A stretch of DNA of 64,000 nucleotides, from the NCBI RefSeq assembly GCF_037042905.1, contig NC_087251.1, positions 9,302,001 through 9,366,000 on the forward strand, given 5' to 3'. The translations under genes and the position numbers were made by a program. The stretch is from Lytechinus pictus (taxonomy: Eukaryota). The notes beneath the pieces were generated by a model. It was not told the DNA's origin and ran no database searches. It saw only the letters and a list, made by a program, of their open reading frames with translations. The first letter of the stretch is position 1. Every line of letters starts with the position of its first letter. This document shows, in pieces, positions 1 through 64,000 of the stretch.

Positions 1-1869
1 GCTTTTAGCAGCTAGTGTATTATTTTCTGTCCGAATTCTCATACTTTCTGACAAAGCAAGATGTTTTTTTCATTGATATTTTGTTTTTTTAATTTAAACA
101 CTCTAAATGCTTTCTAATCTTAAGAAGGAATACCTAACGCCCTTTTCCGGGAAGAAAAATACGCAATCCGCTGATCCAATGACCGCTAGCGCGAATCGGT
201 CTATGCGCACACGCACGTTAAACGAGAAGCGTCTTGTTCCCTGACTAAGGACTCATCTATGTGCTAAAGCATGTGGGAATGTTCTTGCTTATTATGTCAT
301 AATGACGTCACATTTAGGTTTGAGAATGGTACCAGAAGAAAGTTCATGATATGCTTTTTCCATTTCAGCAATAAAACAAAATTCGATTTTTTTTTGGCGC
401 CAAAATACGTTAATGGCCTTTCTGCGGGAAGGCGACGATATACAGCCTCGTTCAATGTTTATGTTCAGGAAATCCACAGAATTCTGCAAACACAATATAA
501 CAGTGAATGTGAGCAGGTATCAATATCCATTATTTCTATGAGTGATCATAAGACCTACGTAAATTATAGAAGATAATTACTATCAATCATAATTTCCATG
601 AACTCTCTATTTTAACAAAGTGCTTAAAAAATAAAAACTTTGTAAAGTTGCATTCTCTAAAGTGACAAGGTGTTGACTGAAATCTCTTTACAATAATTCA
701 TACTATCTACACATTTAACAGTCCTCTTACCCTCTTAAGCATTTTATTTTGGAAGTGGCTTCTCTATCACAACTAAGACCCTGTTCACTCTTGTGAACCA
801 GCTTTAAGAAACGGTTCAGCTTGATTGTGAATGCTCAAAGTTTTCAAGCAAATAGACAAACTTGGTCTCTGGTTACCAAACTACTTTGTCATGTAGTTTC
901 AAGATTGCATTGCTTCATAAACTGGGGCACAAATGACTGTGAATGGCACTAATCAAGGAGAATAGCTTCACCTTGAAGAATTATTTTGTAGGAAATATCC
1001 ATGACAGAGATATGCTTTCTAATCATGAACATATGTCTGAACCCATCATGGCCTGGTAGGAAGGTGTTTATCGAGCATGCTGATGGAGTGACTGGGGATG
1101 CTAAAAAAAGCCTCATCTAACTTGTTCGCTGAATCAATTCAGTAGGAAGCAGTTCATAAAAGCAAATGTGAACAGGGTATGTCAGTTGAGACCTACACTT
1201 TGAAAAGGATTAGATGATTGGATCATGGATCCTACTTGGGTCCATGATTGGATGCAGCCCTAGATCATTCCTTGCTGAACATTGCACAATCTCATCAGCC
1301 TTTCACTGAAGACCCTTGATTAATACAGTTAAATATTCATAGGGGATTTGAGGCTGTCAAAGCAATCTTCTGAGGTTGTTAACTCAAAATGTTAGTACTA
1401 CAAGTAGGGCACATATTTAAAACCAAACCATAATACTCTTTGAAGTAAAAGCTTGTCCAAAGCTTTGAATAATGACAAAACAATCATTCCAAATGTTCCA
1501 ATCCTATTAGATGTTAAATTATACTGAACATTTTCATTCAATGGTTCTTTTTGAAAATCTGATTTTTGCTGTTATTCAGATTTAGTGGCCTCTCTCAGAA
1601 TTGTTACAATTTTTTGTCTAAATAAAGGCTTTTTGAATACTTCTTTTTTTACATTTAGGTAGAATATTTGAAAAAGCTGTATAAAATAGTAAATTTTAAA
1701 TTTTCTCCCATTCCATGCTTGAAAAAGAATAAAATTTAGATTAAACAAAACTCGATACAGGCTTTAAGGATACACAGATTAAGTTTCATGTTATCAATCC
1801 ACTTGAGATCTGCCAAAGATCATTCAATGATGTGGAAAACATTCATATTTCTGAACTGAGCATGTGTTT

Positions 1870-1897
1870 CTAAGAAAGGTGAGATCCAATGCTCATA
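1870..1897 (-). CDS. Candidate terminal coding exon of ZC3H14 ((S)MSIGSHLS*)
   Basis: Strong acceptor TTGTTTATCTTTTTTACCTGCAG in compatible phase, then TAG; AATAAA on minus near 743-748. No homology support; the true exon may be elsewhere or outside the window. Confidence 0.3.
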
Positions 1898-2032
1898 CTG
1901 CAGGTAAAAAAGATAAACAAATTCTCAATTATAAAAATAGACAGTCATAATACATCAACAATTTTTTTTCTTCATGATACATTAGCCACATTCCCTAATC
2001 ATCAAATAGGTCACACACCTGCACCATGAAAT

Positions 2033-2312
2033 ATAATAATGATAATAATAATAGCTAGATTTATACAGCCCTTTCTGTCTGAGGATACAAAGCGCTGTTA
2101 TTATTACTCCGGCTTTAGCTGCACTGTCTATATAGGCGCTCACACATTCAAGGAATTTCTTCCTACCGGGTACCCATTCACCTCACCTGGGTTGAGTGCA
2201 GCACAATGAGGGTAAATTTCTTGCTGAAGGAAAATACGCTATGGCTGGGAATCAAACCAATGTCCCTAAGATTGAAAGACAAGAGTCATAACCACTAGAC
2301 CACGACACCCCC
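2033..2312 (-). mobile_element. tRNA-derived SINE
   Basis: Minus strand begins GGGGTGTCGTGGTCTAGTGGTTA (A box) ... GGTTTGATTCCCAGCCATAGC (B box); core shared with 54152-54439; (TAT)n tail. Confidence 0.85.
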
Positions 2313-3304
2313 ACAAATATATTTTTTGTGTAGGTATTTGCAACCCTACAATCTTTTGATTTTTTAAACATAAAGGATATTTTTCCTCCAATTTCAGAAA
2401 ATGATGTGCGACATGATTTTTGCAAATGAACATCCCAAACATTGGTTTTATACTATGGATTTCATAAATTTACTCAATAAACACACAATGACGGGCTTAT
2501 TACTTTTTCATTTTTTCAAGGATTTTCTATTGTGCAGTATATTACATGTATTTATTAATGGGTATTACTTATGGGAAAATTAAATTGACAGAGTAATTTC
2601 ATTGTAAAAATTGGAATGAGAATGTTCACAAAAAGACAAACAGCATTTATAGGGATAATGGAAGAAATTTTTGCTGATTTACAAAAATTTGTAAATCAAA
2701 TATGAAGATTGCCAAAGAAAGTACATTGAGATTTTTCAATCTTTCCTAATTTTCTCATTTCATAACAGATTTTAATAGAACTTTAAATTGCTCTTCTACA
2801 TCCTCTTTTCCCTTACAATGGATATTTCCTGAGGGTTTGATGGCAAATTAAAAATATTTTATCATTTTTTTTTAAGTTAGTCTTGATGCAGGCTTCAAAA
2901 CCTTTGTAACAAAGCAATGAAGATGACTGCTCAAAATGAACAGCACTCTCCAATGTGTGCAGAAAAATAAAGAGACAAAAAAATCTCATCAAAAGAAGCT
3001 ATCTTGGAATTGACACATTAAGACTTTTTGTCTAACTTTCAAATTAATTAGGCATCCTGATGCAATCATGGATATCAGGGAAATAACAATCCGCAATGGT
3101 GATGATTATTGCTCTTATTTCCGCATCTCATCATTCCAAGGTAAGCCTTTTACATATCATTAATGACAGCTATCTATCTTCTTTGTATTGACTCATGGAT
3201 ATAAATGAACTTGAACAAGACTTTTAAAGTTCTTCATTCCTCAACACCTGCCTCAAAGTAAATTTGCACTGTTGCAAGGTTATTCAATCAATGCTAGAAA
3301 ATTT

Positions 3305-3310
<6 letters not shown>

Positions 3311-3371
<61 letters not shown>
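3311..3371. repeat. (TA)n microsatellite
   Basis: Interrupted TA run followed by T and G homopolymers. Confidence 0.95.
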
Positions 3372-3373
<2 letters not shown>

Positions 3374-4288
3374 TTTTTTTTTTCGGGGGGGGGGGGGGGT
3401 TAGCATTCATTATTCTTTACTAGACCGTATATCATATCAGAGGTTTCTGATGTCTTATCCAGATTGCAGTCTTATAATACTCAATAGAAAGATAACAAAT
3501 TCATTCTTGAAACATTCATATCACAAATATTTTAATATAAGGCAAAAATATCGCTCCGCTCCAAACATTTCAAAATGTTGATAAAGCTCAAATAAAATGG
3601 CTTTTGTAATTTATACCAAACTTCATAGTGCATGAGGCTACATTACATGTACATGTGGATGAAAACACCATGAAACTGACTTCTTTGGAAGACAATCCCA
3701 CTTCAGAGCATCAGAAAAAAGGCACTTTTACAATTTTCATTTTTACATGTACATTTTATGTACTATCGCCCTATGAATCAAAATGGCATCAAATATTATT
3801 TATTTATTTCTAGTTTCACCATACGAAATTCTGGTTTCTTGCAAGCCATGGGATGGGAGAAAAATCTACTTCAGATCAACAATTTTTTTTTAAAATTAAT
3901 TCATGAGTGCTAATTGCCAGGGGCATCACTAGGCCTTTTCCAGTAGGAATTGTGGAGGCACTGATTACCAAAAAAAACCCACCCAAATATTTATGTTTTA
4001 TTGGGATCTCACATATAGTTCTCCTGATTAATCCACAAATTGCTATGATATCACTTTAAATCAGTAAAACAGTAACATTTGTTTTCTTACAAGGTATAGT
4101 CATTAGTCAACTTCCACTTTTCGATTTATCAGTTTTCTTGTATACCTATGTGTCATTGTGAAACTATGTCAGCCTTTAACATTCACTTTGGTCTTTTACA
4201 GTACAAATTTAAATTGTGTAATAATTGCTGTAAAGCATGACAGGGATTTTTATAGAAACTAAGTGTGCTCTATTCATATTGACTTCTC

Positions 4289-5143
4289 TTGAGTTTCTAA
4301 CCTGAATCTTGACTCTATAGCTTAATTAAAAAAAACTCATTTCCATCTGGATAACTGGGGGAATGATCTGGGCTATATTTAATATAAAAGCACAAGCATG
4401 ATGGGCTTCACATTTGCATAGCAAACAATGGTATGGTATCAAATTATCCCAAGATAAAACCAAAGTGAATATTGCCTTACAATTGCTGGATAATTCATCA
4501 AATCACATGCTAATCTGCTTGACTCCAGATTATAATCATGAAACAAAGTAAAAAAAAAATTGTCTGATTATTGTGTCTTAACCTTCATTGTTAATCATTT
4601 GAGATTGTTCTGACTGGGATAGTATGCTGATTCAGAGAAAGCAGGATAATATGAAAATATAGGCTGATGTAATTGGCACTTGAGTTATCAGCCCATTAAA
4701 CTCCTTCAGCAATTTTCCACCCCTTCTCTTGCCTATCTTCTGCATCCTTCCTCTTTTTCTTACCTTCTCCAATTTCTTTCTCCTTGACTCTCTCCAAAAC
4801 TCTTCCCCCTCTCTTTCCCCCTATCTATCTCTGCAATTCCTTTCTTTCTTCAAGTGTGCTGGTGCATAGAATTGCAATATCAAGCGTGGCAAGAACTTGT
4901 ACCCATTTAGGCTTAATTGCCCTTGATAATATTCCTGTGCCTTTCCTTAAACTATATAATCTCAAGTTCCCCTCCAGAGTATAATTATGGCCAAACTTCA
5001 AGAAAGTGGTCAAGAGTATACTATTCTCTTGACTAATATACTAAACTACATATATCCCTCTCCAAGAGTTTCAACAACTCTCAAGGGAGTTTCTACTGCT
5101 CACATGCATCTACCCGAGAACAAATCAACTCCTTCTTCCGAAC
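4289..5143 (+). repeat. Copy 1 of ~0.86-kb direct duplication
   Basis: Near-identical to 11264-12127 (TTGAGTTTCTAACCTGAAT ... CAACTCCTTCTT). Confidence 0.95.
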
Positions 5144-5236
5144 ACTTCTTAAGACTATAGTGCATGAGTCTACATTAGATGAAACTACCATGAAATTGAC
5201 CACTTTGGAAGATAATCCCACTTCAGAGCATCAAGA

Positions 5237-7783
5237 AAACAAAAGGAGTGCCTCTGGCAGTCTCACCTATATCACGCAATTCAATCTAGCAGCAGTGCTG
5301 ACTTTGAAAACTACTATAATCATTCACAAAAAACACAATTCATATAATGATACAATACTATGTTCATTGACAATAAAAGACATTTGAACTTGATCATGCG
5401 ACCCAAGACTTGTCAGTGATACTTGATTACCCCTTTATCCACATTTTATAAACTATATCTATAAACTTTGAATGTTATGACAGCAATCCAATAATTACCT
5501 CCAAAATGGCCAAAGTTCATTGACATTATATGACCATTGACGTTGGTCATGTGACCTGAAACTCGCATGAGAATGTCCAAGATTTATGAACAAGATCCAT
5601 ACACTTTTGGAGTTATGATGGTTATTCACCATGTGGTACTTGATAACTCTTATGTCCAAGTTTTATGAACTAGACCAATACAATTACAGAATTATGATGG
5701 TAATTCAACAAATACCCTCAACATGGCCAAAGTTCGTTGACCTTTGACCTTAGTCATGTGACCTGAAACTTGCACAGGATGTTCAGTGATACTTGATTAC
5801 TTTTGTGTCCAAGTTTTATGAATCAGATCCATAAACTTTCAAAGTCATGATGGTAATTCAACAAATACCCCCAACATGGCCAAAGTTCATTAACCTTAAT
5901 GACCTTTGTCATGTGACCTGACCTCGCACAGGATGTTCAGTGATACTTGATTACTCTTATGTCCAAGTTTTATGAACTTGACCAATACACTTACAGAGTT
6001 ATGATGGTAATTCAACAAATACCCCTAACATAGCCAAAGTTCATTGACCTTAAATGACCTTTGAACTTGGTCATGTGACCTGGAACTCGCACAGGACGTT
6101 CATTCAGTAATACTTGATTAGTCTTATGTCCAAGTTTTATGAACTAGACCAAAAAAGCATTCAAAGTTATGATGGTAATTCAACAAATACACCCAACTTG
6201 GCCAAAGTTCATTGACTTTACATGACCTGTGACCTTGATTATGTGACCTGAAACTCAGGCAGGATGTTTAGGGAATATTGGATGGCCTTGAGTGGGATGC
6301 GTAGAAATATTGTATGAGCTGAAGAACAATATTGGATGAGTCGGAGACAAATCCAATATTGTTTTTCAGCGAGTAAAAATATTTCTACGCATCCCACGAA
6401 AATTTGTCATCCAATATTATTATCATTAACACTAAATAGGTTCATTATTGCGGACTGAAATAATCGCTAGAGGGTATTCATTTGTCTCGCAATCTACTAT
6501 GGTCAACAAGGAAATTCGTGATCAATCTCGCAAAAAGTGTTCACTAGCTTTCTAGGAAATTTGTGATCACTCTCGCAAAAAGTGTTCACTAGCTTACAAG
6601 TTCACGAGCTTTCAAGTGCCGCTGCAACTCTTTATCAAGTGACGAAAATTATCTGATAACGTAGTCTATTTATATCAATCCCCAGGACCGTACGCACGAA
6701 CGCGGGAATAATAGGTAGGCACTGATCCGTTGTGTGATTGGTCGGGCGTTTCACTTTTTGCGAGAGTGATCACAAATTTCCTTGTTGACCATAGTAGATT
6801 GCGAGACAAATGAATACCTTCTAGCGATTATCATTATCATTATTTAGATACCCACAAAGCTAAACATAAATTAATAAAGCAAAAAAAAAGAAGATTTTAT
6901 TTACCATTTTATGTAAATCCTGTAATGAGCATGGCGACTGAGTATTGCCATTTTTCTAAAAAGAAATCTCTGTAGAGTGCGCTAACGTATAGTGCAAGCA
7001 CATTTGAGTTCAATAAACTGACGCAATCTCGTTCCTTTGCCACACCTCCTGGCAACCAATACAGAATGCAATTTTATTGTGACGTAACAATAGCTTCATG
7101 CACACAATCATGTATTAACCAATGATAATCTTGTGGACGGGGCAAAATATTTTTTTTTTAATTTATTTATTTAAAACGGTTTAATTCAACAAGGGTGTCT
7201 ATAGCGGCTGAAAAGCCGAATTGCATTACCCTTTACAATCATTTACATAAAAAATACAATCAATATCAAACAAAGAACAACTGAATTTACACAAATTCTA
7301 CATCTTAAATACACTTATATCACGATATAAATTAAATTAAATAATAAATTGATACTGATAGTACATGCATTTGTTGTAAAATGTTGTTAATTCATTTCGT
7401 CCATGGTTTTCATAGGCATACACGTTAAAAATCAGTTTTAATATTATGTCTCTTTGAAACAACCTTGTAAGACGTCAAAAAATATCTGCACCTCTAAAAC
7501 CCTACATCTAAATAATAACCAGTAATGATTACCCTTATCGCCAAGTTTCATGAACTTGGTCCACATATTTTCTAAGTTATCATGACATTTCAAAAACTTA
7601 ACCTTAGGTTAAGATTTTGATGTTGATTCCCCCAACATGGTCTAAGTTCATTGACCCTAAATGACCTTTGACCTTGGTCATGTGATTCTATAACTTAACC
7701 TTCAGTTAAAATTTGGTGTTGACGCCGCCGCCATCAGAAAAGCAGCGCCTATAATAGTCTCACTCTGCTAGGTGAGACAAAAA
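5237..7783 (+). mobile_element. Helentron/HINE-like non-autonomous element with internal ~120-bp tandem repeats, interrupted at 6269-7519
   Basis: Same 5' end (GCCTCTGGCAGTCTC), TGACCTTTGACCTTGGTCATGTGACCTGAAACTC repeats and 3' hairpin (GTCTCAC...GTGAGAC-AAAAA) as the intact copy at 24091-25266. Confidence 0.8.
6269..7519 (+). mobile_element. Hairpin-headed element A (Crypton-like, no TSD), carrying a nested ~80-bp-TIR MITE at 6461-6830
   Basis: Splits the host unit CAGGATGTT|CAGTAAT without duplication; hairpin 6274-6418; inverted arms 6840-6849 / 7506-7515. Confidence 0.7.
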
Positions 7784-7824
7784 TCAACTTAATGATCAGA
7801 AAAGGAAATAAGTGATTAACTCAC

Positions 7825-7928
7825 CTGATATGTTGATCTTTAGTCCATTTCATTGCTGACCTAGATGTTACATGGGAGTGTTGGAACTTACAATCAGGAC
7901 GGGTACAGGATCTATTGTATCTACACAT
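7825..7928 (-). CDS. ZC3H14: ZC3H14 exon (104 nt), ZF5 MCRYNRSCTRPDCKFQHSHVTSRSAMKWTKDQHI(S)
   Basis: Acceptor TTTCTATATCAG, donor GTGAGT; matches the CRFNTQCTRPDCTFYH...ALKW end of ZC3H14; phase 0 to 2. Confidence 0.95.
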
Positions 7929-10900
7929 CTGATATAGAAATAACAAAGAAATAACAGAATATGAACACAACTGTTAATATATGTTTAATTTCTGATCTTT
8001 TTTCAAGTCTTTGTACAAAAATAATCTTTTTCTTGTAATATTTGTTATGGTCATGTGTCAATAGGTTGACAGCTAAAAATGGTCATGCTGCTACAAGTTT
8101 TGGTTTTATTAGTAAAGTTAATCCTCATTATTTTTAAAACCAAGGGGGCTGTTCCAACAAATTTAGTATCACTTTAAAGCTGAAGTCAATTTAATAAAAA
8201 TCTAAAACGTTTCAATGCTGCAAGGTCTACATAACTGAAAGGTTTAGGTTTCAATGCTGCAAGGTCTACAGAACTGAAAGGGGAAGGTTTCAATGCTGCA
8301 AGGTCTACAGAACTGAAAGGGGAAGGTTTCAATGCTGCAAGGTCTACAGAACTGAAAGGGGAAGGTTTCAATGCTGCAAGGTCTACAGAACTGAAAGGGG
8401 AAGGTTTCAATGCTGCAAGGTCTACAGAACTGAAAGGGGAAGGTTTCAATGCTGCAAGGTCTACAGAACTGAAAGGGGAACGTTTCAATGCTGCAAGGTC
8501 TACAGAACTGAAAGGGGAAGTTCATAAAAATCTAAAACGTTTCAATGCTGCAAGGTCTACAGAACTGAAAGGGGAAGTTCATAAAAATCTAAAACGTTTC
8601 AATGCTGCAAGGTCTACAGAACTGAAAGGGGAAGTTCATAAAAATCTAAAACGTTTCAATGCTGCAAGGTCTACAGAACTGAAAGGGGAAGTTCATAAAA
8701 ATCTAAAACGTTTCAATGCTGCAAGGTCTACAGAACTGAAAGGGGAAGTTCATAAAAATCTAAAACGTTTCAATGCTGCAAGGTCTACAGAACTGAAAGG
8801 GGAAGTTCATAAAAATCTAAAACGTTTCAATGCTGCAAGGTCTACAGAACTGAAAGGGGAAGTTCATAAAAATCTAAAACGTTTCAATGCTGCAAGGTCT
8901 ACAGAACTGAAAGGGGAAGTTCATAAAAATCTAAAACGTTTCAATGCTGCAAGGTCTACAGAACTGAAAGGGGAAGTTCATAAAAATCTGAAACGTTTCA
9001 ATGCTGCAAGGTCTACAGAACTGAAAGGGGAAGTTCATAAAAATCTAAAACGTTTCAATGCTGCAAGGTCTACTGAACTGAAAGGGGAAGGTTTCAATGC
9101 TGCAAGGTCTACTGAACTGAAAGGGGAAGGTTTCAATGCTGCAAGGTCTACTGAACTGAAAGGGGAACGTTTCAATGCTGCAAGGTCTACAGAACTGAAA
9201 GGGGAACGTTTCAATGCTGCAAGGTCTACAGAACTGAAAGGGGAACGTTTCAATGCTGCAAGGTCTACAGAACTGAAAGGGGAACGTTTCAATGCTGCAA
9301 GGTCTACAGAACTGAAAGGGGAACATTTCAATGCTGCAAGGTCTACAGAACTGAAAGGGGAAGGTTTCAATGCTGCAAGGTCTACAGAACTGAAAGGGGA
9401 ACGTTTCAATGCTGCAAGGTCTACAGAACTGAAAGGGGAAGGTTTCAATGCTGCAAGGTCTACTGAACTGAAAGGGGAACGTTTCAATGCTGCAAGGTCT
9501 ACAGAACTGAAAGGGGAACGTTTCAATGCTGCAAGGTCTACAGAACTGAAAGGGGAACGTTTCAATGCTGCAAGGTCTACAGAACTGAAAGGGGAACGTT
9601 TCAATGCTGCAAGGTCTACAGAACTGAAAGGGGAACGTTTCAATGCTGCAAGGTCTACAGAACTGAAAGGGGAACGTTTCAATGCTGCAAGGTCTACAGA
9701 ACTGAAAGGGGAACGTTTCAATGCTGCAAGGTCTACAGAACTGAAAGGGGAAGGTTTCAATGCTGCAAGGTCTACTGAACTGAAAGGGGAACGTTTCAAT
9801 GCTGCAAGGTCTACAGAACTGAAAGGGGAACGTTTCAATGCTGCAAGGTCTACTGAACTGAAAGGGGAACGTTTCAATGCTGCAAGGTCTACAGAACTGA
9901 AAGGGGAAGGTTTCAATGCTGCAAGGTCTACTGAACTGAAAGGGGAACGTTTCAATGCTGCAAGGTCTACAGAACTGAAAGGGGAACGTTTCAATGCTGC
10001 AAGGTCTACAGAACTGAAAGGGGAACGTTTCAATGCTGCAAGGTCTACAGAACTGAAAGGGGAACGTTTCAATGCTGCAAGGTCTACAGAACTGAAAGGG
10101 GAACGTTTCAATGCTGCAAGGTCTACAGAACTGAAAGGGGAACGTTTCAATGCTGCAAGGTCTACTGAACTGAAAGGGGAACGTTTCAATGCTGCAAGGT
10201 CTACAGAACTGAAAGGGGAACGTTTCAATGCTGCAAGGTCTACAGAACTGAAAGGGGAACGTTTCAATGCTGCAAGGTCTACAGAACTGAAAGGGGAAGG
10301 TTTCAATGCTGCAAGGTCTACTGAACTGAAAGGGGAACGTTTCAATGCTGCAAGGTCTACAGAACTGAAAGGGGAACGTTTCAATGCTGCAAGGTCTACA
10401 GAACTGAAAGGGGAACGTTTCAATGCTGCAAGGTCTACAGAACTGAAAGGGGAACGTTTCAATGCTGCAAGGTCTACAGAACTGAAAGGGGAACGTTTCA
10501 ATGCTGCAAGGTCTACAGAACTGAAAGGGGAACGTTTCAATGCTGCAAGGTCTACAGAACTGAAAGGGGAACGTTTCAATGCTGCAAGGTCTACAGAACT
10601 GAAAGGGGAACGTTTCAATGCTGCAAGGTCTACAGAACTGAAAGGGGAACGTTTCAATGCTGCAAGGTCTACAGAACTGAAAGGGGAACGTTTCAATGCT
10701 GCAAGGTCTACAGAACTGAAAGGGGAACGTTTCAATGCTGCAAGGTCTACAGAACTGAAAGGGGAAGTTCATCCTGACAAAAATATTATTGTAAAAATAG
10801 CAGAAACAATATTGGTGAAGGTTTGAGGAAAATTCATCAAAAATAACAAAAAAAGTTATTGGAATATTGATTTTTTGATTTGTGACGTCATATGTGAGCA

Positions 10901-13900
10901 GCTTTCCCATATATCGTGTAATTATAAAACCAATACGATGTTATTTTCTCAAATGATTGAAATTTTTTATTGTACTTTCAATATATCAACAGACAAATTA
11001 TTTAACATCTGCTCCTGAAAAGAAAAGAAATATAGTCAGCATGAACTATCAAAAAAAGGAAAGAAATTTATGCATTTTATATTAAATTATGGCGTAGCTA
11101 CTCGTACATGATGTCACAAAATCAAAGTCACAGTCCTTTCCCTTTGCAACCAGACAACAGACAATTAAGTATGGATCCTCCTTTCTGCAAGTTATCAGAT
11201 TTTCTAATAAAAAGGGAACATCTGTAACAAAGCAGTACAATTTGTTTTCTTACACAGGATGTCTTGAGTTTCTAACCTGAATTTTGACTCTATAGCTTAA
11301 TTAAAAAAAACTCATTTCCATCTGGATAACTGGGGGAATGATCTGGGCTATATTATAAAAGCACAAGCATGATGGGCTTCTTCACATTTGCATAGCAAAC
11401 AATGGTATGGTATCAAATTATCCCAAGATAATTAACCGAAGTGAATATTGCTTTACAATTGCTGGATAATTCATCAAATCACATGCTAATCTGCTTGACT
11501 CCAGATTATAATCATGAAACAAAGTTTAAAAAAATTGTCTGATTATTGTGTCTTAACCTTCATTATTAATAATTTGAGATTGTTCTGACTCGGATAGTAT
11601 GCTGATTCAGAGAAAGCTGGATAATATGAAAATATAGGCTGATGTAATTGGCACTTGAGTTATCAGCCCATTAAACTCCTTCAGCAATTTTCCACCCCTT
11701 CTCTTGCCTATCTTCTGCATCCTTCCTCTTTTTCTTACCTTCTCCAATTTCTTTCTCCTTGACTCTCTCCAAAACTCCTCCCCCTCTCTATCTCCTTCCT
11801 TTCCCTCTATCTATCTCTGCAATTTATTTCTCTCTTCAAGTGTGCTGGCGCATAGAATTGGAATATCAAGCATGGCAAGAACTTGTACCCATTTAGGCTT
11901 AATTGCCCTTGATAATATTCCTGTCCCTTTCCTTAAACTTAATCTCAAGTTCCCCTCAAGAGAATAATTATGGCCAAACTTTAAGAAAGTGGTCATGAGT
12001 AAACTATTCTCTTGACTAATATACTAAACTACATATATCCCCCTCCAAGAGTTTCAACAACTCTCAAGGGAATATCTGCTCATCACATGCATCTACCCAA
12101 GAACAAATCAACTCCTTCTTATGAACATAACTAAAAGCATTAGCAAAAATTGAGGCATTTTGCTAAATGGTCCCTCCATTTGGAGATTACTATTTTCCAA
12201 ATATATACAATAAGAATACAGAGATATTCTAACATCTAAAAGGCAATGTAACATTTAACATAACTGTAAAGAATAAAAGTCCAATGGCATCGATCAAAAT
12301 ATGATATTAATTTTCATGGCATGGACTATTTACTTCTGGCAATTTTATCCACCCATTTGAAGGGATACAGAATTGTTCCAATCTGTGAAATACCAAATTC
12401 TTCAAATTTTCTTTTGGTTTTCACAATTAACAAATCTGGGAAAAAATTTTCCAGGTTAGTTTCATAACATCTTCTTGACCTTTGGAATGAAAAAAAAAAA
12501 AGCTTCTGTTATAATTTCTCATAATGGGTCAAATCAATCATTGATTCATATCTGGATTCCTTGATTTATTTATATATTCATACCTGGATTTAGTAGTTTT
12601 AGCAACTTAAATCTGTCAATCAAACAGGATTTGAAACAAATTTATATAAGTTACAGTTTTGACTGACTTCTTTGAATATATCTACAGGTACTTTCTTACA
12701 GTTCAATCAAATTTTAAAAAGCATTTACAAAATATCTTTACGTTTCTGTTTCTCTTTCATACTTTCTGCTTCCACTTTCTTCCTTTTCAATTTTTTTGGG
12801 AGGGGCGGGGTTAAGATGGTGGGTATCATGGATGCTGAAATTTACAATAATAATGTAAAACAATCTTTCAGTAAATGTCAAGTTATTTATTATTTCATAA
12901 TAGCCAAGATTCTCTTAGCTTTTTAAAATGAGAAATCCCTGTGCAAAGCTTTGGTAGAGGGTTAATAATGTAAATACCTTCATACCAATCTCGCAAAGGT
13001 GTAGTACCCTTTTGCCATTTTTCATCCATTGATTCAGTGAAAATTAGAATCAGATTTTTTTAATCCTTATAAAATGGGTAATTTAAACACTTATCTTAAA
13101 AGTTTATTCAGTGAATATAAAAAAGCTACAAGAATAATATACTAAAATTATCAGCTATATTTGAGAACTGGCTTTAGATTTTAAAAAACAAACACAAAAA
13201 CACAAAAGAACAAGCAGGTATATTATTCAAATAGGGTGCATCAAAATAAACTTTCATTTAAAATTGCAAACTCTTTCCAATAAAAAAAACACATTTTTAC
13301 TTATTTTATAACCACCACATCATAAATATTTTGGGGATATACAAACACAAATAATATAATAATGCATTGGAATAAGGATATTGATATTGGGTGCCCTATT
13401 TACAAGAACTTAAAAAAGTAAAGCTCTAATGCTGATTCATAAAGACACGGGTCTTATAATGAGGGTATGAACATTTCTGAGTAAATTATATCCCTTTCAT
13501 ACTGCCCTCTTCATTTTTCACCGGCGAACTTCGCTGGCGAACTTCGCTGGCGAACTTCTCTGCCTCGCATTCCTCACTTCCCCGGCGAAGAAAAAAATGT
13601 ACCTTTCGCACTGACATTTCTTCTCCGGCAAAAGTCAACGGGCGATTGGCCTCATTTGGCATTTCCGCGGCACAACGATTATTTATTTCCTTTAATTGTG
13701 TAGATCTAACTTGTTAGTAAAGTTGTCAAGATGACGGCTAGATCTAGTAAACAGTGTCAGTATTCCCTTGATTTAGTCAGTGCTCGGCACGTGCAGAACA
13801 AATGAAAGAAAATTGTAAACATTACTTCTTACCTATTACAAAAAGGTAAAAAAAAATTAATTACAACATATTTTGGAAGTATTACTAGAAAAACAAACAA

Positions 13901-16900
13901 TATCACTTTGTTTTCATATTTTAGTGCATTTTATACATGTAAAAAGTGCTTTTTAATAAATATTGTTAGTATACAAAAAAAATTATGTTCGATGGTATCT
14001 ACTTGGCCATAGCATTCAGCTGAGCTTGCAACTATCGCGCGCGGAATCTCGGTACAGGGGACTTCGGGAGAGAAAAAAATTGACCTCTGACGTCATTAAA
14101 GAGGAGAAGTTCTCCGGTTTGCTTTCATACTGGCCTTTTCACCTTCGCCGGTGAAACAGTTTCGCCGGCGAACTTCACCGGTGAATTTCTCCTGTGTACC
14201 TTTCATACTGGACACTTTCCCCTTCGCCGGTGAAAAGCGCAATATGAAAGGTGTATTAGATCAACACCAAGATACTCTTCAAGCCCAATTTGATTTGTGA
14301 TGCACATTGTGTAGACTATTTCAAATGGCTCATATAGTTTAATTATTCAATTATCTTAAGATTTAGACTTATATTCATTAATATCACTTTTCTGTAGACC
14401 TTAGAATGAAATTCTGTTTTTTCCAAAAGATTTGAAGTCAGTAATAATATGTAAGAAAAATATATTATCTTCATTGATATCTGTTCGATTAAAAAGATTT
14501 TTGACCAATTAGCAATTTCTATTACTTTGATTTGTAAAACAAATTACTCAGGAGTACCCACGCAATTATGCCAGTGGCTGATCAGGTGGTGACGGCAAAG
14601 GCATTGGAAGTATTTTGAGCAGAGAGAAAAAGTGGTGAAAATTAAAACTGCACTAAAAGTTCAGTAATGTCAACAGTCAACAATGGCCAGAAACTTGCAG
14701 CCTTGCCAGTATGAAAAACAAGAGTGTTGCTAAGGCGAGCACATAATACGCCCGCCTGTAAAGCGGAAAATGGAGACATCGTTCAAGCAACAAAAGTGGA
14801 AGGTGGCGACTTCACCTTTGACTGTCTGACCTCAATATCAATAGAATTCCTGAGATCTATGCTAGTATCATACAAACCAAATTATATGAGCCTAAAGGTT
14901 AAGTTAAACTGAAGTTATCACGTTTACAAGGACTGCAGCAGGGAAAGGTGAAAACATGTCACTGTGACCTTGACCTTTTGACCTCAAAATCAATAGGCTT
15001 CCTGGGATCCACGCTAGTATCATACACACCAAATTATATGAGCCTAGGTTAAGTTAAACTGAAGTTATCGCGTTTACAAGGACTGCAGAAGGTTACGATG
15101 AAAATATGTCACTGTGACCTTGACCTTTGACCTCAAAATCAATAGGCTTCCTGGGATCCATGCTAGTATCATACACATCAAATTATATGAGCCTAACTTA
15201 AGTTCAACTGAAGTTATCGCGTTTACAAGTAACTGCAGAAGGGTACGATGAAAATAGGTCACTGTGACCTTGACCTTTTGACCTCAAAATCAATAGGCTT
15301 CCTGGGATCCATGCTAGTATCATACACACCAAATTATATGAGCCTAGGTTAAGTTCAACTTAAGTTATCGCGTTTACAAGGACTGCAGAAGGGTATGATG
15401 AAAATAGGTTATTGTGACCTTGACCTTTGACCTTTTGACCTCAAATTCAATAGGCCTCCCAGGATCTATGCTAGTATTGTACATACCAAATTATATGAGC
15501 CTAGGTTAAGTTAAACTGAAGTTATCGCGTTTACAAGGAAAAGTTAACGGACGGACGGAGAGACGGGCGTATAAAAACATGATGTGACCATAGCTTTCGC
15601 TGAGATCATAAAAAAATACAATTTACTAGACACATTTTCATGAGTCTGACATTCATGCTCATGTATTACATATTGTAATACGAATATGAATCTAAAGACA
15701 ATATGAAAGGTTCAAAGACAATTTGAAAGGTTCTTGTAAAGTAAAGTCATTAAAATTGAAAGTAATGGGAGACACAGTTGGTTTTAATCATAATTATGTC
15801 AGTTCAACCACTTACAATTTAATAAAAAATAAATAAATTCAAAGGAAACATATGCACAAAAAATATCAAGAAGGAATAATATTACTTTCCCCACCTGTAC
15901 ATGGTAAACTAAAGAAAAAAATGCAGGTGTCTTATTTGAGGGGAGATATATAGGTCAGTAATAGCAGAACTAGTGCAATTCTTTGGATAATTTGATACTG
16001 ATAGGAAATTAATATAAAAGTGATATCTGATTTTCATAGATGGGGGAGGGGACATAGTTTGTATTTAACCTAATAATGAATTCATAGCAGAATATCATAA
16101 CCCATCATGTACATGTAACTCTCCATCAGCTCCAGATGGTAAGGTAACCTTGACTATAAGTACTGTGGAATATCATAACTATGGGTTTTTTTTCAAATAC
16201 TTTTTTCCATGTGTGCAAGTGCAATACATACATGCATATGCCATGACATCAATGAACTCCTAAACTAATGGAGTTGACTAGGCCTTTAAGAAATTTGATT
16301 AATCAAAATAAAATGATGTTAAAGACACCCAAGTGATGTCTGAAATTAAGTTTTAAATGGATAATTTGCTAATTGATTTTTCGACCTTAGCTATATCTTG
16401 GAATGTTAAAGGCTTGATGCATTATGGTGTGACGCCATGAATAAATAATCCAGAGTGCGTCTGCACCTGCGAATTAGCGGGATAATTCGCAAAATAGCAT
16501 GCTAATCCTAAGTTGACTTGGGATTGCAATCTCGAGATTATTCCAGCAAAATATCCCAATGATTGCATCTCCATTACAAATAATCTTGAGATTGTTCAGA
16601 TCGGGATAATTTGCCGGATCAAAAATAGCGTGCTTATTTGAAAACTCGGGCTGGTGCAGACGGCCCTATGGTTACTGCCTTTCTCTGTAGCCAATTATCC
16701 CTCCTCCTTGTTCTTTAATCTTCCTATCTACTCTTTATTCATCCTTCCTTCCTATTGTTCTCATTACCTATCCCTTGGGAGTAATATGAAATCAGGGGAG
16801 AACCCCTCCCCCATAAATGAGGTGATGTAATATATCTTCATGGTTTTTTAAGGTCTCTCTTTTCTCCCCTAGGGCATGAAAACTAACTTCTTTCCCCTGG

Positions 16901-19474
16901 GTCTCATTATCATTCTAAATCAATGATAAAACATGTTGTCTTATCCAACTGAAAATTTGACAACACAAACAATAGTTTTCTGTTAAATTGAAAAGAAGTA
17001 AATAAAAGTATATGAAGTCCCATTTTTGTCTGGTTCGGATTCTCATATAAGAAGGTGAGTAAGACAGATTTTTTTTAGGCTGATTATGATCTCCCCTTGC
17101 ATTTATGAACTTCCATATGAGTTTCAATCTCAAATTTTCATATATGTATGAAATAAAGCCAAAGACTTCGGAAAATATCCATCTTTGCTTGGAATCACCC
17201 ATAAGTATAAAAACAGAAAATATGATAGTCTCTTGACATATATCAAATCAAAAATTGAATATTGAATATACAGTGAATAATTCCAGAAAAACATAAAATA
17301 ATCTGAGAAAAACTTGGGATTGAAAAATTCCATATATGCATGATCTGAGTAAGGTCAATTATTCACAGGAGACAGTATAATTAGGTGATCTGTCAATCGA
17401 CAGATCAACTATTAATTTCGTACAAATTTTCTTTTTTATTTATTTATTTATTATTTATTTTTATTTTCCACCCTTTTCTTGTTAGCACAAAATCTCAAAA
17501 TCTACATCATCAATTATCTTCAGAATATCATCAGATATGGGGACCTATCATGTGATGTGTATAAGACAAGTTCAAGGTCAAAAGGTCATCATGACGTCAT
17601 CTAGACGCCATTTTGTAAAATCACATTATCAATCATATCTTCATTATCAATTATAAAAAATTAACAATATTTACATCACATTAACTTCAGGTCAAGGGTC
17701 AACTGTCCATGTCATTAAAGGTCATGTAAAGGTCACGACGTGCGCGTACGCGCGCGTCAAAATTTTAAAATGCTCAAAGTCACTTTTTTACCAAAGTTGA
17801 GTACTAATCAGGTCATTTTTAGCATTTCAATAATTTGCGCGCACGCACATTTACGCGCGCGTTCTCGCGCGTAACGGCACTATACAACATAGGATCGGCA
17901 TTTTTTTTAATATCAATGCATTGATTATATAATTCTGAGTAATTTGATACCTTGATCAACCTTTTACGACAAGTAATAACGGAATAAGCCTCCATCAAAG
18001 TTTACAGCACGCACGTGCGCGCGCACTAACCATAGACAATATATGTGCAAAAATATGCCTATACAAAATTCATTATAGCTCTTTAGATAATCCGTTGACC
18101 CCCGATTTTTTTTTCATATTCCAATATTGTATAGATGGGAGATATGATTTCATGTCACATTTGACCCTTAATTTTATCATGACGTCATCAAAGTGGCGTC
18201 GAAACTCAAAATTACCACTTTGCTACCTATGATGTCATCATAGTTATGCAAATTTGACACTAACTCCTCAAATATTGGCCAATTTTCGCTCAGTTTTCAA
18301 TATATTGTAGCTGAGGACATACTCTTTTTAATTTGATGGCTTTATTTTCTTTTAAAGGAATGGATCATCCTGAAAAATGGCAAGTTATAGAGGCATGTCA
18401 TTTTCGCTCATTTTGTGTGCAATCTCTATGGGAAATGACTTTTTCTCAAAACTGGATTTTACATTCTTCTATTTCGTGAGCCATATCTCCATTTCTTTTT
18501 GTCAGTTTTCTCTGAGCTTGGAGTATGTTGTAGCTGAGATTGTAAGCTATTGCAAGTGTGGTCTCCATTTTCCAATCAGATGCTGAGATCATGCCCGTAT
18601 TTCACTTGCAAAATTGGATTTGAGATCCTCTCAATTTGCTATGTGTAAAGTCTATGGGAAATAGTGCTTATGTGTAAAAGTCTATGGGAAATAGTGTAGC
18701 TCAGTTGATAAGGCATCAGACTTGCAATCCTAAGGTCGAGGGTTGGAACCTCGGGGTGAACATTTTTTTTTTTTTTTTTTTTCTTTTCAACATTTCACAA
18801 ATGGTCCTTCATGACCGTTACAAGGTATATAAGTTAAAACATTGTGCAATAAAATAGTTTTAAAAATCCTTTTAATATAACATGTACATGTACCATGTAT
18901 ATCATTTACACCTATTTTCCAAAGTTTCTCATTTCTTTCTTTTCAAGAGTATTCAACACATTCTTTTCGTAAGAGAAGTTCAGTTTTCATCATGATGATC
19001 ATATTGATCTCAATAAACATGCTGATTGTCTTCCTGATCATGAAATCAGAGACAGATCACCTAATTCGTCCTCATGACGAATTAAAATTCTAGTTTTCCA
19101 TTGTATCTGTGAATTGTTATAGTAGAATTATACACAAGAGGTTAAGTGAAAGAAAACAAATCATTTCATCTTTGATGTGATTAAAGCTCCTTATCAGCTT
19201 TCATCATAAAGTTAAATTTATGGGAAAATAAATGTAAATATGGCAATATCACTGATACAATGTTTTGCATTTTGTAGTGTACATAATATCATTGGAGGTG
19301 GAAGCCAAAAAATTTAGGGGGGTCCACCTGAAATTTTGGGATGGACACAGGTAAAAAATTTGCCAAGCCAAAAAAAAAAAAAAAGATTATCAACCAAAAT
19401 TTTAGGGGGGGACTACACAAATTTCAGGGGGGGGTCCACCTGAATTTAGGGGGATGCAGGAAACAAAATTGACA

Positions 19475-19508
<34 letters not shown>

Positions 19509-22500
19509 TTATCAACAAAAAATTTAGGGGGGGATCATCCCCCCTAATCAAATTTAGGGGGGCAGGACCATATATATATATGCCATATATCAAATGATTT
19601 TTTTTTTTTTTTTCCCTCAAGAAGGAAAAATCATATAAGTTCATTCATTGTCGCAGGTCCACTGTATTTTAATCACTGGAAACGAGTGTAAAACTTAATC
19701 AGGAAATGTAGAATGGAAAATTACCTGGAATTGAACAGAATGACCAGTTTAGGCAAAATGGTTAGCCTTTTAAATACAATAATGGGTGTAGAGTCTGAAG
19801 TGAAAACTTATAATTTAACTCAGGACTGAAAATTTGTAAAAAAAGAAAAACAAAACAAAAAAATAGCAAATCAATGATGACAAAATTTTACACAATTTTA
19901 ATTTCAGCCCAGTTGACACTGTAGTGAATATTATAGGTGACATAAATTGATGAAACAGAAACGAAATTGATAAAGAAAGTATATTTTGTGATCTTTGAAT
20001 AAATTTCGTATGAATTAGCATGAATAATCTTATAGTCAAAATTTCTAAACTCTTGTGTAGAACCTTGGTGAACCTCATGTAGCTCTCAGATGGAACAAAA
20101 TAATCAAATCAATCAACAAATAAATAAGTATTTTTGTGACTTTTGAAAAAATATGCATAAATTAGCATATTTAATGAGTTTCAAAATTCTGTGTTGAAAT
20201 TTTGTAACACCACCTAGAGCTATCATATAAAGCAAAAACAAATTCAAATTGATCAACAAATGAAGGAGAAAATTTTCTTTTTTGTGATTTATGAATAAAT
20301 TTTGCATAAATTAGCATATTTTTCTAGTCAAAATTTAAAAATTCTGTGTGGAAATTTGGTGATCCTCATGTAGCTCTACCAGATGGATGAAAAAAATATA
20401 TAAATTGGTCAACAATTAAAGAAGAAGCATTTTTTGTAATTATGAATAAATTTTGCATAAATAAGCATAAATAATTTTCGAGACAAAATTTTCATAATTT
20501 TGTGTACAAGTTGGGGAACCTTTTACAAGACAACTGGGGTAACTGGGGAAATCCTTGGTGTTGATTGGCAAAGAATCACTAGTCTATGTTACTATGGTTA
20601 TTATACAAATGATGCATGGGTTAGAGTGGGTCAGTAGGAACTGTGTGCACAAGGTAACTTTGGCATAGTTTAACCTACGAGGCGCAGCCGAGTGGGTTTA
20701 GACCATAATGCCAAAGTTACCACGTGCACACAGTTCCACTGACCCACGAAAGAAACCCATGCATCATCTGTTTTATAGAATGGAAAAATTTATTGAACCA
20801 CAAAATTAATGATTTACCGGATGCATGATAATTTCATGCGTCTGGCAAATTCAATTTACCGGACGCATGAAAAAATTTACCAGACGCATGAAAACTCCAA
20901 AATGTAATGCAGACCCTTTGATAACCCTGGACAACATAAATATGTATGCCTAACTTGATAATATGTTGGCACAAAGGCATTATTATACCTAAAATGCCAG
21001 ATACAGCTTTGCATTGACTAACATTAGATCTATGAGGCAGCCTAAGACCTCCAATAGCTGTGTGTGTATGCCCGGGCCGCGCCGGGGGCCAGCGCCTACA
21101 GCTGCCTGGGCCTGCAGTGGAGATTTGGCTGTGCACAGCCAGCCCAGGGCAGTAGATCTAACGTTAGATCGTATGTCTGGACTTCTCAACTAATGAGTAT
21201 GCGGGCAGTTTTAATCCCTATAACAATTACGGTACTGTATTTGTACTAACAGATCATTTTGCATCCTTTATTTGATTCATTCTGCCTTGATCGAAAATTA
21301 AAAATTTTGACGTAAACAAACGTAACAGTACATGCGCGATGACATCACAATGAACTTTCGGGCGATAGCTTGTTTACAGTGGATATCGTTTTGATTATCG
21401 GGATATCGTTCATGCAGCCCAGTAAAAATTCTTGCATAGCTCTCAACCAATCAGATTGCAGGGATTTTCTCATCCATTCTATAATATAACTTAAGATAAT
21501 GACAACTTGTCAATACTGATAAGCTTCATGACATTGTGCAGCAAAATAGGGTGTTATCCCCCACATGTATGTTGGACCAGTAAAGGCACTTCAGGTTCCT
21601 CACACTAATGAAACAAGTCTTACAAAGTCTGATAAGAATTTGAAGTTTAAAAAAAAATGTAAATAATAAAAATAATTGGATCCAATGACAGGGGAGAAAA
21701 ACATGTCTGCAGATAATCTGAGGTGCCAGGGATATCTTGGAAAGGGGAAGGGTGCAAGACGACCTATAGGTGACACCATTGTTTCCCCTTCAATTGAATT
21801 TAAGGGGTAGTATAGGACAGGGAATAATTTTCCTGGTATCGCATTGCAAGTTGCTCCACATTTTTGAAAGACTGCTATGCATAAATTCTTTTGCATAGCA
21901 TATTTTTACATAGGAGTGTACATTACTTAGTTGAGAGCTTTTCTCTTTTAACCAAAAATGCTATTCAAATTTGTTAAGCAAAATTATTCCCTATAGGATT
22001 ATATACGACATCATACTCTCTTTTTTAATTCTCTTCTTTCTATTTATTCCCTTTCTTTCCTATCAACCTTCTCTTTTTATTTACATCATAGGGGGAGGGG
22101 TTTCAATACTACCCCTTCCAATGAAGTTACAAGTGCCTAGATATGATGTTCTTTATTTGCTATACAAAAAGGCAAATATTATTTTCCAGTTTATACAAGA
22201 TCTACAAGTATATGCATCAGGAGTTTATGAAAGCTGAAAAATTCATCTTTTTTCCATCTTGGTATCATAAATTCATTTTACAAAGCTTTACTTTTTCTAA
22301 AGAGAGAAGTTGAAAACAACCTTGAGGAATCATATTTGGGTTTATATTTGTTTTGTGCTGACTGCAATGTGAACAGTATATGTCATCATGTGGTATTAAA
22401 GCACTATATGGGCATCAATCCAGCAGCTGGAGCTCATGAATATTCATATCTCTGTACTCTGTCGGCGATATTGGTAGGCACAGGCTTGGTGCTTGTCCGA

Positions 22501-25500
22501 TGTTTTCTGACAAGATCTGTTTTATCCGACAGTTACTGTACCATAGTGCTTCTCAGCCAATTTGTCAAAAATTTTGATGAAATGCTCCCCTGAGTATGAA
22601 AATCAAAAGCGCAAGAGGGGCGTTCATCAACAGATCTTATGAATATTCATGAGCATGCTGCAGGATTGGTGCCCATATGGTGCTTACCTCTCTGTGTAAT
22701 GTTGAAACTCTGTATTTGTTGTAGAGAGAATTTTCTTACCTTTTGAACAGGGTGGATGAATGGGCACTTAGAGTTACTGCAATTGGGATAAAACTTGCAT
22801 ATCGTCTTGCGTGCAGTTGCTGTAAAAATAGAGAAAATATGCAGATTTAAAAAAAAAAGCCCTTACTCTACTCTAAATCTTCAAACCAAGAGTTTGGAAG
22901 AAAAAAATAACTGCAATGATGCCCTTACCCTATACCCTCATATTAAGCAATGAGTTCAATTATGATTCACTTTGACATTCTATAATTTGATAAGTGTGGG
23001 GGCAGCCTGACTACAAAGGGGGGGGGGGATACTGGGATAGTACGTGCATTGCAGACCACTTCCTTCACAAACCACACTGGTCAATGCATAGAATATGCCT
23101 CTGATACTGCATGACTCACTCTTATTCTCTCAGCAATGTCCAACAAACTGTTTTATTTTTATCTTTTGAAATATGAATTCAATACAGTACGTGAAAGCAG
23201 GTTGTTTGTCTGAATTGACTGCAAAATGGCAAAAAAAGTGGGATTTAAGTATTTTCTGAAAAGCTCCTTTTTATAAAAGTGACATCCAAAATCACTTTCC
23301 ATCAAATCTAATGCAAATGTAATCTTCCAGAAAGATTACTTGCCATAGTGCCCCAAGAAATTAATGAATTGTACTGGATAAAACATACAAAGGAATAAGT
23401 TCTACTTAAGGGATTCAATCATTTATCATGTGACCCAAAAAATAAATTGGGTTCAAACATTATACAATTCACAAGTGTGTTTCTCGAAATTTCTAATTAA
23501 AGAAAATTAGGATCAATGATGTTTTCAAAGTTTATTATGGAAGTATCATTCAATATCTAGTATTTGATTGTTGTTACTGTCTCGCAAAATAAATTGGAAC
23601 AAATAAAAAAGGGAGATTTGCTTTCAAAATATTTTTTAATAATTCAGTTGAAGGGTGAAAAAAAAATTGTGTCAACTTTTACATGATCATCAATCAAATA
23701 TTAACACTTTATCACAAACCTCTTTACAAGAAATATACATATAAACTGTTTTCTGAAATTTGAATATCAAAATGTACAAAGATAGAGGCGATCATAAAAT
23801 TTGTTCATTCCAATAAGAATGTCCCTCTTATCGAGTGAAAAGTACCTAAAGAATCCACCTCATAAAAGTATTTACCAAGCACTATATGGTATAAGAAACC
23901 TCTTCAATGGTCTAATATATGGATATCAAAATTTGAGTACAGTATACAAATACATGTATACAGACTTGAGGGCAATTTTGTATAGAAATAACATTATTTG
24001 CTCTTGGCCCTACCAGAAAGACATTGTGCCTGTTAGCTATTTCAATAAAATTTAAATATAATGAGATAAAAATAAAATTCATAGTGATAAAAACAAGTGG
24101 AACGCCTCTGGCAGTCTCGCCTGCATTACGCAATTTAATATAGCAGCAGTGCTAACTTTGAAAACTACTATAAAATAATCATTCACAAAAACACCATTCA
24201 TATAATGACATAATACCACGTTCATTGACCAAAGATGACATTTGAACGGTGACTTAAGACTTGTCAACTACACCCATGTCCACATTTCATTCATTCTATC
24301 CATAAACTTTCAAAGTTATGATGGCAATTCAACAATTACCCCAACATGGCCTAAGTTTATTGACCTTAACTGACCTTTGACCTTGGTTTTGTGACCTGAA
24401 ACTCACAGGGGATGTTCAGTGATACTTGATTACTCTTATATCCCAAGTTTTATGAAATAGATCCATAAACTTCAGAGTTAGGATGGTAATTCAACAAATA
24501 CCCCCAACACGGCCAAAGTTCATTGACCTTAAATGACCTTTGACCATGGTCATCTGACCTGAAACTCGTACAGGATGTTCAGTGATACTCGATTACTCTT
24601 ATGTCCAAGTTTTATGAACTAGATCCATAAACCTTCAGAGTTAGGATGGTAATTTAACAAATACCCCCAACACGGCCAAAGTTCATTGACCCTAAATGAC
24701 CTTTGACCTTGGTCATGTGACCTGAAACTCGCACAGGATATTCAGTGGGACTTAATTAATCTAATGTCCAAGTTTCATGAACTAGATCCATAAATTGTCA
24801 AAGTTATGATAGTAATTCAACAAATACCCCCAACTTGACCAAAGTTCATTAACCCTAAATGACCTTTGACCTTGGTCATGTGACCTGAAACTCGAGCAGG
24901 ATGTTCACTAATACTTGATTAACCTTATGCCCAATTTTCATGAACTAGGTCCATATACTTTCTAAGTTATGTCATTTCAAAAACTTAACCTTCGGTTAAG
25001 ATTTTGAAAATAATTCTCCCAACATGGTCTAAGTTCATTGACCCTAAATGACCTTTGACCTTCGTCATGTGACCTGAAACTCAGGCAGGATGTTCAGTAA
25101 TACTTGATTAACCTTATGTCCAAGTTTCATGAACTAGGTCCATATACTTTTTAAGTTATGATGTCCTTTCAAAAACTTAACCTTAGGTTAAGATTTGATG
25201 TTGACGCCGCCGCCGTCGGAAAAGCGGCGCCTATAGTCTCGCTCTGCTATGCATGCGAGACAAAAAGGGAGATTTGCCCCCAAAATGTATAAAAAGTCCC
25301 TGTAAATTCCAAAAGACCATATATACTGTACACTGCCATTAGGAAATTCAAATATTACCATATTACACTTACTGGGAATAAACAAGTTTTACAAAATATC
25401 TGATCATTACTTGATTTTGACATAGTTTTTAAACTAATTTTTCTCTCTCCTGTTATTCACAGGGGAGTCAAAAGTATATTGAAAACTTCTTTTATACTGG

Positions 25501-28500
25501 CCAGCCAAAATTTTATTTCCCAAAGTTAAAAAAAAAGTGAAATGTATGAGATTGCTTGAGATGTGGTGGCAAGACAGAAATAACACCCAAAAAAATGTCT
25601 TTCAAGAGTGACAAAATCCTGAAAGGATCATTCTAATCCAAGTTTGGGTAAAGAATCAACTTGAAAGAATCTATTCAGACTGATTCCAAGTGAAATTTGG
25701 CATTTCTCATATAAACTGAAAATATGGGGGAACATTTGGCCACTTTAAAACTGACATGAATTAATGGCTTAGCATTGGCACACCATTATGATATAACACC
25801 GCAGAGGGCATGAAAAGTGTAGTGCTAGATTATAGTAGTCTACAAAACACTTACCTTGTTTGAATGCAGCAAAGGCTCTAACTGGAGGAGCTTGAATAAT
25901 GACAGGGGCTGGTTTAGTCCTAGTAGCATGGGTGTATGGACAGGTGGGATTCATACAGGTAGCATCAAATTTACAATTGGGATGTATAAACAGGCACTTG
26001 TCACCAAATTTGCAGTTTGGAAATGTTCTGTGGATGAGAAAATATTTTTTGTAACGATCAAAATTACAATGAAAATAATAACTGAAAATGTACCCAAAAT
26101 TATAGATACTTGTAGCCCACTTGATATATGAAACACAACACAAATAATAGTAAAACAGGGATGAGAGTCAGGGAAACAAGAAATCTTGTTTGAATAGGTA
26201 TCTGGCCATGCCTCTTTTTTTTTCTTTTTTTTTTAGCTTGCCCCAGGTTTATGTGATATCTGTGATATCTTTTATGAAGGAGCCAAGAGAGAAGATATGA
26301 TACACATATATGTCTTGTGGAGTTTGTTCAAGGTCTGGAATAAATATAATGATCTATCCATAATGAATTATGAGATTATGGTGCGGCACAAAGGGAAGAG
26401 AATTAAATGATGGTATTTATTTCATTTTTCAGACAACAAAGACCCTGTTCTCATTATGATCTCTGGAACTGGTTTTCCTAAAACCAGAAACCAGTATGGA
26501 AGATAATTTTTCTAGCATCCTCATCACCATTTCCTTAATGGGTTTCCAGAACAACTTCACGTAAAGTAGTCTTGTTGCTATGGGAATGCTCTTGGTCGAG
26601 TTACGTTTTGCGCAAAATCTGAAACTGCAGCATAAGCATTCTACACAGTGTGTACTGAGTAGTAGCATGCTCAACATTTACACACTCTTGTACTTCCATG
26701 AAAAAAACGGCTTTCTAAAGAACGGTTGTGTCCATACCTACGCTTAAACCAGTTTAACAGGGCAAAGTGGTCTTGAAACCCACATCATGAGGTGGTTTTC
26801 TAAACTGGTTTGGAAGACCACTTAAGATTGCTTCAAGGCCACTCTGAGCATCCCTACTACATGTTACACTGGTTCACTAAACTAGTTTAAGATAATAGAT
26901 GAGAATGGGGTTATTGGTTAATCTTTGGAAGAAAATGGTAGCCTCTATTTTGTCTAATTTCTTTTGTGGAAACAGAAGGAAAGATGAAAATGGAATATGA
27001 TATCCGACTCTTATTAAGTTTGCCTGGTCTTTCAAGATGAAATAAGAGAAGCTGTTTTTATATGCCCCTGGCTGTAATGCAATTCAGTTTATCCATTCAA
27101 TCAAAAAAGGATTAGATGGATAGAGTAAACTGCTTGGTTGATACCTGACGCAGAGTGACCATTTCTAAAAAAAAACAGTAATTCAGTATACTGAATGCCA
27201 AATAATGTCAACCCGACAATTCTCAATGCAATATTTTCTATTCTTGTTTTCCTTTTTTTAAATATTAATGTGGGGGAGGAGGGGGGGGGGTCTCGATCAT
27301 CAGACAAGTGATTAGTACAAATTGAGGTGCCTCTCATGCTCACAGACTCAACTCAACAACATTTTTCTTAAATGAATCACAAACACAGCAAGAATAATTG
27401 CTCACTACCATTCTTCTTTTGCTGAGTTTATGCAGCAAACATGACAAAGAATAAATCCCTACTCGCTCCCAATATAAATTTTCATGCTCCCTCTGATTAC
27501 CCCCTTTCCTATTCATCCCCCTTCTAAACTTATTTTGTTACTTTTAAATAAGCAAATTAAATACAGACAACATATCATGATTTTCTTTTTATAATTTATC
27601 TGTCTTAATAGCACAACAAATATATTTAGTACATTTCCAACAGCGGTTGCCCAATAAAGAGCCATTAAAGGTGCAGTATTGCCACAGTGCCTTTAAAAAA
27701 GAAGAGATCTCCACATGTTTCCTACCCAACCTTGAATCAGATATGACTTGAATGCAGTATGTACACCTATTAGTTACCAAGATAGTCAACCAGTGCACAC
27801 CTATCACTAGTCCCATAAAGGAGTCTATATAACAACTGAGTTTTAATCTTGAATTACATAATATGTGTACTGAGTGTGCTTGCACCAATGTGCACTAAAC
27901 CATGTTCTTCATTGACATCTACTGTAGATATTAGTGGTGATTCTTGGTGGTTATTGAAATGCTTAATTATTAGGCAACTAGCACATCAATGATGTGGAGC
28001 TGATCCGGCATCTCCCAACAAAATTTAACACAATTTTTTATTTCAGCCCAGTTGACACTGTAGTGAATTATATTGGTGACATAAATTGAGGAAACATAAT
28101 TGAAATTGGTAAACCTCATGAGGCTTTCAGATGGAACCAAAACATCAAAATCAGTCAACAAATAAATAAGCATTTTTGTGAGTTTTGAAAAATATGCATA
28201 AATTAGCAGATTTAATGAGTTTCTAAATTCTGTGTAGAAATTTAGTATCCCCACCTAGAGCTATCATATAAAACAAACAAAATTGAAATTGATCGACAAA
28301 TGAAGGAGAAAAGGTATTTTTTTGTGATTTATGAATAAATTTTGCATAAATTAACATAAATAATTTTCTAGTCAAAATTTCACAATTCTGTGTGGAAACT
28401 TGGTGACCCTCATGTAGCTCTACCAGATGGATGAAAAAAAAAATCAAAATTGGTCAACAAATAGAGAAGCATTTTTGTGATTATGAATAAATTTTGCATA

Positions 28501-31500
28501 AATTAGCATAAATAATTTTCTACTCAAAATTTCAAAATTCTGTGTAGAAGTTTGGTGAACCTCATGAAGCTCTACCAGATCAAAAAATAAATAAATAAAA
28601 ATCGGTCAACAAATAAAGAAGAAGCATTTTATGTGAATTTTTAAAAATATGCATAAATTAGCATACAAATTTTTCTAATTAAAATTTTAAAATTCTGTGT
28701 AAAAGTTTGGTGAAACTCATGAAGCTCTACCAGAAGGAAGCATAAAAATCAAAATCGGTCAACAAATAAAGAAGGAGAAACATTTTTTGTGAATTTTGAA
28801 AAATGTGCATAAATTAGCATAGTTAATGAGTTTCAAAATTCTGTGTAGTAGCTTAGAATCCCACACCTAGTGCTATCATATAAAGCAAACAGAATTGAAA
28901 TCGGACTTAAAATGATGAAGAAGAAGCATTTTGAAATTGTGGACGGAGGACAGACGGCGGGCGCCGGACACCACGGCATAAGCTCATCTGGCTCTTCGGG
29001 CCAGATGAGCTCAAAATGGCCCAGTCCTCTCTGATGAACCGGGAACTAGGACAAAATGCTTTTAACTAAGGGACATTAGAGCACCAACTTGGTGTTAAAC
29101 ACTACCAACTGAAATAGTAACTGAAGTATCACACCCTCCTCTTGTCATCATACATCAAATATCTTGTCATTTCAATAAAAACTAAATAGAATTGTTTTTT
29201 ATTGTTTTTCATTCAGTACGTGGAACTGCACCACAATACAATTGTTGCATGGTAATTCCTTACAATTCCTCTCGCAACTATAAGGTCTGCTAGTTCATCC
29301 TTACTTGCTGGACATACCACAATCTCATAATTCATGGGGGGTTGATCATTTCAATATGCTGGCCATTCCTATGGAATAAACTTCCAAAAGACATCCACAA
29401 TATTTCTTGTCTCATCAAAAATTCACTGAAAACCTGGTTATTCACACAACTTTCTTCCCCTTTTTAGGTTTCCATTTTTTTCTTCTTTTCTTTACTGCGC
29501 AATAAGCATATTTTTATGATGGATACCGGTGCATTACAAATGTCCATCTATTTATAATCTAAGGATCCTCTTTGTACTGGTACAATTATAGAACCCTCAA
29601 AGTGTATTATTGTAGATGCATTGCTCCAACATAAATTGACAGGTCAGACTGCCATCTTAATCTGGCTAAAGACTGTTAGATATACTCAGATAGATATATG
29701 CCTACACTCATAAAAATGTTAAGAAATTTGAGCTTGATCAAATTGTTGTCTTATCTTATTAAATAATTGTATCATATATCAATGATTGAATTTAGCATCT
29801 CTCTGGTTGCTGTGTATGTTTAATATGAACATTTACATAAATTATAACAAACCTGTTAGCATTTTGTTACTTTGTAACATACATTTTTTATTCAACTTTA
29901 TTTTTCTATTATTAATCTTCCCTTTTTCTGATGGGGGGGGGGGGGGCTTCCTCAGTACTTCACCAAACAATAAATTTAAACTATCGAAAGAGGAACAAAA
30001 AAAGTCATGGAGACAGTATAATTTAGCCAAAGCACAATGCTTGACGAGAAATCTGCCCTGAGGTCTTTACAAAGAAACTGAAATCCCCATCTGCAAGACG
30101 GGTGAAGCAGAAATTAGTATTCTAGAAAATAGAATACTATTAAGAGATTTCCCAGGAGTTGCAAACACTCCTGTGAATAAACAAGGCAAAGGTATTTCAT
30201 TGTCATGTCATGTGTGTGTTTTCATTATGTAGACACCTATCATTAAGAAAATTAAGAAATTAATTGCCACAGATCAATCTTCAAATTTATTCAGAACAAA
30301 GCGGACACATCGTACCATGGGACCTCAACAATATTCTATCTTTAATTGACCTTTAAACCACCTGTGGAATATGTTAGTTGGTTAAAAGATCTGTACATGT
30401 AGTTTAGGCATGAATTGCCTCATATAGCAACTAAAAAATTAGTGTGTAAAAGCTGAAGTTTACTGTTACAAGTATTACACTTCAATATCTTGAAACATAG
30501 TACACTAACATATCAACCCTTTACGTTCAGGTTGTTGAATGTAATGCTGTACATTACAACAAACAATGAAGAATGAAAATAAATCTGTCACACAGAGTGA
30601 ATTCATACACACATTTTCAAAAGTCCCCAATGTTAAGGTGAATAGAAAAGTTAATTTCAGGACTTTTTTATCATAATGATACGTTGATATACAAAGATAT
30701 CAAATCTATCCAACGGCTATGTAGACAGGGCTGGTATGAGGGCAAATTTGTTATTTTTTCATAAATCAAATTATCGTTTACATTTTCAAATTTACAAAAC
30801 AGAACTGTTTCCAAGAAAAAGCAAATTCTGTCTTTCTGTGGTTTCTTGAAAATGAATGTTCAAATTAGCTGTAAAATGCAAATGGGCCTTAAAATGTTTT
30901 GTGATCAAGTGCTTATTTAAAGGACAAGTCCACCCCAACAAAAAAGTTGATTTGAATAAAAAGAGAAAAATCCAACAAGTATAACACTGAAAATTTCATC
31001 AAAATCGGATGTAAAATAAGAAAGTTATGACATTTTAAAGTTTTGCTTAATTTCATAAAACAATTATATGCACATCCTGTTGGGTATGCAAATGAGGAGA
31101 CTGATGACGTCATCCACTGACTCACTATTTCTTTTGTATTTTATTATATAAAATAGGGAATATCCTATTGTCAAGTGAAACAACGATTAATTCCTCCCTG
31201 AACAATTGGAATGAACATTGTTTAATACTATATGATTCAGTCAAGTTGGTCCTTATTGTCAAATCTATAAAAAATGAAATATTGTATAATTCAAACAATA
31301 AAAAACAAAAAACGAAATAGTGAGTGAGGGACATCATTGACTGTCTCATTTGAGTTTTGCATATCACTGTTTTGTGAAAAATAAGCAAAACTTTAAAATG
31401 TCAAAACTTTCTTATTTTTACATCCGATTAAGATGAAATTTTCAGCATTTTGCTAGTTTGATTTTTCTCTATTTATTCAAATCAAAATTTTTGTGAGGTG

Positions 31501-34500
31501 GACTTGACCTTTAAAGGGAACTCAAGAATCATTCTGATTTGGTTAATGATCATTCTTTTAAATAAAATTCAATGAGTGTTAAAAGGCATACAAACCACCT
31601 CAATTACTCAACTAGTCATATCTGGCCAGGTTCATTACACATAATGCAACATTCTGGACAGTGTAGTCTTGTACTACAGACCCACATGAATGATAACACA
31701 CAAATTCACTACTCAATACAGTCACATCACAATAACTATATTACCAAGTAGCAAAACAGGTTCCCTTTCTCTTATAAAATCATTTTAGTTTCTTCACAAA
31801 AATATGTTAAGATTATTTTTTCCTATGAATAACTAATAATTATCTCAAAAGGTATATTATAAGACTAGCCATTTATAACACACAGTCAATGAGAGACAAC
31901 ACATAGTATTCATCAGTTCACTCCCCCCTGGCCCCTTCCCCTTTAAAAGCCATTGCCACAAGACCAAATCTAGCCTTTTGACAAGGCCTCACAACTTGGC
32001 TCTATTCCTCGTTAAGCGGTGGCAGAGACGAGACTAGCGGCCGACGAAGAGAAGTGGCAATACCCGAGTGAGCGGGAGAGCGAGCGGCTTAAGTGGCGAG
32101 GCCTTATGGAATCTGGTGAAGACGTGAATAATGAATATATGAATTATTCATGAGCATGCTGATGCGGCCGATGCGCCAATCTGCACCGTCGGTGTCTATG
32201 ACGCCATGGGACCGGGTTCGTTCGCGATCGCTTCTTTGGCACAGGGTCATTCGGGGTTCATTGATGTGAGCAATACGCTCGCTGATTCCAATTTGCAAAC
32301 AATGGTTAACATAAGAAATCCAAATCAGATTCCTAAAGGCCCTGTGACTGAGCTCAAAATCCTCACACTCACTCGGCTTTTTGTTAATAGTTTTTTTCCA
32401 GATGGTAGGTATGTGATGTAAATATATCTACAGACACAGGGCCTTGTTCAAAGGCTAGGCCCCATCATACCTAAGCTTCCTTGTTTTTTTTTTAATTAAA
32501 ATTTGCAATACCCTGCATGTTTTGTACTGGGACCATCCAGTAGACAACAGGCTGATTTTATCTCAGTTTTGCAGGTTAATATATATATATAAACCCCTCC
32601 AAAAAAGTTTGGAAATCTGAGTTTGGCCATTAATTTCTCCCACCTCCCAATTTTACACTTATGCATAATTGATATCATTCAAAAGATCATTTAATTCTCC
32701 TCAAAATAATACCATGCTCGTTATGATCATGCCATCACGAAAAGAGCAGGATTCATAAGTGTTGGATGAGGTCTGAATTGAAAAGCTGTAAAACGAGCAG
32801 AAATAGTCATGAAGGGCCAATAAAGAACATGATTCTTGTCTGTGTCAATAGAGATGAAAATCCATTCAAATCAAGCCCCTGCTTCTTCATTTTATGTTTT
32901 GTTGTGGTTTTTTACTTTTTGTAGTAATGGTTCTGTGAGATAACATGGTTTGAGTCGTGGTTTGAAATACCCATGCATGTTAGTTTGTTTGTTATGTGTT
33001 TGCTTGTGCAGAGGTGTGTTTGATTCCGGGGGGGGGGGGGGGGGGCAGTCTAATATATTTGATTTGATTTGATTTGATTTATTTTATTTCCACATTTCAA
33101 AACAAAAACAAAGTATATACAAGTATAATATTTTTTTTAAATCAATATTACATAAATAGGCAAATATTTTTTTTAACATAATGAATACGGTACATAAATC
33201 ATTATAAAATATCAACTGTATACTGTGAAAATTATATCTATATATAAATTTTCTTTAATTACTGAACATATATATATAGAAATGTGGGAGACCTCCATCT
33301 TAAGCTTGGAGCTTGAAAGTGATGGAGGCCTCGAAAGGAAAGGGGAAAGAAAACCAGACTGTATAGTGCAATAAAAGAGACTTATCTTTTATTGCACAAA
33401 ATAATAGGAATATATCAAAAGTGGATAGGGAAGGGAAATTTGATTGAGAGACGTTGATAAAAGTGAAAGTGCAAGTGCAGGTGTGCGAGTGTGCATGTGC
33501 AAGGGGGGATGGAATTATCAGTTGTTTGGGTACACAGAAAGATTTTAGAAATTATAGCTTGACAGTTTCGTGTTGGATAGGAGTGCTGTACACACGCGTG
33601 ACCAAGGAATTTCCAAACACCCCCTAAACAAGTTTTTCTCTGTGTGCAAAATAATCCCTTAAACAAGTTTTTTGCGGGCTTTATTTACACATTTTGGCCC
33701 CTAAACAAGTTGTCGCCAAAATATGACCTCTGGGAAAAAGCTTGGGAAAAAAACATTAAAAAATTCTGGCAAATAAACCAAAAGTCTGGCAAACAAAATT
33801 ATGCCAGTGAAAATTACACATTAAAAAACTCTGGCAAAAAATTTGCCAGTTTTTTATGGCAAAAGTTTTATGCAACCATAATCATATCATGTAGGGTATC
33901 TATCATGTTAAAGAAAATTAAATTAATCTATTCATTGGTATCAATCACTAATTAATGTTCACTAAAACCCAGGAGGAATTATCAATCAAAGTCAGATTCC
34001 CAAATCTATATTAGGATTCAGGGAGGTATATAAATTATGCTCAGAGGGAAGGGGGAGGTTGCTCCAAAATAATTATTCTTCTACAAAATACATGCCCTCT
34101 CAAATGGGGGGTGGATCTCTTGATAATCTGGTCAATTTGCCATACCAAACAGTAGACATCCCACAGTACACAATAAATAAATGAGGACAGAACAGAAAGC
34201 TTAGGGGAGGGAGAGTGGGGTAATTGAAGCCCTGGGTAAATAAGGCCCCCAGTTAATTGTTAGCTCACTGCTCAAGTACATGAATACAGTACCAGTGTCA
34301 AAGGATTGCTGTTTGTATGGCATTTGAGACAGTTCCTTAGTATATCTTGCGCATGGAAAATGTCTCACAGCCCGATACACATAGCCAGGAGGAGCACAAA
34401 TGCAGCAGCACCTCAAAATCAAGATTTTGAAAGTAGCATCGCCACTTTAGAGAGGCAAGTACTATACCAACCCAGTAATGTGTATTAAATTTTATCTTAC

Positions 34501-37500
34501 AGGTACTGGTAGTTTACTTTTGTAAGGCATTAGTGTACATTGCCAGTACTGTAGTAAAATTCACCACTTTCCCTCTTGTGTTCTGATTGAAAGCCTATGA
34601 ATTAAACTTACCTGTTGGGGCAAATGTGGCTCCTGGATTAAAACATAATTAACACTGTATGGATACATCTGGTAAAGAGTAAACTTCAGTGTAGACATCT
34701 CCATACTTGCTTATGTAAAATGAGAGTGTCCATTTCGAATAAAAAAATGTAGAAACACAGTAATTTAAAAAAAGTCTGTGACAGTTTGAAAACACAATCA
34801 AACAATCATATTTTTTCATCATACAGTATTGGATAGGATTAATAAATAAATCCTTAAATGGGGGCCTTTGAGAAAATTATCAAAATTTAATCCTGTGATT
34901 GTTACTAGTAAATGTTCAGTGACTGTATCAAACCAACTGAACTTTTTTTACTTTGAATATAGAACAGAATGTTTTTAATCATGGGGCCTCATTTGCACCA
35001 TTTCTATGGGGCAAATAAGGCCCCTTGACAACAATTTTAGTGCTCATCAATATACAAATGAGAATGATTTCTATTGACAAAAATAGGTCTACTGTAGACC
35101 TAGTATAAGACATCTAATCATGTTTCTACTGCTATGCATTAGAAAGATATGATTGGAATAATGAAAGGGGGGCCTTATTTTCCCCACAACGCCCTAAATC
35201 TTCAAAAAATTTCAAATTGGAAAATAGCTTCATGTGTACATGTAATCTTATTATTTTGATAATACATATTTAATGGAAAATACTATAGATTTCACTACTT
35301 TGCCAATCTCATAATATGGGCAAGTAACAAGTAATTCAGAATTTGGTAAGTATTCTTCTACTATGGATCCAGGTTTTTAACTGATATTCATGTACAACTT
35401 TCTTCCCTTTTTTTCTCTAGAATAACAAATGATTATGAATCTCTAAAAAAAAAATATCCATGTCCTTTATGGAATATGCTACTAAAACACAATATTCACA
35501 ATCATTCAGTTTGTGTTTACTCAATTTCCAACCATAAAATAACACAACACATCACTTTCCTTTTCAAAATAACAAGATCATACTGTATTCCTTACTAAAA
35601 ATATATGTTATGATGGATCTTCAAGGCTGCAGTACTACTTAGAGATAAGATGGATGAATGTTGGCTATTTTAAGACAGACAACTATACATCTTAATAAGT
35701 TAATGGGCATAATGACACAAAGTTCACAAACATTGCCTTTTCTATGTCATGCAATATTTCCTTGAAAATCAATCACCATTGATGAGAAAATATGTCTACT
35801 GAAAATGAACCATATTCAAGAGTTTAGCTTTACCTTTATCTGTATCTTGAGAGAGCCATGCAGATTTGATCCCCTCGTTTTAATTCGTGCAAAAATTATT
35901 GTACTCCATAATAGTGAAAATTTGAGTACATTACCACTTAAAAGGGTTATACTGCTATATTCTCATGACCAGTGATAGTACAGCAGTTGAAATGACAATT
36001 CATAATATTAACAACTAAATGCCCAAGGCCAAGGCAGTTCAATGATCTACAACAAAGTCACCAACACAAAAGTGTAGAGTATTTTTACCATGGAATAAAG
36101 GATATAAAGTATTGCAAAGAAAAAAAAACATTGTAATTCAACATGGTTTCTGATACCCCCCCCCCCCCTTTAAAAAAAGAAAAAAAATTATTTCATCAAT
36201 GAATATTATAATATCAATAAATGAATAGATTTAGAAGATAGTAAACAAATAAATAAATAAATACATGTAAATGAATAAGAATTAAGAACACTGAATGAAA
36301 AATAAATAATTACAATAGAATGAAATAAATGTTTTCTTTTATAATATTCACACTATATTAACCTTAAAGCACTATATCACATACATGTATAACAGGGAAA
36401 ATAGATAAAATAAGCAATGGCTTTTGAGAAGAGAGAGAAACAAAAAAATAGATTTCAGCATCATGGGCCTACACAATACAGTATAGAAGTATTATACAAC
36501 AAGACTTGACCTCGACCTTATCTTGAGGAAAGAATAAATTAATATATAGACTGAGGATGACATTTATATCACGAATTATAATATTCAGGCAAGATCCAAA
36601 TAATAATCAAATTACATTGAAATAAGGCAATACATGCACCTATACTTTGTCTTTTCAAATCACAAAATTTGCATTAAATTTGACCACTGTTCATGCCCTC
36701 TGTGGTAACAGAATCGACAATTCCCTAATCAGAAATGTTCACCTGCATTGTCAAAGGCTTATATACAATGAATATCTTTAATTTACTTGCATTTCTACCA
36801 CTGTGGCGGGATCCAGACAGGGGCACAATGTACATAAATCTAAAATGATTGTCATCTGCACTGCATCTATTTCAATATCCTAGATCCGCCAATCCAATGT
36901 ATTATATATTCATGTTTTTCACATTGATAAAACCTGCATTTTTCCCAAAAATACTAGATTCTAGAAGATGTGTATTAGTTTATATTTATTTAAAAACCTT
37001 TACTAGTACTTTTATCAACAGAAAGTTGTAAACAGTGTTGTTTCAACTGCTTTTGACCCTAAGATTGGTTAACTTGTCATGCAAATTTTATTTAAAAAAT
37101 ATCCACAAAATAACATGTCTCGTATGGTTTATTGTGAATTGTGCATCAATTAACAACATACCTCATACATATGCCAACTATGGCCAAGCCAAAATTTTGC
37201 TGAAGTGCATTGATTTTTAAAAAGTTCTAATGAAAAAAATTAAAATATTGTGTAACCACACCAAAGAAAAGTTCTATGCTAATATCAATTTACTAAAATT
37301 AGAAAAATATATTGAAAAAAAAAAGAATTTAAGAAAATGTATTGAAATGTATTACAAATTATTTTTGTGAGCAACACTCTATAAAAAAATAATGTAGCAT
37401 AAATTCTATAAATTTGATCTATTTTTAGGTGGCACACGATGTTAGATTTTTTTCATAGGAGAGTGTATACAACAAAGTACCTGATTATATGAAATACACA

Positions 37501-40500
37501 GGTAAAATCATTTGTAAATTTTCAAAAAATGGTACCTAATGGAATTCCCATTAAATGATATATGGGGGAGCTGCTCACATGCAACAATCAAAATGGAAAA
37601 CTTAAACAATTGATAAATCTGTCATTCTCATCCCTATTCTAAAGGTCAAGTCCACCCCAGAAAAATGTTGATTTGAATAAATAGAGAAAAATCAAACAAA
37701 CATAACACTGAAAAATTCATCAAAATTGGATGTAAAATAAAAAAAGTTATGGCATTTTGAAGTTTTGCTTATTTTTCACCAAACAGTGATATGCACAACT
37801 CAGTGACATGCAAATAAGTAAGTCGTTGATGTCCATCACTCACTATTTCTTTTGTTTTTTATTGCTTGAATTTTACAATATTTCATTTATTACATATTTG
37901 ACAATAAGGACCAACTTGAATGAACCAATAGTATTAAACAATGCTAATTCCACATGTTCAGGGAGGAATTAATTGTTGTTTCCCTTAACAATGAGGAGAA
38001 AATTAGAATATTTCATATTTCAAATAATAAAATACAGGGATGCCAGTGGGTAGAGAAAAAAAATAAGGAAGGTCAAAGCTTGGCACGCCGACCCGCGAAT
38101 CATTTGCAGTTCGCTTGATGCGTTAACATTGTTGGGTGCCCAATGGGCACTTGTATGGTATAAGATACAGACATTTCAATACTAAAAAGAGATGTGATTT
38201 AGGCCTAAATAAAAAAAATATCCCTCTCCTTTTTCACAAAATACATATTTTCTGCTGGATCTAGTTGACCTGCAATTATGGAATATCATCTCAAGGTAAT
38301 TTCCATTCATATCCCTGTAAAGAAATGACATGCATGTGAACACTGAATAGAATGTTAGAGTGGACAACACATTAAATTTACCATTTGTTTTTTATCCCAA
38401 AGTCTATTTTGGATATATTGGCACTCCTGTCTATCTCCATCTTGAACAGTTGAACTCAAAATTCAAAATTAAAAATCCACCAAATCCACCGAGTGTTCAG
38501 TCGTTAGATCACTTTCCATATCCTGTTTAGTGTTAGCATGTTAGGCTTGTATCCACACAAATTTAAGTCTTTGTATCAAATATAGTTCGCAGTTCACAAC
38601 TTCCAGATGCATGACATATATCTACATAAATCCAAGTCCTTTTATCAAAAAATAAATGCAGAAAATTAAACAAACAGCGAGTAAGAAATCGCACGATCGC
38701 GAGTAAGAAACCACGCCGCACAACTGACAAGCGGACCAAGCGGATACGGGCTCAAGGCTTCCCCACATCTTTGGGGTACGTAGACACAGCAATCTCCGCT
38801 CAAAAATCAGCTGCAAAATCCTTCCACGCGGATCGCGTGAGCTACAAAACAGAATGCGAGCGCTATACACTTTAATGTAATGCTGTCAAGCCCTCGCGTT
38901 TTGCGAGCGCTTTATACAAATGAAAGATGAGAGATGGAAAAAGAGGGGAAAACCGGAAATATTCAGAAATGTTTACACAAAATGGAAAAAAGACGGAAAA
39001 CTGACATCCCTAAAAATACAAAAGAAATAGTGAGTGGATGAAGTCATCGGTCTCTTCATTTGCATATCATCCAGGATGTGCACATATCTGTTTTGCGAAA
39101 TTAAGCGAAAATTTAAAATGTTATAACTTTCTTATTTTACATCCGATTTTGATGAAATTTTCAGTGTTATGCTTGTTGGATTTTTCTCTTTTTATTCAAA
39201 TCAACTTTTTGTTGGGGTGGACTTGTCCTTTAACTGTGATTTTTTCAGACGAAGTCTCTGATGGGAAAGTTCTGATGTTCTTAAACTTTGTACCAAAGAT
39301 GCGCAAGAAACATCATGAAAAAATAACTTCACTGTGGCATTGATGTAGTGTAGTCATAAAATTTTGAATGAGGAGGGATTGCATTCCCTCTCATTCAAGG
39401 ATTAATGGGTTTTTACCTAGCCTTTTTTTTCTTTTTTTTTCAAAATCATAGTGAATTTAAAGGGATGTTCCAGGCTGAAGATATTTACATCTCAGTGAAA
39501 TTCAGAGCAAAATGCTGAAAATTTCATCAGAATCAGATAACAAATAACAAAGTTATTGAATTTTAAAGATTTGCATTATTCCGGTAAAACAATTCTAGGC
39601 ATGTCTTCATGAATATTCATAAGGTGGGCTGTTGATGTCACATCCCCACATTCCTTTTACTTATGTTATTACATGAAATCATAATTGTTTCATTTTTTCA
39701 TAAATGTTTAAATGATGTGTCTCCATTATGATGAAATAAGTTGTAGCAATAAATAACTCATGCACTTTATCATTTGTCAGTTCAATTGTTTTAGTTCTTG
39801 TTACATTTTTTTTAACAAACCTTATTTCCTATAATAAAATAAAAAAAGAACAAGTGGGGATATGACATCATCAGCCCACTAAGGAATATTCATGAAGACA
39901 TGCCCAGAACTGTTAATAATGCAAATCTTTAAAATTCAATAACTTTATCTGTTATCCAATTTTTATCAAATTTTCTGCATTTTGCTCTGTGAATTTTACT
40001 CTATTTAATTTTATTGAGATATAAATATCTTCAGCCTGGAGCATCCCTGTAAGGGTGAGCTTCCCCATTGAATGACAAACTTCTTCAGTCAAGGGCCATT
40101 AAGTCTTTAAAATATGTGCATGAATCTTACCTGCAAGGTGTACTTGGATGAAAGAAGAGACAATCACTGCCATTCTTACAGGCTGGCCAAAACTTACATC
40201 TCTCATTTACTTTCTCTTCCATTTCAACATGTTCTAAAACAAGGCATATAAAAAAAAGGAGAATAGAGTCATTACAAGCAACGTTCGTGAGAGTTTGGGG
40301 AATATATCAAAAAGGTAAAAAAAAATAGAATGAAAGTATGACAAATAGTTCAAGTTTTAGTTATTTTTTTCTAAGCAACTACAATACCATCTTTAGTTGA
40401 AATAACAGATGAATTTAAGGTAAGAATATCTAAATGAGGAAAATAATCTAATGAAAGGAAATTTTTATTTGATCATATACCACACAGGATTATACACTTC

Positions 40501-43500
40501 AATTGTTTATTTGAATTTGACATCACAAATAACCCATCAAGAAAGAGAGAATAAATGAAGATTATACATTTTTTATCCACTATTCATCTACCCTGATCTT
40601 CTAAAAAATGATAAAAGTTAAAACAGGTTAATTTGGAAATAGAAATAACAGCATTTATCTGGATTTCATTGGGATTTCTGGTTATTTTGCCCTAAAAATC
40701 TATAGGTCATTGTTGATACAGTAATGGAAAATATACTAATACTAATAAAAATCAGAAATAAAATGTATACATACTTTGCATAATCAAAACTGTGCAAATA
40801 TTTTTGTGTGCGTTACTTGTTGTTTTCCTTGTATTGGTGTGGGTGTTTTGTCTTCCATAACAGACTATAGCTGACGTTTCATGTAAAGCAAAGGCCTCCA
40901 CCTATATTCTAGGCTAGTGTTTGCCAACCTTTATCTTCTGGGAAACTTATGTTTTTCAAAGATTCTTCAATTTTTTATGATTGCTTTATGTTATGTTTTG
41001 TACTTGTGACCAAAGAATATAGACTTTCAGAACACAGAATTTGCTATTTAAAAAAAGGAAAACAAGGGTCTTTAATATAGACTGAAAGAAAGTACCTTCA
41101 TCAGACTCCTGTAGTGAGAATGTTACAGGTGCAATCTGAGGGTGAGGAGGTGAATATAAAGAATCTTTAACTGGTTGATGTTCACTAGGACCAACTTGCT
41201 TTACTGGAACCTCCTTCCGTATCCGTGATGAGCTCTCTTTTATAATGACCTATAATGAAAAGGAAAAAAAAACATAAAACCAGGGGCCGTATTCTGAACA
41301 TTGTCTTTTCTCCATATTTTATCTTTTCTCAGAGATATGACAAAATCGGTATTCTGGTGGATGTCATAACTTTTGTCCCAAAAATTGTCATAAATTTCGT
41401 CTCTTCTCTTAAGCGCGCACCAAAAATATGCGGCTTTAAATGCGCGTAATCCTTTTATACAAGCAAAAGATATGACAAAAGTTATGACAGGGGGTAGCAG
41501 TCATAAATTCTGTCATATCTTTTAGTACCAAATATCCCGATACCCTGCCGACTAAATGTCAAGCAAATAATGATATTATTTAGATTTGATTGTGGTATTA
41601 GTTTCACTCATCATCCATGACAATTTTCAGAATTATTTTTTCATGCTACAATTAATTAGGCCCTACATATTTATTCCTCCTTTTTTTTTCTCTGTTTTCC
41701 TTCTTTTTCTACTTCTCCTCTAAAATCCTTCAAAGCTCCCTGTCTCTCTTTGTAATTAAGCAATATACGCGTAGTTGCGCGATTCCAGCAACTGTTTGGG
41801 GGATACGCCCTATCTGCCACGGGGCCTTCCTATTGGCTAGAAGGGCTCCCACTGGGAACTAACAATGATTTTGATTGGTTTTCTTCCGAAAAGATGGGCA
41901 GGAACTTTGAGAGATATGACAGGGAAAAGACAATATTCAGAATACCGATTTGTGACAATCATAGCGGTGTCATATCTCGGAGAGAAATGACAAAATTTAT
42001 GACAAAAGTTATGACAGTGTTCCAGAATACCACCCCAGGTCAGCAAAATCAGAGGAATATAAATGCAGGTATGTATAAATAAATTACCGTAAAAACACAC
42101 AGTCTGATTTGTTCTTCAAAGAACAGATGAAAAGATTTATTCTAAAAAAAGAGTTCCAATTTTGATGAAGATGCCATTTCAAAAATTAATAAATCAACAA
42201 GATGAATTTAGAAAAATCAAGCAGTTAAATTGGAAAAGAAAGTTGAATGATATTAAACAAGAAATTAACCGTAATAATATTCATTTTATAAAAAATTCAA
42301 TGACCAATATTACACTGAACTAGTGTGTAATTATTTCTGGATGATATTACAATACATGCGATAACTGCTTTCTGTAATCAAGATATGTTCATGGTCATCA
42401 GTTTTTCTTTTTCGTTATAGTTCACTTTTCATACTCAATATTATATGTTGACAAATTCATTTTGCTTCTACTACTAAATATCATGGACCGTCTTACAAAT
42501 GAATTGTGATAGATTGAATGAAAAAAATAAAAATGAGATTGATCTCAATTTATATCTCTTTATTACTCATTTTGAGATCAATCTCAGTTAAAATTTGAGA
42601 TAATTTTCAGTTAGAATTTGAGATCAACTCAGTTTGAATTTGAGATCATTCTCAGTTTAAATTGAGATCACTCTCAGTTAGAATTTGAAAACAATCTCAA
42701 TTTGAATTAAAGATCTTTCTCAATCAGAATTTCATATCAAATTCAGTTTGAATTTAAAGGTCAAGTCCACCCCAGGAAAATGCTGACTTGAATAAATAGA
42801 GAAAAATCAAACTAGCATAGTGCTGAAAATTTCATCAAAATCGGATGTAAAATTAGAAAGTTATGACATTTTAAAGTTTCGCTTATTTTTAAAAAAACAG
42901 TGATATGCACAACTAGGTGACTCGGACGATGATGTCCATCACTCACTATTTCTTTTGGTTTTTATTGTTTGAATTATACAATATTTCATTTCTTATAGAT
43001 TTGACAATAAGGACCAACTTGACTGAACCATATAGTATTAAACAATGATAATTCCACATGTTCAGGGAGGAATTAATCGTTGTATCACTTGACAATGAGG
43101 AGAATATTGGAATATTTCATAATTCATATAATAAAATACAAAAGAAATAGTGAGTGGATGACGTCATAGTCTCCTCATTTGCATACCAGCCAGAATGTGC
43201 ATATAACTGTTTTGTGAAATTAAGCAAAACTTCAAAATGTCATAACTTTCTTATTTTACATCCGATTTCGATGAAATTTTCAGTGTTATGCTTGTTGGAT
43301 TTTTCTCTTTTTATTCATATCAACTTTTTGTGGGGTAGACTTGTCCTTTAAGTTCAATTTCACTTTGAGTATGGTATGAATCTATCACAACTTTTTGTGA
43401 GACAAGCCCCTAGTCTAATAGAAGTACCTGCTGATATTGCATTGGTTGAACTGGTTCGTAATCAAACCCTTTTTCTTCCAAAAAATCCATCTCCATCTCT

Positions 43501-46500
43501 TCACTTGGCTCATACCGAGAGAGAAGGAACCGTTGATTTGGGTCCAGCTGGGAGATGGATGTAGGGCGGTATTGAGTAGACATGGCAGGTACTTGTTTAG
43601 CTGTACCTCTGGCATTGGGACGAATATTAGACCTCTGTTTTTTACCCTCCATGGTGACGATAAATCGGGGGCTGGAGTCCTCTGGTGCAGGAGATGGGGT
43701 TTCATAGACTTGAGGCTGAGCAGGTGGCTCTCTGATGAAATTAAATAAATAAAAACATGCTCTTTAATGCTATCCAGTTCAGAAGGGGGTTGAGGACCAA
43801 GGGCTGTGAAGGTGTCTGTCTCAGTGTTGTTATTGAAATGAAATAATATACAAATAATGAATGTTTATGAGTGCAGTGGACAGAATACTTCATGAGGTGA
43901 AAGATGAAATGATCCATTTAACGAGGCGTAGCCGAGTTGAATTGATCAATATTTCATCTTTCGCCGAATGAAGTATTCTGTCCATTGCAAGAATGAAAAA
44001 ACATTCATTATTTGGTATATATGACACATAAGAACAATTTTTTTTTTTCATATGAAATTCATGAATTTCGATGCAAAAAATGTTCATGCAGTGCGAGTTC
44101 GGTCTGTTGATTGTTACGTCATTACAACGTATGAGCTGCAGTCTCGATGCGCGAGTGCAATGGACAAAATCGTATGGATCCAAAATTGCATGATGAATGG
44201 ATCCAAAATTGCACGGTTGATGACGTCATTACAAAATGGGCTGAATGAACGCTATCAAATAACCAATCAAATCACAAGGATCTATCTAGGTGTCACATAA
44301 TCTTGAATACTTGATGCTGTTTAATTAATCAACAAAGGTAAATTAATGAAATATCATTGATTGCACTTATGAGGGAACTCATGTTTGGGGTTACATGTCT
44401 GATAAATGTAACCAAATCAAATTGAATATGAAGAGTGTATTTTAGAAAGCATGCAATAATGATTTTTCACTCTTGTCAAATACAAAATATAAGTAAAGGA
44501 CGGACGGACAGAGGAACCAATAATATAATGCTTCCAGCAATCATCTATGGTGGACAGAGGCATAATTACATTGTTCAAGAATGCTACATCATTCTTCCAC
44601 ACAATACAAAACTTCTGTTTACCTTTTCATAAGAGATGTAAGCCTATCAAACTGAAGAGGTCTAACTATGGTGGTATTCCTGGTGTCATATACCGGTTCC
44701 TGTATCTCCATCACTCTTTCATCCTCTTCAATTAGTTCTACAACCTTCATTTCTTCCTCATCACATTCCACAACAACTACCGCTTCTCCTTTATCTGTTT
44801 CCATGGTATTGATTATCTGACGTTGATCTGCAATTATGAATACATTCATCAAGAAATTGATTGTTAACAAAAATAAATATGATTAAGCTTGAGAGATTCT
44901 ATTATCTTAGGGGATTATTTTTGACAAAGAAACCACTATATTATTCAACTAATGATATAAAAACATATGCAATGTGATTGGAGTGACAATACCTTGTGTT
45001 CCATATTTTGGGGAAATTCACTCTTTTTTAACGACATAACAATCCATCTAGTGACATCGTGTGTCAACTTCCAGCTCTCTTTACAAAAAAAAAAGATTAA
45101 GATGAAGACACCAGGCCTTAAATTCCAATATTTTTAGGGCAAAGCTATTCCTTCCTATTATGCACAAAAATATGTAAGGTCAATTACAGGGGCACCAAGT
45201 CCAATCAATAGGGAATACATGGCCTTTGAGTGATTTAAGCCCTAAGACACTACGACATACCTATGGGGAGACTATCCCATTAGATACTGTGTTATGTCAT
45301 TTTCCTTTTTGAGATATGAGTAATGTTACCCACCATCATCATCTTCATCACTTTCCTCTGTGCTGTCTGCTGCTGATCCTTCCAACTCAATTTCCTTTTC
45401 AACATCATCATCTTCCTCCACTTCCAGATTCTCTTCTACACTCTCTTGCTGCTCCTCCTCCAGCCCTTCCTCCTCTTCTGCTTCAGCCTTCTTCTCAACT
45501 CTTTGGTAGGTATGTGCATCAAAGTCTCTCTCATTAGCTTCCTTAAAACGGGATCTAGACATGAGACCAAGAGGTCTGACAGTCACAGAGGCTTTTGTTG
45601 ATGGTTTAGGAGCAACTTCAGCCTTGCTTGCCTCCCTCACAGCTACTGCAAACATTTTCTTAGGTGCTGCTTGTGTCTTGCTGGAAGGCTCTTTGTCAGC
45701 TGGGATAGACCTACAAGTGATAGAAGAGCTCTAGATATCAAATATAGATCCTGTCATGCTACTTTTAATGTATTTCTTAATAGGATACATTTAAATGAGA
45801 CGGCAGTGTGGACGTTTATTAAGCCATTAAAGAAAGCAAATTCTTAAGAATAACTTGACTATGGCAAGACCAACTCCTATCTTATTTGCATTAGCTGATT
45901 TTGAAATATGTAGAATTTACAGTTTTACATTTTCAGGGAAAGTAATATACTTTGCCTCAATGTAAATGAAATGATAATGGATGAATGACATTGTTGGTTG
46001 TACCTGCACAAGGCCATGTTGTGAATTGTTTCATAAAATTGAGCAAGAAAACACATGGCATTAATAAAAATTTTGTTTGATTTTCTTTTATTATCATTCA
46101 AATCGACCTGTTGTACGTGCAGACTTGGCCTCTAATATCTGATGTATATTCTATATTGAACTAAGAGAACAAACTTTAACCTTGCTTCTACAAAAAAAGA
46201 GAAGCAATCATTTTGCAAAGTGAAATTTTGGTGTAAGGACTGTAACCATATTGAAACTAATTCATACCTAGCAACTATCTTCATAGTTCCCGACTGGCTA
46301 GCAGATCTAACAATCATTCTCCTTGGTTCTGCAAATTGACCTGCAGCTGGAAACACACTTGTTGACTCCTGCGCTTGTGTCATAGCTTTCTTCAACAATG
46401 CCATGCTGTTCTGTTTAGTCTTTGGTAAGGGCTGTCTGTGGAAACAAAAGCAATTATTCAAATATTTTATTTCCATTAGATGTAATATCAATAAAACAAA

Positions 46501-49500
46501 TAAGGCAGAAAGCAGAATTGGACACAAAGTAGAGCAATACAGATGAAATCAAAACAATGCTATTATGATAAATTGATTACATAGAAATGCCAGTTATGGT
46601 AGCAATTATATAAAAATGTGTTTGAACAAATTCAATTAATTACCACCTCATGTTTCTGTTAGTAAAATATGTGCCAAATAATTTTGGCAGAAAATGTGAG
46701 AAAATATAATAAGGCAATCCATTCAGGTGTAGGGTTTTTATAAAAGCAATAATAATACACTGTCCCACATGTACTTATCTGTGTTGGTGATCTTCAGAGT
46801 GATCACCTTTTCAGCATATAGATTTCACGATTTATAATATACGATCTGGTGACAGCTAACCTTGATTTCATGAAATAATTCGTCGGCGGTCATCCCAACA
46901 GTCGTATAACACATATGACGGTGCAAACCCATTTCAGAGATAATCGACTTCAAAGTTTACTATAATTTTCACACTTAGTTCCCCAGCCTTACAACATATT
47001 CATTGCTTGAAAAATACATGGTTGGAAAGACCAAGAAAATTGCTTGACATTGGTATCTTTATTTTTACACAAAACTAAGGATCCGAGAAAATATGGCAAA
47101 AGAGCTACATGCTTGTAATTTCGGTTTGAGCGACTTAGATTTTCCCTGTACAAAAAGGCCATAGGGAAAAAGCGATACGACGTTTTGACTGACCGCGATA
47201 TCAATACGCGCGATCAGTCAAAACGTCGTATCGCTTTTCACATGCAAAGTCAATGCAGTGCCCAGTGCTGATACGACGGTTTCGTTGACCGCGCGCATTG
47301 AAATCGCGGTCAGTCAAAATGTCGTATCACTCTGTTACAGTACACGTTTCCAATGGGATTTGTGTATTTCATTTTAAATTTGTATGGCATCGCCATAAAA
47401 ATCCTCTCATATCTTAGAAAATAAAATAAATTGCTGCCTAGAAATTTAGTTAAGAATAGAGAAGGACTTGTACTGTCATTTTCTGCAAAAATCTCAAAAT
47501 CAATTTTTTGACCAAAATTGACTGATAAGACGGTCCGAATGACCGCCGACGAATTGTTTGCTACAACTATTTCATGTATTCCCCATGTTTATGTAAAAAA
47601 TGATTTACAAAAGTAATCATTTATGAAGAATACTAGAAACAAATAGAAACAAACTACATTAAGGTATTGATTTGGCAAGCCTGTACCTTCTTCGTGGCTT
47701 GACAGTGCTGGCTACTCTTTTGACCACTGGTTCATCATCAGAATCCTCTTCTTTGCCTTCAATAATTTGACCAATGACAGACCCTGGACCTGGCCTTTTC
47801 ATGGATACAATCTACAAAAATAAGACACACAATTAAAATCAGTTAACTCTTTGAGTGCTTCATTTGCACCATTATACACCTGTGGACTTTTTTTCATTTG
47901 TAATGAATGTATTTACTGTACAATGCCTATTTGCTCTGGGATAACCAGATTCTCTGTACTGGACTTTCTATTATCCAATACTTTTAGACATTTAAAGTTC
48001 TGTATACATGACATGTATGATTAATTATGCAGTTATGCATTCATTCTTTATTTCAAGTCGAACATAAGATCATAGTTTATTGGTCCATTTTACGTTTGGT
48101 GTAAATTGATCTCATTTATGACCTACTAAGGAGGTGCTTCTAAGGATACATTAACTTTCATAAACTCTAAAGGGAAATTTTTTTTTATTTTCTAGAAAAA
48201 AAAATCAACATATCCTTGTGAGGTAAAAATGATACACAGGAAGTTAAAAGGGATGGGGAGAAATCAATAAGCCCTCCTCATCATAGACAATACCCAGGTT
48301 CTGAGTTTGGGTCTCTAAAACAGTTAAAACGACATTTGCTCCTGGGACAATTGCTCTAGGCTTTATTCCTTTTAAGATGTTGGGTAAGGGTTAGGGTTAC
48401 AATAGGGTTTTACGTTAGGTTTAGGGTAGGTTATAGTTTTCAATCCAAGATTTAATTTAGTCATTCAATTAGTGTGTGGAATTTACAGCAGAACAAATGT
48501 CACAGGAGCAAATGTCTTGGAACCCTAAAAAATTGTATTTTTAGTTTTACATAGGTTAGCTTATAAAAGGGAGATCCCCCCCTAAAAAAACAAAAACCAT
48601 GACATTTTCAATATTTAGTCAAAAGTTTCAAAATCAAGACTTACTGGTACTTTGACTACTGTTGACATTGTAGTGAAGGTCCTTCTCCCCTCCATTTCTG
48701 TTTTTCTTTTGATGGCAGGAACACCAAGGCGTGACTTGACTGAGCCTCTAGCTGGAGCAGACTCTGGACTAACTTTAGCTTGCATCCTAGAGCTACCTCC
48801 ACCCATAGTAACAGTGATGGGAAGAGAATGCTCCCTTGTTGCTTTAGGTAACACTTTGACTTCTTTGGCTTTCTCTTTGGGTGATGTCTGTGGTTGCAAT
48901 GCAACAGTCTGGACTTTGACCTTGCCTTTCACTTGTGTAGGCTTTACAGAGTCAGTAGCAGCTGGTTTCTTTGCTGCTTCACTCATCTTAATCTCTTCAT
49001 CCAAGAAATCATTAGTGTCTGGGATGAGGGATATTACAGGTTGAGTTGAGGAAGGTGCTGGTGCAGACTCTGAAGAAGTTTCTGTGCTTATTTTGGGAGC
49101 AGCCTGTGCAGGTTTCTGACATGTTTCATTAACAGGTTCACTGATCTGGGTGACTTCAGCTAATGGGGTCATTTCATTTGGTTGTTGTACAATATCTTTC
49201 TCAGCTGATGATTTGCTCCCTTCTTCATTGTCATCTGCTTTGCTCTCACTTGTAGACCGGTGTTTCTTATCTTTCTTTTCATCTTTTTTCTTACTTTTTT
49301 TCTTCTTGTCTTTAGATTTTTCTTTCTTCTCCTTCTGTTCATCCCTTGCTGCTTGGAGCTTATTGAGGACACCTTGAAGCCTTAAAAGTAACAATGATAG
49401 AGGCACAAGAAACATATATATTGGCATACATGCAGACTACAATCTGGCTCCCATCCATTCTATAAAGCATTGAGTCTGACTATTCAACAGTGCTAAATTA

Positions 49501-51926
49501 ATTTCTTGTTACCTTTTACAAAATATACTTGAAATAATATTATAATCTTGAGCAATAATTTGAATCCTTGTATAATTTATAAGAGTAGGATATTCACAGT
49601 ACTGTAAAAAACATGTTAAGACTGCAACAGAACAAATTAGTGAAAATCAATGTAATATTCCACCTTATACTCCTCCTCTTTAACATGAAATATAATCAAA
49701 TGAATGTCATGCATTCATCTATTATTTTCAGTTTCTAGTCACTTTAATGCAAGTGTACAATATAGGAGATATGCTTAATCTTAATCTTAATAAGAGGTCT
49801 TTTTCAAATCATACCTTGATCATTTATTCTTCAATATAAATGACAAAATAAAGTAGTCAAATTCTTGTTATCTCAATCTGCAGAGATTGATATATAAGAT
49901 TTAACATAATTTTGACATACAATATACATCAATGAATAACCATTGAGACTAACATATTCCAATAATATGTATGATTGTCTTTGAAGGCAAATTTCAGTGT
50001 ACTTGTCTTTCAGCAATTTTGGATGGGGGGGTCATGAAAATTAGCATAGGAACTAGGAATTTAGGATTTGGATTTATGATTTCACAGACTCCCTCTAATT
50101 TATTGATAAACTTCCTGTATTTATTGTTTTTATATTATATCATATGCAATGTCATTGGAATACTTCTTTATTAATAAAAAAGTTATTATAATACTTTTTT
50201 TCGATGACATAACACAAAAACCAATTTGAAAATATTGCATTTTGACTACTTGAATTTGATTTTAACTTAGTTTCATATTACTAGAAAAGTTTTGCAAATT
50301 ATCTAAAGATAATCTTACCATCCACAGAATTTATCTGTGTTAGTACCCAAAAAGAGAGTAAGATCATCTTTCATCTGTGCTTCTGTTTTCTTGTTAGCAA
50401 TCATCACCATGATGTAGTCTGGTAACTCTTCATCTGCAATAACAAACATACCATGAATTATATATTTGTTTTCTCCATATAGATTATTATTATATGATTC
50501 AATATTTGGCTGAAATATTATCAAAGTCTATTGCACAAATTAGTATATTAGAAAAATAAAAGAATTCCTAACTGCATGCAGTCAAAATGTATAACTCTGC
50601 TTTTGCCATATCTGAAATACACTGCACACTTCACAATTAAAAAATTTATACATATCATTATCTAATCAGATTGTCTGTTTAACAAGCATTCATGAACAAA
50701 GACCCTGTTCTCATTACCAACCTAAAACTAGTTTACTGGAAACTAGTTTAAGAACGGTCGAAGCGGTCTTGGAAGTGATCTTCCAAAACGGTTCGGAAAA
50801 ACACCTAGCGATGTAGTTTTCAAGATTGCTTTGCCTCGTTAAACTGGTTTTAGTGTGAGGACACAACCATTCTTCGGGAAGCGATCTTCACACATTTTGA
50901 GCACGCTACTCCACACACTGTGTGTAGAATATCTATGCTGAGGTTTCAAATTTTATGCAAAACATGTGACCCCCACTGAGAGCGTTCCCTAGCAACAAGG
51001 CCATTTTACGTGAAGGGTTTTGAAAACCACTTTCGGCTGATCAAATGGGAACGCTAGCAAAGCGATCTTCCAAACTGGTTTCCTGAATTGATTTCCAGTA
51101 AACTAGTCTTAGAAAGTATGAGAACGGTGTCAGAGTTTACTTCTGAATTATGTAGGCCTATTGGCGGGTGTCTTGGATGTACTTATTCAAACAATGATAC
51201 ATGATCTCTTTGGCCTTTGACTTAGTGACTCTAAATTCAGATTTGATCACTTTTGTTTATAATGCTTAATATGATCCATCTTACAACAAGTCCTTATTCG
51301 AGCATATAATGACCTCTATGACCTTGACCTATGACCTAGCAATCCTCAAAACTAATCAACTCAACCACACTCCAACAACGTGTCAAGTTTGAAGTTGATC
51401 CATTGAACAGTCTTGAATTAAAATACATCAATGAGACAAGTTTTATGTACATAACACCTGTATGAACTTGACTTTATGACAGCAAACTCTATCCAGATCT
51501 CCTACATGCATACTTATAAATACATGGGCCTAACCAAAGTATCTTAAATGGCTTTTTAGTATTTTGTGCATTATGAGACCTTTGACCTTTAAACCCCTAA
51601 AACCAATCAGACCAAATTGCATACATGACCCAAATTTGAGCTTGATCCATTAAGTGGTTCCTTATTAATTGCAAGAATTAAAACATACAGATGGACATCC
51701 AGTGTATAACGGGCGAAGGCACAAAAGCATTCCAGCTGAATTTACCATCTCAATGCTTTGTATATGTAGCTTTTGAACAATGAATTGTTGAATAACATTG
51801 TGCCTGATTATATTACAACATTCATGCAAATATTTTGCAGTAAATCCACTGATGATGAATACAAACACTAACATATTACTTACCAACATAATTTCCCAGG
51901 TCAATCAGTTTAGCTCTTATGGCTTC
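7825..51926 (-). CDS. ZC3H14: Zinc finger CCCH domain-containing protein 14 (Nab2 orthologue), spliced, partial at both ends; 13 exons listed separately
   Basis: Spliced translation gives EAIRAKLIDLGNYVDEELPDYIMVMIANKKTEAQMKDDLTLFLGTNTDKFCGWLQGVLNKL (PWI-like), the conserved motifs QPLPKTKQNSMALLKKAMTQAQES and SPRFIVTMEG, and five CCCH fingers. All 12 introns are GT-AG with matching phases. Confidence 0.96.
8195..10771. repeat. Composite minisatellite: 39-bp units, 57-bp units, then 44 x 39-bp units (61 cores in total)
   Basis: Core GTTTCAATGCTGCAAGGTCTACAGAACTGAAAGGGGAA(C/G). The 57-bp variant adds GTTCATAAAAATCTAAAAC, ten times at 57-bp spacing (8521-9034). Confidence 0.98.
10758..11130 (+). 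mobile_element. Degenerate MITE left arm (AAAGGGGAAGTTCATCCTGAC family)
   Basis: Similar to 60613-61108 (AAAATAGCAGAAA...TTGGT...GAGGAAAAT..ATC; far end GGTGAAATTCCCCTTTAA) and to 40052-40067. Confidence 0.6.
11264..12127 (+). repeat. Copy 2 of ~0.86-kb direct duplication
   Basis: Near-identical to 4289-5143. Confidence 0.95.
13489..14255. mobile_element. PIF/Harbinger-like MITE
   Basis: TIRs TATCCCTTTCATACTGC / GCAATATGAAAGGTGTA, TTA on both flanks, subterminal TTCGCCGGCGAA repeats. Confidence 0.75.
14716..15615 (+). mobile_element. HINE-like element with ~150-bp tandem repeats (second family)
   Basis: Starts AAACAAGAG; about 5 copies of GTGACCTTGACCTTTGACCTCAAAATCAATAGG...GTTATCGCGTTTACAAG; ACGG microrepeat, terminal hairpin and A-run. 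Confidence 0.75.
16452..16665. mobile_element. Short TIR MITE
   Basis: CGTCTGCACC...GGTGCAGACG inverted termini. Confidence 0.55.
17375..19096 (-). mobile_element. HINE-like element (third family)
   Basis: Subterminal inverted repeat AATTAGGTGATCTGTC / GACAGATCACCTAATT with short hairpins at both ends; minus strand starts AACTAG. Confidence 0.7.
18692..18782 (+). pseudogene. Degenerate tRNA-like Pol III cassette
   Basis: A box TAGCTCAGTTGA, anticodon-like loop CTTGCAA, B-box-like GGTTGGAACC, then a T20 run; stems do not pair well. Confidence 0.55.
19885..20520 (+). mobile_element. Truncated copy of the 27976-29016 element
   Basis: Shares TTTCAGCCCAGTTGACACTGTAGTGAAT and the TGCATAAATTAGCAT repeats. 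Confidence 0.8.
20601..21484 (+). mobile_element. Hairpin-headed element B (Crypton-like)
   Basis: Hairpin 20605-20771 centred on ACGAGGCGCAGCCGAGT; inverted arms TTATAGAATGGA (20773-20784) / TCCATTCTATAA (21473-21484). Confidence 0.7.
21600..21896 (-). pseudogene. Decayed LTR-retrotransposon integrase-like fragment
   Basis: Translation CGATC...PIGRLAPFPFPRYPWHLRLSAD resembles the CxxC...L.P.P.P..PW.....D motif preceding the integrase core. Confidence 0.4.
22398..22686. mobile_element. Short foldback MITE
   Basis: AAGCACTATATGGGCATCAATCCAGCAGC...CTCATGAATATTCATA mirrored by TATGAATATTCATGAGCATGCTGCAGGATTGGTGCCCATATGGTGCTT. Confidence 0.7.
22740..22819 (-). CDS. ZC3H14: ZC3H14 exon (80 nt), ZF4 TARKTICKFYPNCSNSKCPFIHPVQK
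   Basis: Acceptor TATTTTTACAG, donor GTAAGA; phase 1 to 0. Confidence 0.95.
24091..25266 (+). mobile_element. Intact Helentron/HINE-like element with ~120-bp tandem repeats
   Basis: AAACAAG start, subterminal GTCTCGC(CTGCAT), internal repeats, 3' hairpin GTCTCGC...GCGAGAC, inserted in an A-run. Confidence 0.8.
25855..26027 (-). CDS. ZC3H14: ZC3H14 exon (173 nt), ZF2-ZF3 TFPNCKFGDKCLFIHPNCKFDATCMNPTCPYTH...AFKQ
   Basis: Acceptor CATCCACAG, donor GTAAGT; phase 2 to 1. Confidence 0.96.
26441..26911. mobile_element. TIR MITE (GACCCTGTTCTCAT family)
   Basis: GACCCTGTTCTCAT...ATGAGAATGGGGTT; related copy at 50701-51131 in the opposite internal orientation. Confidence 0.65.
27976..29016 (+). mobile_element. 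HINE-like element with ~118-bp tandem repeats (fourth family)
   Basis: AACTAG start, subterminal GAGCTGATCCGGC, terminal hairpin AGCTCATCTGGC-TCTTCGG-GCCAGATGAGCT, then AAAA. Confidence 0.8.
29250..29560 (+). mobile_element. Decayed L2/CR1-type LINE 3' end
   Basis: Frameshifted remnants of the typical ORF2 C-terminus (R.IRS...SFQYAG...WNKLPKDI...SLKTWLF). Confidence 0.55.
30921..31510. mobile_element. TTAA-specific (Kolobok-like) MITE, copy 1
   Basis: TTAA TSDs; long TIRs AGGACAAGTCCACCCC / GGTGGACTTGACCT. Confidence 0.9.
31970..32458. mobile_element. TIR element with TAG...CTA termini
   Basis: CTAGCCTTTTGACAAGGCC ... GGCCTTGTTCAAAGGCTAG. Confidence 0.6.
37643..39229. mobile_element. TTAA MITE copy 2, interrupted by 38035-39012
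   Basis: Colinear with 42758-43347 on both sides of the insert. Confidence 0.9.
38035..39012. mobile_element. hAT-like non-autonomous element nested in the TTAA MITE
   Basis: TIRs CAGGGATGCCAGT / ACTGACATCCCT; AAAATA duplicated at the flanks. Confidence 0.7.
39461..40048. mobile_element. TTAA-type foldback MITE (second family)
   Basis: AGGGATGTTCCAGGCTGAAGATATTTA ... TAAATATCTTCAGCCTGGAGCATCCCT; TTAA/GTAA flanks. Confidence 0.85.
40131..40233 (-). CDS. ZC3H14: ZC3H14 exon (103 nt), ZF1 ERCKFWPACKNGSDCLFFHPSTPC(R)
   Basis: Acceptor TTGTTTTAG, donor GTAAGA; C-x5-C-x5-C-x3-H; phase 1 to 2. Confidence 0.96.
41096..41249 (-). CDS. ZC3H14: ZC3H14 exon (154 nt) VIIKESSS...IAPVTFSLQESDE
   Basis: Acceptor TTTCATTATAG, donor GTACTT; phase 0 to 1, bridges neighbours in frame. 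Confidence 0.85.
41284..42035. mobile_element. Harbinger-like MITE
   Basis: GGGCCGTATTCTG / CAGAATACCACCC termini, CAG TSD; 34 nt from the 41249 acceptor. Confidence 0.75.
42530..42755. repeat. Degenerate ~21-bp minisatellite
   Basis: Repeats of TTTGAGATCAATCTCAGTTAGAA-like units. Confidence 0.8.
42758..43347. mobile_element. TTAA MITE copy 3 (intact)
   Basis: TTAA TSDs at 42754-42757 and 43348-43351; long TIRs. Confidence 0.9.
43428..43731 (-). CDS. ZC3H14: ZC3H14 exon (304 nt) EPPAQP...SSPRFIVTMEG...PMQYQQ
   Basis: Acceptor TTTCATCAG, donor GTACTT; contains the conserved SPxFIVTLDG-like motif; phase 2 to 0. Confidence 0.88.
43846..44300 (+). mobile_element. Hairpin-headed element C (Crypton-like)
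   Basis: Hairpin 43851-44014 centred on ACGAGGCGTAGCCGAGT; inverted arms 44018-44027 / 44290-44299. Confidence 0.7.
44623..44827 (-). CDS. ZC3H14: ZC3H14 exon (205 nt) DQRQIINTMET...DRLTSLMK(R)
   Basis: Acceptor ATTGCAG, donor GTAAAC; phase 1 to 2. Confidence 0.85.
45334..45710 (-). CDS. ZC3H14: ZC3H14 exon (377 nt), acidic region SIPADKEP...EESDEDDD
   Basis: Acceptor CACTTGTAG; donor GTGGGT chosen because it gives the phase 1 required by the next exon; open frame (ORF 45326-45655). Confidence 0.85.
46268..46435 (-). CDS. ZC3H14: ZC3H14 exon (168 nt) QPLPKTKQNSMALLKKAMTQAQES...KIVA(R)
   Basis: Acceptor TTTCCACAG, donor GTATGA; resembles the ZC3H14 PSLPPSKQANKNLILKAISEAQES motif; phase 2 to 2. 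Confidence 0.9.
46877..47555. mobile_element. TIR MITE with internal palindromes
   Basis: AATTCGTCGGCGGTCAT ... ATGACCGCCGACGAATT perfect inverted termini. Confidence 0.8.
47687..47811 (-). CDS. ZC3H14: ZC3H14 exon (125 nt) IVSMKRPGPGSVIGQIIEGKEEDSDDEPVVKRVASTVKPRR(R)
   Basis: Acceptor TTTTTGTAG, donor GTACAG; phase 0 to 2, compatible with both neighbours. Confidence 0.88.
48322..48525. repeat. Short inverted-repeat element with TTAGGG-like interior
   Basis: GACATTTGCTCCTG ... CAGGAGCAAATGTC flanking TAAGGGTTAGGGTT..TTAGGTTTAGGG. Confidence 0.6.
48645..49380 (-). CDS. ZC3H14: ZC3H14 exon (736 nt) LQGVLNKL...KKKKSKKK...SVKSRLG...VVKVP
   Basis: Acceptor TTTTAAG, donor GTAAGT; open frame (ORF 48615-49427); Lys-rich NLS-like stretch; phase 2 to 0. 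Confidence 0.93.
50319..50433 (-). CDS. ZC3H14: ZC3H14 exon (115 nt) DEELPDYIMVMIANKK...KFCG(W), PWI-like core
   Basis: Acceptor ATTGCAG, donor GTAAGA; hallmark DEELPDYIMVM.ANKK motif; phase 1 to 2. Confidence 0.96.
50701..51131. mobile_element. TIR MITE (GACCCTGTTCTCAT family)
   Basis: GACCCTGTTCTCAT ... ATGAGAACGGTGTC. Confidence 0.7.
51884..51926 (-). CDS. ZC3H14: ZC3H14 exon (43 nt) EAIRAKLIDLGNYV(D)
   Basis: Acceptor TTTAACACAG, donor GTAAGT; matches the SAIKGKLQELGAYVD segment of ZC3H14; phase 0 to 1. Confidence 0.92.
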
Positions 51927-52466
51927 CTGTGTTAAAAGAAAGAAAGAAGTTCTGAACAACAATCTGTTTTCTGACTAAAAAAAGCTGAATAACATATGAA
52001 TATAATTCTATTGGTAAGTATCTCTAGTGTCATGTCCACTGTTCAAAACATTGTGCTTATGAAAATACCAAGCTCAACCATGGCAAAACTAACAGGCATC
52101 GGTTTAGTACAATGGTAATTACCGGTATGTATATTATAGTATTTCATCAAATAATCAAAAGAATGGCGCATATGATGAATTTGAGCAAATTTATAAAAAT
52201 AACAATGGGCTAATTAGCATAGCACCACCATCGGAAACCCAGAAAGAAGATTTGCAAGGACTGTCTTTTGTTTTGTCCATTTATTATGAAGTGCAGTATG
52301 AGGCGCCTTTTAAATTTAGCTTGTTTTTTTTTAACTGTTTTTTTTAATCCACTTTATACATGAATACTACATCATTTTTGAGCAATAGCTTTTGTGTACT
52401 TCAATGGACAAATAAAATATGTTTGCTGATAATTACTTTAAAGGCCTTATACGGCACATCATAAAA

Positions 52467-52985
52467 TAGCCAGGAGGCTCCTAGAGACTATTAATCAGTC
52501 ACTAACGTTAGCTTTCTCTCCACGAAGCCAGGAATTGTGCCTATATCATGTACATAGAGATTTCTACTTTCCCTGTAAAAGTTCTAGCCCTAAATCATAT
52601 AAATGGGCAAGAACTTCATTATAGAGAGAGGTAGACGTTTGCCGCCCTATATATGCGTCTCTAAGCTTAGCTACCAACAAAGAGGGCAAGATGACGGCAT
52701 AAACATCAGTAAGTTAAATCTCATCTTCTCATAATTTTTTTTTTTTTAATTCATATTGTTTTAAAATGTAATCAATAATGTATAAATGTTGGAAATTAAG
52801 TTCCAGCCCACTTACATGACTTACAGCTAGAACTTTTACAGGGAAAGCAGAAATCTCGGGGGGGGGGGGGGGGGGGTTCAATTTTGCCTGTCCTCTACCC
52901 ACATGATATAGGCACAATGACTGGACCTGTGGAGAGTAAGCTCACGTTAGTGAATGATTTTTACTCTCTTGGAGCCTCCTGGCTA
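52467..52985. mobile_element. TAGCC...GGCTA long-TIR element (Academ-like termini)
   Basis: TAGCCAGGAGGCTCC... mirrored by ...GGAGCCTCCTGGCTA over more than 100 bp. Confidence 0.7.
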
Positions 52986-53034
52986 ACGAAAGATGGTCCT
53001 TGCAAAGACCGTTTCGTGCAATCGGCCCATGGCC

Positions 53035-54591
53035 TAGCCAAGAGGCTCTAGAGAGTAAAAATCATTCACTAACGTATGCTTACTCTCCACGGAGCCAGGG
53101 ATTGTGCCCAATTCATGTGCATATACCGTGGTCAACATTGCAATTTTCGCCCACAAGATTTCTACTTTCCCTGTATAGAGTCTGCTGCCATCTATAAGCG
53201 TCTCATAGCTTAGCTACTAACAAAGAAAGAAAAATGGCGACGTAAACATCAGCAAGTTTTTTCTGTTTCTGTTTCTGTTTATGGTAACTCCCGTAAGAAC
53301 TCGGCAGGACAGCATTTTGCTGGTAAACGCCAAGCTGGTATATAACCAATTACCTAGGAAACATTTTACATCTAGGTTAATCAGTCATAGTGGCTGACGT
53401 TATAGACGACAGATATCACTCTCGGGCCTTTTTATCAAAGTGGAGACGACATCTGGCAGAAATATATTTCTTTTTTTTAATATTTGTTTAAGAATGAAAT
53501 CAGTTACATGATTTTGGGCTAGATCTCCTACAGAGAAAGTACAAATCTCAGGGGCGAAAATTGAAATGTTGACCGCACTATACTTATGGCAGTGAGTCCA
53601 AACTTCGCGTCTGACCATACTTTGCGGAAGGTGATTATCTAAAAAACTAGCCATTATCCTTAAAATCTGACAATGTCAACGTGAAAAGTGACTTAAAATT
53701 ACCCTTTGGCATAAGTTTCTTTAGGATGGGTTCAGTATTCATGAAAATATTGACAAAAGATCGGCAAATTTGTCACCGTATGCGCCCGTACCAAAGAAAT
53801 CTGAAATTCTGAACAAGCATCACGATATCATCATTTTGCAAGCAGATAGGCCTATAATAAAAAATGTGAGTTTGATGGGGTAGGCCCAACCGACTGATTC
53901 CATAGCACTTTGTCGTTAATCTGATATAAATCTCTCACCTTTTGAGCTTGAGTTTTTGTTTAAATCTCCACAAAAACTTTGGTCTGCAAAGTTATGCCAC
54001 CCATGCATTCGTCGATCGGGATAGAATTTTGAGATCGAGATACCGCGAAACCCGTTGACCTACTTCACATTTTTGTCAATGATTTTATAATAGTTCTACA
54101 ATCCTGCCGTCAATGTGGTAACTATTTTTTAAATTTGTTTTGTATAAATGTGGAGCGTTGTGGCCCAGTGGATTAGTCTGCGGACTTTGAAACAGAGGGT
54201 CGTGGGTTCAAATCCCAGCCATGGCATAATTTCCTTCAGCAAGGAATTCATCCAGTGTGCTGCACTCGACCCAGGTGAGGTAAATACATGTAGGTACCAG
54301 CAGGAAGTAATTCCTCAAAAAGCCATGTGCACCTGATCAATAGGTAGCCTAGCTTAGCCGGGTAATAATAGCAGGGCCCGCTGGGAGAACAGTTTCGGAA
54401 CTGAAGTGGCTACCCTGGGTAAATATACTGTTATTATTAATTGTGAATATTTTGTGAACAAATTGAAGCCTGATTAATATTTTTGAAATGTCCTCGTAGT
54501 TTGGACACCCCATCATACATGAATGGGGCACAATCCCTGGCTCCGTGGATAGTACGCACATGGTATTGAATGATATTACTGGCCTTAGCTA
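53035..54591. mobile_element. Longer member of the same TAGCC family, hosting a SINE
   Basis: Left arm ...CTCCACGGAGCCAGGGATTGTGCCCAATTCATG mirrored at 54518-54591. Confidence 0.65.
54152..54439 (+). mobile_element. tRNA-derived SINE
   Basis: A box TGGCCCAGTGG, B box GGTTCAAATCCC, core TGTGCTGCACTCGACCCAGGTGAGGT shared with 2033-2312, (TTA)n tail. Confidence 0.9.
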
Positions 54592-55400
54592 CCTGAAGAC
54601 ACGGACCAGGCCGAGGACTGAGGTAGGCGATGTTTGGAATTGTAAATTGTATCTTTGTTTTTTTGCTGATGAAGTCATTTCGGCAAGAGTTCCAAGGAAG
54701 TTTTAACACAACCTTGAGTTAGATCCAGGTCATACGGTCTTAATTAGACGGATATTCAAAAAATATTATGAAGCGATGTTTGCAGACTGCTTGATTTGAA
54801 AATCCACAACCACAATCCATTGTGTGTACTGTATTACCGACCGTCCTTGTATTACAGAACGAAAGCGTACATTATACGCGTCAGAAAATAATTTCATACG
54901 CTCAAAACTTTGCATAGATTATATTCTAGAATCTAATCCTTCCAAAGCCCGGGAACTTGAATTGAAAGATGATGAAAAATGTTCAAAAACATATTTTCAA
55001 AGTCTTTATATTCTCAATAAAATAAAATATGGTTTAAATAGATCACCAGTCATGCCAGTGATTTTGCTGTTTTTCTCAACTTTTCCCATTGAAACACACC
55101 TTCGGTAATATACAATACCTTTTTCAAATCAAGTGACGTGACCAAAATATTTCACATGCGAAGAGGTGTCCGATCAATTAGAAGCTGATCGTAAAAAAGA
55201 AAACAATTTCGACAAATACTAGTAACTAGATCTAGAATAGATTTATATTTTGTTGGTATTTGTAGGTAATTACGGTGAAAGTTTGGTGAATTTCATGTGT
55301 TTGATGTGATTGTGTTCGGTAATACCAAATTGGCAAACACAAATTTAGGGTCTTCGATCCACTGGCAATGCCATGCAATGGCACTAGGCTACTTAAACCC

Positions 55401-55899
55401 AGGGAGCTCCGGCCTGCAAAGCGGGCCGGAGCCCAGGAGTCCACCGTGCATTTAGACATAGACACGGGACTTGGGTAGATTGGGGTCTCAATAACTTACT
55501 TTAAAAAATGTGAAAACAGAAATTATGCACTTACCACGATTATATGGATGAAGGTCTATCATGTGACAGCATCCTGACATCGAGGCACAGACTGGAACCT
55601 CAAAAAAACGAAAAGTTCTGTTGCGATATACCTCTCCTTCTTTCAAATTTCATAACAAAATGGCCGATCGAGACTGGGGTAGAAGGAGAGGTATCGCGAC
55701 AGAACTTTTCGTTTTTTTGAGGTTCCAGTCTATGCCTCGATGTCAGGATGCTGTCACACGATAGACCTTCATCCATATGTGCATAATGTCTGTTTTCACA
55801 TTTTTTTAGTAAGTTATTGAGACCTCAATCTACCCCAGTCCCGTGTCTATGTCTAAATGCACGGTGGACTCCGGCCCACGAAGCGGGCCGGAGCTCCCT
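55401..55899. mobile_element. ~500-bp foldback element
   Basis: Arms ~55401-55640 and 55682-55899 are near-perfect reverse complements. Confidence 0.9.
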
Positions 55900-56579
55900 T
55901 GGTTGTAGACCAAAAGCTTCGGTCTCTGTAATGTTGGTTGTTCCGCTGAACTCCGTTGACTCCACTCACCAAATACAGACACTGAAGTTCTAGCGCGATC
56001 TGTACAGAGGACTCAATGGCCATATGTTTATGTATTAAGTTCGGATAAAACAGGGAAGTGAAGTTGCGTGACAGCAAAAGTAAGTCTCTGTTTTTTCCCC
56101 TTTTAAGTTGATTTTTCCCCGTTTTGGTGCATTTCAGGACAAAACGGAATTCCAATCTTTATTTTGATTTTTGGTTAACCCAGTTGTTGTGTGTCTGGAC
56201 AGGTTGTGTGTCCGGACGATCAATGTTAGAAAGACATTTGGAAAAATTTACAAGCGAAGTTTCATCAATTTTTAGTACAAAGTGTTAGGAAATATTATAG
56301 AGAACAAAATAGAAGATGATTACAACTATTGAATTCATATTTTTAGTGTAATCCAAAGACAAAAAAGAAGGCTTCAAAAATATAAAGTGTCCGGACACCC
56401 GACCCCCCATCCTACAGTTCTATTTATATATTTTTATGAAAAGACAAAAATCGATGAGCCCCGTCGGGGGATTTTGCATTGTTAACCCCCAAATGGTGGC
56501 TGCACGATAGCGAGCCGTCTGTGTACGAGAAATAAAAAAAATATAAAATGTTAAAAAACTCCTCGAAACAGACGGCTGC

Positions 56580-57827
56580 CAGGGGCCCGTTTCTCAACAC
56601 CGTCATAAGTCTAACTTCTTGACTAAATCGGAGATAGTGAGCTACTTGTCCGCTAACGGTTTCACGAAGCCCTCTTTACCAAGATCGGGTACAACAACCT
56701 CACTAAATATTTATGACACCTCCGAACCTGTCACAACTTCTTTCTTAATGACGTAGTGGCATCACGTGGTAGATAATGACATGCAAAAGTGCCTAGAAAT
56801 TTTAAAATTATAATCTTACGTAATCAATCATAGAGGTTGAAATTACATCCCAAAGCAAGTGGGATAATGCATTCAATAATTGTAATACAAAGAAACTATA
56901 AAAACTGTTGGTAAAACGCAACAAAACCATTCATTTTGAAATAGTAAAATGATTTAATCGATAAAGATTCTACCACGTCAGTCATCAGGCCATCCATAAC
57001 TGAACTCGTATTTGTTGTTTTCAGACCCCTATTAACAGTTGGATAAATTCTATCTCTAATTTATGCATATAATTTGTCAAATATCATATGTTTCGGTATC
57101 AATGATTAAAAATGTTTCGTTAAACTATATTTTGATGAAATTTGGAATCGTAAAAGACCGTATAATTGTCATCATTTTACAAAGAAAACCGTTATGGTTT
57201 ACTTTCGTAAACTATTAAAATTGGATATCCCGGGGGTACCCATCTCAACGTCCACAAGTGATTTCTTAATCTTAGTCATGAAATGAATTATTCATAATTT
57301 AATTTTCAATGCAATTTAATGCTCCAGTCTTCATGGTCTAAGTATGTATGATGCATAATTCACCTGTGCTATTATTTTGAAAAGATTTATTTCCCAATTC
57401 ATCACAATATTTGCAATTTTGTCATAATTTTTCTTTTTGAAAATTATGATATTTTGTGACTAAGCTAAGCCTAAGGCTAGGCCTACGTCTCGTCTGCTCT
57501 TTTTAACAGGGCGTTGTGGCGTGCGCCTGTAATCCAAGCTGTGGGGAAGTTACAAATTGATGCAGAGGTTCGAGCCCTGGTCACGTCTTTTGGATGGTGA
57601 CGTTAAAGGTCGGTCCCAGACGTAAATAATCATATCTGATTGATACACGTCTGACAAAACTCAAAAACACACACACACACACTGCTCTTTTTACCGATAG
57701 TATCGATATCAAGGTATTCTAGTTAGGAAGCCTTTCGAGAAACAGGTTTAGTAAGATTGGAACTAACTCCGTGGTTGGTGGATAAAGATATGACTAACTT
57801 GTCCATGTGTTGAGAAACGGGCCCCTG
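56580..57827. mobile_element. Harbinger-like TIR element nested in the TAGAC element
   Basis: Perfect 21-bp TIR CAGGGGCCCGTTTCTCAACAC / GTGTTGAGAAACGGGCCCCTG; TSD ambiguous. Confidence 0.8.
57506..57681 (+). mobile_element. Short SINE with 7SL-like head, B box, Deu-like segment and (CA)n tail
   Basis: 12-bp TSD CTGCTCTTTTTA at 57494-57505 and 57682-57693; head ACAGGGCGTTGTGGCGTGCGCCTGTAATCCAAGCT; B box GGTTCGAGCCC at 57567-57577. Confidence 0.85.
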
Positions 57828-57857
57828 GCCTGCTGTCTACCTGGGCTGGGTTGCTAC

Positions 57858-58787
57858 TAGACCAAAAGCTTTGGTCTCTGTTATGTTGGTTGTTCCGCTG
57901 AACTACGTTGGCTCCACTCACCAAATACATAGACCGAAGTTAAACTGTCATTTGTACGGGGGCTCAATGGCCACCGCTAATTTCTTGTTTTTCTCCTCGA
58001 TACCGCAATATTTTCCACCAAAAGTTCATAAGTAACGACAGTTTCTTACCCTAAATTCCCGCTTTAAAACTGGCAATCAGGGGATTAACTCTGAAAGTTG
58101 ACACTTGCGACTCGGACTAGTGGGCAGCCATCTTGGTAATGAATAATTCATGAAAAAGTGGCCGACGAAAGTCAGACTCCGCCCCATGACCTTTACGTCA
58201 CACATTAAAGAAGGGGAAAAGAAAGGAGCAGTTAAAGAAACAAAAGAAAAAAGGGGAAATAAATAATAAAAAGAAAAGTAAAACAAAAAAGAGATAAAAC
58301 GAAAGAGAAAGAGATAAAGGAAAAGGGAAAAAAACGTCTAGAATTTTAGTATTCATAAACCCGACGTAAAAGAGATGATCTGATTGGCCAATGGTTTTGA
58401 TACGCAGTTGACCCGGAAGTTCTTCCAACGGCATATGTTTGTGTGTTATATCGACTTCGGATTAACGAGTGAACTAGGAGCTACACGACAGCCGAGGTAA
58501 GTCGCTGTTTTTTTTTCCTTTTCACTTTATTTTTTCCCTCGTTTTTGGCAATTAATGCCAAGAGGGAATATTATTAATTCGCATATTTATTATTTGTCCA
58601 TTTATTTTCATATATATTTATGAAATAAAGACAAATATCGATGAGCCCCGTCGGCGTCGGGGGGAATTTGCATTGTACCTCCCCTAATGGTGGCGACACG
58701 CTAGCGAGCCGTCTGTGTACGAGGAGAAATTAAAAAAATAAAAAAATGTTGAAAAACTCCTCGAAACAGACGGCTGCCAGCTGTCTA
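57858..58787 (+). mobile_element. TAGAC...GTCTA element copy 2 (longest internal region)
   Basis: TAGACCAAAAGCTT ... CGGCTGCCAGCTGTCTA; GGTTGCTAC at 57849-57857 and 58794-58802. Confidence 0.8.
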
Positions 58788-59023
58788 ACGTTAGGTTGCT
58801 ACTTGACTCACTCCTAGTACCAATGAGGTCCAAACATTACATGTATGGACCTCATAGGCGACATCAGTAGTATTTTGTGTTAGAAATCTTTGAGAACAGG
58901 ATATTTCTATATTTATATCACAAGTAGAAGCTATAATTCGTTTCTTTTATTGAAATTTAAATTTTAGTGTGTAAATGCATTGTTAGCAACAACAAAAAAT
59001 GAAAGAAATTAAGGGAAACTTAC

Positions 59024-59150
59024 ATTTTGACGACCTTTTCTTGATTTTCTTGGCAGTTGCTCTTCACTTCTGACTCTCGATCGGAGCTGATATGCAGATC
59101 ACGTGATACGCGTTCTCGTCAGGTGATCGGTTGGTTATTCTTTTCGCCAG
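59024..59150 (-). promoter_or_regulatory. Candidate promoter / non-coding first exon, possibly of ZC3H14
   Basis: Apparently unique CpG-containing segment with E-box TCACGTGA and donor AT|GTAAGT pointing toward ZC3H14. Confidence 0.35.
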
Positions 59151-60444
59151 ACGTTGATAGTTATATATTTCATAACGCTAGCATTCATCGTAAATTTGGG
59201 TGAAAGAGATTGAAGTTAAACAGCGCAAGCTTTAATTTTTTTTTTTAATAACGTTTAATTGATTTCACAAGTTTCGCCTCGGACATGTAGGATCATTTGG
59301 TCCAATATTGGCGTAACGCATAACTACGGGGGGGGGGGGGGGGGGGTGTCCCTACCACTACCATCCACAAGCCAGCAATTATCTTTTTTTCTCTCTTTTT
59401 TTAAACCAAAACCAAAATACTCCCCAGAAAAAAAGGAACCAGGGTTAAAGAGAAAGAGAATAATGATGGAATAAAAAATATTTTATTTTTTCAGCTTTTA
59501 CTGTTTTATTCGACTTATAATCAAATATTAAATGGGGCTTAGAACAGCCTTTTTAAAAGTCAATTAATAAAAAATATTCCTCCTCGGGATTCGAGCTTTC
59601 ATCATCAATCTTTTTCATAACTACGAAAATATTTTAAATGTCCAAAGTTTGTATTGGTATATAAAGCTTTAGCTCATGCGTTGCGCCCGTCTTATTTTAA
59701 TGTTGAGATACAATTTTATGCTTCTAATGAATTCCTAAAAACACTAAATTCTCAGATCCTTTCGCAATCGAATGATTCGATTGAGCTAATGAATGATTAT
59801 TATGTTTCATGAATTGTTTAAAAGGTGTCTCTCTATCAGTTTTGAATATTTAAAAAAAATGCCAGCTCGTGCTTTTTGCTCGCAACATTTTGATTAGTAA
59901 GAAGTTCTTGTAAATGCGAGTTTGATAGATAAATAACTAGAGCGAGAGGGGGGGGGGTCCCTCAGCTACTTGTCCTCGCTTATTCCCAATTTTTTTTATT
60001 ATGCTCGTGTTGTGAGTGTTTCAAAGTCTTTTCTTATTTTTTTACCCTTTTTTATTGTCTCGGATCTTCCCTCTATTTCTTTTAACTATGATGTAGCCCT
60101 TTTTACTTGTTTCAATTCTTTTATGTTCTCATTTCATTGAAAACATAATTATTAAACTGACGTAGAAGACTTTATTACGAAATTTTGATATTGTTTTTTC
60201 TTGTTTGTTTGGCTTTCTTTTTTTCTTCTCCTCATCCTTCTTTTTCTTCTTACTTTTTTCCATTTCCTTATTTTCTCTGTTATTTCAATTCATGAGGCAT
60301 CCTCCAACTTATATACAACATCAAATACATTTAGAGGCGGATATCCAGTGAGGGGGCGTGGTGGTGTGCCCCTCTAAAAAAAGGAGGAAAATATGAAGGG
60401 AAAAAAAGAACTGGTAGGGGAAAAAATAAGAAAAAAAGAAAGAC

Positions 60445-60575
60445 GATGATGGCAATGATTATGATGATGAAAATTATCTTGGTGAAGATGATGGTGGTGG
60501 TGATGGTGGCGGTGATGATGATGATGGTGGTAGTGGTGATGAAGATGAGAATGAAGTTGGTGATGATGATGATGA
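60445..60575. repeat. (GAT/GGT)n microsatellite
   Basis: Imperfect trinucleotide run. Confidence 0.9.
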
Positions 60576-62329
60576 CTAGATGTAATTTGTCTTTGAAAAA
60601 ATTAAGTAGTGCAAAGGTGAATTCATTTAAAGTTTATTATGAAAATAGCAGAAAAAAATAATTTGAAAAATTGGTATGCGTTCGAGGAAAATCCATCCCC
60701 CACCCAAAAAAAAATTAAAGGTGAGATTTCTAAAAAAATTATTTGTAACGGCGTAGGCCTATGCGAGCAGCTATAGGATATAATTATGGTAAAAAAAAGT
60801 AAATGAAATGTCAAGAAATACATGATAATGACTTTTATTGTACATTCAGTATTTCAATAGATAACTTCATACCCCTACTCGTTCCAAAAAGAAAAAAAGT
60901 GGGTCATTACGGACCATTAAAAATGGGAAATTTTGGCATTTTATATTACATAGAATATAGAGCAACTGCTTGTTTATGGCGTCACAAATCAAGCATTCGA
61001 AATTCTATTAACTCCAATTTTAAAAAAAATAATAACACCTTCACCGATATTTTGAAATGATTTTTCTCATTATCACAATATTTTTATCAAGGTGAAATTC
61101 CCCTTTAATTTACAAAACAGTCTCAGCATGATCAGTGTGAAGCGGTAAAAAATTCACCTGATAAGTATAGACCTATCTATAATTCATGCGGCGCGCAGCG
61201 CGTGCGGCAATGTTTAATAACATATTGCTGTGAATAGAATGAATGTCATTAAAAGCATAATCTCACAGATCAAATAATGCCAGCTCGACGCTCGAGCTGA
61301 AAAAATATATTTTGTGCCCTGATAATTTTTAACCCTAACCTAACCCAATTTTTAAGTATTTTTTTATCATAAACGGGATGACTATAGACAATTGATTGAA
61401 AACTTTATATTCTTTGCGAAAATGAATATGAAGGACAACTTTTAAGAACACAGCCCGGAACACAGTTTTAGAGCGTTAGAGCGCGATTTATACCTACAAC
61501 CGCTAAATCCTCATGAAGCAGTTGGAACATTTAGTCCTGATTCAATCAGCTTAATAATTTTTGCAACAGGCGCCAGTCCAACAAACAGACAAACATTTGC
61601 CCAAACGGACAACATCTCAACCTCTGCTCATTTCTTTTTGCACGGGCACATAAAATCTCGACCTACCCATCACTTTTCTCACTATTTTCTCCTCCCTTTT
61701 ATTTTCCATTAATTTATCTTTCGTTTACTTTATTTCTGTCCTCTTTTCCCTTCTATTTTTTTCTCGTCTCACTACTTTTCCTCATCCCCCAGCCCCCGAC
61801 GCCCGTGCAGATTCGCAAACAATATCAAGAGTAGTCCGGGTAGGCAAGGGCGGAAATCTCTCCCGAAAGGTAGGGGGACTAGGGGCTGGAAAATTTGACA
61901 AGCAAAAAAAAAGAAAAAGGTTTATCACCCCAATTTAAAGAAGGTCATCTTGACCAAAAGAAATTTGACAAGCAAACAAGCCCCCCCCCCCCCCAAAAAA
62001 AAAAGGGGACCCCAAAAGTAAGATCGTCTCTTCCAAAATACATGTTTTATTTCGATTTTGAATTAAAGACCAAAAATAGTAGAGGGGCATTTCATAATGT
62101 GCCCCCGACTATTTTGGGTGAGGGGGACATGTCCCCCTGGGATTTGCGCCCATGTGGGTGGGGGTGATGCGCCTCTCTTTCGGAATCATTATGGAAGAGT
62201 GTAAATACGAGTTCGCTGTGATTTCGATCTCATACCTATAAAAAAAAAATTGAACAGCTACGCCTTGAACACAGGCAAAAATGCCTAACGATTTCTCCGC
62301 GGCATTAACAACTCTCGTAAGGGGCGCTC

Positions 62330-62441
62330 CATTTATAAATAAAGTTGCATATGTAGCTGTCTACCGCGACAGGAACAGTCGCAGAATTGAAGCCAGAAGC
62401 GTGGGAAATTGCCAGAAAATTCAAGAAAAGAACCGGTGAGT
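62330..62441 (+). promoter_or_regulatory. Candidate TATA promoter and first exon of a divergent transcript
   Basis: TATAAATA at 62334-62341, purine-rich ~75-nt segment, donor CCG|GTGAGT at 62435/62436. Confidence 0.4.
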
Positions 62442-62620
62442 ACCGATTTAACAGTACTAATTTATTAAGTAACATTTATTGAATCATAAGAAGATTTATT
62501 TTTTAGTAAAACAAAGCTTAGTTCTAAGCTAGGGCGGCCCAAATGCGCGTGAGTGGAGTCCCAGTTTATTAGCACGGGTAAGTATTGGGGTGTCGCCTCG
62601 AGTGCTTGACTATTAAAGCT

Positions 62621-63066
62621 TAGACAGCTGGCAGCCGTCTGTTTCGAGGAGTTTTTTAACATTTTTTTTTTTTTAATTTCTCCTCGTACACAGACGGCTC
62701 GCTAGCGTGCAGCCACCATTAGGGGACTTGCAATGCAAAATCCCCCCGTCGGGGCTCTTCAATTTTTGTCTTTAATGAATAAAAATTTTGAAAATTAACG
62801 CGACCAAAATGCAAATTAATATTCCCTCTTGGCATTAATTGCCAAAAAACGGAGAAAAATCAAGGTAAAAGGAACAAAAACAGTGACTTACCTCGGCTGT
62901 CGCGCAAATTCACTTCCCCGTTTTATCCGATCTTAAGTACATAAACATATGGCCATTGAGTCCCCTGTACAGATCGCGCTAGAACTTCGGTCTCTGTATT
63001 TGGTGAGTGAAGCCAACGGAGTTCAGCTGAACAACCAACATAACAGAGACCGAAGCTTTTGGTCTA
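62621..63066 (-). mobile_element. TAGAC...GTCTA element copy 3
   Basis: Reverse complement of copies 1 and 2, without the copy-2 interior. Confidence 0.85.
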
Positions 63067-63075
63067 GACTAAGCT

Positions 63076-64000
63076 TAGACCAAAAGCTTCGGTCTCTGTT
63101 ATGTTGGTTGTTCAGCTGAACTCCGTTGGCTTCGCTCACCAAATACAGAGACCGAAGTTCTAGCGCGATCTGTACAGGGGACTCAATGGCAATATGTTTA
63201 TTAGACAGGAATAACCGTCGTTTCTGGGGATTTATTCAACAATTTCTGACATTTTACTGTAATCCCCATTTACCGACGGTAGGGTGTACGTGTGGGCTCG
63301 CATGTGTTCTCATTCCCTCCCTTTTGTAAATTCACAGTCCAAAGTTTGATGCAATTTTACACATCGAATTTACAATCTAAGGATGTATAAACAACAAACT
63401 TTTAATTGATGATATTCCAACATTTAAATACTTTAAACGATATAGATGAAAAAGGCATGAAAAATATACTTTACCGATGTTTAATTGGGTTGAACACGAT
63501 AAAAATGGTCAAAATGGCAGCCAAACTATAAAATATTTACAAACGAACGTCAACAATCACGAATGTGATATCGATATTGCTTTCGATATTATACGATCTG
63601 CTCCATATGCGAACGAAACCGAAGATAAACGATACTAGTTATACTAGTACGAGTACTAGTTATAATCGCGATATATCGATTCGAGACATTAAGTTAATAA
63701 CGACAATGACGTCATTCAAGATGGCAACTTGCAAGAAAAACCGTCAGGTCAGGTGAAAATGTCTTAGATGACAGATTTCTCAATCATCCAGAGGATTTTT
63801 TTCAATAACTCCGGCCCAAGGTATGCAATTACTTAAGTTATATATATTTCCCTGATAATGGAAACCATGAAACTTTCAATTTTGCTTAAAAAACAGTTTT
63901 AAATCGCGATCTATAAAACGCTAGTTCACTATACGTTGGCTGTAGGTACGGGGCCCCATCCCCTTCAGTCTATGTATGGTGAGTGGAGCCAACGTAGTTC
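63076..64000 (+). mobile_element. TAGAC element copy 4 (left arm 63076-63200; inverted arm begins ~63960 and runs off the window)
   Basis: TAGACCAAAAGCTTCGGTCTCTG...; the window end GGTGAGTGGAGCCAACGTAGTTC is the reverse complement of the arm. Confidence 0.6.

Follow-up and report, generated by a model that had tools for sequence, protein, structure and literature searches.

Element C, a repeat of 454 bp at 43847..44300 of the window (the whole 64,000-nucleotide stretch analysed), is a non-autonomous CryptonA, as recombinase-bearing elements with such hairpins and ends directly support; the CryptonA assignment rests on the DUF3504 domain, on size and on host. It lies on the + strand, by which we mean the strand bearing the GA/GA pairs described below. 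The element belongs to CryptonA and not to the integrons or to DIRS, and what we report is a known superfamily with an apparently undescribed end structure and a testable mechanism. Taking its architecture and footprints together, we think it fairly probable that CryptonA exchanges a single strand of a folded DNA site and leaves replication to resolve the product, as attC sites and CTX phage do.

Element C, its copies and its recombinase-bearing partners

Folded as DNA, positions 43840-44030 form one long hairpin (-55.3 kcal/mol, z -14.2, with 0 of 200 shuffles equally stable), bearing out an initial annotation, made from the letters alone, that had described a long stem broken three times by GA opposite GA. 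All three sites were located on the + strand: the outer GA (43869..43870) faces GA at 43991-43992, the middle GA (43894..43895) faces GA at 43966-43967, and the apical GA (43923..43924), three pairs below the loop, faces GA at 43934-43935. In this copy the outer GA/GA is flanked by a third G.A, because a C of the family sequence has mutated to A. Folding, family comparison and the footprint define the left arm (43847..43927, + strand), whose first six bases, TATACA, are the fixed overlap segment of element C and whose triplet at +9 is the likely recombinase half-site. Folding also defines the right arm (43931..44005, +) and a GTA triloop (43928..43930, +) closed by C-G, of the GCGNAGC mini-hairpin type, just where a GGC-GTA-GCC cap had been claimed. 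Both GCGNAGC and GCGNNAGC are described as unusually stable DNA mini-hairpins, and GNA mini-hairpins as far more stable in DNA than in the RNA form tested (PMC13037366). The + and - strands fold at -58.5 and -54.4 in ViennaRNA, only ~4 kcal/mol apart. Chance or a simple repeat is ruled out by the shuffles and by the loop-motif census below, and a K-turn RNA was rejected because, on inspection against the familiar K-turn motif, the bulge does not adjoin the GA pairs.

Beyond the right arm lies an internal arm (44006..44029, +) that is the complement of the circle junction, pairing both with the 5' end and, across 270 bases, with the 3' end. It contains the short arm TATATGACAC (44018-44027, +), which the annotation had placed correctly, together with the inverse of that arm and AACCAATCA (44261..44269, +), but had read as a separate repeat; with its preceding bases, the short arm rather complements the joined 3' and 5' ends. 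The 3' end itself, GTGTCACATAA (44290..44300, +; family form GTGTCATATAA), is the left half of the circle junction.

Collecting copies genome-wide with the loop motif GAGGCGNAGCCGAG, a check proposed in the initial annotation, gave 313 matches in the 812-Mb genome versus 4 for the reversed control, with long hairpins at 29 of 30 loci examined. Element C has at least 40 other full-length copies at 86-92% identity (40 scored out of 1500 candidates), and a 16-base 3'-end pattern has 394 exact matches in the genome versus 1 for its control, a count that may contain some reverse matches to internal arms. The ends are sharp in 31 aligned copies, with TATACA at 43847 and ATAA at 44300; of the span first proposed, 43846..44300, the end therefore stands and the start becomes 43847. 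Contigs from three of four public runs skip exactly 454 bases at element C and leave one 5-base string: ATAAT, found at both 43843..43847 and 44297-44301 (+), is present in one copy at the empty site, where its five letters fit either side of the joint. Because most other family-C copies lack an ATAAT-type flanking repeat, this string is not a target duplication of the family, and we treat it as sequence shared by target and junction. The empty-site evidence comes from this one locus; at a second (L025) no joint was seen, and one flank was uncovered. A MITE with terminal inverted repeats or a true duplication is ruled out by the sharp-end alignment and the flank logos. This copy of element C seemingly sits in an intron of a gene on the minus strand.

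A DUF3504 search gave 30 matches, two of them lying 1.3 kb from a loop motif, and the long elements carry a single ORF that matches DUF3504 (PF12012) and mostly also Phage_integrase (PF00589). Autonomous tyrosine-recombinase copies with the same ends, which the annotation had suggested looking for, exist intact or in decay. Family B has an autonomous form (L091) of 2390 bp with a 478-codon open frame and nearly the same hairpin as element B. The family-C partner (L245) has C ends (85% identity over 182 nt at the 5' end, 90% over 87 nt at the 3' end), a recombinase gene interrupted by a 126-bp repeat and a deleted loop, and the family-A partner (L259) holds recombinase fragments between A-type ends. 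The residues R186, K215, H306, R309, H332 and Y341 are all found in 8 of the 10 proteins aligned; the remaining two are truncated or deleted at these places. Ends shared with DUF3504 recombinase elements whose catalytic residues are intact uphold the reading of these elements as non-autonomous and Crypton-type. AACCAATCA, whose core lies ~120 bases upstream of the start codon in L091 and ~230 bases upstream in L245, is likely a CCAAT box left from the recombinase promoter.

A DDE transposase, a Rep/helicase or ordinary target duplications, any of which the annotation had named as evidence against itself, were not seen: no DDE, Rep/helicase, HUH, reverse transcriptase or extra C-terminal domain was found in the 14 recombinase frames scanned, and the flank logos and the one empty site give no true target-site duplication. 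Terminal inverted repeats are likewise absent, as expected of CryptonA. One of three other frames scanned is a reverse transcriptase outside the element, and a link to DIRS or LINEs via the reverse transcriptase frames at L091 was rejected because they lie outside that element's 3' end. A long hairpin is found beyond the stop codon at 38 of 63 recombinase loci; on the promoter side the figure is 8 of 63, and among window bins it is 6 of 37. The hairpin beyond the stop codon stands on the non-coding strand, and the strand with the GA pairs runs antisense to the mRNA of the recombinase. The remaining 25 of 63 loci showed no hairpin, and many of them are fragments.

The recombinase model finds fold matches in QRICH1, Cre and XerA, at low confidence (pLDDT 55.8). 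Its score against the integron integrase profile TIGR02249 is 20 bits versus a cut-off of 265, from a match that spans only profile positions 211-310, a region in which model confidence is <50; at this coverage no I2 domain was discerned, and by profile comparison the recombinase is no closer to integron integrases than to Xer. A PDB sequence search gave XerA-like proteins only, and a plasmid protein search gave generic integrases, none named IntI among the best 25.

Structure and sequence in twelve families

Elements A and B had been said to share the layout of element C with different stems. They do so as members of two other families: element B (20602..21484, +), non-autonomous and of the second family, has two tandem GA/GA and not three, and element A (6268..7518, +), of the third, carries an unrelated inverted-repeat insert at about 6430-6830 and, on inspection of its sequence, has no AACCAATCA. 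The broader claim, that structure is conserved over sequence, held up across 12 families, whose stems differ and whose GA/GA pairs are kept on one strand. Mismatches were counted over one representative per family, picked by hand; since the families share ancestry, the numbers do not stand for independent events. The element strand has 25 tandem GA/GA and 0 of the mirror TC/TC; G.A occurs 77 times versus 3 for C.T, and G.T 16 times versus 8 for A.C (p 0.15, a bias that is not significant). Orientation in this comparison followed the element 5' end, without regard to the GA pairs. In the script, the 3' ends of families F, I and K were misplaced, and family K was entered without a true 5' end; because mismatch counts start at +7, they are independent of the 3' ends.

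Conservation of GA/GA across families thus extends to its placement on one strand but not to invariance, since all three sites are found in only 4 of 12 families. In these, 22-29 nt separate the sites, a rough regularity that supports the proposed periodicity in its loose form and not as a strict one. Loops vary as well (GNA in 7 of the 12 families, gCTTGc in 2, and GTGA, gCGTGc and cTTTAg in 1 each), so that the C-GNA-G loop is common without being the invariant hallmark it was taken for. Compensatory change, a further check that had been proposed, is seen: when copies of C and D are aligned, both partners differ at 15 of 60 pairs, and nearly all of these come from the one split between C and D.

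GA polarity is kept in 21 of 23 copies of family G, and the two flipped, homogenised copies have lost the outer GA/GA. Because arm homogenisation erases GA/GA, the retention of these pairs points to selection. We considered the flipped apex in L104 as a counter-example and set it aside, since only 2 of the 23 family copies are of this kind and both are rearranged; L094 is rearranged too. The loop region is deleted in L245 and in 9 of 9 family-C copies displayed from an L245-based search, which is a biased pick; the hairpin apex is fragile and may be dispensable.

Circle junction, target site and strand of exchange

The base of the right arm complements the 5' end and then the 3' end, with 9-15 consecutive pairs in every family located (13 between the internal arm and the ends in the family copy L004). 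The 3' ends lie 0.3-2.5 kb from the internal arm and differ between families, yet the pairing is kept. The two ends of an element adjoin only in a circle or a tandem; because the internal arm pairs with both, the circle junction falls within the stem. Pairing is broken at the joint, where 9 junction-arm bases face 7 internal-arm bases in families C, B, D, G and J; the spacer is 9/5 in family F and ambiguous in the script for A, E, H and M, in a survey in which family I was not located and the L245 row was spurious.

The target consensus is a quasi-palindromic ATA-N8-TAT. In family C, element positions +1..+6 are fixed at 92-99%, versus 38% at flank position -1 (n=90) and 45% at right flank +1 (n=69), and the right flank T87, A72, T58 at +8..+10 mirrors A66, T79, A81 at -4..-2. 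Conservation falls at one bond, the place of a single crossover one base into an 8-bp spacer. Among 51 rebuilt targets the dyad axis lies between +3 and +4 (0.466, versus 0.257-0.382 for 25 other axes). Tyrosine-recombinase sites such as loxP and dif have an 8-bp spacer with a 6-base overlap, and in both strands cleavage by tyrosine recombinases falls on the 5' side of this overlap; with the axis at +3/+4, the overlap is therefore of 6 bases and the visible cut on the + strand. The crossover seen is likely the + strand cut, on the same strand as the GA/GA pairs.

Two exchanges with unmatched overlaps would be expected to leave about half of the copies with the other cut. The corresponding other-strand product (ATATAA followed by TATACA and flank) was found in 9 strings, of which 8 are head-to-tail tandems and 1 is not, versus ~394 3' ends, the patterns for the two counts differing slightly. 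At loci chosen only through the loop motif, it is seen at 0 of the 28 3' ends that are intact and not in tandem (8 of 37 3' ends lacked an intact ATATAA and were dropped), and TATACA is kept in 39 of 45 5' ends, the other 6 being without it. These footprints, with one crossover on the + strand and at most 1 other-strand product in ~394, fit the folded single-stranded recombination site that was originally put forward, and it is from them that we infer a mechanism.

Proposed mechanism, its alternatives and known systems

We infer five steps. With its long stem, its stable loop and the sheared G.A pairs, the + strand would be able to fold when single-stranded or extruded. The internal arm would gather the 3' and 5' ends, which the recombinase would join into a single-stranded circle. 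In the folded circle, the junction would resemble a double-stranded site with a mismatched centre (9 versus 7 bases); one strand would be exchanged with a chromosomal target, and the second exchange would be hindered by the mismatched centre. Host replication would then resolve the junction, by which copy number can rise. On balance we lean towards the view that each animal CryptonA is excised and integrated as one folded strand and that its site exists only when the junction pairs with the internal arm, the strand being picked out by sheared G.A pairs and mini-hairpin loops.

One-strand footprints also arise from double-stranded substrates, as in VGJ phage (PMC4246890) and in the strand-biased SE elements, which lack inverted repeats (PMC9345347). 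A possible, if rather doubtful, alternative is accordingly that the folded strand has no role beyond forming the circle, as a DIRS-like splint and perhaps a second-strand origin, and that a double-stranded circle then integrates by one exchange plus replication. An arm complementing both ends is the layout of DIRS and is essential there (PMC7192593); VGJ phage integrates as double-stranded DNA by one exchange (PMC4246890); GNA/GNNA mini-hairpins are described at priming sites of single-stranded DNA phages (PMC13037366); and the one-strand footprint is accounted for equally well. Such a splint predicts a perfect junction match, as is said of DIRS, whereas here the centre stays mismatched, right at the crossover. 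The register disagrees too: the target half-site runs from +8 and the element's best match from +9 in 4 of 4 families tested, including family B, whose target preference is distinct and matches its own TGA, so that a double-stranded junction would exceed the target register by one base.

The published model (PMC3212892; PMC13565253; PMC9977147) has a double-stranded circle integrating by two exchanges over a short shared sequence; a 2026 review that assumes such a circle notes that Crypton transposition is without experimental demonstration (PMC13565253). The hairpin would then be put to some other use (a cruciform for excision, a transcription end or a silencing RNA) or be a by-product of template switching. 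We consider this unlikely. The element C locus does have five shared junction bases, but across +1..+6 most targets have few bases in common with the junction (5-12 of 28 per position), the copies are free of variable coupling bases, and the second-strand product is as rare as given above. Template switching does act on the arms, as the two flipped, homogenised copies and the apex deletions indicate, but it removes mismatches, the outer GA/GA having been lost in the flipped copies, and so cannot yield the one-sided tandem GA/GA count. A role in silencing or at the transcript level is disfavoured because recombinase transcripts run antisense to the GA strand and because GNA stability favours DNA (PMC13037366). 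An HUH enzyme acting in trans (Helitron-, Replitron- or IS200/IS605-like), with the recombinase as a passenger, is very improbable, for although IS200/IS605 use strand-specific hairpins and single-stranded circles without target duplication (PMC13565253), and 8 head-to-tail tandems are present here, the one ORF of the long elements is a tyrosine recombinase, the recombinase frames scanned hold no HUH or helicase domain, and dyad-symmetric targets, an 8-bp spacer and a family-specific half-site are as expected of a recombinase dimer.

The elements agree with published CryptonA (PMC3212892) in their single DUF3504/tyrosine-recombinase ORF, autonomous forms of ~2-2.7 kb, commoner short derivatives and lack of terminal inverted repeats and true duplications. 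That founding paper reports no terminal repeats in animal Cryptons, enters terminal repeats as 'n.d.' in all CryptonA rows and does not contain the word hairpin. Unlike published CryptonA, the elements described here begin with a 165-nt hairpin, have an internal arm complementary to the junction as well as a defined target, and leave a one-strand footprint. In the openly accessible literature we found no description of such an end architecture in Cryptons; the palindrome may already be recorded in Repbase entries. The Glomhopper paper mentions neither a hairpin nor single-stranded DNA.

With attC and IntI (PMC2727003, PMC4792948) the elements share a long imperfect hairpin, conservation of structure over sequence, a favoured strand, an unpaired crossover centre, a single exchange (putative here) and head-to-tail elements. 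The imperfect palindrome with an unpaired centre and a structure kept over sequence is what was observed here; the folded-strand mechanism is proven for attC and proposed for the elements of this study. Unlike attC, the site spans the circle junction of a transposon that is self-contained and encodes its recombinase, targets are dispersed, and the strand is marked by tandem G.A pairs and not by single extrahelical bases. The R boxes of attC read RYYYAAC/GTTRRRY. Here the ends are TATACA and ATAA, the copies are dispersed and not gathered at an attI platform, and the low TIGR02249 score is not that of an IntI.

CTX attP(+), used by XerC/XerD, is a folded single-stranded DNA of ~150 nt that undergoes a single exchange followed by replication, and its usable folded site is built from two unusable double-stranded ones (PMC4246890); no special recombinase domain is needed (PMC4792948). 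CTX depends on recombinases of its host, on a single target (dif) and on rolling-circle replication, and does not excise (PMC4246890), whereas the Crypton has its own recombinase and many targets. DIRS elements resemble ours in being tyrosine-recombinase elements with an internal stretch that complements both ends, and have single-stranded DNA intermediates; they carry a reverse transcriptase, inverted terminal repeats and an exactly complementary region of 88 bases (PMC7192593). The Crypton arm is of ~24 bases, mismatched at the joint and running into the hairpin, and neither reverse transcriptase/RNase H nor inverted terminal repeats were found in the recombinase-bearing elements examined. 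SE elements and VGJ phage likewise combine a tyrosine recombinase, a one-strand exchange and a 6-bp crossover region (PMC9345347, PMC4246890); SE elements have six donor-derived bases and no inverted repeats (PMC9345347), versus six fixed element bases and a conserved fold here.

Exact ends, a target consensus and the likely cut strand and bond are now to hand, and recombinase genes whose frames are open and whose catalytic residues are intact make the proposal testable with oligonucleotides and one protein. Active CryptonF elements show clean excision together with copy gain (PMC9977147). If the folded-strand reading is true, it would account for this combination in Cryptons and would supply a structural signature for their annotation. 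It would also offer a eukaryotic system in which one protein inserts single-stranded DNA and no double-strand break is made, and would represent a third independent origin of folded single-stranded recombination by tyrosine recombinases, making animal CryptonA the eukaryotic counterparts of integron cassettes and CTX phage. We know of no earlier instance of such recombination by tyrosine recombinases in eukaryotes. Eulor5/6 may carry a similar hairpin. These repeats have been classed as Crypton (PMC5753468).

Hairpin rearrangement and loss of the hairpin tip

End-for-end flipped hairpins whose arms have become identical, together with one internal duplication, were seen at three loci (L211, L212 and L094), and we read these changes as marks that template switching has left on the hairpin. 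Among copies of family C, the hairpin tip has been lost through differing small deletions, both in L286-L296, which were recovered in a search with L245, and in L245 itself, the broken recombinase-bearing partner of the family; such varied deletions would fit a hairpin that folds in living cells and is cleaved there.

Stacking, nesting and amplification

At L095 (minus strand, start 3999) a family-D element abuts, by its 3' end, the start of a family-E element, and at L104/L082 a family-G element does likewise. These are the two mixed-family head-to-tail junctions found when 153 5' ends were examined, eight further junctions joining members of the same family, and the mixed stacks are reminiscent of cassette arrays. 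Nesting was also observed: the autonomous family-B element of L091 lies within a non-autonomous family-D element (1738-2141 and 4700-4935), the remaining end of which seems to lie in inverted orientation behind a (TAG)n run. Five family-A copies (L123, L124, L132, L137 and L138) lie inside 40 kb (G000:C2:48927811-48966005) and share the same left flank, which points to a tandemly amplified unit, element included.

Recombinase-related loci

The top match to DUF3504 consists of three exon-like pieces (L061, L073 and L083; G000:C4:6934690-6937264) and is likely a domesticated host gene of the WOC/ZMYM type. Decayed recombinase fragments occur in clusters at G000:C4:23886451-24071958 and C8:17522452-17926842. 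Immediately upstream of the family-F recombinase frame, a 22-nt inverted repeat is present three times (L100 3707-3784, L101 4430-4507), and these repeats are possibly self-regulatory binding sites. The recombinase gene of L245 is broken at 3148-3274 by a 126-bp high-copy repeat with 97-99% identity to many other loci.

Neighboring features in the window

Within element A, directly past the hairpin, lies an inverted-repeat element (6430-6830) with 80-nt arms that are 96% complementary. Other long, MITE-like inverted-repeat elements are found at 62941-63201, 55396-55904, 42777-43329, 52467-53582, 39091-40052 and 30938-31494, one of them a near-perfect 126-nt palindrome. On the minus strand, element C is flanked by open frames that resemble exons of a host gene, some of which are acidic (43410-46548).
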